Source: Naegleria gruberi
Lineage: Eukaryota
NCBI GenBank assembly: GCA_000004985.1
Contig: GG738900.1
Length of the DNA: 64,000 nucleotides
Reading direction: 5' to 3' (one strand)
This document shows positions 1 through 64,000 of the stretch, one piece after another; positions within the stretch are counted from its first letter, which is position 1; the number at the start of each line of letters is the position of its first letter. The position numbers and the translations under genes were made by a program. The notes below the pieces were generated by a model. It searched no databases, had not been told where the DNA came from, and worked only from the letters and a program-made list of their open reading frames with translations.

Positions 1-6
1 GTCAAA

Positions 7-831
7 TTGGAGAATGATATTTTGAAGCAAAAAGCATTACGTGACAAGAATGTTTCTATTGATGAATTTGCTATTAACACTGATATTGATTCCGAAAGAA
101 TTGCTTTGGAACAAGCTCGTCGTGCTTTTAGAGCTGTTAAGATTTCTCAAGAAAAATTATCACCTGTTGAAAGAAAGGTAGACCAATTAACAAAATCCTA
201 CACTTATTATTTACAACAAAAGAAGAGAGAACAATTAAATCAAGAGGAAAAGGATAGAAAAGAACAAATGTATAATGTATTTAAAAAACAAGCCGATACT
301 AATCCAGAAGCCTTTAACACTTTCGCTCAAACCATTTTGAAAAAGAAGAACATTCCTGTTGATTTTATTCTTGAAAGTTATGTTAGTGGTATTCCAGTCG
401 AAGAAATTGCTAGACAAATTTTGGCTAAGGAAAATTCACAATTAGCTAAACCAAGTTATGAGATTGACTCTTTTGCTGAAATCAGAAGAGTTGTTCAATC
501 ATACATTGATGCTAGACAAGAATACTGTCGTGACATTTTGGGTGTAAAGACAGGTAAGAGACATGCTACTGGTGTTACTTTATATGCTGATAGAGCTCTC
601 GCTAAGGGTGATTCTCTTGGTTTCTTACGTGCTAGATTACTTGCCATTCGTGACCAAGACAGAATTGAAAGAACAATAACAAATCTTCACTCTGGTAACA
701 CTCTCACTAAGTCTCAAAAGGCTAAACGAAGTGAAAGATCAGGAAGACGTAGATACGAAGGTCAAAAGCTTGATAATACTATGAAAGTTTTCATGTGGGT
801 AAAGAAGTACAGAAACAGAATTTTGAAATAA
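7..831 (+). CDS. 3' part of a Lys/Arg/Glu-rich protein, probably nuclear or nucleolar; the 5' end lies outside the window or in upstream exons
   Basis: Long ORF open from the window edge with no ATG near its start, a basic C-terminal tail (KSQKAKRSERSGRRRYEGQK) and a coiled-coil-like composition. I could not assign a family. Confidence 0.45.
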   Translation: MENDILKQKALRDKNVSIDEFAINTDIDSERIALEQARRAFRAVKISQEKLSPVERKVDQLTKSYTYYLQQKKREQLNQEEKDRKEQMYNVFKKQADTNPEAFNTFAQTILKKKNIPVDFILESYVSGIPVEEIARQILAKENSQLAKPSYEIDSFAEIRRVVQSYIDARQEYCRDILGVKTGKRHATGVTLYADRALAKGDSLGFLRARLLAIRDQDRIERTITNLHSGNTLTKSQKAKRSERSGRRRYEGQKLDNTMKVFMWVKKYRNRILK

Positions 832-845
832 ATTATATCAATAAA

Positions 846-914
846 NNNNNNNNNNNNNNNNNNNNNNNNNNNNNNNNNNNNNNNNNNNNNNNNNNNNNNN
901 NNNNNNNNNNNNNN
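846..914. other. assembly gap (N-run)
   Basis: Contiguous run of N. Confidence 0.95.
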
Positions 915-999
915 TGTGTTAAATAACAAAATAATACATTATAGAATTAATGTTAGTAAACTCAATAAAGATTTATAATAATTTATAGTAACATCATGA

Positions 1000-1461
1000 T
1001 TATTGAAGATAATTGGTGATCTTCATCTTCAAGAACATGATCAAAGTGTTATAAGCAATAATGATGAGGAAAATTCCCAATCCGAGGAAAATGTATCGGG
1101 AGCGAGTTGTTGTTGATGGATCAGCTGCCCAATTCAATGAAATAAATCCAAGTCCTCCTATTGTGAATAAGAAACCAGCACTGAATCCTTCAATCACGTA
1201 TTGAGCGTTTAATCTATATTCAAGAACTGCTACTGGTCTAACTCTTCCGTCAGCATCTCTTCTACTACCAATAGATGGAGGTTCATTGATCATATCGTAA
1301 ACAATACCGGAACAAATAACAAAGTATGAAGCAAGAAGAAGAACAAAGACGAGCATCTTTGGAAGACCCTTTTCAAAGATACTTGGTAATTTAAGTTTGA
1401 TATCAGGTGCTCTGAGAGCAGAAGTGTAGATGGCTTTAAAGATTGGGAAGAGTGGATCCAT
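1000..1461 (-). CDS. oligosaccharyltransferase complex subunit OSTC/DC2 homolog
   Basis: Single-exon 153-aa ORF with a true ATG and three predicted TM helices. It aligns well with human OSTC, for example PPSIGS..DGRVRPVAVLEYRLNAQYVIEGFSAGFLFTIGGLGFI against [43 protein letters not shown]. Confidence 0.85.
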   Translation of the reverse strand: MDPLFPIFKAIYTSALRAPDIKLKLPSIFEKGLPKMLVFVLLLASYFVICSGIVYDMINEPPSIGSRRDADGRVRPVAVLEYRLNAQYVIEGFSAGFLFTIGGLGFISLNWAADPSTTTRSRYIFLGLGIFLIIIAYNTLIMFLKMKITNYLQ

Positions 1462-2065
1462 TTTTTAAAAATTTTATTCTTTTTTAATAAATATTAATTT
1501 ATTATTCAAGTGGTGATGATCTACAATCGCAAGTATGGTAATTAAAATTGTTTTTATTGAGAAGTAAATCATTATATAACAGCAGTATATCTGGATGATA
1601 TGATGCTTTAACACTTATACAACTTCACAAGGCTTGTTTTATTAAGCCATTATTAAAAAAGTTGTAAATATGTTATCATTGTTTTTCCAAAGAGTTCGCA
1701 AGGGATGAAGGTGTCCAAAAATTATTCATGGGTATTTTCCTATGTCTATTGAATAATTCAATGTTAATGTAATAATCCGATAGAAATAGTTCAATGATGA
1801 TTTCGAGAAATAATTGACGAATTCCGATAATTTATATCGATAACGTAGTGGAACATTAATGCATTAAAGCATGACAAAGATTAATTGATGAATATTTATT
1901 GTTTTTGGCTTTTTTTCATGTTATTCACCAGCTAAAATTTCTTATTGTAAAATCCAGGATAGACTAGTCATCCCAAAAATTTTAAAAATTTTGTTGAAAA
2001 AAAAGTCGAAAAAAGTAAGTTCTCTCACGCCTATCACAGGTCGCTAAACAACATCAACTAAAGAC

Positions 2066-2440
2066 ATGTCTTCTGCAATTGTTAAGAAGGAGCAAACCGC
2101 CCCAGAACAATCCACCAAGGAACCAATCCACAGAATCAGAATCACCTTGACCGCCAAGAACGTCAAGGCCCTCGAAAAGGTCTGTGCTGATTTCGTTAGA
2201 GAAGCCAAGAACAAGAAGGTCAAGAGAGTCAAGGGTCCAGTCAGAATGCCAACTAAGATTTTGAAGATCACCACCAGAAAGTCTCCTTGCGGTGAAGGTA
2301 CTAACACTTGGGACAAGTTCGAAATGAGCGTCCACAAGAGAGTTATTGATTTGCACGCTCCAGCTTCAACTGTTAAGGACATTACTTCCATCTCCATGGA
2401 ACCAAACGTTGAAATTGAAATTACCGTCTGTGACTTGTAA
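2066..2440 (+). CDS. rps20: 40S ribosomal protein S20 (uS10)
   Basis: Single-exon 124-aa ORF with a true ATG. Highly conserved uS10 motifs are present: [25 protein letters not shown]...[37 protein letters not shown]. Confidence 0.9.
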
Positions 2441-2768
2441 ACGTCTACAAATAAAAAAATAAAATTATATAAAAATACAATTAAATTATTAATTTGTTAA
2501 TCCATCAAATCATTAGTATAATCATGGGTGTCAAAAAGATTGTATGATGGATCTGGTGTTGAAGATGTTTGTCTATTTTCTTGGTGTTCCACTCATTGCT
2601 AGCAAAACTTTCTCAAGAGAGGCTTGGCGCGTACAGATAAAAATAACAAAAAAAATAGCCTTCCTCTCCCGCCACATTCATCTTGCCTCTTCTTCATCTC
2701 CTAATAGTGATCGAAATTAATACAAATAATTATTTGGACAAATTTAATACATTGATGGAGAAGTTATA

Positions 2769-5342
2769 ATGGCAAATCAAGTATATGAGGATAACGAAGA
2801 ACATGAGGATAATACATCATACGATGATGAATATTCACCGATCGAGGATATTTCGGAGGGTGCTCTAGACTATAAAGATCCAATGAGAAGAGTTAAAATT
2901 TATCATTTGAGTGATCTTGGAGAGTGGATTGACAAGGGAACAGGACATATTCACTGTGAAACTCAGGTATGTTTGAAAAACATGAATTTCCAACAACAAC
3001 AAAACAAAAAGGATAACGAAACTAACCTTGTATTAGTCTCAGAGTCTTCCGATGAACGTTTATTATCAACACCAATCTCAACAGATGATATATATGCTTT
3101 ACAAAATGGTTAGTATTACCTTGTTTTTTTACAATAATTTTTGTTAATAATTTCTGTAGCAACTTTAATCGTTTGGAATGACCCAGTTCAAAAAATTGAA
3201 ATGGCTCTTAGTTTCCAACATTCTGATGGATGCATTATGATATGGTAAGTCTTTTAACATCTTGTTATTGTTAAACAATTATTTAAAGGAATGAAATCAG
3301 GAAAGTTCAAGGAAAACCTCCTGATGGAAAGGAGGTTGTTGCAAGAAACAATCAAGAAGAGGAAAGTGTAGATGATGAAATTGTTGGTATGGGACTAAAT
3401 GGAAGTTCTCTAAGTATTGGATCAACAGGTAGTAGTTTAGGAAAAATTGAGTTACCTGAACCTAGTATTAGTAATCTAACAGCTATACTATCTATAATTA
3501 CCGATCATAGATTCAGATTACCAAGTTATATCAAGTCTGATTACATTTTAAAATTGTTCCAGGTTTTTGATGATTGTGAGGATTTGGATAGTGTTGAAAA
3601 TTGTCGGATTTTATTCAAAATATTCTCTGGAATTATAGCAATTGATGATCTTGAAATATTGGAGATACTATTTTCTAAAAACAACATCATGAAGTTAATT
3701 GGTGTTTTGGAATATGATCCAGATTTACCAACAAAAAAAGCCAATCATAGAAACTTTTTAAATAATCGTGTAATTTTCAAAGAAGTTATTCCATTCAATA
3801 ATCATAATGTTTTGGATAAGATTCATCAAACATTTAAAATACAGTATATAAAGGAGACGATTTTGGCATCAATTATTGATGACCAAACATTTAGCACATT
3901 AAGCACAATAATATTCAAGAACAACACAATGATAATCAATTCCATCAAGGAAGATCAGGAATTCTTGAAGAAGGTATTTTCAACCCTATTAGCAGATGAT
4001 ACTCCAAAAGATAAACAAAGGGACCTTTCCAAGTTTCTTTCTGAATTCTTTGCATTGCTAAAACATCAAAATATTAACAATAAGATAGATACCTACAAGT
4101 AAGTTGACAGTTTTTAACTTGTTTTATTTAATAATATTTCAGGAGATTAACTCTAGATCATCAATTATTGGATGTTGCAGAGAAACATTTACAAAATGAA
4201 AATGTTTCAATCAGACATATTTAGTAAGTACTTTATAATATTTAATTCTAATGCATTATTATTCTAGTTCCGAAATACTTTTATCTATAGCACAGACGAT
4301 TCATCTCTCTTTCCTAGGAGAAATCAAACAAAGACATTTAAGAAATGATTTCAACTTGCTAAAGGTAATAATCAAAACTATTGTCAGCGAACCAGAGCTG
4401 GGCATTCAAGACAATTTGACAGAAGTCATAAAGTTATTATTGGATCCAGAGACCCTCCTTACCAACTCTGACGTATTCATTGACCAATTTTATAAGCATC
4501 ATGTTGAATTGCTTGCATCTCCAATTTTAAATCCACAGACTACAATTAATCATTTCACAAAACCTTCCATCAAAGTCAGTTGCATTAATCATGCATTGGA
4601 CTTACTTTCCTTTACAGTAATTCATCACAAACACAGAAGTAAGAACTTTTTAATAGCGAATGACATTATATCTAAGGCCGTTCATTTATTGGATGTTTAT
4701 AGGGAGAAGGATTTGATACTTGGCGTAATTAGATTCTTCAAGTCTATTATTTCGAGGGGTGACTTGCTACTTTGTACAAATATTTTGACCAACAACCTTT
4801 TTGATCCAATCATGGAAGTTTGGAGAAGAAATGGCTCAGTTTACAATCTCATTAATTCTGCAATTATAGATTTATTTGAAGCATTAAGAAATACCACAAC
4901 TGGTAGACTTAAGCAACATTGTGTCGAACGATTCAGACAAGATTTTGAAGCTGTTAATTATGTTGAAACATTTGCTCAACTTATTGAGGAATGTGATCAA
5001 CAAGAAAATTCTGAAAACAATAATAATGTATCTCAACAAGAAAGTGATGATGCCTACTTTAATGACAATGAAGAAATGCACAAGTCTATGATTGCACAAG
5101 ATTCACCAGAGCGAGCTTCTGTTGAAGAAGAGGATGATTTTTTCTTTACTCTTTCGAAACATAAGGGTAGCAATCAAGATGATGACGATGATGAATCTGA
5201 TATTTACTCTAATAGAGAGAAGAATGATATGGAGACCTCATCACCTCATTCTCCACACAAATTGCAAATTAGTTTGAAAACCAATACCACTTCACCAACC
5301 AAAGGAGAGGTGGAACCAAACCCTAAGAAGGTTAAATTTTAG
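2769..5342 (+). CDS. smkA: SMEK / protein phosphatase 4 regulatory subunit 3 (5 exons)
   Basis: The N-terminal EVH1-like region matches PP4R3: RRVKIYHLSDLGEWIDKGTGH, then TLIVWNDPVQKIEMALSFQHSDGCIMIW spliced in phase onto NEIRKVQGKPP. Approximate exons are 2769-3108, 3160-3244, 3289-4098, 4143-4223 and 4268-5342. All junctions are GT..AG and keep the reading frame. Confidence 0.8.
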
Positions 5343-5465
5343 TAATTTATAATAATAAAGAATTTAATTGAAACTCTCTAGGTATCCCAACAACATCCAA
5401 ACAAAACACAAACAGATATATACCACTAACAGTCCATTAAGGATAAATATTCATAATGAATGTAT

Positions 5466-5537
5466 TCCCGTGTAGTCCAATGGCTAGGATACCTGGCTTT
5501 CACCCAGGAGGTCCGGGTTCAATTCCCGGCATGGGAG
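5466..5537 (+). tRNA. tRNA-Glu (anticodon UUC)
   Basis: 72-nt cloverleaf TCCCGTGTAGTCCAATGGCTAGGATACCTGGCTTTCACCCAGGAGGTCCGGGTTCAATTCCCGGCATGGGAG with anticodon loop CTTTCAC. It is followed by a T-run typical of a Pol III terminator. Confidence 0.85.
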
Positions 5538-5580
5538 AATACTTTTTAATGTTGATAAAACCAATTTTATTTGGTATTGA

Positions 5581-6621
5581 TTAAGGAATTTGGAGAATAA
5601 TTTTTCCAACAGTTCTATTGGATTCACTCATTTTTTGAGCTTGTGAGGCTTGATCCAAACTTAGAATATGAATTGGAATGTCTTTCCATAAACCACTTTC
5701 ACTCAACCACTTTAAGATAACTGCCAATTGATCACCATCCCTTTCAGCATACAAATTTTTGGCTCTTTCACTTCCAAAAACCTTTCCAGAAATTCCTTGA
5801 GGTGTGTGAACAATTGTAACAAATTGTGATTCTTCATCTTGTTTGAGCAATTCAATGGAATAGTATTCTTGATAGGATCCAACAAAATCCAACACTATAT
5901 CAAAGGTACCTTTCAAAGATTCCAATTCATGAGTGAGATATTCCTTTCCCTTAGTGTAATCTAACACTTGATCAGCTCCCAACTTTCTAACAAAGTCTGC
6001 ATTCTTTGCTGATGAAATGGTAACAATCTTTTCAGCATTGAAATAATTCTTGGCAAGTAAAATACCTGACATTCCAACACCACCACTTCCACCAATGATT
6101 AGAACTTGTTTTCCTCTCAAGGAGTCTTTTTGTCCACTCTTACTTGATGGATGTCTGAGGAAACATTGAAAAGCAGTCAAGAAAGTTACTGGACACGAGG
6201 CAGCAACTTGATGACTAATTGATTCTGGATTAAGAGCTGCTTGAGATTCAGAGCAGACAACATATTGACTGTATGTTCCTCTGATGTGTGTCATGTTACA
6301 ACCACAAACTGAATCACCAATCTTGAATTTGGTTACTTTGGAACCAGTGGCAACTACAATTCCACTAACTATTCGAAGGTAAGAATGAAAAATATTAAAC
6401 TTACAATCAACTCCAAGAATCGTTGGATATGAATTAATATAAAACCCATATTGTCTTACTTTACAATCTAATGGATTAACTCCAGCATATTGATTTCTAA
6501 CAAGAATGTCATCTTCATTCAATTGTGGTAAATCAAATTTATGGTCAATTACAATGTCATCAGCACTGACATTGGCAGATTTAATAATTGCAGCAGTTTG
6601 AAAGGTTGGAAGACTTGACAT
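5581..6621 (-). CDS. zinc-type alcohol dehydrogenase-like / quinone oxidoreductase (MDR superfamily)
   Basis: NAD(P)-binding motif LIIGGSGGVGMSGILLAK and an N-terminal GroES-like region. A probable 36-nt in-frame intron (gtaagtttaatatttttcattcttaccttcgaatag) lies at about 6372-6407 on the minus strand; removing it restores the conserved ILGVD-VSGIVVATGSKV motif. Confidence 0.8.
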   Translation of the reverse strand: MSSLPTFQTAAIIKSANVSADDIVIDHKFDLPQLNEDDILVRNQYAGVNPLDCKVRQYGFYINSYPTILGVDCKFNIFHSYLRIVSGIVVATGSKVTKFKIGDSVCGCNMTHIRGTYSQYVVCSESQAALNPESISHQVAASCPVTFLTAFQCFLRHPSSKSGQKDSLRGKQVLIIGGSGGVGMSGILLAKNYFNAEKIVTISSAKNADFVRKLGADQVLDYTKGKEYLTHELESLKGTFDIVLDFVGSYQEYYSIELLKQDEESQFVTIVHTPQGISGKVFGSERAKNLYAERDGDQLAVILKWLSESGLWKDIPIHILSLDQASQAQKMSESNRTVGKIILQIP

Positions 6622-7009
6622 TTTAGAGATGTGTATTCTTTTTTTATGATTTGAATTTTGAATTGCTTATCCAGTTAAAAAAGTTGACTTGTTTTTATAG
6701 TGTTTTGAAAAGTGTGCGCAGCAGAAATAATGTATTCTATCGCGGTAATTAAGCAACCAATCAGAAATGGAGCGCTGATTTTGGGATATTTTGACTTTCG
6801 CAAGGTTAATTTTTGATTTTCTTGTCAAGGTTCACCATCACCAGCAAATAGCTGTATTAGTAGCTGTAGTTCTTTTACTTGCTTTTGTAAAGTTCATACT
6901 TTACAAAAAAAATGCTCAAACGGAATGAAGGAGGCCGAGTTGTGATTTTCTTGGATTTTTCTTTGGAATCAAATTTGCTTTTGCAAAAATTCAAAGACAA
7001 ACTACATCA

Positions 7010-8698
7010 TTGAAGGAATATTGTAAGAAACGTGATGAAATATTAAACAAAAGACCAGAATTTATTCCATTGGAGTTTTATCGGGATTGTCAAGTGTTGG
7101 TTAAATATCCACATTTATTGGAGAATTTGCTGATTACAACGGATAGGGAATTTATTTTGTATTTTGTTAGATCGAGGGATGATCACATTCATTCAGTTTG
7201 TAGAGCTATTTCAGATACTTTGAAATGTGATGAATTATTTATTAGACAAGCCATTCAAGCTAATTATCAAATGTTTAAAGTTCTTCTTGAAAAACGTAAT
7301 CAAGACTACAACAGAAAAAGAACAAGCAAGATACGTAGAGGTCGATTCAAAGACGAGGGAAGTGATGACTCTGGAGATGAGGATAATATATCAATTGACT
7401 GGGAGTATTTCATTAATTTGAATCCAAAAGTTCTAAGATTTGTCAAAAATAGATGGAAAGAGTTGGATAGAGAAGTAGTTTTACAAGCTTTGCGAAAAGA
7501 TATTATAGCAATTTATTCATTGCAAGCTCTTGACAGAGAAATGGCATTGTTGGTAGTTGAAACCAATCCATTGGCTTTGAAATATGAACATGGAGTTTGG
7601 CAGAATGATAAAGAAATTGTACTGAAAGCAATATCACAAAATAAGAACCTACTTGTGTATGCATGTGATTCGATCATTGAAGAAGTGTTAAGAAACAGAG
7701 AACTCATTGAATATTCTCAGGAGGATGTCATTAATTTAGTATTGAATGGTGTGAAGGAAAAGCCATCTTTATTCAATTACCTTCCCGAACATATGAAAAC
7801 AAATCATGAATTTGTTATCAAATTGGTAGAATTGGACACAAGAATATCCGAGTTCATTCCAGAATCTTTAAAACAAAACAGAGAATTTCTAATGGAACTG
7901 GTCAAATATGATAGAAATGCATTTTACAATTGTAAAGATATGGATCTGAGGGGGAGTAGACAATTTTTATTGAACGCCCTATCCACTTACAGGTTCTCAC
8001 TCTCCAGTGCTCCATCTCATCTCAAAGATGATAAGGAATTTGTAATGGAATGTTTAACTGCATATCCTGCAGACTTGGATGAAGCTTCATCTCGTTTGAG
8101 AGATGATGAACAAGTGGTAGAATTGGTTTTAAAAGAATTTAATAACGCATCAAATAGATTGAAAGATGATAAGGACTTTGTAATGAAACACATTGAAGAA
8201 TTTCCTCAAATGTATCAGTCATTGAGTCAGAGATTGAAAAGCGATAAGGAAATAATTCTAAAATGTGCATCTGGAGGTGGAGTTATTTCAAATGGTTATT
8301 TCTTTCACGACGATGACTTTGTATTAGAATTGGTGGAAAGAAATGCTCATATTGTTGAAACACTGGGAAAGATAACGCCAGAGTTTGCTAAGAAATGTAT
8401 TGAGCGAAATGGCTTTTGCTACCATTTATTGAAACAACACTCTATGGTAACAGAATCTGACGAATTGGATCAATTAGCAGCTCTTTCTCGTGGATATTTA
8501 GCTGATAAACATACTGAGGATATTAGACCAACATATGGATTTCACAAAATCAAAACTCGCACAAGCTATGAGGATAGAGAAATTGTGGATTCATGGATTA
8601 AGAAGAGATTGGAGAAGCAATATGATGGGTTATATATTTCACTCAGCTCGCCAATATTTGTAAAGGGAAAGTTTGTGAATACCCACATTAAGGGATGA
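7010..8698 (+). CDS. DUF4116 repeat-containing protein (5' end uncertain; an upstream exon is probably missing)
   Basis: Repeated ~35-aa units of the form LKDDKEFVMECLTAYPADL.. / LRDDEQVVELVLKEF.. / LKDDKDFVMKHIEEFP.. / LKSDKEIILKCAS. The frame is open upstream to 6929 with no in-frame ATG. Confidence 0.55.
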   Translation: MKEYCKKRDEILNKRPEFIPLEFYRDCQVLVKYPHLLENLLITTDREFILYFVRSRDDHIHSVCRAISDTLKCDELFIRQAIQANYQMFKVLLEKRNQDYNRKRTSKIRRGRFKDEGSDDSGDEDNISIDWEYFINLNPKVLRFVKNRWKELDREVVLQALRKDIIAIYSLQALDREMALLVVETNPLALKYEHGVWQNDKEIVLKAISQNKNLLVYACDSIIEEVLRNRELIEYSQEDVINLVLNGVKEKPSLFNYLPEHMKTNHEFVIKLVELDTRISEFIPESLKQNREFLMELVKYDRNAFYNCKDMDLRGSRQFLLNALSTYRFSLSSAPSHLKDDKEFVMECLTAYPADLDEASSRLRDDEQVVELVLKEFNNASNRLKDDKDFVMKHIEEFPQMYQSLSQRLKSDKEIILKCASGGGVISNGYFFHDDDFVLELVERNAHIVETLGKITPEFAKKCIERNGFCYHLLKQHSMVTESDELDQLAALSRGYLADKHTEDIRPTYGFHKIKTRTSYEDREIVDSWIKKRLEKQYDGLYISLSSPIFVKGKFVNTHIKG

Positions 8699-8933
8699 TT
8701 ACCCATTATGTGAAACCTTACTAATTTGAATTTGTCTTTATTTTGGATAAAGTATTGAAACTAGGAAGCTCAGCAAACTTCAACACTCTTCTTTTTATAA
8801 TTTTTAAAATGTATGCAATAATGTAGCAAGTACATGATATTTATGAAATTATAATTCCAATTTTCATTATTATTAGTAATTATTCCCATTTCTTTATTTG
8901 TCCATTAAGGATAAATTTTCAAAATAAATGTAT

Positions 8934-9005
8934 TCCCGTGTAGTCCAATGGCTAGGATACCTGGCTTTCACCCAGGAGGTCCGGGTTCAATTCCCGGCAT
9001 GGGAG
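8934..9005 (+). tRNA. tRNA-Glu (UUC), second identical copy
   Basis: Identical 72-nt sequence to the copy at 5466-5537. About 35 nt of upstream flank is also shared. Confidence 0.85.
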
Positions 9006-9091
9006 AATACTTTTTTAATTATGGACTTTTAATATTGTTAAAAATTAATTTTATGTTACCACATGAGGTATTGAATAATTTAGAATTTGCA

Positions 9092-9301
9092 TTAAGGAAT
9101 GTGGAGAATGATCTTTCCAACAGTTCTATTGGATTCACTCATTTTTTGAGCTTGTGAGGCTTGATCCAAACTTAGAATGTGAATTGGGATGTCTTTCCAT
9201 AAACCACTTTCACTCAACCACTTTAAGATAATTGCCAATTGATCACCATCCCTTTCAGCATACAAATTTTTGGCTCTTTCACTTCCAAACAATTTCAACA
9301 A
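9092..9301 (-). pseudogene. duplicated 3' fragment of the oxidoreductase gene at 5581-6621
   Basis: About 185 nt at 9115-9297 is near-identical to 5606-5790. The ORF carries only the last ~69 aa of the oxidoreductase (ERAKNLYAERDGDQLA..ILKWLSESGLWKDIPIHILSLDQASQAQKMSESNRTVGKIIL) and no upstream exons. It sits downstream of the duplicated tRNA-Glu. Confidence 0.7.
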
Positions 9302-9365
9302 AAATCTATGAGCCTTTTCTTGTCACATTAATAAAAATCTGCCATGTTGTTCAATTAACCACAAT

Positions 9366-10187
9366 TTAATAACACTCATCGTCAGGATAATCCACAATTC
9401 CATACATGAGAATATTGGAATAATCACAATTTATAACAACAGAATCCATTACTTCCTTTTCCATTTGCTTTTTCGTTTCCTCTGCTTGTTTACGATACAA
9501 TTTAGCTTTTTCTTTACCCACCTCAAAGGTTGCTACGCACATTGATTCATAATCCATGTCAGATACATGGTTACGCTCAACAAGCTTTGAGTATAGATGC
9601 TTATCAGTCCTATAGATGTATTCCACAATTTTGCTTCTACATGGTTTTGCATGTTTCGAAATATCTGTGTGGGTATCGGTTGAGATCAGATTCATGTCGT
9701 TAGATATTGGGCCAACAATTGAAAGAACTACAAACGAGGATAAATCATTGTAAAAAGCCATGTCCATAGTAAGAATCACATTCTTGTTTGTTTTCAATTC
9801 ATAGGTTGTTCTTGTAACGCTAAAACAAAATGAATACCCTTTCGAATGGATAAGAAATTCTAAATTTTTGCACATGTTGGACTTTTGGCACTCTTTCCTC
9901 TTGTAATTCAAGGTTTGGTTACACTTTGTGGTATGTTTGAGCGAAATTTGAGGCTCCTTAGAATAGGTTGTTTTTTCCTTCAGCCAGTAATTTTGTTCCA
10001 TTAAAACATATTCTGATAAATCATAAAAAGTTTCATTGTAGGATGTTTTTGATTTGAATGTAAACAGAGGAAGAAGACTTTTTTCTAACTGCTCCTTGCC
10101 CATAATAAAGTTGAATTTTGTAATGATTGCACTGTCGTGGGCAACATGATCTAATAAACAATCTTGATATACGAATCTTGTGTTCAA
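9366..10187 (-). CDS. hypothetical protein; the true start is probably internal (MGKEQ...) or spliced
   Basis: 273-codon open frame starting at a TTG in the track, with no recognisable family. The upstream end abuts the 5S rRNA gene on the same strand. Confidence 0.3.
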   Translation of the reverse strand: MNTRFVYQDCLLDHVAHDSAIITKFNFIMGKEQLEKSLLPLFTFKSKTSYNETFYDLSEYVLMEQNYWLKEKTTYSKEPQISLKHTTKCNQTLNYKRKECQKSNMCKNLEFLIHSKGYSFCFSVTRTTYELKTNKNVILTMDMAFYNDLSSFVVLSIVGPISNDMNLISTDTHTDISKHAKPCRSKIVEYIYRTDKHLYSKLVERNHVSDMDYESMCVATFEVGKEKAKLYRKQAEETKKQMEKEVMDSVVINCDYSNILMYGIVDYPDDECY

Positions 10188-10220
10188 TGTATGATTGTTT
10201 AAAAGTTATTAAGGTAAAAA

Positions 10221-10340
10221 GACTACAGCACCACAGGTTCCCAAGTTGTCTCCAACCTCAGTACTGATGTGGCTCGACGATGCTTACCTTCTCAAATCGG
10301 ACGGGATGAGATGCATTCATCGTGATATGGCCGTAGCCAT
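10221..10340 (-). rRNA. 5S ribosomal RNA gene
   Basis: The minus-strand sequence is (AT)GGCTACGGCCATATCACGATGAATGCATCTCATCCCGTCCGATTTGAGAAGGTAAGCATCGTCGAGCCACATCAGTACTGAGGTTGGAGACAACTTGGGAACCTGTGGTGCTGTAGTC followed by TTTTT. It matches the eukaryotic 5S consensus, including box A, the loop-C region and the ...GGTGCTGTAG 3' end. Confidence 0.9.
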
Positions 10341-10424
10341 TCATTTATTTAAGTTCTGAGTCATAAATCTTTAAGCAACAGTTAGGATTGTAAGGAATAT
10401 ATTTTAATCAAGATTTTGGTTTGT

Positions 10425-10520
10425 TCTTCACTATGAACATGCTTGACTCACAACGTTGATCACAGCTAAGCCATTGTGAAAATAATTGAGTCAAGCATGT
10501 TCATAGTGATCAACGTTGTG
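10425..10520. repeat. compound inverted repeat: cactatgaacatgcttgactca + caacgttgatcac ... tgagtcaagcatgttcatagtg + atcaacgttgtg
   Basis: A perfect 22-bp arm and a 13-14-bp arm each recur as reverse complements about 60 bp away, in A-B...A'-B' order. Confidence 0.6.
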
Positions 10521-10741
10521 CAGGATGTAATAGTTAAAGTTCATACTTTGCTCAAAATGGGAAGTTACTACCCTTAATAAGACCAATTTAAAAGAAAACA
10601 TTCATGTTCAATTTAGGAACTTTTAGAATTTTGACTTATTTTATTATCATCCACAAAGAAACCATTGTGCCAGCTCTTGTTGGTGCTAAATATGCTTGAT
10701 TTGGGTTATGTAAATTTCAAAGTGCAGAACATTTGAAAAAA

Positions 10742-13700
10742 ATGCTGAAAAACAGCATAACAGTAGATTTGAGCGGTAAGGACGGAGAAGATGGTCATCA
10801 AGGCAAGAGGTAAGAGTACATACCTCAATTTTTTTGATGTTAATATGTTGCCGAATTAGTGGACGTAATGGTGAAGTGGGAAAGGTAATGTTTCTAATCT
10901 CCCTTAATCATCATAAAATCACTGTTGTAAAATAGTCAGGGAAAAGTGGACAAATATCTGCCTTAAATAATGGAAATGGAAGTCATGGAGAACCAGGAGG
11001 ACCGTAAGTATATATTGCTGGAGTGAAATTAGCCATGTGTTAATAGAGGTGGAGATGGAGAGAATGGTGGAAAGTAAGTTCTAGCTGTTATTGAGTACTT
11101 GACCTTATTTAATATTCCTTCTCAACAACAGTGGAAAAAAGGGGCAACACGCAACAGCTGGTGGAAATATTTAAGTAAAAATTGAGGGATCCAATCACAA
11201 GTTAATCACTTTGAGTGGAAGTATCAATGATTCTGTGTGTTTGAATGATGGTGCTGGACAAGTTTTGGTGTTTCTGGCGAATGGTGGAAATGGTGGAAAG
11301 TGAGTATCAGTGTAGCTTTGATTTGAAGTGCTTACAATTATAGAGGTGGACGTGGAGGACCAGGTGGTAAGTTGCTGAATAGCAAACACGACTGAGAATG
11401 TAATTCATTCAGGAATGGGGGGAGTCGGCGGAAAAGGAGGAACTGGAGCAAGAGGTGGTAATGGTAGCTCTGGAGGTAATGGTATGAATGGTCAAGATGG
11501 TGGCAATGGAGGAAAGTAAGTATTGAATGATTGAGACAATTTTGAAACTAATAATTATTTCAGTGGTGGCGTGTAAGGAGAAATACAAGTTTAGTTAGTT
11601 GATTGAAATTTAGTGCTGGAAAAGGAGGAAATGGTGGAGAGTAAGTTTTAATAATTGGTTGGAAATTCATATGTGCGTTTAACAAGTGGAGGGGAAGGAT
11701 CCAAGTAGGTTTTTCAATTATTACAACTATTTTAATGTGGAATAGTGGTGGAAATGGTGGAAATGGAGGAAGTATTCTTATTGAAACAAATAATGCTTCC
11801 TTGTTGAAGTTTGTCAAAGCAGAAAGTCAACCAGGTAAAGGAGGAATGGATGGAAAAGGTGGCTCTGCAGGAAGTGCAGGTAAAGGAGGAGAGAAAGGAC
11901 CTGGAGGACCTGGTGGTAGAGGTGGTGCAGGAGGAGCTGCAATGGGAAGAGGAATAATCAATACAAGATCTGGATCCAATGGAAGGAATGGATCAGATGG
12001 AAAATCTGGACAAAAAGGTCAAGAAGGAAGGAAGGGAAATCCAGGACACACTGGACAAGATGGTACACCAGGAAATTTAACCATTAGAGTCTATGATCCT
12101 CTTACTAATCAACTTGTGGAGGAAGGTCATTCAATTTATAATTTGGTGGTAACAACATTCGAATTGTGTGGCTATGAAAATGATGGAATTTTTGAACCAG
12201 ATGAAAATGTCTTTATTACCAACGTTGGTGTTAAGAATCAAGGAGGATTGACATTACCATCAGGTTCAGTTCTCTCATTTCCAAGCACTCAAACATTTAT
12301 TTCAAACGGTGAATGTTATGTTTTGGAGAAGAATTTGGCACCAGGCGAATTCTTTTCAATTCCTTTCCAATTTTATGGTCGAGTTGTTGGAAGGAAACAA
12401 AAACAATTTGGCCCTTTCAAGTCAACAATTAGCATTCAATCAAGTGCTTGTCTGTTAACTTCTCCATTTAGTGAAGGTTTTGTTAAGAAGGAATATCCAG
12501 TTCAGTATCCAATAGTATTGGAAAGTGTGAAAGTTCCTAAAAGTTTGGGAAGAAATGAAAAAGGAACAGTTACAATCACCGTAAAGAATCAATCTCTTAT
12601 CAATTATGGCTCTTCATTGGGTGATGGATACAGAATTAAGTTTTGTTTAACTCTGGATTCAACGTATATCATTCTAACAGAAACAAGCGCAACTAATATA
12701 TTTGAAGAGGAAATTCCCTTCATCCAAGCAGGAATGTCATACTCTAGAACGTTTAACATTGAAACAACTATCAATGCCCAATTCTATGAAACCATTCCAA
12801 TTCAAACAAATTTATTTTTGAGAGGACATCCTATTGAGGAATCATTGAACTCCATTCGTATTCAACCAACATACATTCCAACTAATCTCGATTCTCCAAA
12901 TCCTTTCGATGTGCTCTTCTTCTCAGATAAGCACATTAATAGGCAGGAATTTTCAAATTACATGTCCCTGCTTGGTAGAATAGGATTGAACGTGAATGTA
13001 TGGGATATTGAGAGATACGGTGGACTATCTTATAATAATAAGGGTAAGAGACATACAAAATCATGGATTGATGGTGGTTATGAAGGTAAAATGATAATAA
13101 TGCCTCTTATGGAACAAGGCTCTGAAAAACAAATGGCTGTCTCAGATATTTTCCAACATTTCAGGGGCAAAAATTGGCAAAATGATTCATCAAAACCAAA
13201 CAATGGATCTATCGTTTTTATCGGTAACCCTTCTGATTCATTCAAAAGTCAACTCTTTGGCGAATGCTCAGCCCAACAAATCCCAGAATCTGAACTAAGA
13301 GAAATGTTTCTGCTTTCTGAACCGAATGAAAGCTCAATGCTTAAGAAAGCAACAGAGTTTATTAAATCCCTCAATAAGACACATCCATCAAGGGTTTATA
13401 GAACTGAAAATGTGTTATTCAATCCTCAAAAAGATGGCTCATTATCAAAAACTTTATTAGGATCAGCTGATTATAAGGAATTACCCTTAAGCACTGCTGA
13501 TGCTTTATATTTCATTCCAACAAAGAGTGGAAACTCTTCTGGATTCATGAACGGAGGTATTACACTTCAAATTGAAAGCAAATCAAATATTGGAAAATTG
13601 CTTAACACTATTCTATATTCACTTCCTGTTGAGAAAAAATTGGAATTGTTAAGGAAACCAACCGAATGGCTTTCCAAAGTTCAAATTAAGGATGAAAATG

Positions 13701-13960
13701 GTGATTTACTTAATTATGTAACTTGTATTATCTTTGCTCTAAGCTTTAATCTGTTTTTGGAAATAATTTACAACGATGAAAATGGAAGATTTTCAACGGG
13801 TATTGAAGCAGATTTTGAAGCACATTTTGATGAATATAAGAATCATCCTCAATCCAAACAAATTGTTGAAACTCTATATTTGGTATTAAAGAAACTTGGC
13901 AGTGAATTAAAATGGAGAGGAACATCGGTACCTAGCATTAAGGAAAGGAAAAACCTATGA
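10742..13960 (+). CDS. collagen-like / Gly-rich secreted protein. About 9 mini-exons encode the GGxGG-rich N-terminus, followed by a large 3' exon that begins near 11746.
   Basis: ATG at 10742. Serial short exons at about 10742-10809, 10860-10884, 10936-11003, 11047-11073, 11216-11299, 11344-11366, 11413-11515, 11614-11640, 11687-11704 and 11746-13960 have GTAAGT-type donors and stay in phase. They encode ...GKDGEDGHQGKRSGRNGEVGKSGKSG...GGNGGNGG. The large exon has a true G-X-Y run (GSDGKSGQKGQEGRKGNPGHTGQDGTPG) followed by a ~600-aa globular region. Confidence 0.65.
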
Positions 13961-15060
13961 AACTGTTTACAAAGATTTGAAAAGCATTCTCCTCAAGATT
14001 TCATCGGAACCTGCTGAATTTTTGAAGAAGGAGACCAAGACTCGTATTGGTTCTATTTCAACGGATCACTTCTTATGTCAGTTGGAGAATTTCACTAGAC
14101 CACTATTGGAAAGTTATCATTTGGAAATGGAGAAGGAACTTAGTGTGGATGGAGGAGATCATGGACATTCTCATTGACATCCTCATTGAAAAATATCACT
14201 GGAATGAAGTTGTATTATTACTCAGTTTGGTGAACTGTGCAATAAAAAAACAACTTTTAAATTCATAAAACTTTTATTGTCGTTTAAGTACCTTACTCAA
14301 CCAGATACAATAATAATGCAATTTCAAATGGAGCCAGTGCGACATCTCTAATTTTACTTGGAATTCAAATTATTCTTCAAGATAGCCCTCCACACTTGAA
14401 TAAATATTCTCTCTCACGACAGTATCAGTAACTTCTTCAAATCCTTCAATATTATTTTCCTCATCATCATCGTCACTATATTTACTAGGATTCACTTGTC
14501 CCTCTCCAGCTTTACGAACCAATTTTTGTACTTCGTAGATAATGGCATAAATTCCATCTTCATCATTACTCTTTGGTTATTTATTCTCTTTGGTTAATCT
14601 TTTCATTACATTGCTGATTTGTGTGCTAACTTCATCATCACCTGCATCAGTATACATTCCATACATTTTTTTCTTTTGTGTGGCTGGTATGTTAAAACAA
14701 TGATGAACTTAAACATCCTAAAGGTTTACATTCGGTGAACATAAACAATTCTAGAAAAAACGAAATTTTGTAATGGCATTCTGAGTTCACATTCAATTTT
14801 TATCAGTTTCCATTCAATACAACTTTCCATCTATACCTCTAAATAGACTGGTTAATTGTTTTACTTCTGATGTAACATTTACAATGACACATAATCAAGC
14901 AAATCTTAGAGATAGATATTCGTAGAATTAGTTGTTACTGTGAAAAACAACCAACTTCCCAAACTAATCTTCGGAGTTGTTTTTGGAATTTTGTCAACTC
15001 CTCAACTTCTTTAAAAAGAAGGACATTATGATAATCTTATACAAGAAAAAAACAACAAAG

Positions 15061-18000
15061 ATGAATCACAAAGGTTTTGCATTGCTTCTTGTGTTAACAT
15101 GTCTGTTGTTTATTACCATTCATCCAATAATGACTAGTGAACAAATTATTCGAAACCTTGCCGGTCAAGGAATATGTGATGGTCATTTATCAACAAATGC
15201 ACCAGTCAATCCCAGTGATTGTGCCTTTTTGGATGAAGAAATGTTAATTGCAGATGCCACTAATCATAGAATTCGTAAAGTTTTCACAAATGGAACAATT
15301 GTAACCATAGCTGGAAATGGATTTGCTGGTTACAATGGAGATGGTTTAGATGCAACAAGTGCTCAATTGAACAATCCAGTTGGCATTTATGTTGATACCA
15401 ATAGTAGAGAAGTTTACATTGCTGATTCTAATAATCATCGAATTCGTAAAATATTACAGAATGGAAAAATTACAACAATTGCTGGAACAGGAATTGCTGG
15501 CTACAATGGAGATGACAAAAGTGCAGACAGTGCCCAATTGAACACCCCAAGTGGAATTGTTATTGATCCAAATAATGGAGAAATTTTCATTTCAGATTCT
15601 AAAAATCACAGAATTCGTAAAATTTTACAAAATGGTAAAATTACAACAATTGCTGGAACTGGAGAAGCTGGTTACAATGGAGATGGAATTGAGGCAAAGT
15701 TTGCAAAATTGTATCTACCAAACGGAATTGATTTGTATGAGAAAGAGTTGTTTATTGCTGATCAAAATAATCATAGAATTCGTAAAGTTTCGCTTGATAC
15801 TGGACTAATTTCAACTATTGCTGGAAATGGAAATTCAGGTTACAATGGAGATAACATTCTGGCAACAAACTGTAAATTGAGTTTACCTGCAGGAGTTAGA
15901 TACGATTCGAAAAGAAGAGAAGTTTACATTGCTGATTCCAACAACCAAAGAATTCGTAAAATATTAGAAAGTGGAATAATTGTAACAATTGCTGGAACAG
16001 GAGAAGCTGGATTTGATAATATTCTCAATGCTACCCAATCAAAGGTTAATCATCCTAATAGTGTTACTTTGAACGAATTAGGGGAAGTTTTCATTTCAGA
16101 TTCACAAAATTATCGAGTACGAAAGATTACAACAGAAAGTGGAATAATTACAACAATTGTAGGAAATGGATTTGAAAAGTATTGCACAGATTTAGCTAGT
16201 AACACACCATTGTTTTATCCTCGTGGTATAATTTCGAATGAAAATGGAGAATTTTTCTATGCCGATTCTAGCAACCATTGTATTCGAAAAATTCTGACAA
16301 ATGGTACAATTCTTACAATTGCTGGAACAGGTACTAAGGGTTACAATGGAGATGGAATTGAAGCAACAAGTGCTCAATTAAATACTCCTCACGATGTTGC
16401 ATTAAACTTGGCAACTGGCGAGATTTACATTGCAGATACGGAAAATAATAGAATAAGAAAAATTTTGACAAATGGTACAATTACAACAATTGCAGGAACT
16501 GGAGATTATGGATACAATGGAGATGGAATCATGGCTGTAGATGCATGGTTGAATGAACCGAGTGGTGTTGAAATTGATTCCACTAGCGGTGAAGTTTTCT
16601 TTTCTGATACTGAAAATTTCAGAATTCGAAGAGTTTCGAATAGTGGAATAATTACAACAATTGCAGGAACTGGAAAATCAAAATTTAATGGAGATGGTAT
16701 GGCAACAGACACGAATCTTGCTACTCCAACTGAAATTCAATACGTTCCAAGTACTACTGAAATTTATTTTGCTGATTCTGGAAATAATAGAATTAGAAAA
16801 TTTACTATAAATGGAATGATGACAACTATTGCTGGAACAAGCACAAGTGGATATAATGGTGATAATATGCCTGCAACACGTGCTTGGTTGAATTTTCCAG
16901 TTGGTGTAACATACGATCCAAAAACCAATCAAGTTTATATTGCCGATTTATCTAATCACAGAATTAGAAAAATTCTGACAAATGGTACAATTACAACCAT
17001 TGCTGGAACAGGAAAAGGAGGTTATAATGGTAATAACTTGACAGCCTTATCCACTCAAGTGAATGGACCTCATGGAATGATACTACAACCGAATGGTGAT
17101 GTAATCTTTTCAGATAGCACCAATAATGTCATTAGAATTATCAGATCTGATCAAATTTATTGTAATGGAACATTGTCAAGTGATTTGAATGTTTGTAATG
17201 GTCGTGGTTGGTGCATGGAGAGTGGAAAATGCTCTTGTCAAGACGGATGGATTGGTGATTATTGTTCAGAGCCAACATGTGAAAATGATTGTTATGGACA
17301 TGGAAGATGTGTTTCGAATAATACATGTGAATGTGAATATGGTTGGGATGGAAACTCTCACTGTTCTCAATTTTCATGTGGTGGATTGAATAATTGTAAC
17401 TCGAATGGTTTATGTGTTTCGAATAATACTTGCAGTTGCCAATCAGGATGGGCTGGAACTGATTGTTCTCAATTTACTTGTTCTGGCGCTAGCAATTGTT
17501 CAGATCATGGTTCCTGCATTTCGAATAATACTTGTCATTGCAATTCTGGTTGGAAAGGAAATGCCCAATGTTCCCAATTTACTTGTGAACTCACAAATGA
17601 TTGTTCGAATCATGGCTTGTGTGTTTCGAATAATACTTGTCAATGTAGTTCAGGTTGGAATTTCATTAATTGTTCCATCAAAGAATGTCTCATTTCAATT
17701 GTTTCAGGTTCAAGAGAATTGATATGTGGAAATGATAATTCTTCTGGTCAACTGAAAACATTTAGCAGAATAACGACTCCAGTAATTGAAACAACAAGTT
17801 TCGAATTGAATGAAAATCAACATGTAAATGTTGATATTGGATCAAGAATAATGAATTTGGATCTATCTCAAGACAAGTATTTCATAACCTCTTCATGGAC
17901 CAATTCGAATAATTTATTCTTTACCAATGTTTCCAATTTACTAATTCAAAACTCAGGTTCATCACTTATTCAAGCAGAACTTTCAACAAAAATCAAGTAT

Positions 18001-18789
18001 TCTTTCACGCATCATTCAAATCTTGATATCATGTCATTTAACTATAATTGTTTAAGATTTGACATCCTGTCACATTTGTGGACAAATCAATCCATAACAA
18101 CAAGCATTTCTCCACAAACTAACTCCATTACATGCACAACTATATTCATTTCTTCAGTAGTTGTTCAAAGAACTTTAATCCCTTCACCATCAATCTCACC
18201 AAAACACTCATCAAATCCATTTCCATCAATTTCACATGAAAATTCAATTCCACTCCCAAGCGATGAGACAATTACATTGAATATCCAACCTGGAGAATCA
18301 ATTCTCTATCAAATAACTCTTCCATCCATGAAAAGACTTTCACTTTCGTGTAAAACAATTTCAGGAAGAGATTTAAATTTGTTTATTGGAGAAAATTTCA
18401 AACCGTCTTATGAAATGTACTCAAAAGTTATGAATTCTAATCAGGAAATGGATTTTGAAAATTGGAAGTCGATATACCAGGTGTTTTACATTCGAGTTCA
18501 AGGTTTGAAAGATTCAACAACTCAATTCACTATAAGAGCTTCAATTAGTCAACTGAGACAAGTGAATTCTTCGAGTGGAGCAAGAAATGATAATTACACC
18601 ATTGGATTAATCGTCTCAAGTGTTATTTCACTTCTATTATTAATCATTACCATCCTAACTGTTCTTAGTTGTGTTTTCTATTGGAGAAAGAAACGTAAAC
18701 TTATGGAAGAAACCAGAACGAAACTACTTTCAACTCCTAATTCGCTTCAGTATTCACCTCACCAACCGTATGAAATGGAGGAAGCATAA
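15061..18789 (+). CDS. type I membrane protein with a signal peptide, 12 NHL repeats, about 6 tenascin-type EGF-like repeats, a Ser/Thr-rich stalk, one TM helix and a short cytoplasmic tail
   Basis: The signal peptide begins at MNHKGFALLLVLTCLLFITIHP. Twelve units of the form (A/S)DxxNHRIRKI...TIAGTGxxGYNGDG are followed by repeated CxNxGxCxxNNTCxCxxGWxGxxCSQF(T/S)C. The TM helix is IGLIVSSVISLLLLIITILTVLSCVFYW. The track ORF starts 84 nt upstream at a non-ATG codon. Confidence 0.8.
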   Translation: MNHKGFALLLVLTCLLFITIHPIMTSEQIIRNLAGQGICDGHLSTNAPVNPSDCAFLDEEMLIADATNHRIRKVFTNGTIVTIAGNGFAGYNGDGLDATSAQLNNPVGIYVDTNSREVYIADSNNHRIRKILQNGKITTIAGTGIAGYNGDDKSADSAQLNTPSGIVIDPNNGEIFISDSKNHRIRKILQNGKITTIAGTGEAGYNGDGIEAKFAKLYLPNGIDLYEKELFIADQNNHRIRKVSLDTGLISTIAGNGNSGYNGDNILATNCKLSLPAGVRYDSKRREVYIADSNNQRIRKILESGIIVTIAGTGEAGFDNILNATQSKVNHPNSVTLNELGEVFISDSQNYRVRKITTESGIITTIVGNGFEKYCTDLASNTPLFYPRGIISNENGEFFYADSSNHCIRKILTNGTILTIAGTGTKGYNGDGIEATSAQLNTPHDVALNLATGEIYIADTENNRIRKILTNGTITTIAGTGDYGYNGDGIMAVDAWLNEPSGVEIDSTSGEVFFSDTENFRIRRVSNSGIITTIAGTGKSKFNGDGMATDTNLATPTEIQYVPSTTEIYFADSGNNRIRKFTINGMMTTIAGTSTSGYNGDNMPATRAWLNFPVGVTYDPKTNQVYIADLSNHRIRKILTNGTITTIAGTGKGGYNGNNLTALSTQVNGPHGMILQPNGDVIFSDSTNNVIRIIRSDQIYCNGTLSSDLNVCNGRGWCMESGKCSCQDGWIGDYCSEPTCENDCYGHGRCVSNNTCECEYGWDGNSHCSQFSCGGLNNCNSNGLCVSNNTCSCQSGWAGTDCSQFTCSGASNCSDHGSCISNNTCHCNSGWKGNAQCSQFTCELTNDCSNHGLCVSNNTCQCSSGWNFINCSIKECLISIVSGSRELICGNDNSSGQLKTFSRITTPVIETTSFELNENQHVNVDIGSRIMNLDLSQDKYFITSSWTNSNNLFFTNVSNLLIQNSGSSLIQAELSTKIKYSFTHHSNLDIMSFNYNCLRFDILSHLWTNQSITTSISPQTNSITCTTIFISSVVVQRTLIPSPSISPKHSSNPFPSISHENSIPLPSDETITLNIQPGESILYQITLPSMKRLSLSCKTISGRDLNLFIGENFKPSYEMYSKVMNSNQEMDFENWKSIYQVFYIRVQGLKDSTTQFTIRASISQLRQVNSSSGARNDNYTIGLIVSSVISLLLLIITILTVLSCVFYWRKKRKLMEETRTKLLSTPNSLQYSPHQPYEMEEA

Positions 18790-18843
18790 ACTATTGAACT
18801 GTTTTATAAACACAAATAGAATTTATTGTAAAAGTTTAAAAAA

Positions 18844-21309
18844 ATGTCTCAACACCAAGTTGATTTTACCCTCGCGGATCTTCCCACTGAAATTCATCAT
18901 ACAATTTTTTACTACCTCGATTATGTTCGTGATATTTGTTGTGATCAGTTATTGTATGTTCCGATGATTGAAATGCCATCAACATTGGAAGAATATGAAC
19001 GGAATTGTATTGATCATGGTGAACAGGAATTTATTGATTTTGATCATCCTAGTCGCGTGCCTTTCTTTTTAGCCTGTCAATCACTGCTGAAATCTGTAAA
19101 ATCATTCAGACCAATAGTTTTGAATTTAACACTACCATCAACAGAAAGGGGGCTCTGCAGATATTATTTGGACAAGTTATATATTGAAACATTTCAAAGA
19201 ACTCCTTGGTTTAGAAGAGCAAAACCTGCATATCATTTTAGTAGTTATGATTGGAATGACGCATTTAGAGCACTATTTGAAAGGATGAAAAAGCTTTGTG
19301 GTGGTCATCCTTTGTTTAAAGTGGAATTTGTATCAGTTGCTTGTATTGTTGGCAGAAACTATACCTCTTTTGAATATGCTTATCATGGAGGATTTAATTT
19401 ACACAAACTTATGGATCTAGTACCTAACCTTAAATATGCACTATTCGATTTCAACCCTTCATTAGTTTTATATGAAAGAAGTGAATCTTTGACCATTATT
19501 TATGCATCAAAGTCAGATTATTACCATTCAGCATTGGGACAAAAAAAGAACATTTACTTCTCATCCTTTGATTATGAAAGAAACCCAATAGTACCAATTG
19601 AAAAATTGAAAGGAGTATTTCCAAACAATTATCCAACAAATATTGAAATATTCCTCTACAATAGTATAGTATCAAATAATTTTAAGGAGGCAAAATATAT
19701 TATCAACAATTTTACTCTTAATGCTAATATATTTTCCTATATATGGAATACCAAATCTTACATGACACGAGAACTCAACTATTATAATCTTACACAAATT
19801 ATGGACATATTACATTTTTTTTACAAAAATTATCCATCTTTTAGAGTATTTAGAATTCCAATAGACAATATAGTATGCTTAAAACTAATTGTATCACAGC
19901 CATTTGTAGATATTCATGTTGGTAAGAATATTACCAAATTATTCCTAGAGAGAATGACTACTAAAGATGTTCAGGTACTATCTAGAGATTATAATGTTGA
20001 TTTTTCCAAACTTGGTAATTTCAAATTCTCTGCTAATTGTTTTTTAGAAACAAATTTACAAATAGAAAATACTTGTGATATTTTTGGTGTATCCACGGCT
20101 ATGTTTAGATTGGAAAGAGGCAGTAACATTATTGAGAAGGATAAGTTTGGAAATAATATCCTTCATTATATATTCTTGAATAGGAGAGGAAACAATTTAT
20201 CGCAATCTCTTTCAAAGTTTTCACAAGAGGAAATTAAATTACTTGGAAAAGAGCCAAACATTTTCGGTATCACTGCAAATGAACTAGCGCTTATTAAGGG
20301 ATGTGACTTTAAAATTGAAAGTTTTAATAAGAAATTCTGCTACGAGTCCTTTGGTAGAACCTGTGGCAGTTCAGATTTGCCTAGAATGTTACTATTTGAT
20401 GGATTAATGGTTAATGAACAAATCTATTGTGTATTTATGAATAATTTACAAACCAGTAGATATGATTATGATCAATATAGAGATATCAACTTTAGAGATG
20501 AAAATGGAAAGCATTTGGTTCACTATTCCCCAAATTGTTTTAGTGAAAACACAGAGTGTTTGGGTTTAGAATTGAAAGATATTATCTTTTGCAAAGATAA
20601 TAATCAAACAATGCCCATCCAAACATTTTACAATAGTTATCTTGTGGCTTTGGACAAGTTAGGACAAATTGAGAATATGCCCAAGTTGAACTTTTTTTCA
20701 TATACTGATAACTTTGGAATGTGTCGATATTTATATTTATTGATGAATTCCTATATTAATACTCAGTTATTGGTATCAGAAGCTGATACTATTGGATTTG
20801 ATTACTCTTCAGGTCAACCTGAACTTGTATCATTGTGTTCTCATTATTTGGATGGACTCTATCATTTTTCAATTGAAAAAAGCCCTTTGAAACAATTGAA
20901 AGGTATTAGATACTTTGGAAGTGTTGATGGAGATGATTTCTCACATTACGTATTGAGATATTATTTGGATTACATTAACAAAAACCCTACTTACTATCTA
21001 GACACTTCAACCCTCAAGGTTCTTATTGCTAGAGGACTAAAGTTTGATGTTGTTAGAAACTCACAAGGGCAAACAGCTTTTGATTTAATTGATCACTTAA
21101 CAGGGACGACACAATTGAAACATATGAAGAAAGTATGTAGAAAAGGCCGTACCACAAAATCCAAGGCATTACCCAAATTTACAATCAAACACAATCCAAT
21201 TCCAAAAGATGTTTTAATAGAGGATTCTGAAACAACACTTGTTGTTAAATCACAAAATGTTGCACCATTCCGTATTAGAATCAAACGCAGTTTAACATTT
21301 CACAAATAG
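18844..21309 (+). CDS. hypothetical 821-aa protein with an F-box-like N-terminus
   Basis: True ATG. The N-terminus LADLPTEIHHTIFYYLDYVRDI resembles the F-box LPxEI..xIF..L pattern. No family could be assigned to the rest. Confidence 0.5.
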   Translation: MSQHQVDFTLADLPTEIHHTIFYYLDYVRDICCDQLLYVPMIEMPSTLEEYERNCIDHGEQEFIDFDHPSRVPFFLACQSLLKSVKSFRPIVLNLTLPSTERGLCRYYLDKLYIETFQRTPWFRRAKPAYHFSSYDWNDAFRALFERMKKLCGGHPLFKVEFVSVACIVGRNYTSFEYAYHGGFNLHKLMDLVPNLKYALFDFNPSLVLYERSESLTIIYASKSDYYHSALGQKKNIYFSSFDYERNPIVPIEKLKGVFPNNYPTNIEIFLYNSIVSNNFKEAKYIINNFTLNANIFSYIWNTKSYMTRELNYYNLTQIMDILHFFYKNYPSFRVFRIPIDNIVCLKLIVSQPFVDIHVGKNITKLFLERMTTKDVQVLSRDYNVDFSKLGNFKFSANCFLETNLQIENTCDIFGVSTAMFRLERGSNIIEKDKFGNNILHYIFLNRRGNNLSQSLSKFSQEEIKLLGKEPNIFGITANELALIKGCDFKIESFNKKFCYESFGRTCGSSDLPRMLLFDGLMVNEQIYCVFMNNLQTSRYDYDQYRDINFRDENGKHLVHYSPNCFSENTECLGLELKDIIFCKDNNQTMPIQTFYNSYLVALDKLGQIENMPKLNFFSYTDNFGMCRYLYLLMNSYINTQLLVSEADTIGFDYSSGQPELVSLCSHYLDGLYHFSIEKSPLKQLKGIRYFGSVDGDDFSHYVLRYYLDYINKNPTYYLDTSTLKVLIARGLKFDVVRNSQGQTAFDLIDHLTGTTQLKHMKKVCRKGRTTKSKALPKFTIKHNPIPKDVLIEDSETTLVVKSQNVAPFRIRIKRSLTFHK

Positions 21310-21476
21310 CCTAGAAAATAATAAAATAAAGAAGTTCAGCAGAAACATCATATTGATAGATATCCAACAGGTGGTCTTACATCAGTATTAGCTGTTGATG
21401 AAAACAAAATGGGTTGGATTAACATTTAATTTGGCAGTTGACATTATTTCAATTAAGTTTTCTATTGGTTGAAAAT

Positions 21477-21697
21477 GACGGGAAGCCTGCCAGGAATATG
21501 ACGACAATCCCGCTACAGTCTTTGACTGTATGAACAGTGAAGGCAACGAAGACAGAATCTTGTTGGTTCAGGTTTTGTTTGAAGAAATTGTTAAAGTTGA
21601 TCAACCTCATATTTATTGAACATTTGTCATGTTGAAATGCATGATGCAAATTTTGGTTTCTCATATTCTGATCAATTCTAAATTGAAACTTCATTAT
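21477..21697. repeat. copy 1 of a ~230-bp conserved element of unknown nature (other copy at 44032-44270)
   Basis: The first ~70 nt (gacgggaagcctgccaggaatatgacgacaatcccgctacagtctttgactgtatgaacagtgaaggcaa) differs from copy 2 by 2 nt. The remainder is about 75-80% identical, with conserved blocks gttgatcaacct..tatttattgaacatt, tgatgcaaattttggtttc, tctgatcaa and attgaaacttca. Confidence 0.7.
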
Positions 21698-21716
21698 TTA
21701 CAATTTACTGAATTAT

Positions 21717-22004
21717 TTACAAGTTTTTAGATTTGGTAATTTTCTTAGTTGTGGTAGTAGATTGTTTAGCTCTCTTTTCAATTGAATTTTTAGAAGATCT
21801 TTTCACTGAAATTTGTTTACCATTTAAATTTGCATGATGATAATCAATATTATTACGATGTCTAGTTCCACTTATAATATTTGAAGTATCAATATCAAAT
21901 AATGGTAATCTTTTAGATAAATCAATTGGTTTAGATCTTGTCCATTCTGTTTTTGTTGGAATTCTATCTTCGGAAGAATGTGATGAAGTATTTCTAGCTG
22001 GCAT
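21717..22004 (-). CDS. small Ser/Asn/Thr-rich protein (95 aa), paralog of 22228-22443
   Basis: True ATG (MPARNTSS...). The motif DIDTSNIISGTRHRNNIDYHHANLNGK is shared with the divergently transcribed neighbour. Confidence 0.45.
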   Translation of the reverse strand: MPARNTSSHSSEDRIPTKTEWTRSKPIDLSKRLPLFDIDTSNIISGTRHRNNIDYHHANLNGKQISVKRSSKNSIEKRAKQSTTTTKKITKSKNL

Positions 22005-22227
22005 TTTGCTCTTAGTTCTTGTTATTAGGTTGTTTTGTTTTGTTGTGGAAATTTCATCATCCTATACCAGTTATCTATTTATTTCCATATTGATTTCCAC
22101 TAATTTTGTGATTCCGATTTTTAGTGGATTTTCCACTCATCACAAGAATTTGAATTTTTCTATTAATATTAAGGAAATTTAATGAAAATCAACAAACAAA
22201 AGAAAATAACAAAATAACAATAAGAAA

Positions 22228-22443
22228 ATGGTCTCAACAAGAAGAAATATGTATAATTCCTCCAATAATACTTCACAATTTAATTCCGAAATTTCTCTGG
22301 ATAATATTATTGGTGGAACAAGAAGAAGAAATTTAATTGATTACAAAACATTGAATTCTATTGGAAGTGAAACAAGCAAAACTTCCAAATCTCAATCACA
22401 TAACACTTTAGAAATGAGAAACAAACAATTCAAAATGTGGTAA
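22228..22443 (+). CDS. small Ser/Asn/Thr-rich protein (71 aa), paralog of 21717-22004
   Basis: True ATG (MVSTRRNMYNSSNN...). It contains EISLDNIIGGTRRRNLIDYKTLNSIGSE. The two motif regions are about 70% identical at the nucleotide level. Confidence 0.45.
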   Translation: MVSTRRNMYNSSNNTSQFNSEISLDNIIGGTRRRNLIDYKTLNSIGSETSKTSKSQSHNTLEMRNKQFKMW

Positions 22444-23243
22444 TCTCCATTTAACTCAAAATTTTGTAAACCTAGGCATTCATTGTAAATAAACCCAAAA
22501 TATTGATATAAAGGAATACTCTCCTAATCAAATAAATTGTCTTATTCAACAATATCGTTCCGTTTCAATAGCATAATAACAAAGAGTTGCATTCCTCCTC
22601 TTAATTTCCTTATCGTTAACTTTTCCATTATGAATCGTTTTTCCAAAGTAACTAGTTCTGCCAGTTTTAAAATGTAAGCAGTGTATTCAATTTTTAAATT
22701 GCAATAATGTACATGTTGTTTATCCTCATTGAAACATAATGAAATGAATTCCTTTTTGAAAAGAAGATTTTGGGATTCCTATTTACTTTGATATCACAAC
22801 ATCCATACATGCATGTTGAATGAGAGGGTGTTTACATGTCCGTGTAGTTTTTTTCATCATTGGCGGTTCCAAAAGTTACAACGAGTTCCCATCTAATTAT
22901 TTTAAGCAACACGATCAAGAGGGTTAAATGAGAATATTGTAAACTAATATCTCCCTTTTCCCTATGTGTTGTTATGAGTTCTATTCGATAGTTAGATGAT
23001 ACTGAGGTGTTACCATTCCTCTTACTGACTTCTCAATAAGGTTGTTCCACAAATGTTCAACCAATTCAATTCTCAGAAAACCATTGAACTCTATTAAACT
23101 CCATTGTAAATATTGTAATCTTACTCAGTCAAAATTACTATAAATTCAAATTGACAATTCTTTTTGATAAAAACAAAACAAACAAACAATAATATTCAAT
23201 ATTGAATTGTATCTGAAAACTCCTCAACAAACTTAAACTCAAA

Positions 23244-23780
23244 ATGACTCAACAAACTCACGAAGAATTATTCAATGAAAACATGTGTGGAAGTGGTTTG
23301 GCATTCAAGAAGGTAGTTTGTGAATTATTCAACAATCGTATTGTCCCTGCGACCAAGAATCTTCAACAAGTCAACCCAAAGATGATCATCTTGTTGGATT
23401 GGGCTTCTCTTGCTGCATTGCCAAGTGAAACCAAATACAAGTATGGTGATAGATTTGTTGAAGATACCCTGTTGAATAATTGCATCAAATTCTTAATTGA
23501 AAGTCCAAGATTGAGCAATATGAGTGAAATTGCCAAGGTTTTCATCAAGGATCCTGATTGTAAGGAAGTTTTTATGGGATTGGAAAAGTTGATTTTCAGA
23601 GTTGTACACAATGCTGATAGTAAGGAATCTTCAGGTTTCCTTGGATATTCTTACAAGGTTAATGGTACTGATTTGGTTGTCACTTTGGATTGCAATTTGA
23701 CTCTTGTTATGAAGGTTGCCAATGAAAGACAAAGCCCAACTGCTGATTCAGAAGCTAAAAAGTTGATTAATGCTTTCTAA
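23244..23780 (+). CDS. hypothetical 178-aa protein
   Basis: Clean single ORF with a true ATG. No family recognised. Confidence 0.45.
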   Translation: MTQQTHEELFNENMCGSGLAFKKVVCELFNNRIVPATKNLQQVNPKMIILLDWASLAALPSETKYKYGDRFVEDTLLNNCIKFLIESPRLSNMSEIAKVFIKDPDCKEVFMGLEKLIFRVVHNADSKESSGFLGYSYKVNGTDLVVTLDCNLTLVMKVANERQSPTADSEAKKLINAF

Positions 23781-23856
23781 TTTTTTAAATGGCAGTACTC
23801 TATGAATCAACATTGATTTACCTAATAAAAAACCTTTATTTTTGAATTGTCAAAAA

Positions 23857-23976
23857 GACTACAGCACCACAGGTTCCCAAGTTGTCTCCAACCTCAGTAC
23901 TGATGTGGCTCGACGATGCTTAACTTCTCAAATCGGACGGGATGAGGTGCATTCATCGTGATATGGCCGTAGCCAT
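23857..23976 (-). rRNA. 5S ribosomal RNA gene (second copy)
   Basis: It differs at 2 positions from the copy at 10221-10340 and has the same minus orientation and the same T5 terminator. The flanks are unrelated to those of copy 1. Confidence 0.9.
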
Positions 23977-24102
23977 TCATTTTCTTAATTTGTGATATAT
24001 AAAACATCTTCTTAAAATCTTAATGTTGAATAAGTCAATGAATTCTTTGTTCGCACACAGAATAGTAACTTTCAAATTCCGCTAAAAATTAGAACAAAAA
24101 AA

Positions 24103-24795
24103 ATGAGTACAAACTTTTCTCAAGGTTTTCTGGTAAGAATGAAAGGAGAGCTAAAATTGCTCAAGAATCAACCTCCTCACGGAATTGCAGCCTATCCAAA
24201 GAATGAAGATCGTATCGATATTTTGGAAGCAAAAATACAAGGAACACAAGGTACACCCTATGAAGGTGGTGAATTTGTTTTGGAAATTACACTTCCGAAT
24301 AATTATCCTCATCATCCTCCAAATGTTAGATTTATTACAAAGATTTATCATCCTAATTTTGATAGTGGAGGCAGAATTTGTTTGGATCTATTGAACATGC
24401 CACCAAAAGGAGCATGGAAGCCTAGTATTAATATTTCAACATTGTTGGCTTCTATTAAATTATTAATGGATGAACCGAATGGAGATGATGGATTAATGGC
24501 AGACATTACAGAACAATTTAGAAATAATAGACAATTATTTGAGAAGATTGCAAAGGAATGGACGAAAAAGTATGCAATTACAAGTTTTGTGACAACAGAT
24601 TCATCGGAACAAACAAAGGAAGAAGAAAATAATGCAAAACCACCAGTTGAATCAAATGATAAATCATCGGAAAAGGAGAAGAAAGTAAGAAAGATTAATG
24701 ACAGTAGCAGTAGTGATGATGATGATAGCAGTAGTAGCAGTGAAGATGAGGAAGAAGGACTATTCCACAAGAAAATGAAAAAGAGAAAGCTTTAA
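24103..24795 (+). CDS. ubiquitin-conjugating enzyme E2, UBE2T-like, with a Ser/Asp/Glu-rich C-terminal tail
   Basis: The UBC fold around the active-site Cys reads HPNFDSGGRICLDLLNMPPKGAWKPSINISTLLASIKLLMDEPNGDDGLMADI, close to human UBE2T ([53 protein letters not shown]). Confidence 0.85.
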   Translation: MSTNFSQGFLVRMKGELKLLKNQPPHGIAAYPKNEDRIDILEAKIQGTQGTPYEGGEFVLEITLPNNYPHHPPNVRFITKIYHPNFDSGGRICLDLLNMPPKGAWKPSINISTLLASIKLLMDEPNGDDGLMADITEQFRNNRQLFEKIAKEWTKKYAITSFVTTDSSEQTKEEENNAKPPVESNDKSSEKEKKVRKINDSSSSDDDDSSSSSEDEEEGLFHKKMKKRKL

Positions 24796-24796
24796 T

Positions 24797-25612
24797 TTAG
24801 AATAATGAATTATTAGATTGGCTCTTTGTACTTGACTTGGCTCTGCTTGAGCTTGGTGGAGCACCCAAGAATCCCATATCAAAACCACCATCTCCTCCAC
24901 CTGACTTTGATCCAGCGGAACCTGTTGCTTCAGTGGTTCTTCCTTTTGTCTTAACTTTAATGTTAACTTTGATCTTTTCACCTTCTCCTAAACTATAGTC
25001 CTTTTGTTCTTCTTCAACTGGATTTTCATCTTGATCTTTCACATTCTTAACCAATCTATTAAATTGTAAATAAATTGTAAAATTTAAATACGTACTTTTG
25101 GTGATCTTGCAAAGCAACATTGAAATCAAAAGCATCGGATCTTTCTCCAAAACCGATACCAATGAATGCATGCCTTCCTTTTTGTTTATCTTCAATTCTG
25201 AGAACAAAGTAACGACTAGAGTCTAAAACTCTTTCAATAGCTTGTGGTCCACTTTCATCAGTATTTACATTACAAGTGGCAAATCTCTTTTCAGTTGCTG
25301 GATCTTCAAGTCTGACTTCACAATGTTGTCCAATAGCAACAACCTTACATCTACCAGTCCAGAGAGGTTCTCCCCAGTTTTCAGCCTTATAACCTTCGGA
25401 AGAGGTTCTTGGAGGAATACGGAAGACATAAGTATTGTTTATAATACACAAAGTTTGTTCATATTCTAATGATGAGAGAAATTAAAAGAGAATTAATTTT
25501 GATGAGATTAATGATGGCCAGTTTAAAAAAAGGTGAGACGACGTATTACATGTTTCGCACAAAAAATCCAATACAAAAAACACGTACGGTTATTGAAGAT
25601 AGAGTCAGTCAT
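24797..25612 (-). CDS. NECAP (adaptin-ear-binding coat-associated protein) homolog, 3 exons
   Basis: The PHear domain reads VFRIPPRTSSEGYKAENW...TGRCKVV...DSSRYFVLRIEDKQKGRHAFIGIGFGERSDAFDFNVALQDHQK, matching NECAP1 (VYRIPPRASNRGYRASDW...[40 protein letters not shown]). Inferred exons are 25612-25588 (MTDSIFNN), 25465-25096 and 25055-24797. The introns are 122 and 40 nt, both with GTACGT donors. Confidence 0.75.
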
Positions 25613-25818
25613 TTTTTTAAATTTGAAAATAACAGTTTTTTAGGAATTATTTCCAAAATTTATTTTTTTAACGGTGACGACAGCTAAATTATTTTTATTA
25701 ATTTTGTGGAAGACAGTTCAATGAAAATTGGATGACAAATCGATAATGAATTTGAAGGATAACAAAAATTTAGATTTTTAGAATTTTAATAATTTAATAA
25801 TTTAATTTTTTGCTTAGC

Positions 25819-26663
25819 TTATTTCTTAAAGAAGGATCTGATTTGTTCATTGACAACAGAAATTGGTTGTTCACCATTAATGTTTCTCACCAAACCCTTT
25901 TGATTATAATATCCGAGAACCTTATCAGCGTATCCGTGATAAGTCTTCAAACGATTTCTAATAATATTTTCATTGTCATCAGGTCTTTGAGTGAGTGGTT
26001 CTCCAGTTACGTCATCCAAACCATCGACTTTTGGTGGTTTAAAGAATTTGTTATATGTACGACCAGATGTAAGGTGAGTCAATCTTCCACTAACTCGTTT
26101 AACAACAACTTCATCAGAGACTCCTAAATTGAGAACATGTTCTACAGAAGTATTTCTATCACTCAACATTTGATCCAACTATTAGAATAAAACAATAAAT
26201 TATCCATTTTCCGAAAAGGAAACAAGGTGATAGAGCATAATTCAATGTCGGACCAAAGGAATCCATTCAAACAAAGTTTGTTCAGGGAACAAATTGAAAA
26301 TTTCAATACTTACAGCTTCAGCTTGTGGTACTGTACGTGGGAAACCATCGAGAATGAAACCATATCTACAAGCAGGAGAACCAATACTATCCCTAATGAT
26401 ACCAATGACAATATCATCACTGACAAGTTCACCAGCATCAATCTTAGCTTTAGCCTTCAAACCCATTTCTGTTTGGTTTCTTACGGCATCTCTCAACATA
26501 TCACCTGTAGACAAATGGCAAGCTTCATATTCCTTGGATAATTGAATAGCTTGAGTACCCTTTCCTAAAGATAACAATTAATACTATTGAAAAATTTCCT
26601 ACTATTATACTAACCTGAACCTGGAGGACCAAAGAAAACAAATCTATTTCTATGTTCAGACAT
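25819..26663 (-). CDS. adenylate kinase (AK2/AK3-like), 3 exons
   Basis: Exon 1 (26663-26615) encodes [17 protein letters not shown]. Exon 2 (26564-26314) encodes [27 protein letters not shown]...[16 protein letters not shown]. Exon 3 (26178-25819) encodes the LID and C-terminus ([43 protein letters not shown]). The introns are 50 and 135 nt. Confidence 0.85.
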
Positions 26664-27441
26664 TTTATATGAGTTAAAAGTGTATTGATGAAAATGAGTC
26701 GACGCGGCAGGGGCACAATCGAAATATTTTTTTTGATTTAATTTTTATGATGCGATGCAAGTCTTCATCGAAGCAAGCAACAGCAGCAGAAGAAGAAGTA
26801 TCAATCTCATCCATCTGCTTGGTTTTTTACGGTGTGGCTGATGATGACAAATAGCAAAACAACTTTCGTGCTCGGTGGTTTTATCAAAAATGTTGGAACA
26901 ATGCACCGAGAATAAGAATCACCCACTCTTACTAATAAGAAAATACGATCCGTTGCTACCAGCCTTCTCAATACAAGTCAATCAATTTGGTGCACGTGTG
27001 TCTCAAGGTAAGTAGCCGACAGTTTGGTTCTTGGTGAGCAACAGCAAGCAACTTGAACATTGTAAGGAATTCTGGTCAACCTACCAATACTATTTATTGT
27101 CTACTAATGAAGTTGTTAGTGTAATAATTCCCTCAGATAGCAACAGTATTAAAGTCAATTCTCCATTATTTTGATTGAATGTAGAGTGTATTACTGAATC
27201 AAGAGATTTTTCATTGGAAAAACCGAAAAATACACATCAGACGTTATCATACATTGTAAACATGAGGGCTCGATCAAGAAAATTCCTTCGTATCGTTAGG
27301 AATACCTTCTATTAACAGTAATAAGGAATTCATCTTACAATTAAGGTTCACTTTCAGAGAAGAATTCTATTTTTAGATAAGAGAACTGAAAAACAGATTA
27401 AAATTCGAAAATGATGTAAACAATTAAAATTAATTAAAAAA

Positions 27442-28196
27442 ATGATCAGCTCATCAAATAATACATCAACAGCCAACACAACAAGAGGGCAGATAAGATG
27501 TGGAAAATTGAATCACACTCCGGATCTAGAAGGATACATTGTTGTGAATTGTTGTTCCACTGCTAAAGATCAATTATATAAACAATTGTCTCCCATGTTA
27601 TTGGGCCCATATGAATACGAAATGGATGCTACTGATTATCCTCTCGATGAGAAAAACAAACCTTCTAAAAAAGTTGTAATTCATAATTTGGAAAACTTTT
27701 GGCAATTTTCTAAAGTTTGGGAAGGAGAGGAAGAAAGTTTTTACAATGAAAAGACCAAAACTAATGAATTGAGACCAAATAGATTGTTTTTCGAGAGAAG
27801 AGCTGAAGGTTGGAATGATAAGAAGGCACACAGGTAGGTCTATTAATTTTAATCATGCATTTACATCATTTTCACAATTAATATTCTCAAAGATGGGTCA
27901 AGAAGGGAGAAAAGACATTGTATGCCTGGTGGCATGGAGAAAAGCTCGATTACATGGCTGGTAGAAGAAGAATCTACTGTCCACTCTATGCTGAGAAGGT
28001 AGTTCACATTGAAGGATTTAAAAAGGTTCAAAATCTCCTCAATAAGGGACACAATATTTTAATTCTTGGTTATGATGGTTACGATTATCATGCTGAGAAT
28101 ATGACACTTCAAGATTGTTTCAATGATGTTTCAAGACCATTCGGTCACGAATTGGTATTGTGTGGCTTGTTAACTAATGATCATGTTTGGGAGTAA
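27442..28196 (+). CDS. hypothetical protein, 2 exons
   Basis: True ATG at 27442. Exon 1 runs to about 27833 (..NDKKAHR, donor ACAG|gtaggt). Exon 2 starts about 27893 and continues the frame into the 27918 ORF (..WVKKGEKTLYAWWHGEKLDY..). No family recognised. Confidence 0.45.
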
Positions 28197-28218
28197 AAAG
28201 AAAATTTTACAATAAAAA

Positions 28219-29174
28219 AATGCCTCCAAACCAATCATTAACAACACCTATTAATGTTGTCACAGCAACGTATTTGGACCCGAAAAAAGTGAGTTTTTGA
28301 TGATCATCACATATCGGAAATATATTTATTCTAGTATTCTAAATTTCTAAATATTTGGATTTATCTAGGAGTGTTGTACGGAGTGCAATATTTGCAATAT
28401 TTATATGTAAATAGGAAAAGTAAAGAGTGGGATGTAAAATTAAAGAAATGGATAGAACTTGTACAAAAGTGGAAACGAGGAGAATTACAACAATATGATT
28501 GGAATTCATATAAATATGATATATTACCACAGTCTATTTATTCTACTCTTTCAGTTTTTTCAAAAGCCTACATGGAAAATAAGGAAGAGGAAGTTAAATT
28601 ACCACCTACGTTATTGATGGGAGCATCATTTGTAAATTCATTGGAAAATGTAGTTTTTGGAACTGAAAAGAAAGATACAATTTCAAAAGGAGATGAATTA
28701 TTTTCAATTAAAGATCTGGACCAAAATACTAATAATTCAACAATAGAGGCCATGGCAGAACAAGCTACTCATTCAATAATGGAAAAATTTGAAAAACTAA
28801 ATGAATGGAATGATTTTGATTATCAACAATATTTTGCGACGAAATCGCCACCGTGGAAATCGAGATTTATCTTCAACCCCAATGAAGAGATTCCATCTAT
28901 TGAGGATATAAAACAAAATGAAGACTTGAGAATTGACACATTAGGCGAGCAACCACATGAATTTGACAAGTATTTATTTGAGGATTTTCTGGACCATATG
29001 GATCCTTTTATTAATCATCAACTTGCCAAACCTTCACTAAGTATGATTAGAGGTAAACAGGGTACTCTCTTCAATCCATCTCGAGTTCACTACATTCTCA
29101 ATGACATTGAAAATGACAGAAGAAGAATCATCAGAAATGCTATTGATTCAATAAAATTAAACAAGGTGCAATAA
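28219..29174 (+). CDS. hypothetical membrane protein, 2 exons (28219-28287 and 28335-29174)
   Basis: A short exon encodes MPPNQSLTTPINVVTATYLDPKK and ends at a GTGAGT donor. A 47-nt intron ends in ctag. Exon 2 continues in frame with YSKFLNIWIYLGVLYGVQYLQYLYV, a predicted TM helix, into the 28371 ORF. Confidence 0.4.
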
Positions 29175-29329
29175 TAACATTCCTATTTCTAATCAAATTA
29201 ATATTGATGAAGCATGATAATAGCCACCTTCAATTTAAATTTTAAATCAAATTCAACAAATCCGAAGCCATCATGATGAAGGTAAAAAAGAACATCAAAA
29301 AAAATATTCAAAAAATAAATTGAAAAAAA

Positions 29330-31597
29330 ATGCCATCATCAAAAGAAGAACGAAAATCTTCATCATCAAAAATTGCCGATAAACCTAAATATGAATTGCT
29401 CACAGACAAGGACTTTAAGAGAGCAGAACAATTAACTGAGGAAAAAAAGCTACAAGATAAAGATTTTCAAGACAAGGAAAAGAAACAAAGAAAGGAAAGA
29501 AATGAATTCTTGTTTAAAAAGACCAAGAATTTGTTAAAAACCTACGAGAAATCTAAATTTTATCAAAAGACGAAACTTTTAACAAATGATGCACTTGATA
29601 AGTATAAAAGAAAGAGTACAATCGATGAAAAACCAATCCCTAAAAGGGAGATGGCATTCTACCAATATAAAAACAAATTAGCTAACAAACAAGAAGTTTC
29701 AAGGAATATCCTTTGGACTGATGTCGATCGTTCGAAAGCTGAAGCAAGATTGGCTAGATCCGAAGTTTTGAGAACCAAAGAAAATGAAGAAAGAGGTATT
29801 GAATTGGATGATAGTGATATTTACTCTAAAACATATCAACTTTCACAGGAAGCAATTTTGAAGGATGTAGATGAAAATACTAGAAAGAAAATATTTGATA
29901 TTGAACTTACACAATATTCACCGTATAAGATTCAATATAGTTTGAGTGGTAGAAAATTACTTTTGGGTGGTGTGAAAGGTCACATTTCAACATTGGATTG
30001 GAGAAAATTTGAAATGCTTCATGAAAATCATTTCAGTGAACCATGTAAGGCAGTTCAATGGTTGATGGATGATGGCATGTATGCTGTTGCTCAATCACCA
30101 TTTACCTATGTTTATAATGAACAAGGTGTAGAAATTCACATGTGTAGAGATTTCCATAAGGTTGAATTCCTTTCTTACTTACCTTTCCATTATTTACTTG
30201 TTGGTGCTAGTAGACAACAAAATTTACCAACAGGAAATAGTGGTCAAATCATTTTCAAGGATATTTCATTGGGTGAAAACGTATCAACAGTTAAATTAGA
30301 TCCAATTTCATGCATGACACCAAATCCATATAATGCTGTTATGTGTGTTGGTCATTTGAATGGTACTGTTTCAATGGTATTACCTCGTGATAAGGATTAC
30401 AAACCAGTCGTTTCCATGTTCTGTCATCAAGCTCCAATTAAACATTTGGCAGTTGATCCAACAGGTCGTTATATGGTTACAAGTGCTGCTGATGATAAGG
30501 TTAAAGTTTGGGATATTAGAAATACCTATCAACCATTGACAACAGTTGATACTCTTGAACATCTTAATCAAATTAGACCAAAGAATGGCGATCATATTAC
30601 TTCTATGGCTGTTTCACAATCGGGAATGGTTGCTGTTTCACTTAAACATACAGTAGCAATATGGAAGAATTTGACTCACATAAATCAAGCTGATAAGGAA
30701 ATTTACTTGCTTCACAAGATGCCAAATCATACCACAGTTTCAGATTTATCATTCTGCCCATATGAAGATATTCTTGGTGTTGGTCATTCTAGAGGATTCA
30801 GTAGTTTAATTGTTCCAGGTTCTGGTTCAAGCTCTTACGATTCTAGAATGCCTAATCCTTACTTTACTGATAAACAAGTTAAGGACTTTAACGTGAGAAC
30901 CTTGCTTGAAAAGATTCCATATGAAATGATTTGTTTGGATCCAACAGTGATTGGTACATCAGGTATGAGAGAAAAGGATCACTCCTACTCATCTCAAGTT
31001 GAAATCTCAGAAGAATTGAAACAAGAATTGAGCAGAGTTGGTCTCAAGGAAGAAGAAAGAAAAGAAGCTGAAAAGAGAAAACGTTTAACCTCAAGAGATC
31101 AATACAGAGAAGAACTCTTTAACAAATATCAAGAAATGAAAGCAGCCATACCAAAGAATTGGTATGATGAAGAAGATGCTGATGCTTTGGATCGTTTTGC
31201 CTCATTAAAGAAGAGAAAGATAAAGTACGACGAAAAGAAGAGAGAAGATACTCGAAAGCAACAAGAACAAACTGAAGAATCAGATAGAGTCAAACAATTG
31301 AAGAGACAATTGAGTGGCGATGATTCTGGAGATGAGGAAGAATCATCTGGTGATGAAGACGAAAATATGCTCAAATTATCATCTTCAGGAAAGAAGAAGC
31401 AACAAGAAGGCGACGAAGATGATGAGGAACAAGACGATGAAGAACAAATGGACAATCAAGCTGATGACGACGAAGATGAGGAAGAACAAGAAGACGACGA
31501 AGACCAACAAGCAAACATTTCAGAGGAATCTGATGATTACGAAAGCGATGAAAGTGAGGAAGAAGACACCAACTCAATAATTGATCCATTCGCATAA
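29330..31597 (+). CDS. WD-repeat protein WDR46 / UTP7 (BING4), a small-subunit processome component
   Basis: Extensive identity to human WDR46 across the WD and BING4CT regions. Examples: GGVKGHISTLDWRKFEMLHE.. against GGRKGHLAAFDWVTKKLMCE.., and PNPYNAVMCVGHLNGTVSMV against [20 protein letters not shown], plus VDPTGRYMVTSAADDKVKVWDIRNTYQPL and LLEKIPYEMICLDP. The N-terminus is K/E-rich and the C-terminal tail is acidic. Confidence 0.85.
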   Translation: MPSSKEERKSSSSKIADKPKYELLTDKDFKRAEQLTEEKKLQDKDFQDKEKKQRKERNEFLFKKTKNLLKTYEKSKFYQKTKLLTNDALDKYKRKSTIDEKPIPKREMAFYQYKNKLANKQEVSRNILWTDVDRSKAEARLARSEVLRTKENEERGIELDDSDIYSKTYQLSQEAILKDVDENTRKKIFDIELTQYSPYKIQYSLSGRKLLLGGVKGHISTLDWRKFEMLHENHFSEPCKAVQWLMDDGMYAVAQSPFTYVYNEQGVEIHMCRDFHKVEFLSYLPFHYLLVGASRQQNLPTGNSGQIIFKDISLGENVSTVKLDPISCMTPNPYNAVMCVGHLNGTVSMVLPRDKDYKPVVSMFCHQAPIKHLAVDPTGRYMVTSAADDKVKVWDIRNTYQPLTTVDTLEHLNQIRPKNGDHITSMAVSQSGMVAVSLKHTVAIWKNLTHINQADKEIYLLHKMPNHTTVSDLSFCPYEDILGVGHSRGFSSLIVPGSGSSSYDSRMPNPYFTDKQVKDFNVRTLLEKIPYEMICLDPTVIGTSGMREKDHSYSSQVEISEELKQELSRVGLKEEERKEAEKRKRLTSRDQYREELFNKYQEMKAAIPKNWYDEEDADALDRFASLKKRKIKYDEKKREDTRKQQEQTEESDRVKQLKRQLSGDDSGDEEESSGDEDENMLKLSSSGKKKQQEGDEDDEEQDDEEQMDNQADDDEDEEEQEDDEDQQANISEESDDYESDESEEEDTNSIIDPFA

Positions 31598-31715
31598 ATG
31601 TACAAAAATTCTCTAAATTCTCTAAATTCAATTATTAAGCTAGCTCAAATTCTACCAAATCCTTCAATGGTTTGGAAATAGTAAATTTCTTGTAATCCAG
31701 ATATTTTTCATCACC

Positions 31716-33196
31716 ATGATATTAATAGCATTTGCCAACAAATCTTCAGAAAAAAAAATGTCAAATACAGAGAAGCTTCCTTCATCACATCAAAGCATGA
31801 TGAGGAGATTTTCCTCCTCTTCCCTGATGATGATCGTGATGAGTTTAATGATTGTAGTAATGTTACTCCGATCGGAAGTTAATGCCTTCTCCTATAGAAA
31901 TGCTCCACAAGGAATACATATTGCTCTAACAGGAGTAGAAAGCGAAATGTCGGTTATGTTCTTTACCCAACTCAAATCAAAGAATTATCAAATTATTTAT
32001 TCAACTTCTAGTAATTTGGATATATTGGATGTTAAAGTTAAACAAGAGGTTGAACATTACAAGTATATTGTCTATCAAGTACCTGGAATGTATGAAGAAC
32101 TTACAGTTCATGAATTTATTCTTAAAGGCCTTCCACCAGCAACAAAGATTTATTACAGGATTGCAATGAAAAATGATGAAACAACAACAAGTGAAACATT
32201 CTCTTTCATTACTCAAAAATCAAGAAGTGAATTATTGAAGAGTGATGAACCTTTCCAATTTTTGGTTTATGGTGATATGGATATTTTCAATGATGGACAA
32301 AATACTATTGATTCAATTATGAGAAATCACATGAAGGATACTCAATTCATTCTCCATATTGGTGATATTCCTTATGTTTGGAATCATGAACATGAATACA
32401 AGTGGGAAAAGTGGTTTGATATGATTGAACCAATTACTTCTGCAATGCCATACATTGTTTGTAACGGTAATCATGGTAAGTTTTATTTCATGTAATGAAA
32501 ATTTACAATAATTGTAACTAGAAAACGCTTCTAACTTTACCTCTTACAAGACCAGATTCACTAATAGTACTGTTTCAGTAACAACCAAGTCAAATACTCA
32601 ATCAAACTTGTATTATTCATTTGATTATGGTTCAATTCACTTTATTACTATTAGTAGTGAACATGATTATGCTTTGCAAACAAGATGGATGGAGGAAGAT
32701 CTTGCAAAGGTCAATAGAGAAGAAACTCCATTCATTATTTTCTACTCACACAGACCAATGTATAGCAGTAATGAAAACCATGGAAGTTATGACCCAATCA
32801 GAATTGCAGTTGAACCTCTTTTGAGAAAGTATAAGGTTGACTTGGCATTATTTGGTCACGTTCATGCTTATGGTAAGTAGTGATATCATCTTGTGTAATA
32901 ATGTTTACTAATTTTATTAACAACAGAGAGAACTTGTCCAATCTCGGAACAAGGTGTTTGTGACAAGAAGAAGCACAGAAATTACTTTAAGAATGCTGAT
33001 GGTACCATTCACATCCATGTTGGCACAGCAGGTTTTGAACTTAATCAAAAATGGGATCCAAAACCTGAATGGAGTACATACAGAGAAACTAATCATGGTT
33101 ATCTCAGAATTAAAGTTTTTGGCAAACGTGCTCTTTCTGTCGAATTTTTGAGAAATGGTGTTACAACAGCTGACAGTTTTTTGATTGAGAAATAAA
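31716..33196 (+). CDS. purple acid phosphatase (metallophosphoesterase), 3 exons
   Basis: Metal-ligand motifs GDMD, GDIPY and GNHE are present, the last split across intron 1, together with YYSFDYGSIHFITISSE and FGHVHAYE. Approximate exons are 31716-32475, 32522-32872 and 32927-33196. The introns are 46 and 54 nt. The hydrophobic N-terminus looks like a signal peptide. Confidence 0.8.
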
Positions 33197-33455
33197 TTGG
33201 TGGTCGTTTTTATTAATTTCTTTGAGGAAGTATTCTTGACAATACTTTCTGAACACAATCAAAAAATACAGAACTAATGACATTCAACTGTCAAGGGGTT
33301 TGGAATAAAGATGATTAAGATATAAGGATTCATTTATTTTTTTTCAAATACATTCAATTGATTGAAAAACAGATTGATTAGATAGATTTACATGGATAAA
33401 AATTTACTTGGTTTCTCGAAAACTACAATAAGACCAATTCATGTTACATTCACAA

Positions 33456-34897
33456 TTATAAGAGAAGTTTTCTCAGTGCAGTGAATGTTGCAACTTGATT
33501 ATTAGAAGCAAATTGTTTAACTTTCAGCAAACTTTGATAAAGAGCTCCAACAGTAATTCCCTGTTTGTTCAAATCTTCGACAAGAGGTGCTAATACTTCC
33601 ACTTCTTTTCTTTGGAATGAATAATAAACTAAACTCTTTTGAGCTAAAGAAGCAGAAATTACTTGAATGATTGCCTTCAACTCCACGTCACCCAAGAATG
33701 CCCCACATCCCCAGTTTCCAGTTGAAATCTTATCCATTGTCTTGGAAGATGAGAAACCAGAGAGAGATTTGATAATTTCTCTATCAATGGTTTCCTTTTC
33801 CCATTGTGAAAGGAAATTTAACTTATTGAATATCAAAGCATCAATAGCACTAGTTTGTTTCAATGAATTTCCATTTGAATCCTTATTCAAATCTATAAAA
33901 TTACCAGCATAATCCAAACTAAACGCATAACCCTTGTGTTTAGAATATTGCTCAGCACCAGTAATTAAAATAGATTCCCTATCACCCATGACATGACAGA
34001 ACAATCTGGCAATATTCATTTCAGGACACAATGAGAATTCAATTTCTTCTTGAACTATGTCGAATATTGATTAGTTGAATCACATATAGTATACATACCA
34101 CATCCAAATGAAATAGAAGCTCCTCCAATAAATTTGTTAGCAAAATCAATTTGAACTGCATCATGAGAATCAGCAATAGATCCCTGACTATTAACATGAA
34201 CGTCACATAGTGGCAAATCGCTATATTCAAAGCTTGGAATTGGAGTCAAATAATGTCTTGTAAATGAAATGCCAAGATTTGGATTTGATGAATAATCAGC
34301 AAAACTCTTATGAACTCTAGCAAAATAGTTCAATAACATCATTGTCTTGGCAAATTGAGGTCTAAAATTAGGGAATTTTCCATACATTTCATCATAATTA
34401 ATTGATGGGAAATATTTCCACAATGGATCATAACTGAGTCTATACCAAGTACAGAAAAAGCTATTTGCTAAAATACATGCAGCTCCAAGTTTAGAAATTG
34501 TTAAAGTTTTCGATTCTCCCTTCTTTAAATATTGAATTGATTGTTTAGGAAGATAATCCTCACTCTTTAATACTAAATGTGCAATAAATGGAATAACAGT
34601 ACTCAAGAAATCATCACTATTATAATCGTCAGGATAATATTGTTCCTCAAATAATTCCATAGCTTGATATAATACAAGATACTTGTCGGGATTTTCATCT
34701 TCCTTCTTAGGCTTTCCGAAATGATTCACCTTGATCGATTCAATAATATCAATTACTAATTGTTTGGTGATGGATTTCGGATCTTGTACCATAGGTTGTA
34801 ATTTTGATTGTATAAATGGCCATGATGAATATTCGTATGGAAATTGAACATGTTCGAGCGTGGCTTCGTGATCTTGTGTGACAATGATTTGGGACAT
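33456..34897 (-). CDS. poly(ADP-ribose) glycohydrolase (PARG) catalytic domain, 2 exons
   Basis: The PARG signature is split by a 44-nt intron (about 34098-34055): exon 1 ends ..VQIDFANKFIGGASISFGC and exon 2 begins GCVQEEIEF... Downstream is [34 protein letters not shown], matching PARG [22 protein letters not shown]...VVYFTF. Confidence 0.85.
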
Positions 34898-35029
34898 TTT
34901 TTTTTAATTGTTTACAACTCACTGGAGAGAGAAACGTGAACTTTGTAGAGTTTACAAAACAAATGAACCAGAGTTCAGTTTGCAAAGATTTACAAAATTC
35001 AATGTGTGTTATTTTCATTGATCCATTTC

Positions 35030-35981
35030 TTAAAGTTTTGATTGTCTCTTGTCAATGAGAGAGTAATCATTTGGTCCATAAATTTCCAATCTGTGATATG
35101 AATTAGGAATGCCACTGATATTGTCTGATGACTTGTGGAGACAATCTCCTGGTAAAATGATTATTTGCTTTGGAATTCTTTCTCCATAAACTCCTCTAAC
35201 TGATTCATCCTTGTTATTAATCATTATTGGAAGAATTGGTTGATGATTGAGATCAACATTCTTATTTCTGGACTCCTCAATGATATGATTCCATGTTTGA
35301 TATTTACATAAATGATTCAATATACAATAAGTTGGAGGTGCCAAGAGAATTTTCTTTTGTACAAAACTTGAAATTGCTTCATCTGGTGACATCCATACAG
35401 AGTTGACATTCTCACTTCCATCGTGTGAAATGTCAAATTCAAAATCTTGTTCACTCTTTGGATTGGAAATGTAAAATTTAGTATCAAATCTAGATGGTGC
35501 CAATTCTGGAGTAATCCATCTCTGATATGGAATTAATGAATCAAGATCCAATGTCAAATTATATTGAGATAGCATTTGTTTGAATTGATTGGCTTCATTG
35601 TGAACTACATTTCTCCAATTATTTTGCATAATCTCTTTAACTGGAACCTTTTCCTTGCAAACCAAAAATCCAGCTGTATTTTCAATTGTTAAATATTAAC
35701 AATTCGAAGATTTTCACATTTTACAAACCTTCTTCAAAAGATTCTCTGATAGCACAAACTTTATCCTCATCTCCTAATTGACCATCAGTAGTCTCCAAAG
35801 CACCACCAGGAAAAGTACTACTCTTTGCAAAACTCTTTGATGATTCATTTCTCTCCAATAACAATAATTTATAATCAAAACTTGAATTGGATGATGAAAA
35901 ATTGTAATTTCTCCTTTTCAACCATTCGACAGGAACAAGATAAATTAGAGAGGAAGCTCTTCTCGGAATTGATGGAGGCAT
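35030..35981 (-). CDS. Nudix hydrolase with a C-terminal SKL (PTS1), probably a peroxisomal NUDT19-like CoA diphosphatase
   Basis: The Nudix box is assembled across a 56-nt intron (about 35729-35674): FPGGALETTDGQLGDEDKVCAIRESFEE|AGFLV fits Gx5Ex7REuxEExGu. The protein ends ..DKRQSKL followed by a stop. Confidence 0.75.
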
Positions 35982-36756
35982 TTGTTTTTTCTAAAATTAT
36001 GATTAAATACAGTGATGCAGACGATTCCTTTGAATGTGATGTATTTTTTTATATTGTTCTAACGTTTAATTGTTGATTGATTACAAGTAATATTAAGAGT
36101 TGAATAATATGGTATGAATTATTGGTTGTTTCACATTCCATGACTCAATAACAAAATATTATAAGCAAGTGAGAGAAAGCAGATAAGATCCATTCTCCAA
36201 TATTTGAAATGGATAATGACCCTTTTCAAAACGTAGAACACATGGATAACCACAATTTCAAATTGCAAAGATGAATTTCAACAACAATTGGTTGTAATTT
36301 AAATCCTTCCTTATCAGAAAGTTATTAGACACTAATCAATTCTCATCATTTCAAAGTAAACAAATACAATTCAATCTAATACCTTATTCTTTTAGTTTCC
36401 CCATCAATTATGTTCTTCATTAAATTGGATTCAAAGCTGGTCCTTTCCTCATTTGATGATTATGATGACGACCAAGGCAGCATTATTTTGCTTTCATCCC
36501 GAAGTTGAATTTTTTGAAAAAATATTTGAACTCAAAATCAAGCAAAATAGGACAAGAAAACGCTTTTTTCAATAGAGAGCAAGAATTTAGCTCGTCAGCA
36601 GAGTTGTTTAAATTTATAATATTATTGAAAATATTGTGATATATAATTTATTTTGTTATTATTATTATTAGTGCGAGATAGTTGGTAAACTGCTATTTAT
36701 ATGATAACCAACAACAACAACAATATAAGACTGTAGAATTTTTATTAACCGCAAAG

Positions 36757-38427
36757 ATGCAGTTAAATCTTAACTATTTTGTGAGAGTGTTTATGCTCAA
36801 ACTGTGGTTTTTAATTTTCAATTATCCACTTTCTCTACTTACGGCCATCCTTTCCATGATGATAATTTATAGAGCTTCACAGAAGAAGAATTCGCCTCTT
36901 CCTCTCGATAAAAGATTACCTATTGAAGATAGTAGTAGTGGTACAACACTTGGATCATCAGGAATAGGTTCTCTTATATCTAATTCTGTTAATTCTGTTG
37001 CTGATGTAACAACAGTGACTTCTTCATCTAATAACAACAACAACAACAACTGGTCGGCCACAGTTGCTTCAATTTATAGTTCTTCATCTGATGATGAAAC
37101 GGAAAAACCAACATCAAGATTTACTAGTTTTATTAATTATTTCTGGGGAGGAGGAAAAACTCATCACAACGTTGATGACAATATCAGCACAACAAGTACA
37201 TCATCAGAAAATTCAACAATCTCCCCAGCTGATGGTAATCATATGTATTCCATGTTTGATAATGTTGATTCTAATGATCCAAACCAAAGTAATCTTTTAC
37301 GATGTCCTCCTAAATTATTAGAAGATCCAATGAAGTTGTTGGGAAGAACTGTCTTGATGGTAGGAGGTTGTTGTGAAGGTGTAGGATATGAAATTGCTTA
37401 TGCACTTGCACAGTTAGGTGCTAGAAAGGTTGTTTTAGCTTGTGCAAATGAACATGAAGCCCAAGAAGCAATCGAGAAAATGACAGATATTAGTCGAGGA
37501 GTTGTTGAATTTATGCATCTAGATTTATCTTCCATTCAAAGTATACGTCAATTTGTTAATTTCTATCAAAATGTTATGAATTATGAGTGCCACGTCCTAG
37601 TTAGTACTGTTCTTTGCACAAGACAGAGTAACATGGGAAAGAACACTTCTAATAATAACAGTAGTAGACAATTACAAAACCAATTTATTGGTCCTAGATT
37701 TACCAAAGATGGTTATGAAAAAAACTTCCAACTCAATTATTTGGGAAGAATTATTCTTATTGATATGATGTCGGATATGTTAAAGAGAAATCATACAAGG
37801 GTTGTTAATGTTGTGGAAATATTAAGTGAATCCCTTAAACAACAAAAACCTATGAAAATGATACCTAACTCTGATTTGAATGCTAGTACATTCAAGAAAG
37901 CATATACTGAACAAGACTATTTTAATTACTCTATGAGATGTAATTTATTATGGATTAAAATGTTTGCAAAGAAATATCAACAAGATGGTGTGACAATTTG
38001 TTGTTGCGACCCTGAACTTCCTGGAACCTACAAACCTCCAATTCCTGATATTATTAATCAACCTACCTCTACTTCCTCACTTCTTTCAGATCCATATTTT
38101 ATGGATCCAAACTCACATGATGTATTGTCAATCACTAATGAATACGCTGAAGAAATTACCAATTTTGATAAGATACAAAGTTTACTTTATGGGTCACTAT
38201 GTGATAAGCAATATTTTGAAAATGGTGCCTACATAACGAATTATAGAACTAAAAAACTTCCTTCCTCCTATTCGAATAAGAAAGATATGGAGCTGAATTG
38301 GGAACAAACAGCTTCACTCGTAACAGAGATACAGAGTTCTGTCATTTCTCAACACTCCTCTCCTTCAATCAGTGTTAATTCTTCTCCTACCCTTCCCATC
38401 CCTTCCTCCTCTCAGAACGAACCATAA
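36757..38427 (+). CDS. atypical short-chain dehydrogenase/reductase-like protein with an N-terminal TM segment and Ser/Asn-rich linker
   Basis: A Rossmann-like stretch VLMVGGCCEGVGYEIAYALAQLGARKVVLACANEHEAQEAIEKM...VEFMHLDLSSIQSIRQFV follows the SDR pattern, with GGCCEG in place of TGxxxG. The track ORF begins at 36682 on a non-ATG codon; the first in-frame ATG is at 36757. Confidence 0.5.
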   Translation: MQLNLNYFVRVFMLKLWFLIFNYPLSLLTAILSMMIIYRASQKKNSPLPLDKRLPIEDSSSGTTLGSSGIGSLISNSVNSVADVTTVTSSSNNNNNNNWSATVASIYSSSSDDETEKPTSRFTSFINYFWGGGKTHHNVDDNISTTSTSSENSTISPADGNHMYSMFDNVDSNDPNQSNLLRCPPKLLEDPMKLLGRTVLMVGGCCEGVGYEIAYALAQLGARKVVLACANEHEAQEAIEKMTDISRGVVEFMHLDLSSIQSIRQFVNFYQNVMNYECHVLVSTVLCTRQSNMGKNTSNNNSSRQLQNQFIGPRFTKDGYEKNFQLNYLGRIILIDMMSDMLKRNHTRVVNVVEILSESLKQQKPMKMIPNSDLNASTFKKAYTEQDYFNYSMRCNLLWIKMFAKKYQQDGVTICCCDPELPGTYKPPIPDIINQPTSTSSLLSDPYFMDPNSHDVLSITNEYAEEITNFDKIQSLLYGSLCDKQYFENGAYITNYRTKKLPSSYSNKKDMELNWEQTASLVTEIQSSVISQHSSPSISVNSSPTLPIPSSSQNEP

Positions 38428-38778
38428 AACCCAATTTTCAACAAGTGAAAGAATCAATTATTTTATTAATCATCATCTACAGTAATCAATTTTTCGAAGA
38501 AGAAACAATAGATTTGCGTTTTTTGTCTTGTTCATGGAAGTACAAGAATGTCCACTTTACAAAATTTCCTTCTTATTCAAATACGCACCATCAACAAGTT
38601 CATCAGAGGAAGATAACAAGGTAAACAACGTGTTAAAAATGTGTGGCTTCTCTGTGTTTACTTTCGCTGGCGTTGTCAAAATTGTTCTATAAATACATCC
38701 GTACAAAAAACACATGGTAAAAAAAATGTTCAAAACAACACCGTACCTATTAACAACAGCACACAACATCTCCCACCA

Positions 38779-39894
38779 ATGTCCTTCATTCACTACAATC
38801 CACTGGATGGAACTTCACCAAAGAAGAAGCAATTAACATTGGATGAACTGAAGTCCGTTCTTCACTTAAGCCAAGAGCAAGCTGCTAAAGTACTTGGTAC
38901 ATCTTCTTTCAAACTTCGCTCTTTATTCAAGAAGCATAGAGAGGAGCTTTCTATGGTTAGATGGCCAACACAAAAGGCTAGACAACAAATGCTAACCAAT
39001 AACAACAACAACAACAACATCATAGTGAAGGAAGAAGAAGAATTTCCTAGAGATGAAAATGACTTTCCAATCTTTAAAAAATCTCTCATATACAAGCAAC
39101 AAATCAAAAAGGGCAATAATCCATTCACTTCTATTGAACCTAAAATATTATATCTTCCTTCTCCACTTGAAAATAATCAACATAATGTTAACCATGAATC
39201 AATTTATTCCGGTTATACAGATGATGATAAGATTTTCACCTTTAACAAATATGAACTACAAGATTTCTTACATTTTTTGGAAATGAAAAGATTGGAAAAG
39301 GATATTTGTGATCGTATGATTGGTAGAGTAGCAAATGGATTCAAGAAAGTTGTATTCTGTATGCCAGTTTCAAAGTGTACCAGAAATGTATTTACCAGTT
39401 ACTTTGATATGTATGGAGAACATTGTACAATTAGAAGTAGAAAGGTTCTTGGATACGATTCTATTGGCTGTTTTACAAAAAGAAATGTTTCAAGATATGT
39501 GTTTGAATTTCCATATTTACCAACATTCGGAAATGGACGATGGACTTTGAATCAATATAGTTTAGATAATAATAATTATGAATCGGAATTTGAAGATGGG
39601 GAAGGAATAACAATATTCAACGATTCTACATCAACAACAAGTAGTACATCATCAAATGATTTCAGTTTTCCAGTTATCGAAGACAATGATTATTCATTTT
39701 TAGGAGAGGAGTTGAATGAGTTTAATGAACATTGCAATAGACAATTGGAATTCATGGAAGGATGGGATCATGTTCGAAACATGGTTTATAGATTAAGTGT
39801 TTCTCATAATTCAATCACTCAACTGGTTACAGTTTCATTCGGAATGATTTCTTTGAAGTTGTGGTATGATGGAACCTATAAAGAAACATTTTAA
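38779..39894 (+). CDS. RWP-RK domain protein (NIN-like transcription factor family)
   Basis: LTLDELKSVLHLSQEQAAKVLGTSSFKLRSLFKKHREELSMVRWPTQK matches the RWP-RK domain consensus (I.L.DL...F.L....AA..LGV..T.LK..CR..GI.RWP.RK). First in-frame ATG is at 38779. Confidence 0.65.
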   Translation: MSFIHYNPLDGTSPKKKQLTLDELKSVLHLSQEQAAKVLGTSSFKLRSLFKKHREELSMVRWPTQKARQQMLTNNNNNNNIIVKEEEEFPRDENDFPIFKKSLIYKQQIKKGNNPFTSIEPKILYLPSPLENNQHNVNHESIYSGYTDDDKIFTFNKYELQDFLHFLEMKRLEKDICDRMIGRVANGFKKVVFCMPVSKCTRNVFTSYFDMYGEHCTIRSRKVLGYDSIGCFTKRNVSRYVFEFPYLPTFGNGRWTLNQYSLDNNNYESEFEDGEGITIFNDSTSTTSSTSSNDFSFPVIEDNDYSFLGEELNEFNEHCNRQLEFMEGWDHVRNMVYRLSVSHNSITQLVTVSFGMISLKLWYDGTYKETF

Positions 39895-40002
39895 TAAAGT
39901 ATAACATTTAATCTATCACTTCTATACCATCATTATCACTTACATCAACAAGTTCAACAATAACATTAATCAACTTCAACTTCTGATTCACCTAACAAAG
40001 TA

Positions 40003-40051
40003 TTTTTTGACCCTGCAGTAAAAATAAAAAATTTATTGCAGGGTCAAAAAA
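40003..40051. promoter_or_regulatory. perfect 15-bp stem / 19-nt loop hairpin (ttttttgaccctgca ... tgcagggtcaaaaaa) ending 1 nt before the ATG of the downstream gene
   Basis: The inverted repeat was read directly from the sequence. Two PstI-type ctgcag sites lie in the arms. Confidence 0.6.
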
Positions 40052-40693
40052 ATGCTTAAACAACCCAAACGCAAAAAACAAAAACAGGACCATCAAAACA
40101 CAACTTCATCAATAACAACATCAACCCCAACAACATCAACAACAACAACAACAACTTCATCGATTAGAAAGTGTATTGTTAATTGTATCAATAATCAAAT
40201 ACACTTTTCTAAATCGGAAACACTAGTAACTTTATTAAAAGATTCAATGAATAAGAAGGAGTCATCAAATGAAATTTGTATTGTTTGTAAAAACGGAACA
40301 CCAGATAGTCATAAAGTTAGACCCTATGATCATTTTAAACCACATTCTAAAAAGATTATTAAATTATCAAATAATATTCCTATTAAATCTATTAATAATT
40401 ATGATGAGTTAATTAAAGAAATGATTAGTAATAATTTTGCTAAATTTAAGAATAATAATAATATTATTGAACAATATAATGATTATGTTAATACTAAATT
40501 ACAATTAAATGATGAAGAAAAAGAATTAATATTTACAAATAATTTTTTTAACAAATTTAATTTTAAACATGATAGGCTCGATACTTTAGATTATTTACAT
40601 AAAATTAATACACTACAACAAAAAATTAATACAGCTATTTGTCTTCAAATTCTTTTAAAGAATTTTGTTTCGAAGATAAAAAATTCTGAATAG
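40052..40693 (+). CDS. hypothetical Asn/Thr/Lys-rich 213-aa protein
   Basis: True ATG. The protein is low-complexity (TSSITTSTPTTSTTTTTTSS, NNNN). No family recognised. Confidence 0.4.
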   Translation: MLKQPKRKKQKQDHQNTTSSITTSTPTTSTTTTTTSSIRKCIVNCINNQIHFSKSETLVTLLKDSMNKKESSNEICIVCKNGTPDSHKVRPYDHFKPHSKKIIKLSNNIPIKSINNYDELIKEMISNNFAKFKNNNNIIEQYNDYVNTKLQLNDEEKELIFTNNFFNKFNFKHDRLDTLDYLHKINTLQQKINTAICLQILLKNFVSKIKNSE

Positions 40694-41134
40694 TTTCATG
40701 TAGAATTCCAATATCATCAAATAATAATACTTCATTTGTTTCATTAGAAGTTCTTTCTTTCAAATTTGGTAAAATAATATTATCCTTAAAAAAGTAAAAT
40801 ATTTTAAATCCAGTTATTACTAAATGAATATTAAATAATTGACGTTTAAAATCAGTAGTATCTGAATGTAAATGAGAGCCATTAGTTGAATCTGTAGATA
40901 TCCATAGATCAGTCCATTCAGTACATAATTTAGAATCTTTAATTAATGGTGAAATGGACTTGAATTATGTATTGTTGGACCTGGCCAAAGTATTGTGTTT
41001 AAAGAACATGTTCCTCATGGAACCTTTAATTGGGGTCCTATTACAATAAGTTTTGGACAAACTTATTTTGGAAATGAAATTGAAAAATTGATTTTCAATA
41101 AGAATCCAAATGATATTTCTTTATTGATTCAGGA

Positions 41135-41746
41135 ATGTGCAATTTAAGTAATTATTTGTGGAGAAGTGATGATGATAAGCAAGTTTCAATTATAGAAAGA
41201 ACTCCTATGAAAAGTTCTAAAGTTAATGAGTCATTTATTATTGATTGCAGCCCGCCAACAACAGTTCTTCTTAACAAACCAAGTACCACTACCATAATTC
41301 CAACCAGTGACGAAACTTTGGTAAATAGATCTCCATCAACCAAAAGAAAAGTAGATGCAATTAATGTGAAGGAATTATCAAAGAAAGCTGTTAAAGCTAT
41401 CAAGACAGATAATGAACAAAACGATTATACTATGTCAGAAACTTCATTACTTTTACAAGAATTAACAGATATTCTTTCAGATAGAGAAGAAAGAGATGCT
41501 TTAAAAAGAAAAGTTGAGCTAGAAGAAGGTTTTTATGAGTATTGTATGCAATTTTATCAAAAGATTATTACAGAAAATAAGAAAAAGATGGAATTGTTAG
41601 AAAATCAATTCGGTGAAATAGAGGCATTATCTATTGAAGTATCTTCCTATATCACTAAAAGACGAGAGAAACTAGAAATACAAGATAAAATAGAACACGC
41701 TGCTATCAAAGAAGAATTGAAAAAGCTTTTTGCAGAAGAAAAATAA
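41135..41746 (+). CDS. hypothetical coiled-coil protein; upstream exons may exist in 40700-41134
   Basis: ORF-track frame. The C-terminal half is K/E-rich heptad-like sequence. An exon-like 63-codon open frame with no ATG (..GPGQSIVFKEHVPHGTFNWGPITISFGQTYFGNEIEKLIFNKNPNDISLLIQ) lies just upstream at about 40954-41145. Confidence 0.4.
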   Translation: MCNLSNYLWRSDDDKQVSIIERTPMKSSKVNESFIIDCSPPTTVLLNKPSTTTIIPTSDETLVNRSPSTKRKVDAINVKELSKKAVKAIKTDNEQNDYTMSETSLLLQELTDILSDREERDALKRKVELEEGFYEYCMQFYQKIITENKKKMELLENQFGEIEALSIEVSSYITKRREKLEIQDKIEHAAIKEELKKLFAEEK

Positions 41747-41756
41747 ACTATTTTCA

Positions 41757-41815
41757 TGACTTTACATTTATTTACATTTATTTACGTTTATTTACATTTA
41801 TTTACGTTTATTTAT
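41757..41815. repeat. minisatellite (tttacRttta)n, about 6 units
   Basis: tttacatttatttacatttatttacgtttatttacatttatttacgtttattta, read directly from the sequence. Confidence 0.8.
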
Positions 41816-42037
41816 ATCAAATAATTACAAATAGTAATGTCTTTTTAAGTTTATTTACGTTTATTGAAATATTAACGTTTATTTATATATATTACTATTT
41901 GTTGAATAAATTAACAGTATTTATTATTAATAAAACCTAGTTTAATGTTTAATCATAATGAAGCAAACAATTTGTATTAAATAATAATCATTTGATACAT
42001 AATAATACATAATCTTCCGGCATGGAATAATAGGTGC

Positions 42038-42068
42038 CTGCAGTATTTATTTTTAAAATACTGCAGGT
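42038..42068. promoter_or_regulatory. perfect 12-bp stem / 7-nt loop hairpin cctgcagtattt-atttttа-aaatactgcagg, about 70 bp upstream of the ATG at 42137
   Basis: Read directly from the sequence. The stem shares the cctgcag core with the hairpin at 40003-40051. Confidence 0.6.
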
Positions 42069-42136
42069 ATTAATTATCAGCCGAGTTTTTTTGCACAGCC
42101 ATCGCTGGGAGGTTTTTACCACCCTCTCATTTTAAC

Positions 42137-42916
42137 ATGTCAAACACCACAGAATCAGACAAACTTCACAATGATGAAGCAGTGTGCGTCTCGTCATCCG
42201 ATGAAGAAGAATTTATCAGCAAGGATAAGCAAAAAGGTCACAAGGGAGTATTTATTGAAATCGGAGAACGTATGAAAAGATATGAAGCCAATCAAGGATT
42301 ATTCTTGGATGAAACCAAGCCGTATATGGCCAGATTGGATGGTCATAAATTCTCAACATTTGCTCGTCCATTTAGGTATGTAATGATATGAATTGATTGT
42401 ATTAAATTAATTCTTGATATTCAGAAAGCCATATGATAACTTGTTGCATGCAGTCATGGTTCAAACAGCTGCTGATCTGTGGAACAATTTAATGATGNNN
42501 NNNNNNNNNNNNNNNNNNNNNNNNNNNNNNNNNNNNNNNNNNNNNNNATTTGGGCAGCATTCTATTCTACCAAGGAAATGCATGGATTGAAAGCTCGTCA
42601 AGTTGTTGAGAAATTGAAAGAGGATAAGAATGTTGATTGGAATGATTATCCAATGGGTTATCGTTACGGAACTTTTATTAAAAAGTCAAAATACGAAAAG
42701 AATGTCAAGAATCCAAAAACAGGTGAAGAATTGGTGTGTATGAGAACTAAATCAGAAGCATTTTCATTCAAATTGGAAGATTTCGATTCAAAATATATTG
42801 AATTGTTTAATCTCAAGACATGGAATGAAGTTTTTGAAAAGGGAATTTTGAATAGAGATGATTTAATTCTTGAGCCATTGTTTAGTGATTTGTTGGCTTC
42901 AGATAACAAAGAATAA
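42137..42916 (+). CDS. tRNA-His guanylyltransferase (Thg1)-like protein, 2 exons, interrupted by an assembly gap
   Basis: Exon 1 (42137-42375) encodes ..PYMARLDGHKFSTFARPF, matching Thg1 VVRLDGRNFHRFAEKH. A 49-nt intron follows. Exon 2 from about 42425 encodes RKPYDNLLHAVMVQTAADL, then after the gap IWAAFYS..GLKARQVVEKLKEDKNVDWNDYPMGYRYGTFI, matching Thg1 [40 protein letters not shown]. N-run at 42498-42547. Confidence 0.65.
42498..42547. other. assembly gap (N-run) inside the Thg1-like gene
   Basis: Contiguous run of N. Confidence 0.95.
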
Positions 42917-42964
42917 AGTTTCGAATAAATCTCCTTTTCAATATTAAAAAAATAGATCTGAAAA

Positions 42965-43909
42965 ATGGCTCAATTGACCGAAGAAGATTCACAAGTAATT
43001 GTTAATTTAATTAATTTTGATCACTCCCCCAATTCATTGTTTGATCAATTAAAAATTCAACTACGAAATTATAAGAAATTTGTACCATTTTCCATGAATT
43101 TTGAAGAGGTTGCGAAAATAACACCAATTTCCAATTTAATGTGTCATGTTAAAGTCTCACCATCACATCATTGTCTATGTGTGTCTGATACAGAAGACAA
43201 CATAAAGAAAATTAAGTTTTTTGAATTGACAAGCTTGCGATATTTAACAAGTTTTAAACATCTTACACCTGTTGACAGTTTGTTTATCGAGGAAAACTTT
43301 GATGGCCAACACAATGATGCAATTTATTTTGGAGAATTTGGGGGCATGACAAAGTACAGAGTTAAAGACTTGTTGATTTTGGGAGAAAATGCACAGTTTT
43401 TATGGAAAATTGAAAAGAAATACAGGTTTGGAATGGCAATAAGAGAAATTGGAAATAAGAAACAATTATTCAGATTTGCTGGCGTTTCCAGAACAATGGA
43501 TATAATAGATGCTGAGGAGGGTAAAATTATTGCTGAGATGGATTTTGAACATATTCACAAGGTGTTTGGAATTGAATTTATTACTCCAAAGCGATTGTTT
43601 ATATCATGTCTGGATGGAGATTGTTGTATATTTGATGAAGAAACAGAAAACAAATGGAAACTCTTTAAAATTATTCAAAGTGTGGATGATATTCGCCTTA
43701 AAGACTCTGCTGGATTAACAGTTGACTATTTGGGTAAAAAGATATTCCTCTCCAATACTGGAAGAATTATAATCTTTGATTTTGATGGAGATGTAGTTGG
43801 CTCATACAAGGCAGATATTAAAGTTCCTTGTGGTCTTGATTTTGACAAGAGAACTGGCCTTCTTTATGTTGCTGATCAATTATCCAATTCCATTAAAATT
43901 TTCAAGTAA
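42965..43909 (+). CDS. hypothetical protein with an NHL/SMP-30-like beta-propeller C-terminus
   Basis: True ATG. The C-terminal segment GRIIIFDFDGDVVGSYKADIKVPCGLDFDKRTGLLYVADQLSNSIKIF resembles an NHL blade. Confidence 0.45.
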   Translation: MAQLTEEDSQVIVNLINFDHSPNSLFDQLKIQLRNYKKFVPFSMNFEEVAKITPISNLMCHVKVSPSHHCLCVSDTEDNIKKIKFFELTSLRYLTSFKHLTPVDSLFIEENFDGQHNDAIYFGEFGGMTKYRVKDLLILGENAQFLWKIEKKYRFGMAIREIGNKKQLFRFAGVSRTMDIIDAEEGKIIAEMDFEHIHKVFGIEFITPKRLFISCLDGDCCIFDEETENKWKLFKIIQSVDDIRLKDSAGLTVDYLGKKIFLSNTGRIIIFDFDGDVVGSYKADIKVPCGLDFDKRTGLLYVADQLSNSIKIFK

Positions 43910-44031
43910 AGTTACAAATATTTACATTTGACTTGATTTCTTTTCACACTTTGTAGTTGTGTGAAATGAAGAATATAACGATTGGTTAATCAAGTAGTGT
44001 GATATTTGTAACATTTCAATTGTTAATTTTG

Positions 44032-44270
44032 GACGGGAAGCCTGCCAGGAATATGGCGACAATCCCGCTACAGTCTTTGACTGTATGAACAGTGAAGGCA
44101 AGAGTTCTGGACGAATCTTGTTGTGTTTAAATAACAGGTTGTTGAGGAAATTCAATAGGTTGATCAACCTTGTATTTATTGAACATTGATTCGCTGAATT
44201 GCTTGATGCAAATTTTGGTTTCATATTTTCTGATCAAATCTAAACTAAATTGAAACTTCAGCTTATTGGA
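44032..44270. repeat. copy 2 of the ~230-bp conserved element (see 21477-21697)
   Basis: See copy 1. It has the same orientation and the same position relative to its neighbours: about 120 bp downstream of the stop codon of a plus-strand gene. Confidence 0.7.
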
Positions 44271-44757
44271 TTTCATCAGCAAATTATTACAAGAAATCAA
44301 TTTTTTCACAAGATCTTTAAATATTAAAAAAATATCTCATCATTTATAATAACATTCGAATGGTTGAAATTTTTTTTACCATTTCTCATTACCTTATTTG
44401 TAAATTAATGAAATTTGTGCAATGATGCATATGAAAATGATGATTAAAATTAAATATTATCCAATTGGAATAGCTAGTGGTTTTCCAATAATTCCAAAAT
44501 CAATAAGTGAAATCTCAACTATTTAAATCTACAAGGTGTTTCTCTAAATTCATTAGATAATTTCATCTCAACGATTTATTTAATTTCAATAGAGAAACAC
44601 CATATCTTGTTTATTTAGCCCATTGCCAAACATCACATTTCAAACCATCAAAATCTCTCATTAAAAAAAATTGGAGACATTTGCCTGCCATCCATCATCA
44701 TTTTGATCACACAAAAACAAGAAGAAGAAGAATAAAATCGTGCATCAAAACATCAAA

Positions 44758-47700
44758 ATGGCACCTCCATCATCATCCACCAATACAATCCATGAAAAAT
44801 TTGATTTTTATTCCCTCGTTTCACCACAAGGACAAATCAAAACTATTTGTTCAGTAATTGATGATTATGATTTTATATTTGTTGGTTTGGGGGATGGTCG
44901 TGTAGTTATCTATCGAATGAAAATTGATAATTTCTCAGCCATTGAAGCAGAGAAATGTGTTTCCATCAATATTGACAAGGCACCGATTGAAGATATTCAA
45001 GTTGACTCTAAAAACAAGTTACTTTTTGTATTGAATGAACAACATGATTGATATTTTGGTTATGATCCGAAACATCCAACAGGAATTTCTTGAGAGAAAG
45101 GCAGAAATTTTGGGTAAACAAATTTCATGTTTTGCTGTGGATAAGAGATGTGAAAATCAGAGATTGGTTTTGAGTTATAAAAGTGGAAAGTTAAAAGGAA
45201 AGGCATCACTGTTTTCATATAAGGAATTGTTGGAAGATAGTGTTCAAGAGTTGACTGAAATTAAAACAGTTGATATGGAAGATTCAAATCAATTTACGAC
45301 AACTCATGAAATGTTATTTGTTGATTCTTACTTTGTTTGTTTACTTTCAAAAGGTGCAAAATCAAAAGAAGTCATGTATTATAAGAGATTTAGTTTGAAT
45401 ATTTCACAAACTACGAGAAATTTCATTTCCTGTCAATCAATTGTTACAAAAGAAAGTGATATGGATGAAATTCGAGGAACAAAGGGTGTTTATATTAAGA
45501 ATAGTATGATTCATTTAGAAGGAAAGGTAGCTCTCTTTAGATGTGGATTGAAATTGTGGAGACCTTGCTATTTGGATGGTGAAAAGTATTATGTGAGAAA
45601 TGCCTCCTCAAATATTGTTTCAAGTGTTGCAGGAAATGCTAACAATACTACTGATTCTTCTTCATCACTTTCCAGTAATATTCAAAGTTCAAATTCTGAA
45701 GAACAATCAGAAATTGAAGAAGTCAACTATGAAAGAACCAACACTTTACAATCCATGAAGGAAGAATTTAAATATGCCTATGTTAACACAAATGGTGCTG
45801 AACCTTTGAGTGTTTGTTTGTGTTTCCCATATGTTGCTTGTTTGATGAGTGACAGTCTCGATATTTACAATTTATATTGGAGAGAAAGTACAACTACCAA
45901 GTCAACTATGCAAGCAAAGAAAGTTTATTCATTATTGAACAATAAGGATGGTACCACTATATTTGCAGATGAACATCGTTTCTATGTGGTTACTGAAAAT
46001 TCAAATGCCATTCGTTACTTGTCTCCTCCAAATAGTGATATTCAATTAAAGACATTGAGAGAAGAGTTGCTCTCACCACAAGCTCATCACTTGTTCAAAA
46101 TGAGACAAGACAAAAATAGTGAAGATTTCAGAAAGGAATTGATGGAATTCCAATTTGCAAATGGTAAAGCGAACTTGGAAAGAGGTAGGCCGAAGGAAGC
46201 TTTCAGATTCTTCTTAGAATCAATGAAGCAATCAAAGTATTTATCCATTGAAGATAGAAAGGATATTCGTGAGATTTTGAGATATTTCATGTATTATAGC
46301 GGTTCTTCTCATTCTCAATTTAGTTTGATTTCACCAAGTTTCTTCCCGTCTTCAATTTCAAGTGAACCAATTCGTGAAAAATTGACTACAAACTTTAAAC
46401 AAGGGAAAATCAAAGCTGGTATCGATCAGAACTTTATCACTCAAGATATGGCTATGAACTTTACAGAGCACTTTATCAACTTGCTCATTCACAAGACTTT
46501 CATGTACTTGATGGAATTCCTTGAAGTGGTTCAATCAAATCCAAAATATAGACCTGAAACTTTGGATCAACAAGCTGCAGTTGAATATGCCTTGTTAGCT
46601 CTCTACACATTACCTCATCCAAACATGGCTTCAAAGGAATTTGATGAAAACAATAGAAGATCCCTTGCCTACTATCATCATTCTTGCTATGAGAACATTG
46701 AAAAGATTGTAAAGAGAAAGCACGAACCTGGTTTTGAAAAGTATACTGAACAATTGTTCAAAGTCTTGACAGATACTGGTTGTTGGAGACACGCTGCCTT
46801 GTTAGCTCATAATCTTGGGCAAAGTACTCAACAAGTTATGGGTATTTTCAAGAGTAACATTAGTCGTGACATTTACTATGAACGTTACGATGGTGTGGAT
46901 GATGTTGTTGATATTTTAAGTCAGATGGATGGTAATACATTATTGCAAAATCCATCCATTAGAGAATTCATTTCATGGATCATTTCACTCAATCCAAGCA
47001 AGAGTGTCAAGATTTTCACCGCCCCAAGAGCTAATCCACCAATCCCAGATTTGGTATTGGAATTCTTGAATCCATTCCCTCTCAACATGACAGTTCAATA
47101 TTTGCATCACATAATCTATGAAACAAAGGGTCAAGGTATTACAGATAGAGATTTGAATAGATATCATACAGAATATGCAATAAGTTTGATTGATTATGTA
47201 ACCTTGATTTATCCTGTCAATCTCGATAAGAGACTTGCCCCTCCAGCAGGTACTGAACAGGGAGATCTCGGTAAATTTAGAGGATACTTGTTGAAACACA
47301 TCAAGGAAAGTAGCAGATACAATAAGGAAATTGTCGACAAGAAACTTCAAACATCCAATTTGAATGAGGAAAAGATTTCACTCTTCCATGTTATGGGAAA
47401 ACACGAGGAGGCATTAACTGTCCTTGTAAAAACTGATTTGAAGAGAGCTGAGGAGTATTGTGATACTGTCTTTGAGGAAGAACAAAAATCTACAGTTTTA
47501 CTTTCAAAGAGTGGAAATCAAGCAAGTAATTACAATCCATATTTAATCAGATTGATTGAAATTACAACCAATCCAACACTTTTTGATGAATATGATGAAG
47601 AGAGTGCTCTCCGTAGAATGATGAGTGTTCTCAGTTTACTTCAAAGAAGAGCTTCGGATATTAACATTATTGAAGTATTGTCCGTACTTCCAGAACATTC

Positions 47701-48040
47701 TGAATTGAGGCAATTATCAACCTTCTTAACTCAGGCCATTCAATTTACTCATCACAATAATAGAACTACTTTAATTAAGAATGAATTGGCAAGAAATGCC
47801 TCAATGCAAGTTAAGGCACGTCATGTCAAAGCTACAACCAGATCAATAACTGTTACTTCAACTACATCATGTCCAGTTTGTGAACAACCTATTGGTAATG
47901 CTGTCTTTGCAATCTTCCCTGACCAATCAGTTGTCCATTATCGTTGTTTGATTAGCAACGAAGATGAAAAGAAGGAAAAGAATAGGAATGTCCATCCAAA
48001 GAATGGTATTGATTTTAAGAAATTCCCAGTTGACTTTTAA
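44758..48040 (+). CDS. Vam6/Vps39-like protein (HOPS/CORVET-type; TGFBRAP1 family), 2 exons
   Basis: N-terminal CNH-like region, a long alpha-solenoid, and a C-terminal zinc finger CPVCEQPIGNAVFAIFPDQSVVHYRC that matches Vps39 (C.VC...IGNS.FA.YPNG.VVHY.C). A 55-nt intron at about 45028-45082 joins ..KNKLLF to EFLERKAEILGK.. First ATG (MAPPSSS) is at 44758. Confidence 0.75.
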
Positions 48041-48146
48041 ATCTTTACCCGTAACAAATAAATCAATTAAACAATTCGTTCACTCTTAATATCATTAATT
48101 TTTAGCCATTTCCAAATCCTTTTAGTCGGTTGGCAAAGAAAACAAA

Positions 48147-48235
48147 AGGCGACTGAGGGAATTGAACCCTCGACCCTCAGTTATCTCAGCATTACTGCCT
48201 ACAAGACTGATGCACTGCCACTGTGCTAAGCCGCC
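48147..48235 (-). tRNA. intron-containing tRNA. By my cloverleaf reading the anticodon is UGU (Thr); the isotype is uncertain.
   Basis: The minus strand reads GGCGGCTTAGCACAGTGGCAGTGCATCAGTCTTGTA[GGCAGTAATGCTGAGAT]AACTGAGGGTCGAGGGTTCAATTCCCTCAGTCGCCT, followed by TTTTG. The acceptor, D and T arms are good. A ~17-nt intron lies 3' of position 37. The anticodon stem is TCAGT/ACTGA with loop CTTGTAA. Confidence 0.7.
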
Positions 48236-48353
48236 TTACATGCATCAAAAAAATTATAAAAACCTGTGCTAAAGCAACACATGTCAAACTTTCTTCAAAA
48301 ATTTTCCACTTGAAGTTCAATTAGACATTAGACTTGAAAAAAAAGGCTTTACA

Positions 48354-50400
48354 ATGTTGCCATCATCGTGTTTTGGTTACAGTAATTGGAGTGGTAGAGC
48401 CACTGATGATGATGACTTTGAAAGCTTTCTCTATTCACCAACAAATGAGGAGCAAATTAATACTTCGGAAGAGATTAATTTAAATATGAATAATTCTATT
48501 AACACGACGGATCGGAACCAACATCAATCTATCTGTCAGAATAATACTGTGCCGGTACAATCAATTAATTCTTCATCAATGGTTGAAAAGAATGAATACA
48601 CATGTTTGTCATGTCGAAAATTACACAGAAAATGTGACAAATTACTTCCATCATGTTCTTATTGTTCAAAGAGAGGATATAATTGTATATATGAAAAACC
48701 AAAGAGAAGTGTAAAACCAAATCAACCAAACTTTGTGTTTGTTGATGAAGGAAGAAAGCTAACTAATCATCGAATAAGTCAACCAACAGCAGCAACAACG
48801 AACAAATCAATTTCGTTGTGGTGAAAATTCAAAGAATATAGAAAGGAGAGGGGAACCTTATGTAAATATTGTAAATAATTTGAATAGAATTGGAAATAAT
48901 GCAACGAGTATTAATGCATTGCAAAATGAGTTGAATTATCGATTTGTTACCACTCAAACTCTGGATGTATATTTTAATGTAATTGCTTGTGGAATGCCAC
49001 TTGTGGAAAGAAAGAAATTGGAACAAGTTTTGGAATATCAATCTAATTTGTATCATCCTTCATTCTCAATATCTGGATGTGATTTTTATACGAATCAGTT
49101 TGAATTTGAAAAGGATCAATCACTTTTATTTACATTACAAGCACTGTGTTTACAACAGATGGGTCATCGAGATGTTTCCACTCAACTCTACCTTCAAGGA
49201 AAACAATTATTGGGAAAATACTTTGATGACATTGATTCGATAAGCGTCCTACTTTCAATGAAATTTACATCACTCTATTTACTGGGAGAGGGTGAAAGAA
49301 GAAAGGCCAGAGCCATGATGTTAATTGTAAAAGCAGGTATTGATCCATACCTTTTGAAAAACGAAAAGGTGAAGGAAATTTCTGATCTAGAACTGATATT
49401 GAAGAATGCCAAATCTTTTACATCATTATTGATTGAATCTCAGCTAAAACTAATTGACCTTTACCTAAATGAAGAATGCTACCCAGACACATATCTTTTC
49501 GAGGCCATTGAGGAATTGTCAAACCGAAAACTAAAATTCACAGATGAGGAAAGATCAAGAGGATGTAAAAAACTAGACAAGGAAACCTATGAAAAGATAA
49601 AGGGATTTATGAAAGCTTACATGTCTCTCTCCAGAATATTTGTTGAGAGTGAAAGAAATGACACAGATAATGCAGGTAATTTGCTCATGCTTAGTTTGAG
49701 CATCACAACAAAGCAAATTTGGTTAGAAATTCTACTCAATTCAGATGAAAGTTTCAGAGATTTGAATGAAATTCTTCAAATTTCCAGTGAAATTATTAGA
49801 TTGACGAGGACTAAATTCTTTCCCTATCTTCAAATCAATGCTACTAAGGGAATAATTTTAGCTGCCACACTGAGGGCAAGTTATTATTACAAACTAGGTC
49901 CTAATGAAAATGTCAATGATGATTTGAGAGCTCTTAAATCACTCTCAACAAAGTACAAATATATCCAAACAGAATGTGTTGATTTGATGAAGGCACTTGA
50001 AACTCTGACATACATGTCATTAAATAGTGGAAGTTTATCAAATCCATTTTCTGTGGATGAAATTTGCAATTTTACCTCCAAAATTGAACCAACAACATTG
50101 AAAGCACCTACTGAAGGAGGAATTATTGTTTATTATAATGACTATGTAGAAAATCACAGACCTAATCTGAATCAAGTGATGAAGGAAGATACTGATCTTA
50201 TAGATGAATTAGTCAATTGTCTATTGGATCAAGATAAGATTAAGAAGGAAGTTACTGATCCTATTCAACAAAAAGAGAGCTTGCATTATAGAAAATTACA
50301 ACTTGTGCAAACCTACCGAAATAAGGCAACTGATAGGCAGGATAATTATCAAGTGATTGAAATGATGAAGAATATTCGACTCTTTTACATGTTGCAATAA
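48354..50400 (+). CDS. Zn(II)2Cys6 (GAL4-type) zinc-cluster transcription factor, probably 2 exons joined by an inferred 79-nt intron (about 48711-48789)
   Basis: Exon 1 contains CLSCRKLHRKCDKLLPSCSYCSKRGYNCIY, all six Cys with canonical spacing. The 48880 ORF frame is actually open from 48778. A GTAAAA donor at 48711 and a caacag acceptor at 48789 join ..KPKRS to QQQRTNQF.. in phase. The downstream 500 aa are alpha-helical, like a fungal TF middle domain. Confidence 0.55.
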
Positions 50401-50532
50401 CTATCCTCAATAAATTAGATTAGTTTCGAATAGTTTCATTACCAATGGTTTCAATTAGTTTCATATGAAAGTCCACTTTAGTTGGGATGCAAGATAGCTC
50501 TCTCATTTTCCCATCAATCATCACTCAAAAAA

Positions 50533-53500
50533 ATGACCAAAGACACGATAAAGGTAGACTTTCGTCTTCACCAGTCCGGTAATGTAAGTGTTCATCATCG
50601 CTACTACAGTTCATCAACGATTCTACAACAATAATTTTCCTTTCTCCATCATCATCAACAAACAACAATAACGAAATACGAAACTAATTTTTATTCGAAA
50701 CAGCTGATTGAAGGTTTTTTAAAAAAGAAGGGTAAAAACTTAATCAATCGAGCACCACTTCGTTACGTAATTGTACGAAAGGATGGTCTTTATTATTTTG
50801 ATGTAAAGAAGGATGAAAAGAATGGTCAAGATCAACCCGATCTTGATACTTGTCTTGGATTTATAAATATTCTTGATTTACAATCAGTGGTTGGAGATGA
50901 ATCTGATAACAAATTAACAATAACAGCAGAAAAGAAAAAGAAAACTAAACAATTTGTATTTTTCACTGAAAATAAGGATTCGTATACAAATTGGTTCAAT
51001 GAAGTAAAGAAATGGGAATCACAAAAAGATTTATATGTAAAATCATCACCTCAAACCAATCAATCAACATTTTCAAGTGGTGCTTCATCAAGAAATTCTG
51101 CAAAATCAGCAACCAATGAATTAACTTCCATCTCACAAAGAGTTCGATCATCTTCGAGTAGACTTTCATTGAACAAACCTATTGATACAGGTGGTCTATT
51201 TTCACAGAGTCCACCTAATAGTGGTGGTGGTGGTGCATTGAGTGGTGGTGTTGCAAGTGGTGGTACTGGAGACAGTTCAGCAACTACTCCATCAACTCCT
51301 TCCACAATTATTTCTGGAAGTTCTGCTACCCCAATTATTAATCCATCCACTACAAATGTTACTGCAGGTACGAGTCCAACTGGTATTGGATCTATTCTCA
51401 ATAGGAAAAAGACAACTTTTGAAGATGAAGATATTGGAACGGAGGCAAATATTTCTGATGAAGAAGATGAATTGGAAAATGACGAAGATGATGATAATAT
51501 GAGTGGTCTCAGTGCAAGAAGTAGAAGTTCAACAAGATCAAGAAGAAGTGGAGTTTTGAAAGGAAAAGAAAAAGGAAATTTGTTTGACTTGTTAAATTCT
51601 CAAAAATTGGCCGAATCAAGTGTTGCTAGAAGACACTCTGTCATGTTTGATAAGGTTTCTGATAGATCTTCAGTTATTTTCGATGATGGATCATCACACA
51701 GTGGTGCTGGAAATCGTAAGAACGATGAAGATCAATTTGATAAGAGAAGATTCCAAAATATCATGTCAATCTTCCCAATTGAAAGAGAACATTCTCGTTA
51801 TTTTGATGATGGTAAACGTGTTGAATTGACTCAACCAATAGCAGAAGTCAAAGAATGGGAAGAAGAATTAATCAGCTTTGAAACTAAACGTTCTCAAAAA
51901 TCAGAAAAAGTTGATGAAAAATCCATCACTACTCTCGTTCCTCATGATTTTGCAGATGCTAAGGAAAAGTGTAAGGAAACTCTTCAACAAGAGGACAAAT
52001 TCTGTTACTGGGCTCACGAAGTTGTGTGGTTCAATCCAAGAGTAGTCGGTAATAAGAATCAATACAAGGAAGCACTTCTCGTGTTGGGTAACAGAAATTT
52101 GTACATTATTGACTCGAAGAGTTTCAAAACTGAAACAAAGGTCAGAGTGAATGATATTGTTCACATTGTTCAATCTGGTTATGAGGATGACATTGTTGGT
52201 ATTGTAAGAAAGAAGGACAGAGAGGAAATGTACGATATTCTATTCCAATTCACAGAAACTAAAAAAACAAGAGGTGCCGATGAGACATCCATTACTGTTC
52301 AAGATGAAGAGAGAATTAGAGGGAAATCATTTGCTAACAGTTGTTCTGCTCTCTTTAAGGAACAAGAAAATGAAATCTACTTGAAAAAGATTGAATTCTT
52401 TGATTATATTTCAGCAATTTTCCTTTCACAAAGAGGTTTGCAACTTAAAATCTTCTTTGTCAATGATGTAAGACAAGCAGTTAGAACAACTGAAAAGGAA
52501 GATCCAATTGACTTGAATGAAAAGAATATTCTCGAATCAACATCCATTCTCCAAATCGATAAGAAGCATGATTTTATCAAACTCTATTTGGAACCAATTA
52601 GATGTAGAGTTATGAGTGAATTTGGTGATAAACAAGTGCTATTTGCTGGTCTCCTTGGTAAGAAGAATAAGAGAAACAAGTATCAAAATCGTACCATTGT
52701 CATTACTAATAGAGCTCTCTACGTCTTTGATCCAAAGAAGCAAAAATCATTCAAGAGAAGAATTAAACTCTCTGAAATCTCAAGAGTTTACAGAAATAAG
52801 AAGAAGGGTGTATTGATTGATGTTCCTAGTGAATATCCACTTTGTTTGGTTCCAAAGCAAAATATGGACGTTTTTGAAGATTTTATAACTGTTCTCTCTA
52901 CTTTGTATTTTGATAAGGATTTAGTTCAACATGTAAAGGATAATGAATTTGATTCATTTGACTTGGAAAAGTCTCAAGGTTTCAAGGAAAAGATGAACGA
53001 AACTGAAGATATTTTACAAGTCCACAATCAGCTCAGAACAGCCATTAGTTCTAAAGATGTTAACCAAGTTAGAGAATATTTGGCCTACGCTGATGCATTG
53101 GTTGGTAAGAGAGATCCTCAAGAAACTATGAGTATTAGAGATTTGAGAATTCAAGCTAGTGAATTCTTAGCTGATGTTCGTTTACAAGAATTCATCAAGG
53201 AAAAACTTCAAACTGCTTTCATTAACAGAGATTTCCTTGAAATGAGTAGAATGTTGGATCACATTGAAACTATCAAGAAGGAAAGAGGTGAGGAAGAAAT
53301 CTACAAAGTACTTGCTGACTATCTCAAGAGTATCAAAACTGAAAAGGAAGTTGTCATTAACAAACACTTACTCATGACAAGAATCGAATATTTACTTGCT
53401 GGAGGTGTTGATACAGATAATGAGAGAAGAATTCTCGAAGCTGTTGATATAGCCAAGAGAGCTGGTTTCGTAAAGGAAGTTGAAAAGTACAAACAAGAGT

Positions 53501-56382
53501 ACGACAAGGAAAAGCAAAAGATCTACATTGATCAACAAATTGCCGAAGTCATCGATAGAAAGAAGAAGAATACCAGCTTTGACTCAGATGCCGATCGTTT
53601 GATTTGTCTGATTGAAAACGCCAAAGCATTGGGAATTTATGAAGGCAAAATCCAAAAGACATTCGAAGAAAATACCAAAGATTTCATTACCAACAAATCC
53701 AACAATCACAATTTCAAGTCAGTTATTGAACAAACTAGAAAGGATATTGAGAGTAATCATTCTAAACTCAAGAAGGAAATTGAAAAGGTCAAGATTGGAG
53801 CTGAAGGTTATACCAACATTGATAAGGCCCTCGTTGATGAAGCTGAAAAGGTCCTCAAGGAAATTGAAAATATCAGAAAGTACCAAAAGAAATTGAATAC
53901 TATTCTTGATAAGACTGAAAAGGGAGTTTTCAAATTGGAAGAAGCTCAATATCTCATTGAAAAGTGTAAGAAAAAGTTGGCTAGTAAACGTAAAGGATAC
54001 GGAGAAACAAAGGACTATAGAGAGTTGACCAAGAGAGCTAACAATACATACAATGAACTCAAACGTGAAACCAAGAGAATTTACAAACAAGAAGCTTCAA
54101 ACATTGCTTTGACTTTGAAGAAACTTCTCGACGATCAACAATACGACATGTTGAGACAAAAACTTGCCCAAATCAATACTGCAGAAATCAAACCAGCTCT
54201 TGTTGCAGAACTTCCTGAACTTCAAAAGATCATTGATGAAGTTGTTGACAATTTGAATACCTTTGACTTTATGAGAAAGTTGTCTGGTGTTGGTGTTGAA
54301 AAGGAATACTCCTACAAGGATGTTGAAAAGGTTCTCAAATTTAAAGAATTTGCTGAGAGAAATCCACGTGAACTCTCTGAAGAACAACAAGAATCACTCG
54401 AAAAGATTGAAAAGAAGGTTGCTATGGAATTCAAACTCTACAATGAAATCCAAGAAGAAAAGAAGAGATTTAAGGATATTTCAGCTGAAATTTTCAATTT
54501 CCAAAAGGTTGAAATTTTATTAGAAAATGTTTCGGATATTCCTTCCTTGGAAGATGAAGCAATTGAATTAGCAAACATGGTGAGAATGAAGAAGACTTTC
54601 AACATGTATGTTAGAGAAATTCAAAAGAGAAAGGCAACAGCAAGAAGCTACGATGACATTTTGAGAAAGGCCTCAAAGGAGAACATTGATGTGAATATTC
54701 TTGTTGGTGCTGCAATGACTCAAAAGACAAACGATGTTCAATTGGAAGATGAGTTGAATGAATTGATTAGAAGAAAGGACTTGAAGAAATTACAAGATTT
54801 CATTGGTAAGAATTCAGATACCATGCCAAGAAATTTACTCAAAATGGCAAATGCCAAGTTGAACAATTTGAGAAGAGAAAATATGTCACCTCTTGAATTG
54901 ATTGAACAAATTAACAATGCTATTGACGTTCATGCTAAGGAAGAATTGTTAAATGCAATTGAAATTGCTAACAAATTATTGAACGAAGATATTGCTGAAC
55001 AATCCAAGACTCAACTTCAAAATGCCATCGAACGTGCCCAAGTAACCATCAAGGAAATTACAAACAAGGAAAATATCGAAAAGATCAAATTGTATCCACA
55101 AGAATTCATGAAAGAAGCTTTGCATTCTGATGATTTTGATGAAATTGATGTTGAAAATGATTCATTCAACATGACAAGAAAGCTTCGTCAAGTTCAAGGG
55201 CTCACCGATTACTCATCCTTGTCCAGAGAGGAAAAACAAAAGTACCTCTTTGAAATATTCCAAAGCAAGAGCATGAATTCAGATAATGAACTGTTACAAA
55301 GATTGACTTATCATGTCAACAAGCTCAGAGCTTTCTGTGAATCAAGAGAAGGCTCACATTCTGAAGAGGAAATGTATGTCGTCGAGAGAGACAATGTATT
55401 CGGCCAAAACTTGATCAAAGTTCTCTACGATATTTTGAATCACAAGACAAAGAAACGTTTCTTCTACTTGTCTAAGGATCCATATGAAATTCTGAGTGGT
55501 TTGAAGGCATCCAATGATCACATTGGTAAACTTGTCGATTCATTTGATTCTAACGAATTGGTTAAAAGATTGAAGAAGGAAAAGAAAAACGAAGCTCTTT
55601 CAGTCCAATTTATTTACTACCTCCTCTCTGAACGTTCTTTCATGTTTGTGGTTGAATTATTGTTAACATCTGACGCCTACCTAAAGGATTGCTACGAATT
55701 GGATTCTGTAGTTCTTGATAGAAGATACAGAGATGATATTTACCCACTCATGTCATTATTGGCCATGTTCCAATTCACATTCTCACTTAGATCATCAACT
55801 GATGTGTTGGCTGCTTCTCCAGTTTCCAGACTGAAAGGTATTGTCAGATCGATTGTACACTACTTTGTATCGAATAGAACTGAAACTAAATCTAATTTAG
55901 AACTCAGTGGCAAGGAAGATTGGGAGAAGAGTAACATTGGTGAGCTGATTCGTAAAAAGTTGGTACCAACAGTTGCAGAAATATTCAATCACAAGTTCAA
56001 GAGTGGTTTCATTTCAAAATATCACATTTGGCAATTCATTCAAGATGTTGCTGAACAAAAGAGAATCAGTGCTATTGACATTGGAGGTATCAATTTACCA
56101 ACTGCAATTGATTTTGTGAACGAGGCAGTTGATAATCCTTTAGACTTTGACTTTAAATTCGAGACATTTATTTGTTACGCTTTGAATAGAGGTCTTATGG
56201 CTGAATTCTTTGAAAGTATCTTGAAGGACAGATCATTCCTAGCTAAGTATTATGACCAATATGCTCTAGTATTAGATAAGGATGTTATCGGTAACACTGT
56301 CAAATATTTCGAAATCATTTCTCAATTACCATTCGATTTAATAGAATCCTCTGAAAAGTATAACCAAAAATATAACCAATAA
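50533..56382 (+). CDS. large (~1.9k aa) PH/GRAM-like domain and coiled-coil protein, 2 exons
   Basis: Exon 1 (50533-50583) encodes MTKDTIKVDFRLHQSGN with a GTAAGT donor. A 120-nt intron follows. Exon 2 from 50704 encodes LIEGFLKKKGKNLINRAPLRYVIVRKDGLYYFD... Three PH-like segments are followed by about 1000 aa of K/E-rich coiled coil. Confidence 0.6.
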
Positions 56383-56386
56383 AAAT

Positions 56387-57157
56387 TTAACTTAATGCTC
56401 CTGATTTTGCTAATTTATCAGCCATTTCATTTCCATAAATATTTGTGTGACCTGCAACATAGGTAAATTTAACATCTGTCTTTTTGTTAATTTCAGCAAT
56501 TAATTCTCTAAATAAATCCAAATTTTGAATGTCTTTTTTAGAAGCAGTCTTCCAATCATTCTTTTCCCAAACAAATCTCCACAATGTCATTGCATTTATC
56601 ACATATTTTGAATCTGTCAAAATTTCCACATATTCCTCATTTGGAAGTAATTTAAGAGCAATTGCTGCTGCCTTAATTTCAGCTCTTTGATTAGAAGGTG
56701 GACCTTCTAAATATCCACTATAATTCAAAGGATCATCATCTCCAAAAAAGCAGCCAACTCCAGCAATACTATTTTCACTTCCATTAGCAAAACAACATCC
56801 ATCTGTATAAACTTGTCTATATACAGCACCACTCTTCACCTTCTTCTTTTTAGGAGATGCTGTTTCACTATCATTCGATGAAGAAGCCACAGTCGAGGAA
56901 GAAGAAGCACCTTCCGAAGCTGAACTCTTTCTCTTGAGTGATTTTTCAGATGATTCCGAAGAAGCAACTTCAACAACAGGTGATGCTGATTTACTCTCCT
57001 CATCAATAAACTTTTGTGCTTGTTCCATACTGGTGAATGATTTGAATTTTGCTCCAGAGAAAGCCTTCACTTGAGCTTCACATTCTGGCCAGGTTTTATA
57101 AATTCCAGGAGTTCTTCCCTTTGCGACTGCATAATATTTACGTTGTTGTGGAGGCAT
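56387..57157 (-). CDS. ribonuclease H1 (hybrid-binding domain plus RNase H catalytic domain)
   Basis: The hybrid-binding domain reads MPPQQRKYYAVAKGRTPGIYKTWPECEAQVKAFSGAKFKSFTSMEQAQKFI. The catalytic domain reads VYTDGCCFANG..GVGCFFGDDDPLN..GPPSNQRAEIKAAAIALK...ILTDSKYVINAMT...GHTNIYGNEMADKLAKSGA, with DEDD residues present. The track ORF extends upstream to 57397 via a non-ATG start. MPPQQ at 57157 is the first ATG. Confidence 0.85.
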   Translation of the reverse strand: MPPQQRKYYAVAKGRTPGIYKTWPECEAQVKAFSGAKFKSFTSMEQAQKFIDEESKSASPVVEVASSESSEKSLKRKSSASEGASSSSTVASSSNDSETASPKKKKVKSGAVYRQVYTDGCCFANGSENSIAGVGCFFGDDDPLNYSGYLEGPPSNQRAEIKAAAIALKLLPNEEYVEILTDSKYVINAMTLWRFVWEKNDWKTASKKDIQNLDLFRELIAEINKKTDVKFTYVAGHTNIYGNEMADKLAKSGALS

Positions 57158-57495
57158 GGTTAGGCAATTAATGTTCGTATTGGCCAATAATAATAAATTA
57201 TTCTTCTTCTTATTCAATAATAGACAATAATTAATATCTCGTTTCAACTCTACGGAATTATTTCCAACAAGCAATGATGAGGAAGAGGAATTTTGTACAC
57301 TCAATAATAATGGAGAACTCTCCAAAAAATTGCAATTTCTTATTGTTGTGGATGTTTGTTTAAATTTAAAAGAAAAAACTCTCAATACGTTTTTCATTCA
57401 ATTTTTTTCAAATTTAATTTTGATTTATTTTGATTTTTCTTGAGAAGAAATAATTGGAATTCTTTTGATTTCAATAAATAATGAATGGATTTTAT

Positions 57496-59745
57496 TTAAT
57501 GGTGAGAGTGACCATGATCACAATCATCCAAACAACCCATCATGGTTGGAAGTGGGAACATTGACATGAAAATTCTTCGAATGACAATTTCCAAAAATCC
57601 TCGATTTCTTTCCTCAACACATTCGATAATTTCACCCATGCTAGAGACCTTTACAATGACCTTATCTTCCTTATCTACAACATCAATTTCTCTATTTTCT
57701 GAGAGTCTACATGTGCATTCTCCAAAATGTTCTTTAAGCATTTGTTGAATGCAATATAACATTTTCAATTCATCCTTTCCTTCATCGAGTAAACTTTCAT
57801 GGAAAGATTTGTCAGTATATAAGATTAAATTACAGATACTATCAACAATAGTGTCATTTGCTGCACTACTTGGCCATTCAATGACACCACATGGTGTCTT
57901 TTCTTGTAATCTCAATTCAATTCTGACAACACCATCAATGAAAATGACAATAGGTTTGGCAGCTTCTGCAGCAAACTCTATTGGAGTATATTTGATGTCT
58001 TCCTTCTTGTCATCTGTTGTGTCCATAATTTCTGATTTAACTTGAACTTCGGTAGGTTCGGTTTCCAAAGTTACATTGCTAAATACTGATCTAATTAATT
58101 GTTCATATGGTACTGTATCATTCAATGGTACAAGGAGTGTTTGCTTAACACCAGAGCAACAAACATCAGAGTACAATTTAAGATCCTTTTCGTTCAAAAG
58201 TAAATGTTGGAAATTGTGATGCAAAAGAATACCATTAATTTCGTCACCATCTTCATATTTTGTAACTGCAAGTTGACCTAAAACCTTGGCTCTCTTTTCA
58301 CCTTGGAACATAATATTAATGCTTGTACAATTCTTTGGTGCATAAACCTTGCTGTCTGTAAACTTGCTTTGAAGTGAATGCTTCAAACGATTGCAATTAG
58401 CAAGATCTCCGTGTACTAAAATAATGTGAGGAGGTTTGATAGTTCCAATAAATTCCTCTGTTTGTGCCTTATCAGAGTGAGCAGAGAATGAAATAGTTCT
58501 CACACTCATTCTCAATGGAACTGTATTACCATTTGAAAGTGTAACAGTTTCAGGTTCACTCATAATTTTCTTAGCAAGTGTACCATCAACTGAATAACCA
58601 GCAATGATAACACCATTCTTGGCATCTTGACACCACAATTCAAACAATTCCTTTGACAAACCAGATTGAAGCATACCAGGACTGGCCATAATGACACAAG
58701 GACCATTATCTTGGAAGTCTTCAATAGATCTCAAATTACTGATATGCTTAAAAACGAAAGGATTGTGAATATCAAATTGTTTTCTAATCTTGTCATTCAT
58801 CATGTTAATATAAGTTTGGAAAATGGTCATACATTTCTTAGCAAGGGAAGAAGCATAATAAATAGGAATATGTTGTAAATCTTGATGTGTTTCCCAAAAT
58901 TCATCTAGAATGAGAAGAAGCTCTTGTGCTCTTCCCAAAGCAAATACGGGTATAAGACAACGACCTCCTCTCTTAACAATTTCAGTAACCATTTGTGTAA
59001 AACGTTTTTCTCTTTCAGATTGACTTTCATGTACTTGAATACCATAAGTAGATTCTACAATAAGAACATCAGGTGACATTGTTGGTGTTTCAGCTCCTAG
59101 TAAATGTCTATCTGGTTGCCTAGAAAAGTCTCCTGTATATAAAACTCTTACACCTGCAATTTCTACCATAAACATGGCTGCTCCTAATACGTGTCCAGCA
59201 TTATAACACCAAAATTTAATTCCATTATGTTCCAATTCTTGATGATAATCAATAAGTTCAATTTTCTTCAGTGAATCAAGTAAATTTTGTTCTGTGAAAA
59301 GTTGATCATCTACATGAACATCACTCACTTTAACAAAGTCAGTCAACAATAATTTATAGATAGCTTTAGTAGGGTGAGTCATGAATACTCTTCCTTGGAA
59401 ATTTGTATGTTCAGTAAAGTAAGGAAGTGCTCCGCAGTGATCCAAATGAAAATGTGTTACTAAAACTAAATCAATTTCACTAGGTTCTATCGTATCAAAG
59501 AAAGGAAGACTAGCCATACCAGTGAATGCAGGGTGAATACCACAATCAAAAAGAACAGTCTTTCCCTTGAATTGTAGAAGGACTGCACTTCTTCCGACTT
59601 CATTTCCTGCTCCTAATGGAGTTACAACTAATTTTTCTCCGTAAATATATTGTGTGTGAGGTGTGTTTTTTGTGATGGTAACAGGTTGTGGTGTTGCCGA
59701 TGACGATGATGGTGGAGGATTTGATGAAGGAGTGTTTGAAATCAT
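57496..59745 (-). CDS. cleavage and polyadenylation specificity factor 73-kDa subunit (CPSF3; metallo-beta-lactamase / beta-CASP endonuclease)
   Basis: Near-colinear identity to CPSF73: GAGNEVGRSAVLLQFKGKTVLFDCGIHP, HFHLDHCGALPYF, FWCYNAGHVLGAAMFMVEIAGVRVLYTGDFSRQPDRHL, IPVFALGRAQELLLILDEFW and IYYASSLAKKCMTIFQTYINMMNDKIRKQ. Confidence 0.9.
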   Translation of the reverse strand: MISNTPSSNPPPSSSSATPQPVTITKNTPHTQYIYGEKLVVTPLGAGNEVGRSAVLLQFKGKTVLFDCGIHPAFTGMASLPFFDTIEPSEIDLVLVTHFHLDHCGALPYFTEHTNFQGRVFMTHPTKAIYKLLLTDFVKVSDVHVDDQLFTEQNLLDSLKKIELIDYHQELEHNGIKFWCYNAGHVLGAAMFMVEIAGVRVLYTGDFSRQPDRHLLGAETPTMSPDVLIVESTYGIQVHESQSEREKRFTQMVTEIVKRGGRCLIPVFALGRAQELLLILDEFWETHQDLQHIPIYYASSLAKKCMTIFQTYINMMNDKIRKQFDIHNPFVFKHISNLRSIEDFQDNGPCVIMASPGMLQSGLSKELFELWCQDAKNGVIIAGYSVDGTLAKKIMSEPETVTLSNGNTVPLRMSVRTISFSAHSDKAQTEEFIGTIKPPHIILVHGDLANCNRLKHSLQSKFTDSKVYAPKNCTSINIMFQGEKRAKVLGQLAVTKYEDGDEINGILLHHNFQHLLLNEKDLKLYSDVCCSGVKQTLLVPLNDTVPYEQLIRSVFSNVTLETEPTEVQVKSEIMDTTDDKKEDIKYTPIEFAAEAAKPIVIFIDGVVRIELRLQEKTPCGVIEWPSSAANDTIVDSICNLILYTDKSFHESLLDEGKDELKMLYCIQQMLKEHFGECTCRLSENREIDVVDKEDKVIVKVSSMGEIIECVEERNRGFLEIVIRRIFMSMFPLPTMMGCLDDCDHGHSHH

Positions 59746-60087
59746 TTTTTTTAATTTATTTAAATCGTCTTCATATTATTATTTAATGTTGTCTACAATA
59801 CTGCAAAGAATCATTGTTGTGATGAATCTTTAAATACACCTTCAATCAAACAGAATGAGATGATCTTTATAATATTGGTGGAGAAATCCGAGGTGGATTT
59901 GTCATCTTGAAGCTGGATTGATTTGTTGAAAAGCTCAATTTTTGTTGTATAACAATTTAAACATTTAAATCTCAACTCTTCCGAGCTCAACTTTCCCATT
60001 TATCTTAACAAAACACATTCCAGCTTTCTTCATCACTACATATTAATCAAAAAATAAATATTTTTAATTTTTTTATTAATTTAAAAA

Positions 60088-60459
60088 ATGCTCTTCAAAT
60101 CACTCGCTCGTTCTCAAGCCAGCAGACAAATCATCGCTAGAAATTTTGCTGGTGTTAGATCTTTCCAAACTAACATTGCACAAAGAGGAGGTGGTCATCA
60201 TGACGAACATCACGACTCTCATCATGATGAACATCATCACGAAGAACCATATACGGATAATGATGGTAGACTCTTTGGTATTGCTCAAGGAGAACAATAT
60301 AAATCACAAGGATGGGAAAAGAGATTCCTCCCACTCATGTACGGAGGTGTTCTTCTTTTAGTTATTGGTCTTGCTTTCAAGCCAGATTATAGCGTTCAAA
60401 GTTGGGCTAAAGAAGAAGCACTCAGAAGAAGAGCTGCCCGAACATCTCAACAAGAATAA
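60088..60459 (+). CDS. small mitochondrial single-pass membrane protein with a His-rich segment (possibly complex I ESSS/NDUFB11-like)
   Basis: The N-terminus MLFKSLARSQASRQIIARNFAGVRSF looks like a presequence. It is followed by HHDEHHDSHHDEHHHEE, one TM helix (FLPLMYGGVLLLVIGLAF) and a basic C-terminal tail. The family call is weak. Confidence 0.45.
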   Translation: MLFKSLARSQASRQIIARNFAGVRSFQTNIAQRGGGHHDEHHDSHHDEHHHEEPYTDNDGRLFGIAQGEQYKSQGWEKRFLPLMYGGVLLLVIGLAFKPDYSVQSWAKEEALRRRAARTSQQE

Positions 60460-60655
60460 TTCTTTAAATTTTGTATGATAATAATAGAGGATTTAAACTT
60501 GTTTGGGTATGATTTGGCTCTTTGTAACCCGATAGAGGGAATATTTATTAATAATAACAACATAATTTCTAAAAGATAATATGAACACTAGTATTATTAT
60601 TGAAAAGTTATTTTCGGATGAATGTTTATTATGATATCGCATAATGTACAAAAAC

Positions 60656-63613
60656 TTAGTCTTGTCTGCAAATACAGAGATCTGGATTGGTTTCAAATCC
60701 TTTAACCTTATCGCAAATTACAGTTTCTCTATTTCTGACTGATTCATCATGATGTTCAACGAGAGAAACACGACGAACAGCAATTAATTTGTCCAGTGTT
60801 CTTTCTGATGTCATTGAATAATCTGCTTCAAAAACGTCATCTGTTTGAGTAGTAAACAAAACAGAAGTGTAGGCGCTTACTGTTCTTCCCTCTGATTCCT
60901 CAGGTAATTGTAAGGTAATTCTGCTAGCTTTGAGGACAGATTTGGATTCAATTGGAAGACAAGTTTCCTTATGTGGTTTTACAATCTTGTTGACATAGGA
61001 TACAGCAGATTTCACAATCGTAGAAACAATAGCAGAGTATGGTTGAGTATTGAAATCAAGCGTTTCATACTTGTTACAAGAACACCATCTTGGATCAACT
61101 CCAGCATGTTTACAGAATCTTGGATTGTGGATTGGCTGTAAGATAGATTTAGCAAGGGCTTCATACTCATCCTTCTCTTCCTTTTCTTCTTGTTCAGTAC
61201 TCACATGATGAATCAAACTATAGTGAGCTGGAAGCTCAACTTGAGGGAAGAGCATAAAATGAGCAAGTGAGGCATAGAGATCGAATGGTGTCACTAATTG
61301 TTGTTGATTACGAGCCAAATTAGTGAAAATATCCTTATGTCTCAATTGTAAATGTTCTGGAACAACTAAATTCAAAAGAGGAAGTTGGTGTTCCTTTTGG
61401 CCTACATCAGTAACATAGAATGGTCCATGTGAAATACCATTACCACTGGAAAGTACAATCAGAGTGTGTGGATGTTCTTTGGTAATATCAACAATGAATC
61501 TAGCCAATGAAATATCAAGAGCATTCATTAATGTACGACTTCTAATATGTTTTGACTCTTCAAAGTGAATAGTGGCAAAACGGGCAGTTCCAGGATACTT
61601 TGCAAAGAAGTCTGTAGTGTAGTCGAACATGTGCTCGAACAAGTCCTTTGATCCTAAACATTTTCTGTTATTTGAAGACTTGAATAAATGCTTTTCACAA
61701 GCTAATGAGAGCAAGTTGTGATCAGCACGATGCCAAGCATTGAAGAGATGTGAAGATGTGTCCATGAGTTTCTTCTTATTTGGATCCTTAACCTTGATGT
61801 AAGGACATTCACTTGATGTGAACATTGTAACGTAACCCAATTGTTTGGCAATATTCCAAATGTTGTGAGTAATTAACTTGCTTGAATCCCCTTCTTTGGC
61901 TCCAATTAAGGTTTCAGTCAAGAGTTTTTGTTGTCTTGCTGGTTCATCCTTTTCAAAGTTTCCAGATGTTTCTTCAAAGTAATTCTTCATAAAGGCAGGA
62001 GAAATCTTTAAGCCATTTTCGAGTGCGAAAATGTTTTCTCTTGAACTATGTCCAACAGTATTGTATCTGAAAAATTGGAAAACTCTATGCTTGCTTGGTT
62101 TTTTAAACATGGTTCGTTTTTGGTCCAATTCAATTTCTTCAAGAACATTAACAGTTCTTGGGAGTTCTCTAATGAAATTACTTCTAGAGGTTCCATCAAG
62201 AATAATATTCAAAATATTAACTGGGTGCATCATTTCGTATTCATATTCAATATTGGCAGCAAATTGATGATATTCATGTTTTGGTTTCTTAGATTGATCC
62301 TTCAAAGTCTTGTCAGTTTCTTCCAATTTTTTAACACGTTTAGTATAGGTTTCTTCTGCAGCTTTCTTAAGCTCAGGATTGAAAGCAACACGAGTTACAA
62401 TATCTCTTGAAGTCTTCTTTGCTTTATCGGAACCCTTGCTGCATTTGGCAACAATAATTTCAGTATCCTTAATTTGATCCTTGGATAATTTGATTACCTT
62501 CTTGGTTGGTTCAAATGTTAAAGAATCCAATTTCTTTTCCTTAATGTTAACAAAGGCACTTGGTGAAGTGGCAGTTCCATCACCATTTGAATCACGACTA
62601 AGAGCTAAGAATGGTTCGGATTTTGCATTTTCACAAAATATGAGAAATTCACTATCACTTCTCTTATTTAAGAGAGCACTAGAAGTACAATCTGGAGCAG
62701 TACTAATTAAAGTAGATGCCCAGTCAATTTGCAAATTTTCACTTTCAGTAATTTTTTCAGCATTAATCACTTCTTCATAATTTTCAGATCCAATCGGTTG
62801 AGTTAAATAGGTGTAAATAGTATTTGCAACCTTCTTGAGTAATTTCCCATTCTTACTTCTGAATGGAACAGGACAATCGGAGAGAGTAACCATTCTCTCA
62901 CCAAACATACCACGCCACATAAACTTTTCAGTTGGTGATGAATAGGTAGTATAATCCTCATGTACAATAGTTGTCTTTGATTCACCTTCTCTGATAACAT
63001 CATTCTCCTCCTTAGATCCTCTACGTGGTGTTCTTCTCTGTTCTGCTCTCTTACTATCATAGGTTTCATTCTGCTCATCATCTTCGGAAGTGTACTTGAG
63101 ATTTTTACTCTTATTCTCCCTTGAACGAACCCTCTCTAAAGCCTGATCATTATTGTTGGTGTATCGGGTTGGGTCATTGTTTTCTCTTCCGTAGCCTTTC
63201 AATTTGGCGCCATTATTGCTATTAAATAATTTACTGTAGACAAGATAACCCAAAACAAATGTAACAATCACAATGGCTAAACATATTAAAATATTGACTA
63301 GAAAACGTTTTTGTTGTTGCTGATTCTTAGGAAGTTTAGGATTGGTATACGTATAGTTTTTAGATGATGTTGTTGTTGTAGGATTGGAGGTTGAGGATGC
63401 TGAGTTGATGTTATTGGAAAATTCATGTCTACCCTCTTCCAATGAATCTGCACTATATGATGAATTAAATACAATTGGAGATGAAGAATTTGGAGTTGTA
63501 ATATTTGCAGTGAAAAGGGATCCACTATTTGGAGAATGTGTTGATGGTGAAGAAGGCGATGATGATCCACCCAGATGATATTTTGTACCTCTGTGATGTG
63601 TTTGGAAACTCAT
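60656..63613 (-). CDS. type II membrane protein with a large lumenal DUF229-like (alkaline-phosphatase/sulfatase-fold) domain
   Basis: First ATG is at 63613 (MSFQTHHRG..). A Ser-rich N-terminal cytosolic segment is followed by TM helix LVNILICLAIVIVTFVLGYLVY. The lumenal domain carries DUF229-like blocks: ILNIILDGTSRSNFIRELPRTV, FQFFRYNTVGHSSRENIFAL and HPHTLIVLSSGNGISHGPF. Confidence 0.55.
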   Translation of the reverse strand: MSFQTHHRGTKYHLGGSSSPSSPSTHSPNSGSLFTANITTPNSSSPIVFNSSYSADSLEEGRHEFSNNINSASSTSNPTTTTSSKNYTYTNPKLPKNQQQQKRFLVNILICLAIVIVTFVLGYLVYSKLFNSNNGAKLKGYGRENNDPTRYTNNNDQALERVRSRENKSKNLKYTSEDDEQNETYDSKRAEQRRTPRRGSKEENDVIREGESKTTIVHEDYTTYSSPTEKFMWRGMFGERMVTLSDCPVPFRSKNGKLLKKVANTIYTYLTQPIGSENYEEVINAEKITESENLQIDWASTLISTAPDCTSSALLNKRSDSEFLIFCENAKSEPFLALSRDSNGDGTATSPSAFVNIKEKKLDSLTFEPTKKVIKLSKDQIKDTEIIVAKCSKGSDKAKKTSRDIVTRVAFNPELKKAAEETYTKRVKKLEETDKTLKDQSKKPKHEYHQFAANIEYEYEMMHPVNILNIILDGTSRSNFIRELPRTVNVLEEIELDQKRTMFKKPSKHRVFQFFRYNTVGHSSRENIFALENGLKISPAFMKNYFEETSGNFEKDEPARQQKLLTETLIGAKEGDSSKLITHNIWNIAKQLGYVTMFTSSECPYIKVKDPNKKKLMDTSSHLFNAWHRADHNLLSLACEKHLFKSSNNRKCLGSKDLFEHMFDYTTDFFAKYPGTARFATIHFEESKHIRSRTLMNALDISLARFIVDITKEHPHTLIVLSSGNGISHGPFYVTDVGQKEHQLPLLNLVVPEHLQLRHKDIFTNLARNQQQLVTPFDLYASLAHFMLFPQVELPAHYSLIHHVSTEQEEKEEKDEYEALAKSILQPIHNPRFCKHAGVDPRWCSCNKYETLDFNTQPYSAIVSTIVKSAVSYVNKIVKPHKETCLPIESKSVLKASRITLQLPEESEGRTVSAYTSVLFTTQTDDVFEADYSMTSERTLDKLIAVRRVSLVEHHDESVRNRETVICDKVKGFETNPDLCICRQD

Positions 63614-64000
63614 CTTGTTTATATTGTGTGGTATGGTACAACAGAATAATAGGAAAGCTAGAGTCTGTGGTCCCAATTAATATTTGTTAATAATTCAGTC
63701 AGGATAATGACTCTGTTCTGGCGTGGTAACAATCTCTTTTTTTTGTGTAAATGTTTTGATTGACTGGTGATAGGTGCGTTTTTGTCCTTTGTTTTCTTAT
63801 TTACGAAGATGGTTGACAGACTTTATGACGAATGCCAGAGTAGACCATTGGTCAGAGCACGTGTTTCATCTCAATAATTGTGTATTCACATCCTAACTGA
63901 TCATCTCATCTTTTGCAGTTATTGTGTACATTGGAAAATCATTGTAGAATATCTAATCATTGAAAAATCATCAAAGTATCTTGTCAAATGCTTTACAAAT

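Follow-up and report, generated by a model that had tools for sequence, protein, structure and literature searches.

In the genome paper of Dictyostelium discoideum (Eichinger et al. 2005), identical tRNA genes that neighbour each other in pairs are reportedly read as recent duplications. For the surplus of tDNAs that occur close together in pairs, local DNA duplications have been named as 'prime suspects', and about 924 tDNAs were counted in N. gruberi (Bermudez-Santana et al. 2010, PMC2888827). In yeast, replication forks stall at tRNA genes, at which segmental-duplication breakpoints are also located (Payen et al. 2008, PMC2518615; PMC11790251). The yeast events, attributed to BIR/MMIR, are tandem or interchromosomal and large, from tens of kb upwards (115 kb in one example), and their junctions carry microhomology of 5-10 bp, microsatellites or LTRs (PMC2518615).

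Here, we analysed a window of 64 kb (the whole stretch of DNA under study, to which all coordinates refer) in which a tRNA-Glu(UUC) gene and the tail of an adjacent oxidoreductase gene occur twice. As in the local pairs described previously (PMC2888827), two identical tDNAs with the same anticodon point the same way and are separated by a few kb, but their spacing of 3.47 kb exceeds the 1-kb cluster definition of that study, and the duplicated flanks are still readable here, which makes the copied unit measurable (-34 to +241 around the tRNA-Glu gene). With the yeast duplications (PMC2518615) the locus shares a direct intrachromosomal arrangement, the involvement of a tRNA gene and the lack of a transposon at the junctions, and fork stalling by Pol III transcription would be a plausible trigger; it differs from them in its size of about 350 bp, in its insertion 3.1 kb from the end of the source, and in having no visible microhomology. 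Like truncated duplicated pseudogenes, the second copy contains a 3'-terminal gene piece without promoter, start codon or upstream exons that is about 97% identical to its parent, but this piece hitch-hikes with a presumably selected Pol III gene and lies directly downstream of the stop codon of another gene. Compared with the pairs of D. discoideum, the window belongs to a different eukaryotic supergroup, and the tRNA-targeted retrotransposons of dictyostelids, TRE and DGLT-A, have no counterpart at this locus. The event is of a kind already known, that is, ordinary genome turnover and a usual way in which tRNA gene families grow; its value is modest, as a clean and still-readable case of such growth in a heterolobosean.

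A single contiguous block in direct orientation

Whole-window self-BLASTN returned one match, in which positions 5432-5778 are repeated at 8900-9289 on the same strand as a single contiguous block (E=4e-132); no third copy was found in the 64-kb window. The two copies start 3,468 bp apart in direct orientation, and the copied unit measures about 347 bp. In a repeat search, the block appeared as two pieces, 5432-5547/8900-9015 (97%) and 5580-5801/9091-9312 (92%). The left edge at 5432/8900 is sharp, with homology ending at 8899/8900, while the right edge lies at 5778-5784/9289-9295, and at both edges the identity falls from at least 27 of 30 positions to background (8.4±2.5 of 30) within about 20 nt. 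No microhomology was visible at either junction, where source and target have different bases next to the edges, and no target-site duplication was detected (the flanks share at best a direct match of 6 nt, P=0.61).

The block comprises a 34-nt upstream flank, the 72-nt tRNA-Glu(UUC) gene, a spacer, and the last ~65 codons and the stop codon of the oxidoreductase gene on the minus strand. The similarity runs past the functional elements into the spacer and the gene fragment, and the first-pass annotation of the shared segment as a local segmental duplication is borne out. That annotation had further proposed an internal deletion or replacement between the tRNA gene and the fragment, with about 110 unrelated bases after the second tRNA gene. 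Neither holds: the intervening DNA in copy 2 is an 86-nt spacer (9006-9091) homologous, with small indels, to the 43-nt spacer that separates the tRNA end from the oxidoreductase stop codon in copy 1 (5538-5580; previously given as 44 bp), and the block is contiguous. Relative to copy 1, the copy-2 spacer has three insertions, of 15, 11 and 17 nt, and is mismatched at 8 positions, and it would have doubled by small indels after the duplication. On the minus strand of the copy-1 spacer, AATAAA and ATTAAA are located 9 and 30 nt after the oxidoreductase stop codon, respectively, and AATAAA is lost in copy 2. The coding part of the repeat begins at the stop codon itself (5581/9092) in a register of +3511, which corrects an earlier start at 5606/9115 and a register of +3509.

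Copy 2 occupies the convergent intergenic region between a DUF4116-repeat protein gene (7010-8698, plus strand; Pfam PF13475, E=4.8e-55, 8 repeats) and ORF273 (9366-10187, minus strand; no Pfam match), its right neighbour. The DUF4116 gene thus lies between the two copies, as had been noted, and is not duplicated, no second copy of it being found by tblastn. ORF and Pfam searches between 5.3 and 10.3 kb revealed no RT, integrase or transposase ORF, no RT-related Pfam match and no repeat besides the block itself, in agreement with the earlier remark that no transposable element is visible. No LTR, RT, IN or APE element sequence was found beside the tRNA gene, so the locus does not fall under tRNA-targeted retrotransposons of the TRE/DGLT-A or Ty3 type. 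The ORFs of this interval are PP4R3, the MDR oxidoreductase, DUF4116 and the orphan ORF273.

The closest homologues of the encoded proteins are Naegleria proteins. The oxidoreductase is 54%, 48% and 43% identical to those of Naegleria gruberi, N. lovaniensis and N. fowleri, respectively; with 44% identity between N. lovaniensis and N. gruberi, the organism is by this gene closer to N. gruberi than N. lovaniensis is. ORF273 belongs to a Naegleria-lineage orphan family with 29 homologues, the best of which in N. gruberi (EFC35975.1) is 79-81% identical. The window should be annotated as Naegleria-lineage and not as dictyostelid, and since it is heterolobosean, the argument from dictyostelid retrotransposons that use tRNA genes as landmarks is inapplicable. 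A relationship between ORF273 and the oxidoreductase was considered and rejected (BLASTP E=6.7). In the relatives examined, synteny is broken exactly at the PP4R3 stop codon and the downstream region is rearranged in every one; scans of metagenomes for an outgroup locus gave no match.

Two tRNA-Glu genes and an orphan oxidoreductase tail

ARAGORN and Rfam agreed on a tRNA-Glu(UUC) gene at 5466-5537 and another at 8934-9005, both on the plus strand and identical at 72/72 positions, as reported in the first pass; each scored 67 bits against RF00005, the gathering score of which is 29. The cloverleaf is kept in both copies, and both contain TAGTCCAATGG and GGTTCAATTCC, which we take to be the A box and the B box, respectively, by comparison with the consensus boxes. 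A terminator T run starts 5 nt past each gene, T5 at 5543-5547 in copy 1 and T6 in copy 2. The upstream flanks (5432-5465 and 8900-8933, plus strand) are identical at 31 of 34 positions; the shared flank reported earlier is therefore present, but with an exact length of 34 nt instead of about 35 nt and with 3 mismatches. The copy-1 flank carries a TATA-like ATAAATA block and an ATGAATG motif that abuts the tRNA gene, and motifs of this 34-nt block also precede tRNA-Thr and 5S genes; the flank is likely a Pol III upstream promoter region. Judged by these sequence signals, the duplicated segment has an upstream region, A and B boxes inside the gene and a T-run terminator, all the predicted parts of a complete Pol III unit, and the copy-2 tRNA-Glu(UUC) gene is apparently functional and presumably transcribed by Pol III.

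The 17 substitutions between the copies are distributed by compartment as 3/34 in the upstream flank (8.8%), 0/72 in the tRNA gene (0%), 8/43 in the spacer (18.6%) and 6/198 in the coding part (3%), and the 43 nt of indels are all in the spacer. Were the tRNA gene to diverge at the mean non-tRNA rate of 6.2%, all 72 nt would stay unchanged with a probability of 0.01; with K~0.1 this probability drops to about 5e-4 (0.9^72). Given that the tRNA gene shows 0/72 changes against 6-14% in the flanks, and differs from the rest of the block in a Fisher test (P=0.017), the comparison suggests that both tRNA-Glu genes have been kept intact by selection or constraint, or homogenised by gene conversion. 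Both genes should be retained in the annotation.

The parent of the copied tail is an intact MDR/zinc-ADH-like (quinone-oxidoreductase-like) gene (5581-6621, minus strand) with Pfam ADH_N (1.1e-17) and ADH_zinc_N/_2 (ADH_zinc_N_2, 4.1e-13) domains. Once a 36-nt intron (6369-6404) is spliced out, it encodes 334 aa, and alignment with the Naegleria orthologues confirms both the intron model and the full length. Its last ~198 nt (5581-5778) are inside the duplicated block. The orphan fragment in copy 2 (9092-9295, minus strand) matches aa 268-334 (tblastn, 95.5%, E=7e-38), corresponding to the last ~65-67 codons plus the stop codon, and ends about 590 nt short of the only intron. Covering this part alone of the 334 aa, it does not include the GroES-like ADH_N and the Rossmann NAD(P)-binding domain, and it lacks an ATG, 5' exons and its own promoter. 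The ORF at 9092-9301 that had been listed as a gene fragment without 5' exons does exist and contains no ATG, but it needs a bacterial TTG start, and only its last ~65-67 codons are homologous; it should be annotated as a pseudogene fragment and not as a gene.

The stop codon of ORF273 lies 71-77 nt upstream of the fragment on the same strand, and the C-terminus of ORF273 is ancestral, ending in ...YPDDECY like the N. gruberi homologue. Because the fragment has no start codon or 5' exons and the adjacent ORF273 retains its ancestral stop codon, the copied tail is probably a non-coding relic, possibly transcribed only within the 3' UTR of ORF273. Codon comparison of the coding part gave 4 synonymous and 2 non-synonymous (conservative) changes, and the resulting pN/pS of 0.12 is a hint of constraint that is not significant (P 0.06-0.08, or ~0.3 with transition bias, by a binomial estimate).

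Origin of the second copy

We are highly confident that some kind of local, DNA-mediated duplication really took place here. Copy 1 alone continues into the rest of the oxidoreductase gene, from which we infer the direction copy 1 to copy 2, and for the mechanism we favour a one-step, replication- or repair-associated templated origin, to which we give an even chance. In such an event, the contiguous ~347-bp segment (5432-5778) would have been copied intrachromosomally and in direct orientation to a site 3.47 kb downstream, between the DUF4116 gene and ORF273, when a stalled or broken fork switched template. Alternatively, a double-strand break may have been repaired by synthesis-dependent copying from a nearby template and rejoined with little or no microhomology. 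Either way, a second tRNA-Glu(UUC) gene would have been gained and since maintained intact, with the oxidoreductase tail co-copied as a by-product. A single insertion-type event would suffice, because no other oxidoreductase or DUF4116 relic was found to the right of copy 2 (tblastn, E up to 10; blastn, word size 7). The missing microhomology counts against template switching, although a divergence of ~10% may since have obliterated its signature.

The same present-day sequence is predicted by a two-step route, akin to the first-pass proposal, in which a 3,468-bp unit of tRNA-Glu, oxidoreductase and DUF4116 (5432-8899) was tandemly duplicated. The second oxidoreductase gene then lost its 5' three-quarters, together with the whole second DUF4116 gene, to a deletion of at least 3.1 kb, which left the tRNA gene and the tail. 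We regard this as a possible but rather less probable course. Local duplicates mostly arise by tandem duplication followed by loss of the redundant genes, the direct orientation and the start-to-start spacing match such a unit, and the surviving part is the selected one, with no change in the tRNA gene; but the route takes two events where one is enough, its deletion must reach the end of the second unit or further, since neither DUF4116 nor the 5' part of the oxidoreductase gene has left a relic, and no positive evidence sets it apart from one-step copying. It is unlikely that the polarity was reversed, with the full oxidoreductase and tRNA genes first at the copy-2 site, at least 1.2 kb of them duplicated to the copy-1 site, and the original then truncated. 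The only polarising evidence in the window is that copy 1 runs on into the intact gene, and with the region past PP4R3 rearranged in all relatives examined, the copy-1 site is not demonstrably ancestral. However, this course requires both a duplication and a deletion, no residual similarity between 5790-6700 and 9296-10200 was found by self-BLAST, edge scan, BLASTP or tblastn, and a copy-2 spacer with three insertions and a lost AATAAA is a better fit to a decaying, unconstrained copy than to an original.

An RNA intermediate appears exceedingly improbable. In that case, a 5'-truncated oxidoreductase cDNA, with a 3' UTR running antisense through the tRNA gene to ~5432, would have been inserted by LINE-type retroposition, and the tRNA gene with its promoter would have travelled along in it. 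The block could represent the 3'-terminal 347 nt of a minus-strand transcript, APE+RT (LINE-like) ORFs occur in Naegleria genomes, and the A-rich 11-mer AAATAAAGAAA (mRNA sense, 8889-8899), which is among the top 0.4% of window 11-mers, abuts the copy-2 edge. Yet the longest pure A run at this edge is 3 nt despite only ~10% divergence, the insertion has no target-site duplication, and the AATAAA and ATTAAA signals after the stop codon predict cleavage before the tRNA gene. Moreover, with a genome size of roughly 40 Mb, the prior for a same-strand landing 3.5 kb from the source is ~1e-4, and the fragment does not span the intron, the loss of which would mark a processed retrocopy. That a new functional Pol III gene was seeded through RNA, as tRNA gene birth by mRNA retroposition, is accordingly very doubtful. 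An assembly artefact, with one real copy and a misjoin or a stitched-in second haplotype, also seems most unlikely. Naegleria genomes are heterozygous and polyploid, which would favour it, but 17 substitutions and 43 nt of indels separate the copies, unique gene-bearing flanks with intact ORFs (PP4R3, DUF4116, ORF273) lie all round, and inclusion of a haplotype would repeat the flanks too, none of which is repeated. Collapse or misjoin of identical reads was rejected, as it cannot yield such differences in unique flanks.

It is conceivable, though doubtful, that short templated copies set off by fork stalls at tRNA genes are the general engine of the ~900-copy Naegleria tDNA family, with this locus as a readable case. 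At this locus, a complete Pol III unit with upstream element, internal promoter and terminator appears movable in a ~350-bp patch, and debris of the neighbouring gene goes with it.

Extent and structure of the duplicated block

We found that a sole match in a self-BLAST of the 64-kb window joined 8900-9289 (copy 2) to 5432-5778 (copy 1) with E=4e-132, and that no third copy of this block lay anywhere in the window. Pairwise alignment showed one contiguous colinear unit of four parts, namely a 34-nt upstream flank (31/34 identical between the copies), a tRNA-Glu(UUC) gene, a spacer, and the tail of a minus-strand oxidoreductase gene comprising its last ~65 codons and the stop codon. The tRNA gene was called by ARAGORN and Rfam on the plus strand at 5466-5537 in copy 1 and at 8934-9005 in copy 2. 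The local duplication described in the first-pass annotation was thus borne out by ARAGORN, Rfam, self-BLAST and pairwise alignment, with its coordinates corrected: the coding repeat, placed there from 5606 and 9115, starts at the stop codon (5581/9092, offset 3511), and the "~110 unrelated bases" after the second tRNA are really 86 nt homologous to the copy-1 spacer. These 86 nt correspond to the 43-nt copy-1 spacer enlarged by three insertions (15, 11 and 17 nt) and carrying 8 mismatches, so that the supposed internal replacement comes down to small indels within a homologous spacer. The 15-nt insertion resembles, by eye, a local repeat of ACTTTTTAAT..G, and TRF reported no tandem array in the copy-2 spacer.

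The block is sharply bounded. On each side, the number of identical positions in 30 nt, counted in the repeat register, drops from 27 or more to a background of 8.4±2.5 within ~20 nt, and no homology was detected outside the block edges. The idea that the block is the gene-converted core of an older and larger duplication found no support: just outside the right edge the identity is 13-14/30, and it declines to background within 20 nt. The layout is A-B-A'-C, in which A is 5432-5778, B (5779-8899) is the remainder of the oxidoreductase gene together with a DUF4116-repeat gene (7010-8698; Pfam, E=4.8e-55), A' is 8900-9289, and C begins with ORF273, the right-hand neighbour of copy 2. Rightward of A', sensitive searches recovered nothing derived from B.

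The parent gene (5581-6621, minus strand) encodes an MDR/zinc-ADH-like oxidoreductase (Pfam ADH_N, ADH_zinc_N/_2) of 334 aa after removal of a 36-nt intron at 6369-6404 (GTAAGT..ATAG), and the spliced ILGVDFSGIVV motif aligns with its Naegleria orthologues. The best matches are from N. gruberi (54%), N. lovaniensis (48%) and N. fowleri (43%), after which the score falls from 223 to at most 152 bits; between N. gruberi and N. lovaniensis, the identity of this protein is only 44%. The GC content is ~33%.

Divergence of the copies and fate of the duplicated genes

The two copies differ at 3/34 positions in the upstream flank (8.8%), at 8/43 positions in the spacer (18.6%, plus 43 nt of indels) and at 6/198 positions in the coding part (3.0%), and at 0/72 in the tRNA (0%). 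Four of the six coding differences are synonymous and the other two conservative (V->I and Q->H, both at sites where the orthologues vary too), giving a pS of 0.105 and a pN of 0.013. This pattern of divergence argues against an assembly duplicate of the same reads, and the event is moderately old, with ~0.1 substitutions per neutral site.

Both tRNA-Glu copies lie within short convergent (3'-3') intergenic regions and keep the A box, the B box, the T5/T6 terminators and the 34-nt upstream block. The mature tRNA is the same in both, while the 5' leaders (ATGAATGTA vs ATAAATGTA) and the 3' trailers differ. We found that the tRNA is better conserved than its surroundings (Fisher P=0.017); the probability that all 72 nt stay unchanged is 0.01 if the mean flank rate applies and, by our own calculation, ~5e-4 at K~0.1. 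Because the tRNA is significantly more conserved than the flanks, both genes appear to be maintained by purifying selection or gene conversion. Metagenome pattern scans with the upstream element plus the tRNA 5' end and with the full tRNA returned 0 matches each. A sigma-70 promoter scan has no relevance for a eukaryote, and the "terminators" that it called are the tRNA acceptor stem and the T-run.

The oxidoreductase fragment in copy 2 (~9092-9295, minus strand) lacks the 5' exons and represents no more than the C-terminal fifth of the enzyme, its protein-level end lying at residue 268 of 334, at 9295 (tblastn). It has no ATG, and the listed ORF begins with a bacterial TTG. The pN/pS of 0.12 might suggest selection on the fragment, but with P 0.06-0.08, rising by our estimate to ~0.3 under transition bias since 5/6 changes are transitions, this was not significant. 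ORF273 (9366-10187) lies on the same strand as the fragment and carries no Pfam domain. Its 273 aa come close to the 269 aa that the fragment is missing; however, a diverged N-terminal part of the oxidoreductase was rejected, with BLASTP at E=6.7 and no ADH Pfam domains. An exhaustive phmmer search yielded 29 homologues of ORF273, the named ones being hypothetical proteins of N. gruberi and N. lovaniensis, and the best of them, N. gruberi EFC35975.1, is 79-81% identical across the C-terminal half. ORF273 is a member of a separate, Naegleria-restricted orphan protein family. We also rejected this family as a Pol III-targeting mobile element, as neither a tRNA nor a 5S gene lies close to its N. 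lovaniensis member. A chimeric gene of ORF273 and the fragment was likewise rejected: 22 in-frame GT..AG joins are formally possible, none with a strong donor, and there is no need to invoke such splicing, since ORF273 and its N. gruberi homologue share the same ...YPDDECY end. In our preferred reading, the fragment is a relic in, or just past, the ORF273 3' UTR. At its other end, ORF273 has its first ATG not before codon 29 and in-frame TAATAA stops just upstream, beside a 5S rRNA gene; this 5' end may be truncated or spliced.

Origin of the second copy

On parsimony we slightly favour a one-step route, to which we would give an even chance: a single templated insertion would suffice, in which replication changed template at a fork that had stalled or broken, or in which a break in the DUF4116/ORF273 interval was mended with ~350 bp copied from 3.5 kb away. 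Forks are documented to stall at tRNA genes, which are also found at segmental-duplication breakpoints in yeast (PMC2518615; PMC11790251). No junction microhomology that would support this route was visible. The same structure would result if a 3,468-bp unit was duplicated in tandem and at least 3.1 kb was then deleted, and the window alone cannot tell the two routes apart; the added step places this second route behind on parsimony, and we regard it as a possible but less probable course. That the original stood at the copy-2 site and was truncated later seems unlikely, as further steps would be required and the copy-2 spacer, indel-ridden and with its AATAAA lost, fits poorly with such a polarity. 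Retroposition, in which the 3' end of the oxidoreductase mRNA was copied with the tRNA as an antisense passenger, finds a hint in an A-rich 11-mer at the block edge, but there is no target-site duplication (P=0.61) and no real poly(A) tract, AATAAA stands 9 nt past the stop codon, and a retrocopy would very improbably land 3.5 kb from its source; we consider this origin highly improbable.

Polarising the duplication by outgroup synteny (N. lovaniensis, N. fowleri, and the relatives' loci L003 and L004) gave no resolution. The oxidoreductase loci of N. lovaniensis and N. fowleri carry no tRNA, have different neighbours and are not syntenic. The gene order OST3/6, RPS20, PP4R3 is common to 1000-5342 of the window, in which the last exon of PP4R3 ends at 5342 upstream of copy 1, and to L003 (7044-11170) and L004 (435-3735), with the PP4R3 C-terminus 63% identical between the window and these relatives. 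In all three genomes colinearity stops exactly at the PP4R3 stop codon, which is followed by UCH in L003, by a convergent Beta-CASP gene in L004, and by tRNA-Glu and the oxidoreductase in the window; no tRNA stands right after PP4R3 in L003 or L004. The PP4R3 stop codon looks like a recurrent rearrangement breakpoint.

The dictyostelid context of tRNA-targeted retrotransposons raised in the first-pass annotation is inapplicable, because the oxidoreductase and ORF273 are closest to Naegleria proteins. Judged by the oxidoreductase, the source lies within or beside Naegleria, towards N. gruberi, and the result for ORF273 is in agreement. LINE-like elements do exist in Naegleria genomes, an APE+RT ORF being present in the N. 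lovaniensis locus L001; from 5.3 to 10.3 kb the window is free of such sequence.

For N. gruberi, ~924 tDNAs have been reported, and eukaryotes commonly carry identical tRNA genes of one anticodon in close pairs, a pattern ascribed to local DNA duplication (PMC2888827). This locus is a further instance of that known kind. What sets it apart is only that the flanks can still be read, showing the mobile unit to have been a ~350-bp patch with a whole Pol III unit. Truncated gene relics next to duplicated segments are equally ordinary.

Other Pol III genes and repeats in the window

Two dispersed 5S rRNA genes lie on the minus strand at 10220-10338 and 23856-23974 (Rfam, 98.5 and 105.4 bits) and have in common a 152-bp block of 94% identity that includes ~30 nt of upstream flank. 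The former is separated from tRNA-Glu copy 2 by only ~1.2 kb and from the ORF273 5' end by 32 nt, and ~85 nt upstream of this 5S gene is a 28-nt inverted repeat (10423-10450/10487-10514, 93% complementary, 36-nt loop). An 89-nt tRNA-Thr(UGU) gene, probably with an intron, was found at 48147-48235 (minus strand). All five Pol III genes have the motif ATG[A/C]ATG immediately before their 5' end, at 5456-5464 and 8924-8932 (tRNA-Glu, with the variant ATAAATG at copy 2) and, on the minus strand, at 48237-48245 (tRNA-Thr), 10339-10346 and 23975-23982 (5S); ~20-30 nt upstream, these genes are preceded by an A/T-rich, TATA-like block. The motif shows no window-wide enrichment (10 found vs 9.7 expected), only its position being notable, and might act as a Pol III start-site element in this lineage.

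Internal tandem-like repeats at 15233-17036 are 64-72% identical at offsets in multiples of ~171 bp, presumably a repeat-domain coding region. Moreover, 21477-21698 and 44032-44267 form a dispersed direct repeat of ~240 bp with 80% identity (E=3e-52). A strong GC skew (+0.35) in 10001-12000 lies over the N-terminal region, glycine-rich and collagen-like, of a 741-aa ORF (11735-13960, plus strand), which also has a DUF7932 domain.

Follow-up and report, generated by a model that had tools for sequence, protein, structure and literature searches.

Two solitary 5S rRNA genes among protein-coding genes of Naegleria gruberi, very probably members of a dispersed chromosomal family

Introduction

The 5S rRNA genes of Dictyostelium discoideum sit on the extrachromosomal rDNA palindrome, whilst Neurospora and Acanthamoeba are among the organisms in which 5S genes are dispersed. 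5S sequence is also found in SINE3 and other 5S-derived SINEs, where it is accompanied by its internal Pol III promoter. Solitary dispersed 5S genes have been described in Schizosaccharomyces pombe (PMC3215682) and, in linkage with tRNA genes, in Leishmania (PMC6562600). In Naegleria, the annotation of the CERE (closed circular extrachromosomal rDNA element) comprises 18S, 5.8S and 28S genes only (PMC11075319), and a survey published in 2012 listed 279 putative 5S genes, apart from the rDNA unit, in the JGI Naegr1 assembly of Naegleria gruberi (PMC3369914; PLoS One 2012;7:e36878).

Here we have analysed a 64-kb stretch of DNA (64,000 nucleotides, referred to throughout as the window) for which a preliminary description had drawn attention to two near-identical 5S genes, viewed against the arrangement in Dictyostelium discoideum. 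That frame does not hold, as the DNA is nuclear DNA of N. gruberi (Heterolobosea): a UBE2T-like E2 gene beside one of the 5S genes (ORF 24103-24795) encodes a product that is 100% identical, over 230 aa and with 100% coverage, to an N. gruberi protein, the next best matches being from other Naegleria and from Willaertia. The window has a G+C content of approximately 33%, with long ORFs that are almost without introns.

Results

Two full-length 5S rRNA genes lie on the minus strand of the window

Scanning the window with Rfam model RF00001 at gathering thresholds gave two full-length 5S rRNA matches, both on the minus strand: copy 1 at 10220..10338 (98.5 bits, E 3e-20) and copy 2 at 23856..23974 (105.4 bits, E 4.4e-22). 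Both matches cover model positions 1-120 of 120, without truncation, and compare with a gathering score of 38. The coding region amounts to 119 nt in each copy, and a TTTTT run, the putative Pol III terminator, can be read directly from the minus strand at 10216..10220 for copy 1 and at 23852..23856 for copy 2, the first T of the copy 1 run being also the last residue of its Rfam match. The full-model matches and the T-runs bear out the earlier account of full-length minus-strand genes ending in five Ts, and the positions given there (10221-10340 and 23857-23976) are right to within 1-2 nt at each end, a difference that is immaterial. The copies are spaced 13,636 bp from start to start, and only two positions set them apart: copy 1 has T at nt 28 and G at nt 52, where copy 2 has C and T respectively. 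Both results are again in keeping with the 13.6 kb and two differing positions first reported.

Every helix of the three-arm 5S structure is present in the Rfam structure alignment of both copies, and the 9-bp helix I and two arms are reproduced in the ViennaRNA minimum-free-energy folds of each. No further 5S copy or fragment was found in the 64 kb by blastn or nhmmer with a 5S query. In all, five RNA genes were detected in the window at Rfam gathering thresholds (two 5S, two tRNA-Glu and one tRNA-Thr), and 18S, 5.8S and 28S genes (SSU/LSU) were absent at the same thresholds.

The shared unit includes promoter-like sequence upstream of the gene

The preliminary description held that the flanks of the two copies are completely different, such that the 5S gene alone is duplicated. 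This is true of the downstream flanks, which are unrelated (9/30 identical), and of the sequence beyond approximately -35, where identity drops to background (9/25 at -60..-36), but some 30 bp immediately upstream are common to both copies. Here, identity is complete nearest the gene (8/8 at -8..-1) and falls to 16/20 at -20..-1 and 22/30 at -30..-1. A repeat search extended the repeat to 152 nt of 94% identity, between 10216-10367 and 23852-24003. The shared unit is therefore the gene, its T-run and approximately 30 bp of upstream promoter-like sequence.

Within this region, which spans 10339..10373 (minus strand) for copy 1, we find AAATGAAT at -8..-1, CAGAACT at -20..-14 and TTTATGA at about -29..-23. 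For copy 2, where the region (23975..24009, minus strand) lies within the spacer that separates the 5S start from the divergent E2 gene (ATG at 24103), the corresponding elements are AAATGAAT at -8..-1, CACAAAT at -20..-14 and TTTATATAT at about -29..-21. Alignment with 5S genes from relatives shows a YAGAAYT motif recurring at about -20..-14 upstream of the genes of Willaertia magna (L002 and L003) and of a metagenomic Naegleria (L004), and an A/T-rich, TATA-like stretch at about -33..-24 is likewise found in these sequences; both features are lacking from the 5S gene of a GC-rich unrelated organism (L005). The motif is drawn from just four or five independent sequences, and these upstream elements may well represent promoter elements. 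The 2012 survey independently reported that N. gruberi 5S genes have a TATA box and an internal control region and end in T-run terminators (PMC3369914). Given that the same authors found no TFIIIA homologue in N. gruberi, an animal- or yeast-style reading of the internal control region is uncertain.

The relatives also have a comparable genomic setting. In Willaertia magna, the 5S genes are solitary and lie between protein genes, and the one full-length gene is found on L002 and again on L003. Searching metagenomes with a 34-nt core of the 5S sequence retrieved only two contigs, the Naegleria-like L004 and the GC-rich L005; the 5S gene of L004 differs by one base from copy 2 and lies 165 bp from a divergent hydrolase gene. 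Willaertia also has a 5S copy at 11053-11165 in L002/L003 that scores 48.9 bits and follows the E2 orthologue of Willaertia at a distance of 400 bp. Its first ~36 nt are unrelated sequence, and from about nt 37 onwards, T-run included, it equals the Willaertia 5S save for two substitutions. Either 5' truncation has made this copy a pseudogene, or it is a recombinant.

Both loci belong to a catalogued, dispersed family

Table S1 of the 2012 survey (PMC3369914) contains two entries on scaffold_56, R33731 at 42219-42335 (similarity 0.733) and R33445 at 55855-55971 (similarity 0.75). Their spacing (55855 minus 42219) is 13,636 bp, the same as in the window, and the copy at the lower coordinate has the lower score in both data sets. 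Copy 1 is R33731 and copy 2 is R33445, and since spacing and score rank agree, the window corresponds approximately to scaffold_56:32,001-96,000 of JGI Naegr1. Solitary chromosomal 5S genes had been presented in the preliminary description as worth noting in their own right; these two were already catalogued in 2012 among the 279, and dispersed 5S genes were already known in several eukaryotes, so the implied novelty falls away.

Re-analysing Table S1, we count 264 near-full-length 5S copies on 113 scaffolds. The 151 gaps between neighbours on the same scaffold have a median of 33 kb and a minimum of 1,104 bp, with none under 500 bp, and 21 of them (14%) are shorter than 3 kb, whereas 2% would be expected if the genes were placed uniformly on 41 Mb. 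The genes are thus scattered, and there are loose clusters in which two or three lie a few kb from one another. Table 1 of the same paper marks a tandem arrangement as present for N. gruberi 5S, but head-to-tail arrays are absent from its own Table S1 coordinates.

Two other arrangements were considered and rejected. A tandem 5S array is incompatible with two copies in 64 kb that lie 13.6 kb apart with ORFs between them, and with the lack of any Table S1 gap below 1,104 bp. A 5S gene linked to the rDNA is incompatible with a window that holds no large rRNA genes and with a CERE annotated without 5S.

We therefore favour, with a probability of roughly 0.93, the reading that both copies are members of the dispersed chromosomal 5S gene family of N. 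gruberi, each forming a self-contained Pol III unit. Such a unit would extend over approximately 160 bp, with a TATA-like A/T-rich stretch at about -30, the conserved YAGAAYT at about -20 and the initiator-proximal AAATGAAT; the 119-nt coding region, ahead of the T5 terminator, would supply the internal control region, in which box A lies at +50 and an element resembling box C at +80. Judged from these features, either copy could be transcribed by Pol III, and the RNA would be expected to fold as a canonical three-arm 5S, enter the large ribosomal subunit and so be incorporated into ribosomes. In Naegleria the large rRNA genes, the other half of the rRNA gene complement, are carried on a multicopy extrachromosomal circle, the CERE. 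Because the CERE carries no 5S, the supply of 5S RNA would on this model fall to a few hundred solitary chromosomal genes in short intergenic spaces.

Copy 1 is a minor variant and copy 2 belongs to the modal class

Copy 2 has zero non-standard pairs in the Rfam alignment, and it matches the published box A consensus (PMC3369914) exactly at +50, whereas copy 1 has one mismatch to that consensus, which is T52G itself. The same substitution turns a G.U wobble between model positions 25 and 53 into G.G, flagged by Rfam as non-standard, and C28T falls on a highly conserved unpaired position. At +80 both copies have two mismatches to the box C-like consensus patterns of that survey, whose intermediate-element pattern is too loose to inform. 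By our own count of the rows in Table S1, the 0.75 similarity class, which holds copy 2, accounts for 161 of 279 entries, and the 0.733 class, which holds copy 1, for 27. Copy 2 is a member of the modal sequence class.

It could be argued from these differences that copy 1 is a decaying or silent variant, in effect a young pseudogene, with 5S rRNA contributed by copy 2 only. An Rfam score 7 bits below that of copy 2, the disruption of both the 25/53 pair and the box A consensus by T52G, the alteration of a conserved loop position by C28T and the small size of its similarity class (27 rows against the modal 161) would all fit this picture. However, copy 1 retains the whole of the upstream motif (8/8 at -8..-1) together with its T5 terminator, its predicted fold is no less stable than that of copy 2 (-45.3 vs -41.5 kcal/mol), and a class of 27 rows could instead mean a tolerated type of variant. 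Position 52 varies between species in 5S alignments, which also weighs against a silent copy 1. We regard silencing as unlikely. Copy 1 is a two-substitution minor variant whose activity is uncertain and may be impaired, and both copies are ordinary, probably working 5S genes.

The copies do not resemble retroposed elements or assembly artefacts

Dispersed 5S sequences might also arise as SINE3-like, 5S-derived SINEs or as LINE-mediated retropseudogenes, in which a 5S head is joined to a LINE-related tail. In favour of this, Naegleria genomes contain non-LTR retrotransposons with endonuclease and reverse-transcriptase domains (L009 and L010), and the Willaertia copy in which the first ~36 nt are replaced is what one would expect from 5' truncation. 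The window copies, on the other hand, are full length. The non-5S 3' tail by which the preliminary description proposed to recognise a SINE was not found, as the terminator follows directly with nothing between it and the 3' end of the gene and with unrelated sequence (9/30) beyond, and neither copy has a poly-A, A-rich or simple-repeat tail or a common 3' module. When the 90-nt upstream and downstream flanks of six 5S loci were compared by local alignment, no target-site duplication reached significance at any of them; for the window copies, 72-99% of shuffles equalled or beat the direct-repeat scores. In addition, the ~30 bp of upstream sequence is conserved across genera, and a copy made through RNA would not carry it. 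Retroposition is in our view very improbable, and is effectively refuted for the two window loci.

An assembly artefact or chimera, such as a collapsed or misplaced 5S repeat, can be given negligible weight: multicopy genes commonly cause misassembly and nothing more specific speaks for it here, but each copy has unique, coherent flanks that reach intact genes, the copies differ at two bases, the E2 gene, at 128 bp from copy 2, shows synteny with a further four Naegleria contigs, a published catalogue that is independent of this analysis lists the same two loci 13,636 bp apart, and similar solitary 5S settings occur in independent Willaertia and metagenomic Naegleria assemblies.

Genes and repeats around the two copies

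Returning to the reading of both copies as members of a dispersed chromosomal family, the description of these genes as solitary and interspersed with Pol II genes is upheld by their surroundings, in which intergenic spaces are short. Copy 2 occupies an intergenic space of 322 bp: the stop of ORF 23244-23780 lies approximately 70 bp from the terminator, and on the other side 128 bp separate the 5S start from the ATG of the divergent E2 gene. Copy 1 is flanked by ORF 9366-10187, with a TTG start, and by a plus-strand DUF7932 gene. The former is the same-strand ORF that had been noted close to the end of copy 1; it exists, but only as a mechanical TTG-start ORF without a Pfam match. Between the copies there are five substantial ORFs, two of which have Pfam matches (DUF7932 and NHL/EGF).

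The glycine-rich DUF7932 gene (10743-13960, plus strand) has an apparent start at approximately 10743 and several very short Gly-rich exons ending in GTAAGT, which precede a 741-aa ORF at 11735. These short exons account for the GC skew of 0.35 at 10-12 kb. A homologue search, in which low-complexity sequence saturated the candidate list, did not recover a Naegleria orthologue of this gene.

The tRNA genes found by Rfam comprise two identical tRNA-Glu(UUC) genes on the plus strand, #1 at 5466-5537 and #2 at 8934-9005, and, on the minus strand at 48147-48235, a tRNA-Thr(UGU) gene that contains an intron. The distance from copy 1 to a tRNA-Glu gene is 1.2 kb, and a stretch of 5 kb takes in both tRNA-Glu genes and this one 5S gene. 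The tRNA-Glu genes belong to a DNA-level segmental duplication of ~400 bp between 5432-5801 and 8900-9312 (97% and 92% identity, with indels), which carried the 3' end of an ADH-like gene (5581-6621, minus strand) along as a fragment beside tRNA-Glu #2. The duplicated unit in this case is ~400 bp in size, vs ~150 bp for the 5S genes.

An inverted repeat was said in the preliminary description to follow copy 1. The repeat is real, at 10423-10520, but by the direction of 5S transcription it lies upstream of copy 1, at a distance of 85-180 bp. It consists of a 23-bp perfect stem (10428-10450/10487-10509) and an interleaved 15-nt pair (10449-10463/10506-10520), with a DNA fold z-score of -6.2 and two arm matches that were absent from every shuffle of the window. 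Both arms hold TGACTCA/TGAGTCA, an AP-1/GCN4-like sequence. The repeat is situated approximately 220 bp upstream of the putative ATG of the DUF7932 gene; it has no second copy in the window and no visible tie to the 5S gene.

Two further features were observed in passing. The small divergent ORFs at 21717-22004 (minus strand) and 22228-22443 (plus strand) have a common motif, IISGTRHRNNIDY and IIGGTRRRNLIDY respectively, suggesting that a short coding segment has been duplicated in inverted orientation. Close by, a dispersed repeat of ~215 bp is present at 21477-21687 and again at 44032-44249, 22.5 kb away, with a 70-nt core of 99% identity (GACGGGAAGCCTGCCAGG...), flanks of 83-85% identity and more G+C than its surroundings. 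The core folds on the minus strand with a z-score of -3.1, and a permissive Rfam search of the copy at 21.5 kb gave only sub-threshold C/D snoRNA-like matches, such as snoZ194 (24 bits; gathering score 50). This repeat could represent a small RNA gene or a fragment of a gene.

A segment specific to N. gruberi has Pol III genes at both ends

Comparison with other Naegleria by tblastn places both 5S genes in a region that is peculiar to N. gruberi. The window is collinear with N. lovaniensis PYSW02000027 (L001) at 1-5342 (a conserved gene, OST3/6, RPS20 and PP4R3) and again at 24034-31594 (E2, NECAP/DUF1681, adenylate kinase and further genes), and the interval between PP4R3 and E2 in N. lovaniensis contains a single UCH gene. 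In one metagenomic Naegleria (L006) UCH lies directly before E2, and in another (L007), a close relative judging from ~90% nucleotide identity where the end of the PP4R3 coding sequence was aligned (~70 bases), PP4R3 and E2 are only 86 bp apart. The intervening segment of 18.7 kb, which spans ~5374..24085 with breakpoints set by local alignment to L007 and which holds both 5S and both tRNA-Glu genes, is therefore absent from the PP4R3-E2 interval of three other Naegleria. No 5S or tRNA gene was found on any of these three contigs or on L008.

The segment starts 92 nt before tRNA-Glu #1 and ends 111 nt past the start of 5S copy 2. With the former on the plus strand and the latter on the minus strand, both terminal Pol III genes face inward. 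Besides these, the segment contains the ADH-like gene, a DUF4116 repeat protein, the DUF7932 gene, the NHL/EGF protein and ORFs without a family match; no transposase or reverse transcriptase was detected in it with Pfam. No terminal inverted repeats were found on it, so it is unlike a DNA transposon. A second indel, involving CLC genes that are present in L001 and missing near 29171-29324 of the window, has no adjacent Pol III gene.

A search with the ADH-like gene returned only paralogues, at no more than 52% identity. The paralogue loci of N. lovaniensis (L009) and N. fowleri (L010), 44 kb in total, contain no 5S or tRNA gene, a result that is uninformative on the 5S organisation of those species. 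These loci carry non-LTR retrotransposon ORFs at syntenic positions (13994-18407 in L009 and 18115-21092 in L010), with Exo_endo_phos plus RVT_1 and RVT_1 plus RNase_H domains and with ADH-like and RNA ligase genes as neighbours.

It is tempting to regard dispersed Pol III genes, both 5S and tRNA, as markers and perhaps agents of recent segmental rearrangement in Naegleria. As a suggestion formed post hoc from one locus this is rather doubtful, and what we have is one clean case of Pol III genes bounding a lineage-specific segment. If it did prove general, changes in gene order and the birth and death of 5S genes in the Naegleria lineage would be driven in large part by ectopic recombination or targeted integration at some 270 5S loci and at many tRNA loci.

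Discussion

As a discovery the presence of two solitary 5S genes carries little weight, and what the analysis secures is the firm placement of the window in N. gruberi together with two qualifications to the literature. Firstly, the 5S genes are chromosomal, though 'all rDNA' has been said to be on the CERE. Secondly, the published coordinates themselves describe a dispersed and not a tandem 5S arrangement.

Our results agree with the 2012 catalogue (PMC3369914) in the spacing of the two loci, their similarity rank, the TATA-like upstream element, the internal control region and the T-run terminators. Comparative synteny, the -20 motif and the question of which single copies are variants are not treated in the catalogue. 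Compared with SINE3-like elements, the window genes are without a LINE-related tail, terminal repeat or target-site duplication and have kept the full 5S structure.

The closest parallels are with Leishmania and S. pombe, which N. gruberi resembles in having solitary 5S genes that are interspersed with Pol II genes and have no linkage to the large rDNA. Leishmania differs in its 9-11 copies, which are systematically beside tRNA genes, whereas N. gruberi has approximately 260-280. With Dictyostelium discoideum the likeness is confined to the large rRNA genes, which in N. gruberi are also extrachromosomal; the 5S genes, by contrast, are chromosomal and dispersed.

Follow-up and report, generated by a model that had tools for sequence, protein, structure and literature searches.

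Does a train of very small exons encoding a glycine-rich N-terminus in Naegleria gruberi mark a collagen-like gene with the mini-exon design of metazoan collagens, or a gene of a different kind? The question is raised by a locus around kb 11-14 of the window, that is, the whole 64,000-nucleotide stretch of N. gruberi DNA analysed here, for which the original prediction, made from the nucleotide letters and their open reading frames (ORFs), proposed an intact collagen-like gene. The DNA is that of strain NEG-M, to whose proteins three ORFs of the window are identical. The locus encodes a protein of an uncharacterised family, DUF7932 (PF25560), not a collagen. All junctions at 10742-14177 were inferred from sequence and homology, and on these grounds the train of small exons upstream of 11746 is real. 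We consider it likely that 10742-14177 (plus strand) is a spliceosomal multi-exon N. gruberi gene with a DUF7932-family product of about 990 amino acids (aa), an assessment that covers jointly the family assignment, the exon train and the inactivated state of the copy.

The exon train and its reality

The gene model comprises 10 small upstream exons of 9-168 nt (68, 25, 68, 27, 168, 23, 103, 9, 27 and 18 nt). Its 10 introns, each of the GT..AG form, measure 41-58 nt, and the frame is unbroken into the large exon from 11746. Exon 1 (10742-10809, 68 nt) starts with the ATG at 10742 and encodes MLKNSITVDLSGKDGEDGHQGK, an N-terminus that resembles the starts of P0014 (MKTDCVISFNGK) and of N. lovaniensis P0057 (MDLRVVIDKSGRKG). 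It is followed by intron 1 (10810-10859, 50 nt, gtaaga..tag, phase 2), exon 2 (10860-10884, 25 nt), intron 2 (10885-10935, 51 nt, gtaatg..tag, phase 0), exon 3 (10936-11003, 68 nt), intron 3 (11004-11046, 43 nt, gtaagt..tag, phase 2) and exon 4 (11047-11073, 27 nt), which encodes GGDGENGG. Intron 4 (11074-11131, 58 nt, gtaagt..cag, phase 2), with a pyrimidine-rich tract, leads into exon 5 (11132-11299, 168 nt), which encodes GKKGQHATAGGNI, a stop codon and VKIEGSNHKLITLSGSINDSVCLNDGAGQVLVFLANGGNGG, and corresponds to the conserved beta segment of the family. Next come intron 5 (11300-11343, 44 nt, gtgagt..tag, phase 2), exon 6 (11344-11366, 23 nt), intron 6 (11367-11412, 46 nt, gtaagt..cag, phase 1), exon 7 (11413-11515, 103 nt), which encodes GGX repeats and is hit by the tblastn matches of homologs, and intron 7 (11516-11563, 48 nt, gtaagt..cag, phase 2).

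The segment 11564-11572, taken as intronic in the original prediction, is probably a 9-nt exon, exon 8 (TGGTGGCGT), the frame being kept whether it is included or skipped. Flanked by ag and gtaagg (ag-TGGTGGCGT-gtaagg), it has exactly the form of the 9-nt exons in the loci L003, L004 and L005. The train then continues with intron 8 (11573-11613, 41 nt, gtaagg..tag, phase 2), exon 9 (11614-11640, 27 nt), intron 9 (11641-11686, 46 nt, gtaagt..aag, phase 2), exon 10 (11687-11704, 18 nt) and intron 10 (11705-11745, 41 nt, gtaggt..tag, phase 2), which lies 8 codons upstream of S-I-L-I-E-T. Exon 11 as assembled (11746-13960, 2215 nt) ends with the TGA at 13958-13960 and contains a second Gly-rich block, the G-X-Y run GSDGKSGQKGQEGRKGNPGHTGQDGTPG (11990-12073), the DUF7932 domain (12143-12508) and further beta-sandwich domains; its distal part is an alpha/beta plus helical C-terminal region.

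Much of the original prediction is borne out by this model: the start codon, the GTAAGT/GTGAGT-type donors and AG acceptors, the in-frame joining of small Gly-rich exons to the 2.2-kb ORF (11735-13960), and the bona fide G-X-Y run. Its train of about 9 exons with introns of 40-140 nt holds as a train in one frame but is revised to 10 upstream exons and introns of 41-58 nt, the 142-nt and 98-nt introns that it contained being the result of two skipped segments. Its peptide junctions also change, to K-S-G, not K-R-S-G, and the split codons specify N, not K.

Eight of the 10 introns are in phase 2 (in order, 2, 0, 2, 2, 2, 1, 2, 2, 2, 2), and those in the GGX blocks cut the X codon of Gly-Gly-X (GGTGGAAA, then gtaagt...ag, then TGGTGG). 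Exons 4, 5, 8, 9 and 10 are symmetric (phase 2-2), and in 4/10 small exons, namely exons 4, 8, 9 and 10 (27, 9, 27 and 18 nt), the length is a multiple of 9 nt, which preserves the GGX register upon gain, loss or skipping of a unit. The small exons hold 536 nt of about 2970 coding nt (about 18%), and the 10 introns in this part amount to 18.7 per kb, whereas the 3' 2.4 kb of the gene is intron-free. The gene had been described as unusual for its genome, and it is indeed a strong outlier in N. gruberi, whose genes have 1.7 exons and whose exons measure 894 bp on average (PMC8296547). With introns this short, each could be recognised as a unit (intron definition), in which case 9-nt exons would be workable.

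Compared with a family hidden Markov model (HMM) built without it, the spliced protein aligns as one domain over aa 4-933 with a score of 694 bits. Exons 1-10 alone reach 91 bits, against -51 +/- 8.6 for 200 shuffles, and exon 5 alone reaches 19 bits, against -2.6 +/- 2.2; in the multiple alignment, the N-terminal landmarks of the family are present in the spliced product. At the nucleotide level, kb 11-12 contains 5 of the window's 13 plus-strand GTAAGT hexamers (p about 7e-5), and GC content is 46% in the exons and 18-35% in the intron cores. Could the small exons nonetheless be artefactual, that is, Gly-like ORF fragments that arose by chance in G-rich repeats upstream of a true single-exon gene that starts from the ATG at 11735? 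The ORF 11735-13960 does open with that ATG, and similarity scores can be inflated by low-complexity Gly-rich sequence. Against this, the non-repetitive landmarks in exons 1 and 5 match the family and outdo shuffled controls. Furthermore, the homologs, of 900-1290 aa, have the same N-terminal module, GC content changes sharply at the boundaries of exons and introns, where canonical splice sites also lie, and three other loci show the same architecture with intron positions in common. We regard the artefact as extremely improbable and already contradicted.

A DUF7932 protein, not a collagen

The DUF7932 model of Pfam matches aa 137-258 of the ORF with 60.4 bits (cut-off 27, E 3e-16). The collagen identity originally assigned is not upheld: the Pfam Collagen family (PF01391) scores 21.5 bits, below its cut-off of 27.2, and the NCBIfam model of the Scl collagen-like adhesin scores 24.5 bits against a cut-off of 325. 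A word-indexed protein search with the non-repetitive C-terminal part only yielded 1 match, and an exhaustive HMMER search, which was needed to reach the Naegleria relatives, returned 608 representative homologs. The family is spread across bacteria, scattered eukaryotes and one giant virus, and the identity of the window protein to any known member is only 31-48%. A tblastn search with 52 homologs across the window produced matches only at 11115-13930, with no paralog inside the window, and a literature search found no paper mentioning DUF7932 or Naegleria micro-exons. The genes around one Planctomycetes member in its bacterial genome gave no useful clue.

The window protein is colinear over its full length, the N-terminal Gly-rich module included, with DUF7932 members such as N. 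lovaniensis KAG2386573.1, N. gruberi EFC46764.1, Marchantia MPTK1_7g11680 and those of Planctomycetes and Terrestrivirus, as judged from the extent of the HMM match and from the alignments. Common to all of these are the Gly-rich module with its beta segments, the motif 'IxIxTxNPxLL', the beta-sandwich part, and the alpha/beta plus helical C-terminus. In the N-terminal domain, Gly recurs at every third residue, broken by short conserved beta segments; the middle of the protein consists of two or three Ig/CARDB-like beta-sandwich domains and is followed by an alpha/beta domain and, at the C-terminus, a helical one. Inspection of the N-terminus and the presence of PH-like and GST domains in some relatives suggest that the product is probably cytosolic.

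The term "collagen-like" applies to composition only. The main Gly-every-third runs comprise 9, 8, 17, 12 and 12 triplets, with non-repeat segments between them; a count of 84 triplets, in which some runs overlap, includes 26 of the Gly-Gly-X type and only 9 with Pro. Like metazoan fibrillar collagen genes, the window gene encodes a Gly-every-third region in many short exons, and in both cases several exon lengths are multiples of 9 nt, such that loss or skipping keeps the frame and the triplet register (PMC9320522). The parallel with the mini-exon architecture of metazoan collagens, drawn at the outset, is valid to this extent, that tiny exons encode the Gly-rich N-terminus, but it does not extend to the intron phases and exon sizes. 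Collagen genes, from an unrelated family, have 54-bp exons of whole Gly-X-Y codons (PMC9320522), that is, a design of 54 bp or multiples of 9 with phase-0 introns. The window gene has exons of 9-168 nt, not 54 or 108 nt, only 4 of the 10 being multiples of 9 nt, and tiny introns in phase 2, within the X codon and not between whole Gly-X-Y sets. Unlike collagens, the encoded protein has many GGX and scarce Pro, no recognisable trimerisation domain, a predicted compact fold and, by inspection, no signal peptide, there being no hydrophobic stretch in the N-terminus MLKNSITVDLSGKDGEDG.

In monomer models, the Gly-rich segments have high pLDDT within a compact domain, and for a full-length relative, the Gly-rich domain is predicted to be compact with pLDDT of 90-97. 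From the high pLDDT in a region with no helix or strand assignment, we infer that the Gly-rich region may form a compact bundle of polyproline-II-type strands, not a collagen triple helix. Bundles of this type are found in the snow-flea antifreeze protein, the Obg N-terminal domain and the phage PGII sandwich. The features shared with them, namely Gly at every third position, many Gly-Gly-X and a confidently predicted compact model without helices or sheets in that part, are to be taken as a lead only.

A second comparison, with the micro-exon genes (MEGs) of Schistosoma, yields a likeness in gene structure without homology. The exon pattern of MEGs is several consecutive symmetric exons of no more than 36 nt with lengths in multiples of 3, and exons 8-10 of the window gene (9, 27 and 18 nt, all phase 2-2) conform to it, exon 4 also being of 27 nt. 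In MEGs, as in the window gene, very short symmetric exons with lengths in multiples of 3 occur in runs (bioRxiv 10.1101/2023.06.21.545858), and automatic annotation is hard. The remaining hallmarks of MEGs, which are introns of 0.1-5 kb, coding sequences that consist mainly of micro-exons, and small, secreted products, are absent from the window gene, with its tiny introns, a micro-exon share of about 18% and a large product devoid of a signal peptide.

Two lesions and the state of the copy

The segment 11132-11215 corresponds by homology to the 'I-Y-V-K-L-S-G...' stretch conserved in the family, which makes it exonic and turns the in-frame TAA at 11172-11174, within the conserved exon 5, into a premature stop. 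In the relatives, this position is occupied by Y (P0001 and P0024), H (P0057 and the paralog) or R (L004). The original prediction, which assigned 11132-11174 to an intron and staked itself on the intronic status of this stop-bearing segment and of 11564-11572, fails here, given that both segments are most likely exonic; bypassing the first would take a GAG acceptor, seen in 0/51 modelled introns, a tally of the intron ends modelled across four loci.

The second lesion is a one-base insertion in an A5 run at 13949-13953, which shifts the frame relative to the family. Homology changes frame between KERK and YETVYKDL, and the +1 frameshift leaves about 75 conserved C-terminal codons (13950-14177, K TYETVYKDLKSILLKISSEPAEFLKKETK...GHSH, with the stop at 14175-14177) out of frame, the TGA at 13958 that closes the ORF lying after the shift. 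The shifted tail matches the C-termini of P0059, P0057, P0200 and P0001 and lies inside the HMM alignment up to aa 933.

With the TAA and the extra A, the copy would be a null allele, a young pseudogene or mis-sequenced. A null allele or a copy inactivated recently is the most likely, with sequencing error as the alternative; the stop could also be bypassed through an acceptor with the exon beginning at 11216. Exact look-ups of the ORF and four spliced variants in a collection of 15 billion proteins gave no match, and this collection contains no protein model for the locus.

The gene could instead be intact and functional in the organism, with the TAA and the extra A being errors of the reference assembly or confined to one haplotype. 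We regard this as somewhat unlikely. Apart from the lesions, the frame is open for about 990 codons in DNA of 33-40% GC, the 75-codon shifted tail is still open and still similar to the relatives, and one of the lesions falls in a homopolymer, all of which speaks for an intact gene. Yet the two lesions are independent and fall inside 3.4 kb, the locus was never given a gene model although its paralog was annotated, and the N. gruberi reference is presumably a Sanger-based assembly, which we count against assembly errors.

Much less probable is the intact collagen-like gene of the original prediction, with a chain that skips 11132-11215 and 11564-11572 to give an 888-aa product built in the metazoan-collagen style, with a mini-exon per repeat. 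That chain is open from 10742 to 13960, some of its exons are multiples of 9 nt, and the sub-threshold Pfam Collagen match is accompanied by weak profile matches to collagen chains. The 84 nt that it leaves out, however, encode a family-conserved segment; it depends on the GAG acceptor at 11215 and on a 142-nt intron from 11074 to 11215, 2.5 times as long as the longest other intron of the gene; and the exact 888-aa product is absent from the protein collection. The Collagen score, the abundance of GGX, the scarcity of Pro, the N-terminus, and the intron phases and exon sizes described above are likewise at odds with it.

Shared introns and the origin of the train

The suggested search for paralogs with the same exon pattern was positive. 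The architecture of the window gene recurs at three other loci: in a paralog from N. gruberi, in a gene model from N. lovaniensis and on a third contig that is Naegleria-like. At these loci, phase-2 exons of 9, 18 or 27 nt with the pattern ag-TGGTGGAGA-gtaagt occur in runs. The N. lovaniensis gene KAG2386573.1 (C9374_002317) has 17 exons, five of them of 9 nt, in an annotation made with BRAKER1 using RNA-seq (PMC6125883); the exon models of the relatives are gene predictions, and the one for N. lovaniensis includes a 5-nt exon that seems questionable. The contig L005, with small exons of 18, 18, 18, 63, 18, 9, 9, 18 and 18 nt, shares a 90%-identity cluster with the N. gruberi paralog EFC46764.1 (NAEGRDRAFT_79042), the JGI protein model of which uses all but one of these exons, both 9-nt ones included. 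The contig L004 has four consecutive 9-nt exons, and the number of units varies among the four Naegleria-type loci examined.

Intron positions are shared as well. Introns 1 and 2 agree in alignment column and phase with introns 1 and 2 of the paralog, the N. lovaniensis counterparts having the same phase but lying about 5 columns off, next to a gap, for intron 1 and a few columns off for intron 2; intron 10 has its column and phase in common with introns of the paralog (L005) and of L004. Compared with the Naegleria relatives, the window copy has fewer micro-exons, the premature stop and the frameshift, and it lacks the 3' introns carried by L004 and N. lovaniensis. Outside Naegleria, DUF7932 members are intronless, as is P0001, the closest relative outside the group, or nearly so, as is P0002 with a single intron of 35 nt. 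Metagenomes were scanned twice for patterns of tandem 9-nt exons; the first scan gave no match and the second gave two simple repeats of the GTGAGT type.

The train is probably older than the split of the N. gruberi paralogs and N. lovaniensis. The relatives retain introns further downstream, and the contrast between the intron-dense 5' end and the intron-free 3' 2.4 kb would most likely reflect 3'-biased intron loss in the window copy. A recent origin of the train, either because units of one exon and one intron were duplicated in tandem or because decayed Gly-rich repeats turned into introns, might account for the variable unit numbers, for two neighbouring 9-nt exons of L004 that are 93% identical over 30 nt including flanking intron bases, and for the introns of L003, L004 and L005, which on average resemble each other slightly more than mononucleotide shuffles do (z about 3). 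In the window gene, by contrast, local alignments of intron cores with each other or with the Gly-rich exons are no better than dinucleotide shuffles (sum p = 0.29), the best intron pair scores under the shuffle maximum, and recent duplication or intronisation was rejected for these introns. As the intron positions common to the paralogs argue for an old origin, we consider a recent one quite unlikely for the train as a whole.

We tentatively put forward a broader scenario as a real possibility. Naegleria would possess a conserved train of symmetric exons, 9, 18 or 27 nt long, which encode 1-3 Gly-Gly-X triplets apiece and are separated by introns of mostly 40-100 nt, a train that arose independently of the collagen design in an unrelated family of a unicellular, intron-poor excavate, and units gained, lost or skipped would tune the length of a polyproline-II-type domain.

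Intron-poor protists are usually thought to retain few, 5'-biased introns. In two annotated Naegleria species and on a third contig that is Naegleria-like, symmetric exons as short as 9 nt go together with a local density of about 19 introns per kb, so that micro-exon trains would not be restricted to animals, sequence encoding repeats could keep introns, or draw them in, at the same position of the codon, and exons of 9 nt appear to be manageable for splicing with short introns. The analysis further draws attention to a locus, perhaps a pseudogene of very recent origin, that lacks annotation in the N. gruberi reference, and gives a first structural outline of the widespread, unstudied DUF7932 family. 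If the tentative scenario is true, Naegleria would offer a natural system for the recognition of 9-nt exons by a minimal spliceosome and a model for local intron multiplication to about 19 per kb of coding sequence, against a genome average of 0.7 introns per gene.

Exon-intron structure and genomic setting

The gene at 10742-14177 (+) opens with a train of mini-exons that leads into one large exon. Reading of 10400-14200 and chaining by script place the plus-strand exons at 10742-10809, 10860-10884, 10936-11003, 11047-11073, 11132-11299, 11344-11366, 11413-11515, 11564-11572 (a predicted, favoured inclusion), 11614-11640, 11687-11704 and, for exon 11, from 11746 onward. All the junctions are predicted from the sequence. 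The N-termini of the homolog P0014 and the Naegleria lovaniensis protein are consistent with a start at 10742. Introns 1-10 measure 50, 51, 43, 58, 44, 46, 48, 41, 46 and 41 nt, with phases 2,0,2,2,2,1,2,2,2,2; all 10 are GT..AG, with the donor gtaagt in five and gtgagt, gtaaga, gtaatg, gtaagg and gtaggt once each. The GC content is 46% in exons (36% G) vs 18-35% in intron cores, and 5 of the 13 plus-strand GTAAGT hexamers of the whole window fall within kb 11-12 (p ~7e-5). The size of these introns is typical, given that the clearest candidates elsewhere in the 64 kb span 46-72 nt, and their local density is exceptional. As originally predicted, the train is unusual for the genome, with 18.7 introns per kb in the mini-exon part (10 introns within 536 coding nt) vs 1.7 exons per gene genome-wide (PMC8296547).

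EFC39387.1, EFC39322.1 and EFC39317.1, encoded on one 312-kb scaffold of N. gruberi NEG-M, each have an identical long ORF in the window. The GC content (~33%) and the dense packing of long ORFs agree with the published statistics for N. gruberi, namely, 33% GC, 1.7 exons per gene, mean exon of 894 bp and mean intron of 203 bp (PMC8296547). A crude scan of the rest of the 64 kb detected only ~12 donor sites able to join long ORFs, many of them weak. The candidate introns at 32476-32521 (+, 46 nt) and 32873-32926 (+, 54 nt) in a neighbouring gene, both with a gtaagt donor, in phase 1 and joining long ORFs, are useful local examples of typical short introns of N. gruberi.

The window also contains tRNA genes at 5466-5537 (+), 8934-9005 (+) and 48147-48235 (-), and two dispersed 5S rRNA genes at 10220-10338 (-; Rfam, 98.5 bits), only ~400 nt upstream of the ATG at 10742, and 23856-23974 (-; 105.4 bits). 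Between the former and the ATG lies a compound inverted repeat (10423-10520) with 28-nt arms that are 93% complementary (10423-10450/10487-10514) and overlapping perfect 15-nt arms (10449-10463/10506-10520), which may represent a hairpin element or what is left of a small mobile element. Downstream, 14977-18789 (+) is a 1270-aa ORF with many NHL and teneurin-type EGF repeats and a C-terminal transmembrane-like segment (Pfam NHL, 1.9e-60; TEN_NHL, 1.1e-48; EGF_TEN, 1.2e-22); the product is a teneurin-like surface protein, here encoded by a protist.

Family membership and the collagen question

The 741-aa ORF at 11735-13960 carries the large domain for which a profile search had been proposed; the ORF matches Pfam DUF7932 with 60.4 bits, above the cut-off of 27. 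A word-indexed search recovered 52 homologs and an exhaustive HMMER search 608 representatives at E <=1e-3. The named matches include eukaryotes (Naegleria, Vannella, the sponges Amphimedon and Oopsacas, rotifers, a nemertean, Marchantia and a lichen fungus) and bacteria (Planctomycetes, Elusimicrobia and Polyangiaceae). A DUF7932 protein of Terrestrivirus sp. (BFVD A0A3G4ZNF8, 1137 aa) matches the P0014 model over its full length (Foldseek E 8.9e-33). This giant-virus member, together with the patchy spread over bacteria and eukaryotes, suggests dissemination of the family by horizontal transfer.

The homologs are 900-1290 aa long and possess an N-terminal module absent from the ORF, in which a G-X-Y block is followed by a short conserved beta segment, a GGxGGxGG block and the motif IxIxTxNPxLL. 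This is exactly what the spliced mini-exons encode. A family HMM built from 17 homologs, with the window sequence left out, finds a single domain at aa 4-933 of the conceptual protein (694 bits). Against 200 composition-matched shuffles, exons 1-10 alone score 91 bits vs -51 +/- 8.6, exons 1-5 score 53 vs -17 +/- 4.8, and exon 5 scores 19 vs -2.6 +/- 2.2, so the similarity of the mini-exons to the family is more than glycine composition. The predicted train of tiny in-frame Gly-rich exons from the ATG at 10742 is real, matching the N-terminal module of the family and being conserved in relatives.

The likeness to collagen, in contrast, is one of composition, and the collagen label is unsupported: the ORF scores 21.5 with Pfam Collagen vs a cut-off of 27.2. 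The main runs of Gly at every third residue in the spliced protein comprise 9, 8, 17, 12 and 12 triplets, with non-repeat segments in between. A count of 84 triplets, some of them in runs that overlap, gives 26 of Gly-Gly-X and 9 with Pro. The spliced protein has no hydrophobic N-terminus, and the PH-like N-terminal region or GST domains in some relatives argue for an intracellular protein. In the AlphaFold2 model of the ORF (mean pLDDT 86.9), the Gly-rich residues 11-50 score ~80-95 without helix or strand; in that of the full-length relative P0014 (mean 88.8), most of the Gly-rich region at residues 1-250 scores 90-97, and its strands are few and short. These models suggest that the Gly-rich region may be a compact domain of polyproline-II-type segments. 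The remaining protein comprises two or three Ig/CARDB-like beta-sandwiches, an alpha/beta domain and a helical C-terminus, with generic beta-sandwiches as the sole matches in fold searches; PDB sequence profiles, NCBIfam and one bacterial gene neighbourhood provided no functional lead.

Skipped segments and the state of this copy

The original prediction skipped 11132-11215 as part of an intron on account of its TAA. This segment reads GKKGQHATAGGNI, a stop and VKIEGSNHKLITLSG, and aligns with a conserved family segment (ARPIYVKLSGTRPENVQLEGS in the homolog P0001, SDIRVLIDG in the Naegleria-like locus L004) in which the stop occupies a position that is Y, H or R in relatives. At 11131, a pyrimidine-rich tract leads into a CAG acceptor. 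The bypass relies on GAG at 11215, a trinucleotide that ends 0 of the 51 introns in our own models at four loci, and the bypass intron would measure 142 nt vs 41-58 nt for the other introns of the gene. The segment 11564-11572, also taken as intronic and stop-bearing, has the form ag/TGGTGGCGT/gtaagg, exactly that of the 9-nt exons of relatives, and its stop arises only on reading past the donor. We lean towards its inclusion as a 9-nt exon; the frame is preserved whether it is included or skipped.

The 3' end of the gene, originally placed at 13960, extends further. One extra A in the A5 run at 13949-13953 shifts the frame; the shifted frame reads TYETVYKDLKSILLKISSEPAEFLKKETK... up to 14177 and matches the conserved C-termini of P0059, P0057, P0200 and P0001. 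The TGA at 13958 is not the ancestral end of the gene. The in-frame TAA and the extra A amount to two disabling lesions in the gene as assembled, with which the lack of a protein for this locus in public collections, though the paralog is annotated, is consistent. This copy appears to be disabled or mis-sequenced.

Micro-exon trains across Naegleria

The same exon pattern was found at three other loci. The best HMMER match, P0057 (N. lovaniensis KAG2386573.1), is a 1120-aa model that maps exactly onto 17 exons of L003, five of which are 9 nt long, with 5, 18 and 27 nt also represented; nearly all are in phase 2, with GGTGGAGA before gtaagt and TGGTGG after the acceptor ag. The N. lovaniensis annotation was produced by BRAKER1 with RNA-seq hints (PMC6125883). 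Its 5-nt exon at L003 3412-3416, entered in phase 2 and left in phase 1, resembles a compromise made in modelling. P0060, encoded at L005, shares a 90%-identity cluster with the N. gruberi paralog EFC46764.1 (P0200; NAEGRDRAFT_79042). The small exons of L005 measure 18, 18, 18, 63, 18, 9, 9, 18 and 18 nt, with introns of 38-52 nt, and the JGI protein uses all of them, both 9-nt exons included, except the 18-nt exon at 825-842; this exon, which encodes six residues and has good splice sites, may be a cassette exon, differ between strains or have been missed in annotation. The motif TTCGAA(A/T)AG occurs at or near the 3' end of the L005 introns ending near 824, 951 and 1412, and, internally, near 990 and 1120; it may mark a common branch-point or acceptor context, or else have been left by unit duplication. 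P0063 and P0059, the proteins closest to the window gene (45-48% identity), are two pieces of one L004 gene divided by a prokaryote-style gene caller, with four consecutive 9-nt exons followed by two 18-nt exons. An L004 intron of roughly 80 nt (~5996-6081, gtgagt..atag) splits DVLLFTG/DKQIV in the C-terminal alpha/beta domain, a point at which the window gene is uninterrupted.

The window gene and the N. gruberi paralog share the alignment columns of intron 1 (phase 2) and intron 2 (phase 0); in N. lovaniensis, the phases agree, but the positions are a few columns off, adjoining alignment gaps. The last train intron, eight codons ahead of S-[IV]-x-I-[ED]-T, is common to the window gene, the paralog and L004, in column as well as in phase. 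Outside the Naegleria group, P0001 is encoded by an uninterrupted ORF, and the only intron of P0002 is 35 nt long. The relatives have further introns toward the 3' end, and the window gene has none in 2.4 kb, which would be accounted for by 3'-biased intron loss in this copy.

Duplication of exon-intron units is possible in some lineages: two neighbouring 9-nt exons of L004 are 93% identical over 30 nt, intron flanks included, and L003, L004 and L005 show a weak excess of intron similarity over mononucleotide shuffles (z ~3). In the window gene, however, such duplication is unsupported: direct- and tandem-repeat searches detected similarity only in coding GGX repeats and splice consensus, and the similarity of intron cores, both among themselves and to the Gly-rich exons, does not exceed that of dinucleotide shuffles. 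Moreover, the intron positions shared between loci point to an old origin of the train.

The parallel originally drawn with the mini-exon-per-repeat design of metazoan collagens holds in part. Fibrillar collagen genes have 54-bp exons of whole Gly-X-Y codons, the skipping of which keeps frame and register (PMC9320522), and the 9-, 18- and 27-nt exons of Naegleria likewise preserve register; the Naegleria train differs in having phase-2 introns, in the much smaller size of its exons and introns, and in encoding part of an unrelated protein. Short symmetric exons are also a feature of schistosome micro-exon genes, but there the introns are long, most of the coding sequence lies in micro-exons, and the products are small and secreted. 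We found no mention of DUF7932 or Naegleria micro-exons in the literature; the architecture is already implicit in two public gene models. The predicted micro-exon train is conserved across Naegleria paralogs and species, which makes that of the window gene more interesting than a single odd gene.

Follow-up and report, generated by a model that had tools for sequence, protein, structure and literature searches.

Small nuclear RNAs of the Sm class (U1, U2, U4, U5, U7, and relatives) span a size range of about 60-230 nt and are encoded by small multigene families that have their own upstream element. In these RNAs the functional 5′ module is conserved while the scaffold varies more, and a single-stranded A-U4-GG tract near the 3′ end is followed by one terminal hairpin; an Sm site with one 3′ hairpin is the layout of U1, U4, and U5. 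The element described here, present in two copies in a 64,000-nucleotide stretch of Naegleria gruberi DNA (the window), resembles this class in its size, its small number of genes with a putative upstream element, and its conserved 5′ module, and also in the T4 runs within its body, which argue against RNA polymerase III; its 3′ part carries a candidate tract and a predicted hairpin of this kind. Unlike the Sm-class RNAs, the element is without U1 ACUUACCU, U2 GUAGUA, U5 loop 1, and the U4/U6 pairing segments, no snRNA covariance model matches it at E ≤ 10, and the Sm-like tract of its homolog in Willaertia magna is imperfect.

The processing snoRNA U3 offers a different set of likenesses. Here the resemblance lies in the length of ~220 nt, in the presence of two gene copies, and in conservation that is far stronger in the 5′ than in the 3′ domain, as well as in four islands of perfect conservation in N. 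gruberi that follow the C′-B-C-D order with CUGA and UGAUG-like cores. In contrast to U3, the element has no box A/A′, its other boxes are degenerate and have not been kept in Willaertia, and the Rfam U3 models are unmatched. In known spliced-leader (SL) RNAs, which occur in Euglenozoa, nematodes, and others, the donor lies in the 3′ strand of a hairpin and the RNA is ~150 nt long or less. The element is like them in its far better conserved 5′ block, and it has a 5′ splice-site-like GUAUGA within a stem and a putative Sm site downstream as candidate counterparts; the sister group of Heterolobosea uses SL trans-splicing universally. It is unlike them in its length (~220 versus ≤150 nt), in the AUG of the would-be leader, and in the A-rich untranslated leaders without acceptors that are found in the window. 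Finally, the dictyostelid Class I RNAs are 42-65 nt long and have a 5′/3′ terminal stem. They are likewise a small multigene family of one protist lineage, with a short conserved motif on a stem, a conserved upstream promoter element, and a function that was long unknown, but they have no sequence similarity to the element and the organisms are unrelated.

We propose that each copy of the element is an independently transcribed gene for a structured, small nuclear-type non-coding RNA (ncRNA) of ~220-230 nt that represents a new family common to Naegleria and Willaertia, a reading to which we assign a probability of roughly 0.6. The general claim that the element is a gene for a structured RNA has good support. 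An earlier reading, made from the sequence only, had named a structured ncRNA gene family among its candidates, and five compensatory base pairs, constraint on the 5′ block, and a G+C content like that of tRNA and 5S genes all agree with it.

Two copies of the element in the window

The sequence-only reading had described two copies in the same orientation, and both were found where expected, on the plus strand (Table 1). Their starts (21477 and 44032) are unchanged, but the ends are now placed at 21693 rather than 21697 and at 44260 rather than 44270 because the similarity between copy A and copy B stops at ACTTCA. The 70-nt 5′ block had been credited with two differences between copies, whereas the alignment contains only one, at nt 25, where copy A has A and copy B has G. 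For the remaining sequence, the estimate of 75-80% identity falls between the two values that the alignment gives, 73% with gaps counted and 88% over aligned bases, and all five of the quoted islands of perfect conservation were found in both copies. A distance of about 120 bp from the stop codon of the upstream gene applies to copy B (122 nt) but not to copy A (167 nt).

The genes upstream of copy A and copy B are unrelated to each other. At 100-300 nt outside the copies, the flanking DNA aligns with ~55% identity between copies, which was taken as background because the value is the same upstream and downstream. The gene for Vps39 starts 480 bp downstream of copy B on the same strand. The 24-nt start of the element (GACGGGAAGCCTGCCAGGAATATG) occurs exactly twice in the window, with zero occurrences expected from 100 shuffles, and a search of the window with BLASTN and a covariance model of the 5′ block did not find a third copy.

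The 5′ block is also set apart by its base composition, with ~50% G+C compared to 33% for the genome. Sixteen intervals in the window contain 70-nt stretches of at least 50% G+C, and these comprise three tRNA genes, two 5S genes, the two copies of the element, and nine others. Four of the nine were inspected, three of which clearly overlap long ORFs (one RPS20-like, one a glycine-rich gene, and another); the fourth, at 26989-27058, lies beyond the listed ORFs. The G+C content of the 5′ block resembles that of the tRNA and 5S genes, which supports an ncRNA gene.

Table 1 Positions in the window of the two copies, their proposed structural parts, and upstream motifs
Feature	Copy A	Copy B	Strand	Description
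RNA gene, copy A	21477..21693		+	~217 nt, GACGGG...ACUUCA; alignment with copy B; covariance-model match of 99.8 bits
RNA gene, copy B		44032..44260	+	~229 nt; alignment with copy A, covariance model
Distal upstream motif	21412..21423	43980-43991	+	GGTTGGATTAAC in copy A, GATTGGTTAATC in copy B; common to A, B, and the close-relative contig L001
Upstream motif TTTCAATT	21447-21454	44014-44021	+	Kept in copy A, copy B, and L001 while surrounding DNA changes
Upstream motif variant TTTCTATT	21459-21466		+	In copy A, kept while surrounding DNA changes
Hairpin 1	21479..21512	44034-44067	+	RNA nt 3-16 paired with 23-36; long, irregular
Hairpin 1 apical loop	21493-21498		+	GGAAUA
Hairpin 2	21514..21530	44069-44085	+	UACAGUC-UUU-GACUGUA, 7 bp, RNA nt 38-54
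Conserved linker	21531..21546	44086-44101	+	UGAACAGUGAAGGCAA; closes the 70-nt block
Sm-like site (putative)	21648..21656	44210-44218	+	AAAUUUUGG; direct sequence reading; within the perfect island UGAUGCAAAUUUUGGUUUC
3′ terminal hairpin (predicted)	21655..21690	44217-44257	+	GGUUUC ... GAAACU; predicted in all three Naegleria sequences

Homologs and gene order in related amoebae

The gene that follows copy B encodes a Vps39 protein with 100% identity to the annotated N. gruberi protein, and the loci of its orthologs were compared in four other lineages, namely W. magna, N. lovaniensis, N. fowleri, and an environmental Naegleria. Among the loci examined, homologs of the element outside the window were found in only two. 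One is a metagenome contig of a very close relative (L001), in which coding DNA is 97-99% identical to that of N. gruberi and which carries an ortholog of copy B at positions 4990-5215 with 94.8% identity. The other is a diverged homolog in W. magna (L006:6903 to ~7118), which precedes Vps39 by ~2.9 kb in the same orientation and has an opposite-strand gene on either side. That the element and Vps39 are linked in the same orientation in both genera speaks for a stable gene.

No element was identified in ~65 kb from N. fowleri, N. lovaniensis, and the third, environmental Naegleria lineage. In all three, an adh_short gene abuts Vps39 and the element is absent there. The family may therefore be patchy in its distribution, or those loci may simply be without a copy. 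Pattern scans were also extended to metagenomes, where the three loci recovered match by chance, inside a coding-like region of contigs that are apparently bacterial, and to a prokaryote genome collection and viral contigs, where nothing was found. Look-ups with a 314-aa protein, an E2 enzyme, RPS20, and two N. gruberi paralogs yielded no transcript or syntenic contig record. Text searches of the literature, using the sequence itself as well as Naegleria snRNA, snoRNA, spliced leader, and minor spliceosome, found no description of such an RNA.

Compensatory substitutions and constraint in the 5′ module

Selection on the 5′ block, suggested earlier by uneven conservation between the two copies, is supported by comparison with the close relative. 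Relative to L001, identity falls from 100% in the 5′ block to 95% in the middle and 91% in the 3′ part, while the intergenic DNA downstream is 61-72% identical with many indels; the upstream spacer is 90% identical. Large indels relative to L001 begin right after ...CUUCAGCUUA, so the constrained unit ends there on its 3′ side. Constraint is much stronger on the 5′ module than on the remaining two thirds toward the 3′ end.

The first 64 nt of the Naegleria and Willaertia sequences can be aligned gap-free and differ at 17 positions, 10 of which make up five compensatory base-pair changes. Three of these are in hairpin 1, at pairs (3,36), (9,29), and (11,27). The apical part of this hairpin, CCAGGAAUAUGG (CCA-GGAAUA-UGG), is shared by all of the four sequences except copy A, in which the A at nt 25 breaks one of the three apical pairs; the GGAAUA loop itself is invariant. 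Hairpin 2 contains the small perfect hairpin acagtc-ttt-gactgt that had been noticed from the sequence only, and it carries the other two compensatory pairs, (41,51) from A-U to U-A and (42,50) from G-C to C-G, with all of its cells paired. Over the 20 pairs tested, five changed on both sides and 88.8% of cells were paired, and neither value was reached by any of 500 shuffles. When the 3′ partners were slid by 1-3 columns, pairing fell to 21-41%, and in a simulation of a simpler two-stem model of 12 pairs, 17 random substitutions produced at least three compensatory pairs at p ~0.003. The 5′ 54 nt are thus two hairpins kept by compensatory substitutions, with evidence that comes from a single species contrast, Naegleria versus Willaertia, which is its main weakness. 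The folding energy of the whole molecule is unremarkable (z scores: copy A, -0.47; copy B, -1.74).

In the linker that follows hairpin 2, UGAAC.GUGA is invariant between Naegleria and Willaertia. Together with the GGAAUA apical loop of hairpin 1, this linker would be the surface by which a partner, RNA or protein, is recognised. Sequences complementary to the conserved loop and to the linker were not enriched in the window, and no target complementary to the loop was found there. Tentatively, UGAAG (nt 62-66) may pair with the 3′-terminal CUUCA in a closing helix, with GGUGAGUGAA/UUCAUCACC as its equivalent in Willaertia. This helix is possible in both genera, but it competes with pairing between the upstream motif and AAAUUGAAA.

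Upstream motifs and the 3′ part

The short motif TTTCAATT is located 11-19 nt upstream of the first G in copy B and in L001. In copy A it is found at -30 to -23, with the variant TTTCTATT at -18 to -11, and its counterpart in Willaertia is CTTTCACTT (L006:6887). TTTCAATT may be a proximal promoter element. Transcription would start at or just upstream of the G of GACGGG and would be driven by this short element. A distal motif is common to copy A, copy B, and L001, but is weak evidence because the rest of the window shows no enrichment of it. The gene is likely transcribed by RNA polymerase II, as T4 runs lie within the body of the element and no T-run follows it; the neighbouring 5S genes, unlike the element, end in T5. 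The motif TTTCAATT is also the reverse complement of the conserved 3′ AAAUUGAAA, which could reflect a terminal helix of a longer precursor, or chance.

The 3′ part of the RNA would act as a scaffold, in which the U-rich single strand AAAUUUUGG and then the terminal hairpin resemble the site where the Sm core assembles on snRNAs. The tract is perfectly conserved in copy A, copy B, and L001. Willaertia has AAUAUUGUGG at the aligned place (L006:7074-7083), an imperfect version of the Sm-like site, and alternative folds pair part of the tract. Sm proteins may bind at AAAUUUUGG. A terminal hairpin is found directly 3′ of the Sm-like site in both Naegleria and Willaertia, which is the Sm-class layout, and in Willaertia it has one more pair on each side (GGUUUUC/GAAAAAC). 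Support for this hairpin is modest because it is invariant among the Naegleria sequences. Both the site and the hairpin are tentative because the 3′ half aligns at only ~47% identity between the two genera.

Comparison with known RNA families and alternative explanations

The sequence-only reading had recognised no spliceosomal snRNA in the element, in agreement with Rfam searches of three sequences, in which no snRNA model was matched at E ≤ 10. No family reached its gathering score in these searches, and the matches at E ≤ 10 were weak noise only (C/D snoRNA-like, miRNA, lncRNA, and CRISPR-repeat), including snoZ194 at E = 0.11. The family is matched by no current RNA model; it is conserved, structured, and so far unannotated.

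Further families were rejected on the basis of their known motifs together with absent Rfam matches. RNase P/MRP was dropped as the CR-I-like GGGAAGCC is not kept in Willaertia and has no 3′ partner strand. In an HDV-like ribozyme reading, P1 does not start at nt 1, P1.1 is impossible, and U replaces the catalytic C. A SECIS element was rejected since TAG and TAA are the stop codons of the upstream genes and the homolog in Willaertia lies outside any 3′ UTR. The SRP Alu domain, histone stem-loop/U7, 7SK, and hammerhead were dropped in the same way. A telomerase RNA would need a template that complements ~1.5 telomere repeats. This class was rejected as well, as the element contains no CCCAAA-type template tract to go with TTTGGG, the candidate N. 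gruberi telomere repeat (PMC3622300).

Three alternatives would keep the element as an RNA gene but assign it to a known class. A highly divergent U3-like RNA, or another box C/D processing snoRNA, is unlikely. Its 5′ domain would pair with pre-rRNA while C′/B/C/D-type kink-turn boxes hold the 3′ domain, and the perfect islands of N. gruberi do occur in U3 order (UUGAUCA, UUGAAC, UGAUGC, CUGA, and then a terminal stem) in an RNA that begins with GAC; the weak Rfam match to snoZ194 points the same way. The UGAUG/CUGA-like boxes of the sequence-only reading do exist in N. gruberi, but Willaertia has not kept them: its homolog contains no CUGA and no UGAUGA on the plus strand. Box A/A′ GGAUCAUUUCUAUAG, near-universal in U3, is absent from the element, and none of the U3 models was matched at E ≤ 10 by the three sequences. 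The duplex of the hairpin-1 loop with a generic 18S 5′ end was no better in energy than shuffles for Naegleria (p = 0.28-0.48), and the Willaertia match to that 18S end uses a non-conserved segment. Improbable, too, is an SL RNA, whose 5′ block mRNAs would receive in trans as a mini-exon, in the manner of the sister lineage Euglenozoa. The paralogs vary outside the 5′ block, which is hyperconserved, and the donor could be GUAUGA (nt 52-57) or GUGAAG (nt 61-66), with the Sm-like site and 3′ hairpin downstream. GUAUGA is invariant in both genera, resembles the GUAUGU/GUAAGU intron donors in the window, and sits in the 3′ strand of hairpin 2, while nt 61-66 are GUGAAG in Naegleria and GUGAGU in Willaertia, and GUGAAG is without the +5 G of local introns. 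The window contains long same-strand gene runs with spacers down to 55 bp. Indirect evidence is against it: among the listed upstream regions of the window, of which about half stand before an ORF that begins with ATG, most have A-rich leaders that run straight into the start codon, with no pyrimidine tract and AG acceptor. The putative leader also contains an AUG (nt 22-24) that opens an 11-codon frame and would harm every mRNA, the element of ~217-229 nt is far longer than known SL RNAs, and a text search found no report of trans-splicing in Naegleria. An SL RNA, or a relic of one, that is trans-spliced from the invariant GUAUGA onto a subset of mRNAs has similarly poor prospects. Very doubtful is an unrecognisable spliceosomal snRNA, for which N. 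gruberi U1 is the obvious candidate. Local introns use GUAAGU/GUAUGU, so U1 would need ACUUAC near its 5′ end. This motif is absent from the element, as are the U1-70K and U1A loop motifs, and no snRNA model is matched, leaving the Sm-like site with one 3′ hairpin as the feature of the element that fits. It also speaks for U1 that a 2008 screen evidently had not found the N. gruberi gene; N. gruberi was among the genomes that needed an extra unfiltered U1 search, and that search rescued two other species only (PMC2396436).

Two other explanations would not require an RNA gene, and both had been raised in some form by the sequence-only reading. A peptide or exon, encoded in the frame REACQEY(D/G)DNPATVFDCMNSEG or in the 11-codon frame M(T/A)TIPLQSLTV (then a stop), is hardly credible. 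The ATG-less frame REACQEY... is indeed open in both copies, and its Willaertia version (WEINQEYGNQPTTLFESMNGE) has mostly conservative replacements, but apart from the missing ATG, a stop directly precedes it in copy A, no AG acceptor lies before it in Naegleria, and in Willaertia it is interrupted by a stop after 21 codons. The 11-codon frame is of equal length in both genera, but four of its six changed codons are radical replacements. Between the paralogs, 1 of 70 bases differs and this change is non-synonymous, compared to 27% divergence of the neighbouring sequence, and the distribution of substitutions over the three codon positions (9/2/6 and 2/6/9) is not significantly periodic. On the antisense strand, the longest ORFs of copy A and copy B cross the block in frames that differ. 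With all open frames joined as the query, no protein homolog was found in any frame at E ≤ 10 among 5.8 billion proteins. A shared 3′ exon or UTR does not hold up either, given unrelated upstream genes, a Willaertia element between opposite-strand genes, and no frame that has a start or is conserved. Mobile or repeated DNA (SINE or MITE), or a regulatory module acting at the DNA level, is very improbable as a substitute for an RNA gene. The two copies are dispersed, hairpin 2 is also a DNA palindrome, and the upstream TTTCAATT and AATTGAAA, which lies near the 3′ end, are reverse complements that resemble terminal inverted repeats. These inverted motifs are not, however, at the limits of similarity, and neither a target-site duplication nor a poly-A tail was found at the two copies. 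The SINE/MITE proposal is further contradicted by the absence of any further copy in the window or in ~65 kb from the three other Naegleria lineages, and by a position next to Vps39 that is common to another genus. Symmetric changes in both arms of three separate helices are predicted by RNA pairing and are not expected of a protein-binding site.

An SL RNA, a divergent U3, an exon, and a repeat are each less likely than a structured RNA of a new family. We think that the product is most likely the RNA of a small nuclear or nucleolar ribonucleoprotein (RNP). As to the specific class, we infer an Sm-type nuclear RNP RNA with a recognition loop. That this would be a previously unrecognised Sm-type nuclear RNP specific to vahlkampfiid amoebae is a tentative suggestion, likelier than a spliced leader.

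Implications

For free-living excavates, hardly any ncRNAs have been inventoried, and N. gruberi serves as a reference genome for the early evolution of eukaryotes. Were the spliced-leader reading true, SL trans-splicing would date back to before Heterolobosea and Euglenozoa diverged, and the view of how it arose in Discoba would change. Under the preferred reading, a structured RNA of a new family, the element would be either an essential RNA that current models miss because of its divergence (a processing snoRNA or an snRNA, for example) or a lineage-specific RNP RNA. Either outcome would improve the annotation of Naegleria, including that of the pathogen N. fowleri if a copy is present there, and the element provides a specific RNA whose possible part in RNA processing can be examined.

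Sequence motifs of the putative RNA units and intergenic palindromes

Just 3' of the putative structured RNA genes, the RNA units, we repeatedly found the motif TTATT(T/C)ACAA(G/T), following copy A, copy B and the copy B ortholog on L001, a metagenome contig of a close relative (see table). The motif, which was absent from Willaertia, may serve as a signal for forming the 3' end. Within the RNA itself, AGGTTGATCAACCT is a 14-nt palindrome that is perfect in both copy B and L001 and has one mismatch in copy A; a different palindrome, TTGTTAACAA, occupies the aligned place in Willaertia. The internal palindrome could form a small hairpin, or it could serve for dimerisation or as a protein site.

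Two further palindromes, each with a CTGCAG core and an A/T-rich centre, are perfect or near-perfect and intergenic, and a gene starts just downstream of each. They may represent hairpins that mark 3' ends or act as terminators, or else members of a small family of repeats.

Features of the window and of the comparison loci
Feature	Location	Strand	Remarks
TTATT(T/C)ACAA(G/T), after copy A	21688-21725		tandem
TTATT(T/C)ACAA(G/T), after copy B	44290-44320		one or two occurrences
TTATT(T/C)ACAA(G/T), after copy B ortholog	L001:5216-5235		one or two occurrences
Internal 14-nt palindrome, copy A	21592-21605
Internal 14-nt palindrome, copy B	44155-44168
CTGCAG palindrome	40009-40045		arms GACCCTGCAG...CTGCAGGGTC
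CTGCAG palindrome	42037-42067		arms CCTGCAGTATTT...AAATACTGCAGG
5S rRNA	10220-10338	-	T5 run at end
5S rRNA	23856-23974	-	T5 run at end
5S, Willaertia locus	L006:18585-18703
5S, further comparison locus	L005:174-292
tRNA-Glu(UUC)	5465-5538	+
tRNA-Glu(UUC)	8933-9006	+
tRNA-Thr(UGU)	48146-48236	-	91 nt; just downstream of Vps39
RPS20 (uS10)-like	2066-2440	+	intron-less
BING4/Utp7-type WD40 protein	29330-31597	+
Assembly gap (N)	846-914
Assembly gap (N)	42498-42547		breaks ORF 42479-42916

Other genes of the window

The window contains two long same-strand gene runs, of about 9 (11735-32495) and about 11 large ORFs (36682-56382), in which spacers are very short (e.g., 55 bp from 18789 to 18844) and A-rich leaders directly precede the ATG. 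The two 5S rRNA genes are dispersed, one lying 2.2 kb downstream of copy A. The tRNA-Glu(UUC) genes have identical scores and are spaced 3.5 kb apart, and the tRNA-Thr(UGU) gene probably contains an intron.

A separate frame (44740-45051, region 44740-45075) encodes roughly the first 100 residues of Vps39, and an internal Met is the start of the annotated N. gruberi protein. Set against the N. lovaniensis sequence, this region seems to change frame twice in a stretch of about 40 nt instead of containing an intron, which would reflect either an assembly error or else a mis-annotated or decaying N-terminus.

Nine of the G+C-rich islands (intervals with a 70-nt stretch of at least 50% G+C) were neither known RNA genes nor copies of the element, and most of the four inspected overlapped long ORFs. 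The gene for a ribosomal protein S20-like protein is one of the few such islands in the window. The BING4/Utp7-type WD40 protein belongs to the small-subunit processome, which contains U3; the presence of its gene therefore indicates that the machinery served by a canonical U3 exists in N. gruberi.

Follow-up and report, generated by a model that had tools for sequence, protein, structure and literature searches.

A head-to-head pair of small, basic CHZ-motif genes in Naegleria gruberi and its relatives

We identified two small, unannotated genes, ORF1 and ORF2, that lie head-to-head in a 64,000-nucleotide stretch of the Naegleria gruberi genome (contig GG738900.1 of assembly GCA_000004985.1; hereafter the window). 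Their products are minimal, basic, paired CHZ-motif proteins and belong to an uncharacterised family whose named members have so far been found in Heterolobosea only. The explanation that we favour, with confidence somewhat better than even, is that ORF1 and ORF2 form a conserved head-to-head pair encoding disordered basic CHZ proteins that would dock on H2A/H2A.Z-H2B and that are probably co-expressed.

ORF1 occupies positions 21717-22004 on the minus strand and ORF2 positions 22228-22443 on the plus strand. Both start with ATG and encode small basic proteins (95 and 71 aa, respectively, stop included) that carry a CHZ motif, and we refer to them and their counterparts elsewhere as ORF1-type and ORF2-type. 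The 223 bp between them (22005-22227, no strand assigned) constitute a divergent intergenic spacer and presumed shared promoter region. The sequence-only reading of this locus had described exactly this layout, and its description of the products as Ser/Asn/Thr-rich also holds, with an S+T+N content of 35% in ORF1 and 41% in ORF2. ORF1 has a pI of 10.7 and a net charge of +12 (20 K+R vs 8 D+E), and ORF2 has a pI of 10.4 and a net charge of +6 (11 K+R vs 5 D+E). The proteins end in ...KKITKSKNL (ORF1) and ...MRNKQFKMW (ORF2). The G+C content of the window is ~32%.

Exact protein look-ups identify the neighbouring genes as EFC39317 (821 aa), EFC39318 (178 aa), and EFC39319 (an E2 enzyme). The flanking accessions EFC39317 and EFC39318 run consecutively and neither ORF1 nor ORF2 is present in the protein collection; both genes are thus unannotated in N. 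gruberi.

Judged by its profile matches, the motif shared by ORF1 and ORF2 is the CHZ histone-chaperone motif (Pfam accession PF09649). ORF1 matches this family with 28.6 bits (E = 9.7e-7; aa 38-58, corresponding to profile positions 9-31 of 34), above the curated gathering cut-off of 23.3 bits, and ORF2 matches it with 21.5 bits (E = 1.6e-4), slightly under that cut-off. ORF2 can be placed among CHZ proteins on the strength of its homology to ORF1 (E = 9e-9) and of the 16 of 31 family members that match CHZ independently. No second Pfam family recurs among these members.

Profile searches of protein structures lead to the same proteins. A family profile compared with the PDB (177,635 sequences) retrieves the yeast Chz1 chains 2JSS_B, 6AE8_C, and 8QZ0_K as its top matches, and a second profile search retrieves rice OsChz1 (6M2M_M) first, followed by Chz1 (6AE8 and 2JSS). 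The E-values of these matches (0.03-0.3) are marginal owing to the shortness of the motif; each match is weak, and the set is specific, every leading match being a CHZ protein. A phmmer search of the PDB with the ORF1 sequence alone returns no match, and Chz1 and OsChz1 are reached by profiles only. The sequence-only reading had found no domain that it could name for the motif, a view that the Pfam and PDB matches overturn.

The CHZ core of ORF1 (21840-21896, minus strand) spans D37-Y55, and its sequence, DIDTSNIISGTRHRNNIDY, aligns with EIDTSNIITSGRRTRGKVIDY of yeast Chz1 (2JSS, 6AE8, and 8QZ0) in the columns IDxxNII-G-R-R--[IV][DN]Y. The corresponding core of ORF2 (22288-22344, plus strand) spans E21-Y39 and reads EISLDNIIGGTRRRNLIDY. 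The core consensus is NI[IV]-x-G-T-R-x-R-x-x-[IV]-[DN]-Y, and the residues conserved over the 31 family members (N42, G46, R48, R50, and Y55) are exactly the CHZ signature. This coincidence argues against the idea that a basic CHZ-like core has been re-used outside histone binding, for example in nuclear or nucleolar targeting or in RNA or ribosome binding. The re-use idea would suit the very basic, Ser/Thr/Lys-rich composition of the proteins, the presence of 5S rRNA genes near the pair in several lineages, and the finding that the CHZ region of the rice protein alone is insufficient for histones (PMC7658359). We nevertheless consider it quite unlikely, as Pfam detects no RNA-binding or other domain in ORF1, ORF2, or the family, and larger paralogues fuse the same module to acidic chaperone-like linkers.

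ORF1 and ORF2 are clearly related to one another. Their BLASTP alignment, with composition-based statistics, covers 47 aa, of which 47% are identical (E = 9e-9). Their Smith-Waterman score is 87, and none of 5000 composition-keeping shuffles reaches it (mean 31, sd 5.7, maximum 72), so the likeness is not a low-complexity artefact. A motif match arising from low-complexity composition alone, a concern raised from the sequence at the outset, is thereby ruled out. A shared 28-aa block had also been credited with about 70% nucleotide identity. This figure stands for the core of the inverted repeat at 21841-21881 and 22303-22343 (~41 nt; 73% identical, or 67% over 42 nt) but does not extend to the 81-nt block as a whole, which is 57% identical.

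At the protein level the two genes resemble each other outside the 28-aa block as well, in a further block toward the C-terminus with the pattern S-x-N-[ST]-[IL]-E-x-R-x-K-Q. In ORF1 this region (block 3; 21762-21806, minus strand) spans V67-Q81, VKRSSKNSIEKRAKQ, a C-terminal flank that is conserved in the family. In ORF2 it spans S57-Q67 (22396-22428, plus strand; SHNTLEMRNKQ), and SHNTLEMRNK is invariant across all ORF2-type orthologues in the family alignment. ORF1 additionally contains a family-conserved N-terminal flank (block 1; 21909-21950, minus strand; T19-R32, TEWTRSKPIDLSKR) that is absent from ORF2-type proteins (family alignments A2 and A5). We found no third copy in the 64-kb window, where a family HMM matches ORF1 (173.5 bits) and ORF2 (80.0 bits) only.

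Substitution patterns indicate that ORF1 and ORF2 are real protein-coding genes under purifying selection. We compared them with loci of diverged relatives in environmental assemblies (designated L001, L002, and so on), using Nei-Gojobori estimates. dN/dS is 0.24, 0.34, and 0.19 for ORF1 (vs L001, L003, and L004) and 0.23 and 0.30 for ORF2 (vs L001 and L002), and substitutions pile up at third codon positions in both genes. The ORF2 orthologues of L001 and L002 differ from each other by seven synonymous and no non-synonymous changes. Identity to L001 is 75-80% in coding sequence, 57-58% in the spacer flanks, and 47-53% in the 3' flanks. In N. fowleri, L006, and L007, open frames are preserved at a protein identity of 48-62%.

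That the ORFs are spurious, with a chance low-complexity likeness, is highly implausible. They are short, S/N/T-rich, embedded in an AT-rich genome, and unannotated in the reference, all of which spurious frames could be, but the comparative data refute this reading: dN/dS is well under 1, no shuffle attains the observed score, orthologues and conserved pairing occur in six loci, and each ORF matches the Pfam CHZ profile independently (ORF2 slightly under its cut-off).

N. fowleri has the head-to-head pair of ORF1-type and ORF2-type genes as well, and so do environmental Naegleria-like contigs; four of these are full-length, and one more is a decayed copy. The spacer measures 237 bp in L001, 179 bp in L006, and 254 bp in L007, and L003 likewise contains a head-to-head pair. 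In N. fowleri (L005), the ORF1-type gene P0016 (6001-6303) is separated by 250 bp from an unannotated ORF2-type ORF (5750..5535). A head-to-head spacing of ~180-250 bp is thus retained across the genus. In distant metagenomic lineages pairing is absent: family members are single there and have unrelated neighbours, which suggests that the paired arrangement is specific to Naegleria and its close relatives.

Several observations place the origin of the pair before the divergence of these species. The ORF1 orthologue in N. fowleri is P0016, and the ORF2 orthologues are P0015, P0028, P0030, and the unannotated N. fowleri ORF. In a distance tree, ORF1-type and ORF2-type proteins form separate clades, each of which holds N. 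gruberi and N. fowleri sequences. Orthologues share 48-62% protein identity vs 35-36% for paralogues in one genome. As orthologues are closer than same-genome paralogues and fall into two clades, the inverted duplication that gave rise to the pair predates the split between N. gruberi and N. fowleri. On the comparison of these loci, the linkage of the two genes has been retained since that ancient event. The earlier proposal of an inverted local duplication is therefore sound as to the inverted orientation of the paralogues but not as a recent local event.

Not every copy is intact. ORF2 is without its N-terminal half in L004 and ORF1 without its start in L002, and the ORF1-type gene of L007 has lost block 3 in-frame. 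The decay of some paralogous copies implies that individual copies are dispensable. Further members, for which a search of the genome had been suggested as a check, do exist, as N. gruberi encodes at least three ORF1 copies: ORF1 itself and the near-identical paralogues P0013 (96%) and P0011 (90%), both labelled 'predicted protein' and bearing a precomputed PF09649 tag.

The spacer contains a 50-bp conserved core (22086-22135, no strand assigned) that includes the inverted half-sites TCCACTAA (22096-22103) and TTAGTGGA (22121-22128). The centre of this arrangement, at ~22112, falls ~4 bp from the point halfway between the two start codons, and the locus as a whole is nearly palindromic. Identity of the core to L001-L003 is 72-74%, compared with 49-64% in the remaining spacer; in the N. 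fowleri group the element is recognisable only in part. The conserved arrangement and the moderately conserved core fit a putative shared bidirectional promoter, and ORF1 and ORF2 are probably co-expressed from the 223-bp spacer. A scan of the spacer for sigma-70 promoters and terminators returned no match, a type of scan that is not applicable to a eukaryote. In organisation only, the locus is analogous to divergent histone gene pairs (H2A-H2B and H3-H4) with a common bidirectional promoter: two small genes, here probably for chromatin proteins and ~180-250 bp apart, have long been kept head-to-head. Unlike the members of histone gene pairs, which are partners of distinct fold, ORF1 and ORF2 are paralogues of each other.

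The pair is found near 5S rRNA genes. In the window, a 5S rRNA gene (23856-23974, minus strand; 105 bits) lies 1.4 kb from the pair, and a second is located at 10220-10338. The distance from the pair to a 5S gene is 90-240 bp in L001, where this gene lies 3' of ORF2, and in L005 and L007, where it lies 3' of the ORF1-type gene. Relative to L001, the window has an insert of ~1.25 kb between ORF2 and the 5S gene. Within this insert lies EFC39318 (178 aa), a gene without a Pfam match of which at least six copies at >90% identity are found on different scaffolds.

These associations raise the question of whether ORF1 and ORF2 are passengers of a repeated or mobile unit tied to dispersed 5S rRNA genes, such that their conservation would reflect recent copying and not function. 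The recurrent 5S proximity, the multicopy gene next to the pair, the three or more ORF1 copies in N. gruberi, and the decayed copies in L002 and L004 are all in keeping with such a unit. We regard it as distinctly improbable, however, given that dN/dS stays at 0.2-0.3 throughout comparisons in which dS is 0.55-0.87 and that both types have orthologues shared by N. gruberi and N. fowleri. The 5S gene, moreover, lies on opposite sides of the pair in two clades, and the surroundings of the pair show neither terminal repeats nor ORFs resembling transposases. A multicopy state is also compatible with function, as in histone genes. Directly 3' of ORF1 lies a dispersed repeat of ~240 bp (21477-21698) that is 80% identical to 44032-44267; compared with Rfam, it yields sub-threshold snoRNA matches only.

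Searching 1.84 billion cluster representatives with a profile, we identified 26 proteins at E <= 1e-3. All but one share a module of ~70 aa with three blocks: block 1 (EW-x-RS-x-P-[IV]-D-x-[ST]-KR), the CHZ core, and block 3 (K-R-x-S-x-N-T-[LI]-E-x-R-x-K, with the variant S-x-N-[TS]-[LI]-E-x-R-x-K). The exception, P0018 (1005 aa, with 10 matched stretches and a tandem repeat of ~95 aa), was set aside after inspection by eye as a spurious match produced by repeats. All three blocks are present in ORF1, and block 1 is missing from ORF2 and every ORF2-type orthologue, which have the core and block 3 only.

Family members occur in two main forms. The small form (70-130 aa) has a pI of 10-12 and a net charge of +6 to +24. 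The large form (287-369 aa; pI 4.6-5.9) carries the module at its N-terminus, and beyond it come an acidic linker and, at the C-terminus, a folded domain of SUKH-like type. Large paralogues with the same three-block module, all listed as 'hypothetical', include EFC39767 and EFC50596 of N. gruberi, KAL9642586 of Willaertia magna, and KAL0483377 of Acrasis kona. The Willaertia protein P0032 (488 aa) is near neutral (pI 7.8) and has an extra Ras-type GTPase domain.

The named sources of the family (N. fowleri, Willaertia magna, Acrasis kona, and N. gruberi) are all heterolobosean, and their members are all annotated as hypothetical. The initial suggestion of a small lineage-specific family is correct insofar as this is a family of small proteins and the three-block module looks lineage-specific, but the CHZ motif itself is pan-eukaryotic. 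A giant-virus origin of the metagenomic members was rejected because their contigs carry ordinary cellular genes (CFAP65, IFT122, TRAPP, and His-tRNA synthetase). JGI metagenome contigs scanned with family alignment A3 gave no match. Our literature search found no paper linking Naegleria with Chz1 or HIRIP3.

ORF1 and ORF2 share some but not all features of Saccharomyces cerevisiae Chz1 (YER030W; 2JSS, 6AE8, and 8QZ0). Chz1 is also small and intrinsically disordered, and it has a near-identical core (IDTSNII-SG-R-R--IDY). An AlphaFold2 model of the Naegleria mini-protein has a mean pLDDT of 57, a pTM of 0.13, and helix in two 4-residue turns only, which serves as a proxy for disorder, and both proteins are predicted to be intrinsically disordered when free. 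Chz1 differs in being acidic, and it owes its high affinity and H2A.Z preference to an N-terminal acidic helix together with a DEF/Y motif at the C-terminus (PMC6544321). ORF1 and ORF2, at pI 10.4-10.7, are strongly basic and have conserved basic flanks of their own, namely blocks 1 and 3. No acidic run of the Chz1 type flanks the CHZ motif in ORF1 or ORF2, and the DEF/Y motif (a D/E run followed by F or Y) is absent from both C-termini.

These differences bear on whether ORF1 and ORF2 do the same job as yeast Chz1, as functional orthologues that hand dimers to SWR1 in the manner of a classical, soluble H2A.Z-H2B chaperone. Although the very similar core and the small, disordered character of the proteins speak for this reading, we find it doubtful. 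The acidic N-terminal flank and the DEF/Y motif, on which the affinity and H2A.Z preference of Chz1 depend, are missing, the pI of both proteins is far from acidic, and proteins with the CHZ motif only bind weakly and salt-sensitively and show no H2A.Z preference (PMC6544321). The acidic paralogues EFC39767 and EFC50596, encoded in the same genome, are better candidates for such a role.

Human HIRIP3 and plant Chz1 (OsChz1, 6M2M, and AtChz1) resemble ORF1 and ORF2 in having a CHZ motif without the yeast elements for H2A.Z specificity, and they bind both H2A-H2B and H2A.Z-H2B. They are, however, ~470-560 aa long, with Glu-rich and Ser-rich regions, a CHZ motif near the C-terminus, and a need for extended or acidic flanks (the binding domain comprises ~125 aa). 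ORF1 and ORF2, at only 95 and 71 aa, consist of the module alone, with a central CHZ core. By these features of sequence, ORF1 and ORF2 fail to show the defining properties of either the fungal Chz1-type or the HIRIP3/plant-type chaperones.

To our knowledge, characterised CHZ chaperones all have acidic flanks or regions with which they cover the DNA-binding surface of the histone dimer. The Naegleria flanks are basic, from which we infer a 'docking-module-only' role that would be likelier than a classical role in shielding the free dimer. Structural work on other CHZ proteins indicates what such docking could involve. In yeast Chz1, human HIRIP3, and plant Chz1, the CHZ motif sits on the H2B alpha-C helix and extends to the H2A alpha-2 helix, and its removal from HIRIP3 abolishes both H2A-H2B binding and deposition (PMC10854748). 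CHZ arginines touch acidic residues of the histone dimer (PMC3395605). CHZ-motif proteins devoid of the flanks particular to yeast bind H2A-H2B as well as H2A.Z-H2B, in the weak and salt-sensitive manner noted above (PMC6544321). For rice OsChz1, in turn, the CHZ region alone fails in H2A-H2B pull-downs, and downstream acidic residues are required (PMC7658359). As the mini-proteins carry charges of +12 and +6 without an acidic run and OsChz1 needs acidic residues, stable binding of ORF1 and ORF2 to free basic dimers is not assured.

We thus propose that both proteins may dock on H2A-H2B and/or H2A.Z-H2B through the CHZ core. They would act not as classical acidic chaperones but as docking modules that are chromatin-bound or that compete with or escort other factors; alternatively, they could compete or cooperate with the larger acidic CHZ-SUKH paralogues. 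The H2B alpha-C/H2A alpha-2 face is likely to be exposed on nucleosomes, which would make chromatin binding possible.

HMGN proteins provide a parallel for such an activity. They are small, basic, and disordered, and a short arginine motif could anchor on the acidic H2A-H2B surface with basic flanks directed toward DNA. The likeness of ORF1 and ORF2 to HMGN proteins is an analogy and a functional speculation only, with no sequence relationship: neither protein matches the RRSARLSA motif or Pfam HMG14_17 at E <= 1. A more specific version of the docking idea, which we hold to be unlikely, is that module-only CHZ proteins are no chaperones at all but nucleosome-surface readers that recognise the acidic H2A-H2B face in an HMGN-like or LANA-like manner, and/or microprotein antagonists of the CHZ-SUKH chaperones. 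Under this version, the genes would remain linked because the paralogues split roles (for example, between H2A and H2A.Z nucleosomes) and need a fixed proportion. Conserved, probably co-expressed, histone-docking CHZ proteins remain our preferred explanation of the pair.

Our analysis adds two missed genes to the annotation of N. gruberi and one (ORF2-type) to that of N. fowleri. It also delineates a group of CHZ proteins whose named members are all heterolobosean and which databases carry under the label 'hypothetical' only. The result widens a known motif family and introduces no new principle. With little beyond the motif and its basic flanks, these proteins are a natural minimal system in which the action of the CHZ core by itself could be studied, be it on dimers, on nucleosomes, or in competition with chaperones. 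They do so in a group of deep-branching eukaryotes whose chromatin has been little studied and which includes N. fowleri, a lethal human pathogen.

We identified an ORF2-type gene (MVCTRSNKGYNNYSSEISMDNIVVGTRQRKQFNY...SHNTLEMRNKTFR) on the minus strand of the pair-bearing Naegleria fowleri contig L005 (5535-5750; GCA_008403515.1, VFQX01000028.1). The gene calls for VFQX01000028.1 include its ORF1-type partner P0016 (KAF0979072) and omit the ORF2-type gene. Decayed copies of the CHZ gene pair, the head-to-head ORF1 and ORF2, were detected on environmental Naegleria-like contigs (the whole of L004, L002 1-130 and L007 708-974). The N-terminal half of ORF2, including the CHZ core, is lost in L004, ORF1 lacks its start codon and first ~14 codons in L002, and an in-frame loss has removed block 3, the conserved C-terminal flank of the CHZ core, from the L007 ORF1-type gene. 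P0013, an annotated N. gruberi ORF1 paralogue, has a C-terminus that is divergent beyond EKR.

In the gene model of the Willaertia magna family member P0032 (KAL9644325, 488 aa), the CHZ module and a SUKH-like region are followed at the C-terminus by a GTPase domain of the Ras family (Pfam Ras, E = 5e-18). P0032 could be a true fusion or could represent two merged gene models.

A dispersed repeat of ~240 bp is present twice in the window, directly 3' of ORF1 (21477-21698) and in a different intergenic region (44032-44267), with 80% identity between copies. Its C/D snoRNA-like matches in Rfam are sub-threshold only (E ~0.1). EFC39317, an 821-aa predicted protein (18844-21309, plus strand), gives only weak Pfam hints of an N-terminal F-box-like and a C-terminal ankyrin region, both under cut-offs. 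Elsewhere in the window are two equally scoring tRNA-Glu(UUC) genes 3.5 kb apart (5465-5538 and 8933-9006, both plus strand) and a tRNA-Thr(UGU) call (48146-48236, minus strand) that, at 91 nt, exceeds the usual length and may contain an intron.

Dispersed 5S rRNA genes were found in the window (10220-10338 and 23856-23974, both minus strand), L005 (6540-6658 and 10370-10488), L006 (9978-10096), L007 (501-619) and at the 3' end of L001. The window sequence between 22444 and 23855 includes EFC39318, a 178-aa gene without a Pfam match (23244-23780, plus strand), and ~1.25 kb of surrounding sequence. At least six copies of EFC39318 with >90% identity are spread over different scaffolds of N. gruberi. 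In L001 the interval from ORF2 to the 5S gene lacks EFC39318, so this gene with its surroundings resembles an inserted multicopy element, which is possibly mobile. The CHZ gene pair lies 90-240 bp from a 5S gene in L001, L005 and L007, and 1.4 kb from one in the window. The N. gruberi group has this 5S gene on the 3' side of ORF2, and the N. fowleri group has it on the 3' side of the ORF1-type gene. This proximity may be coincidental or may reflect a genuine linkage between 5S genes and the CHZ gene pair.
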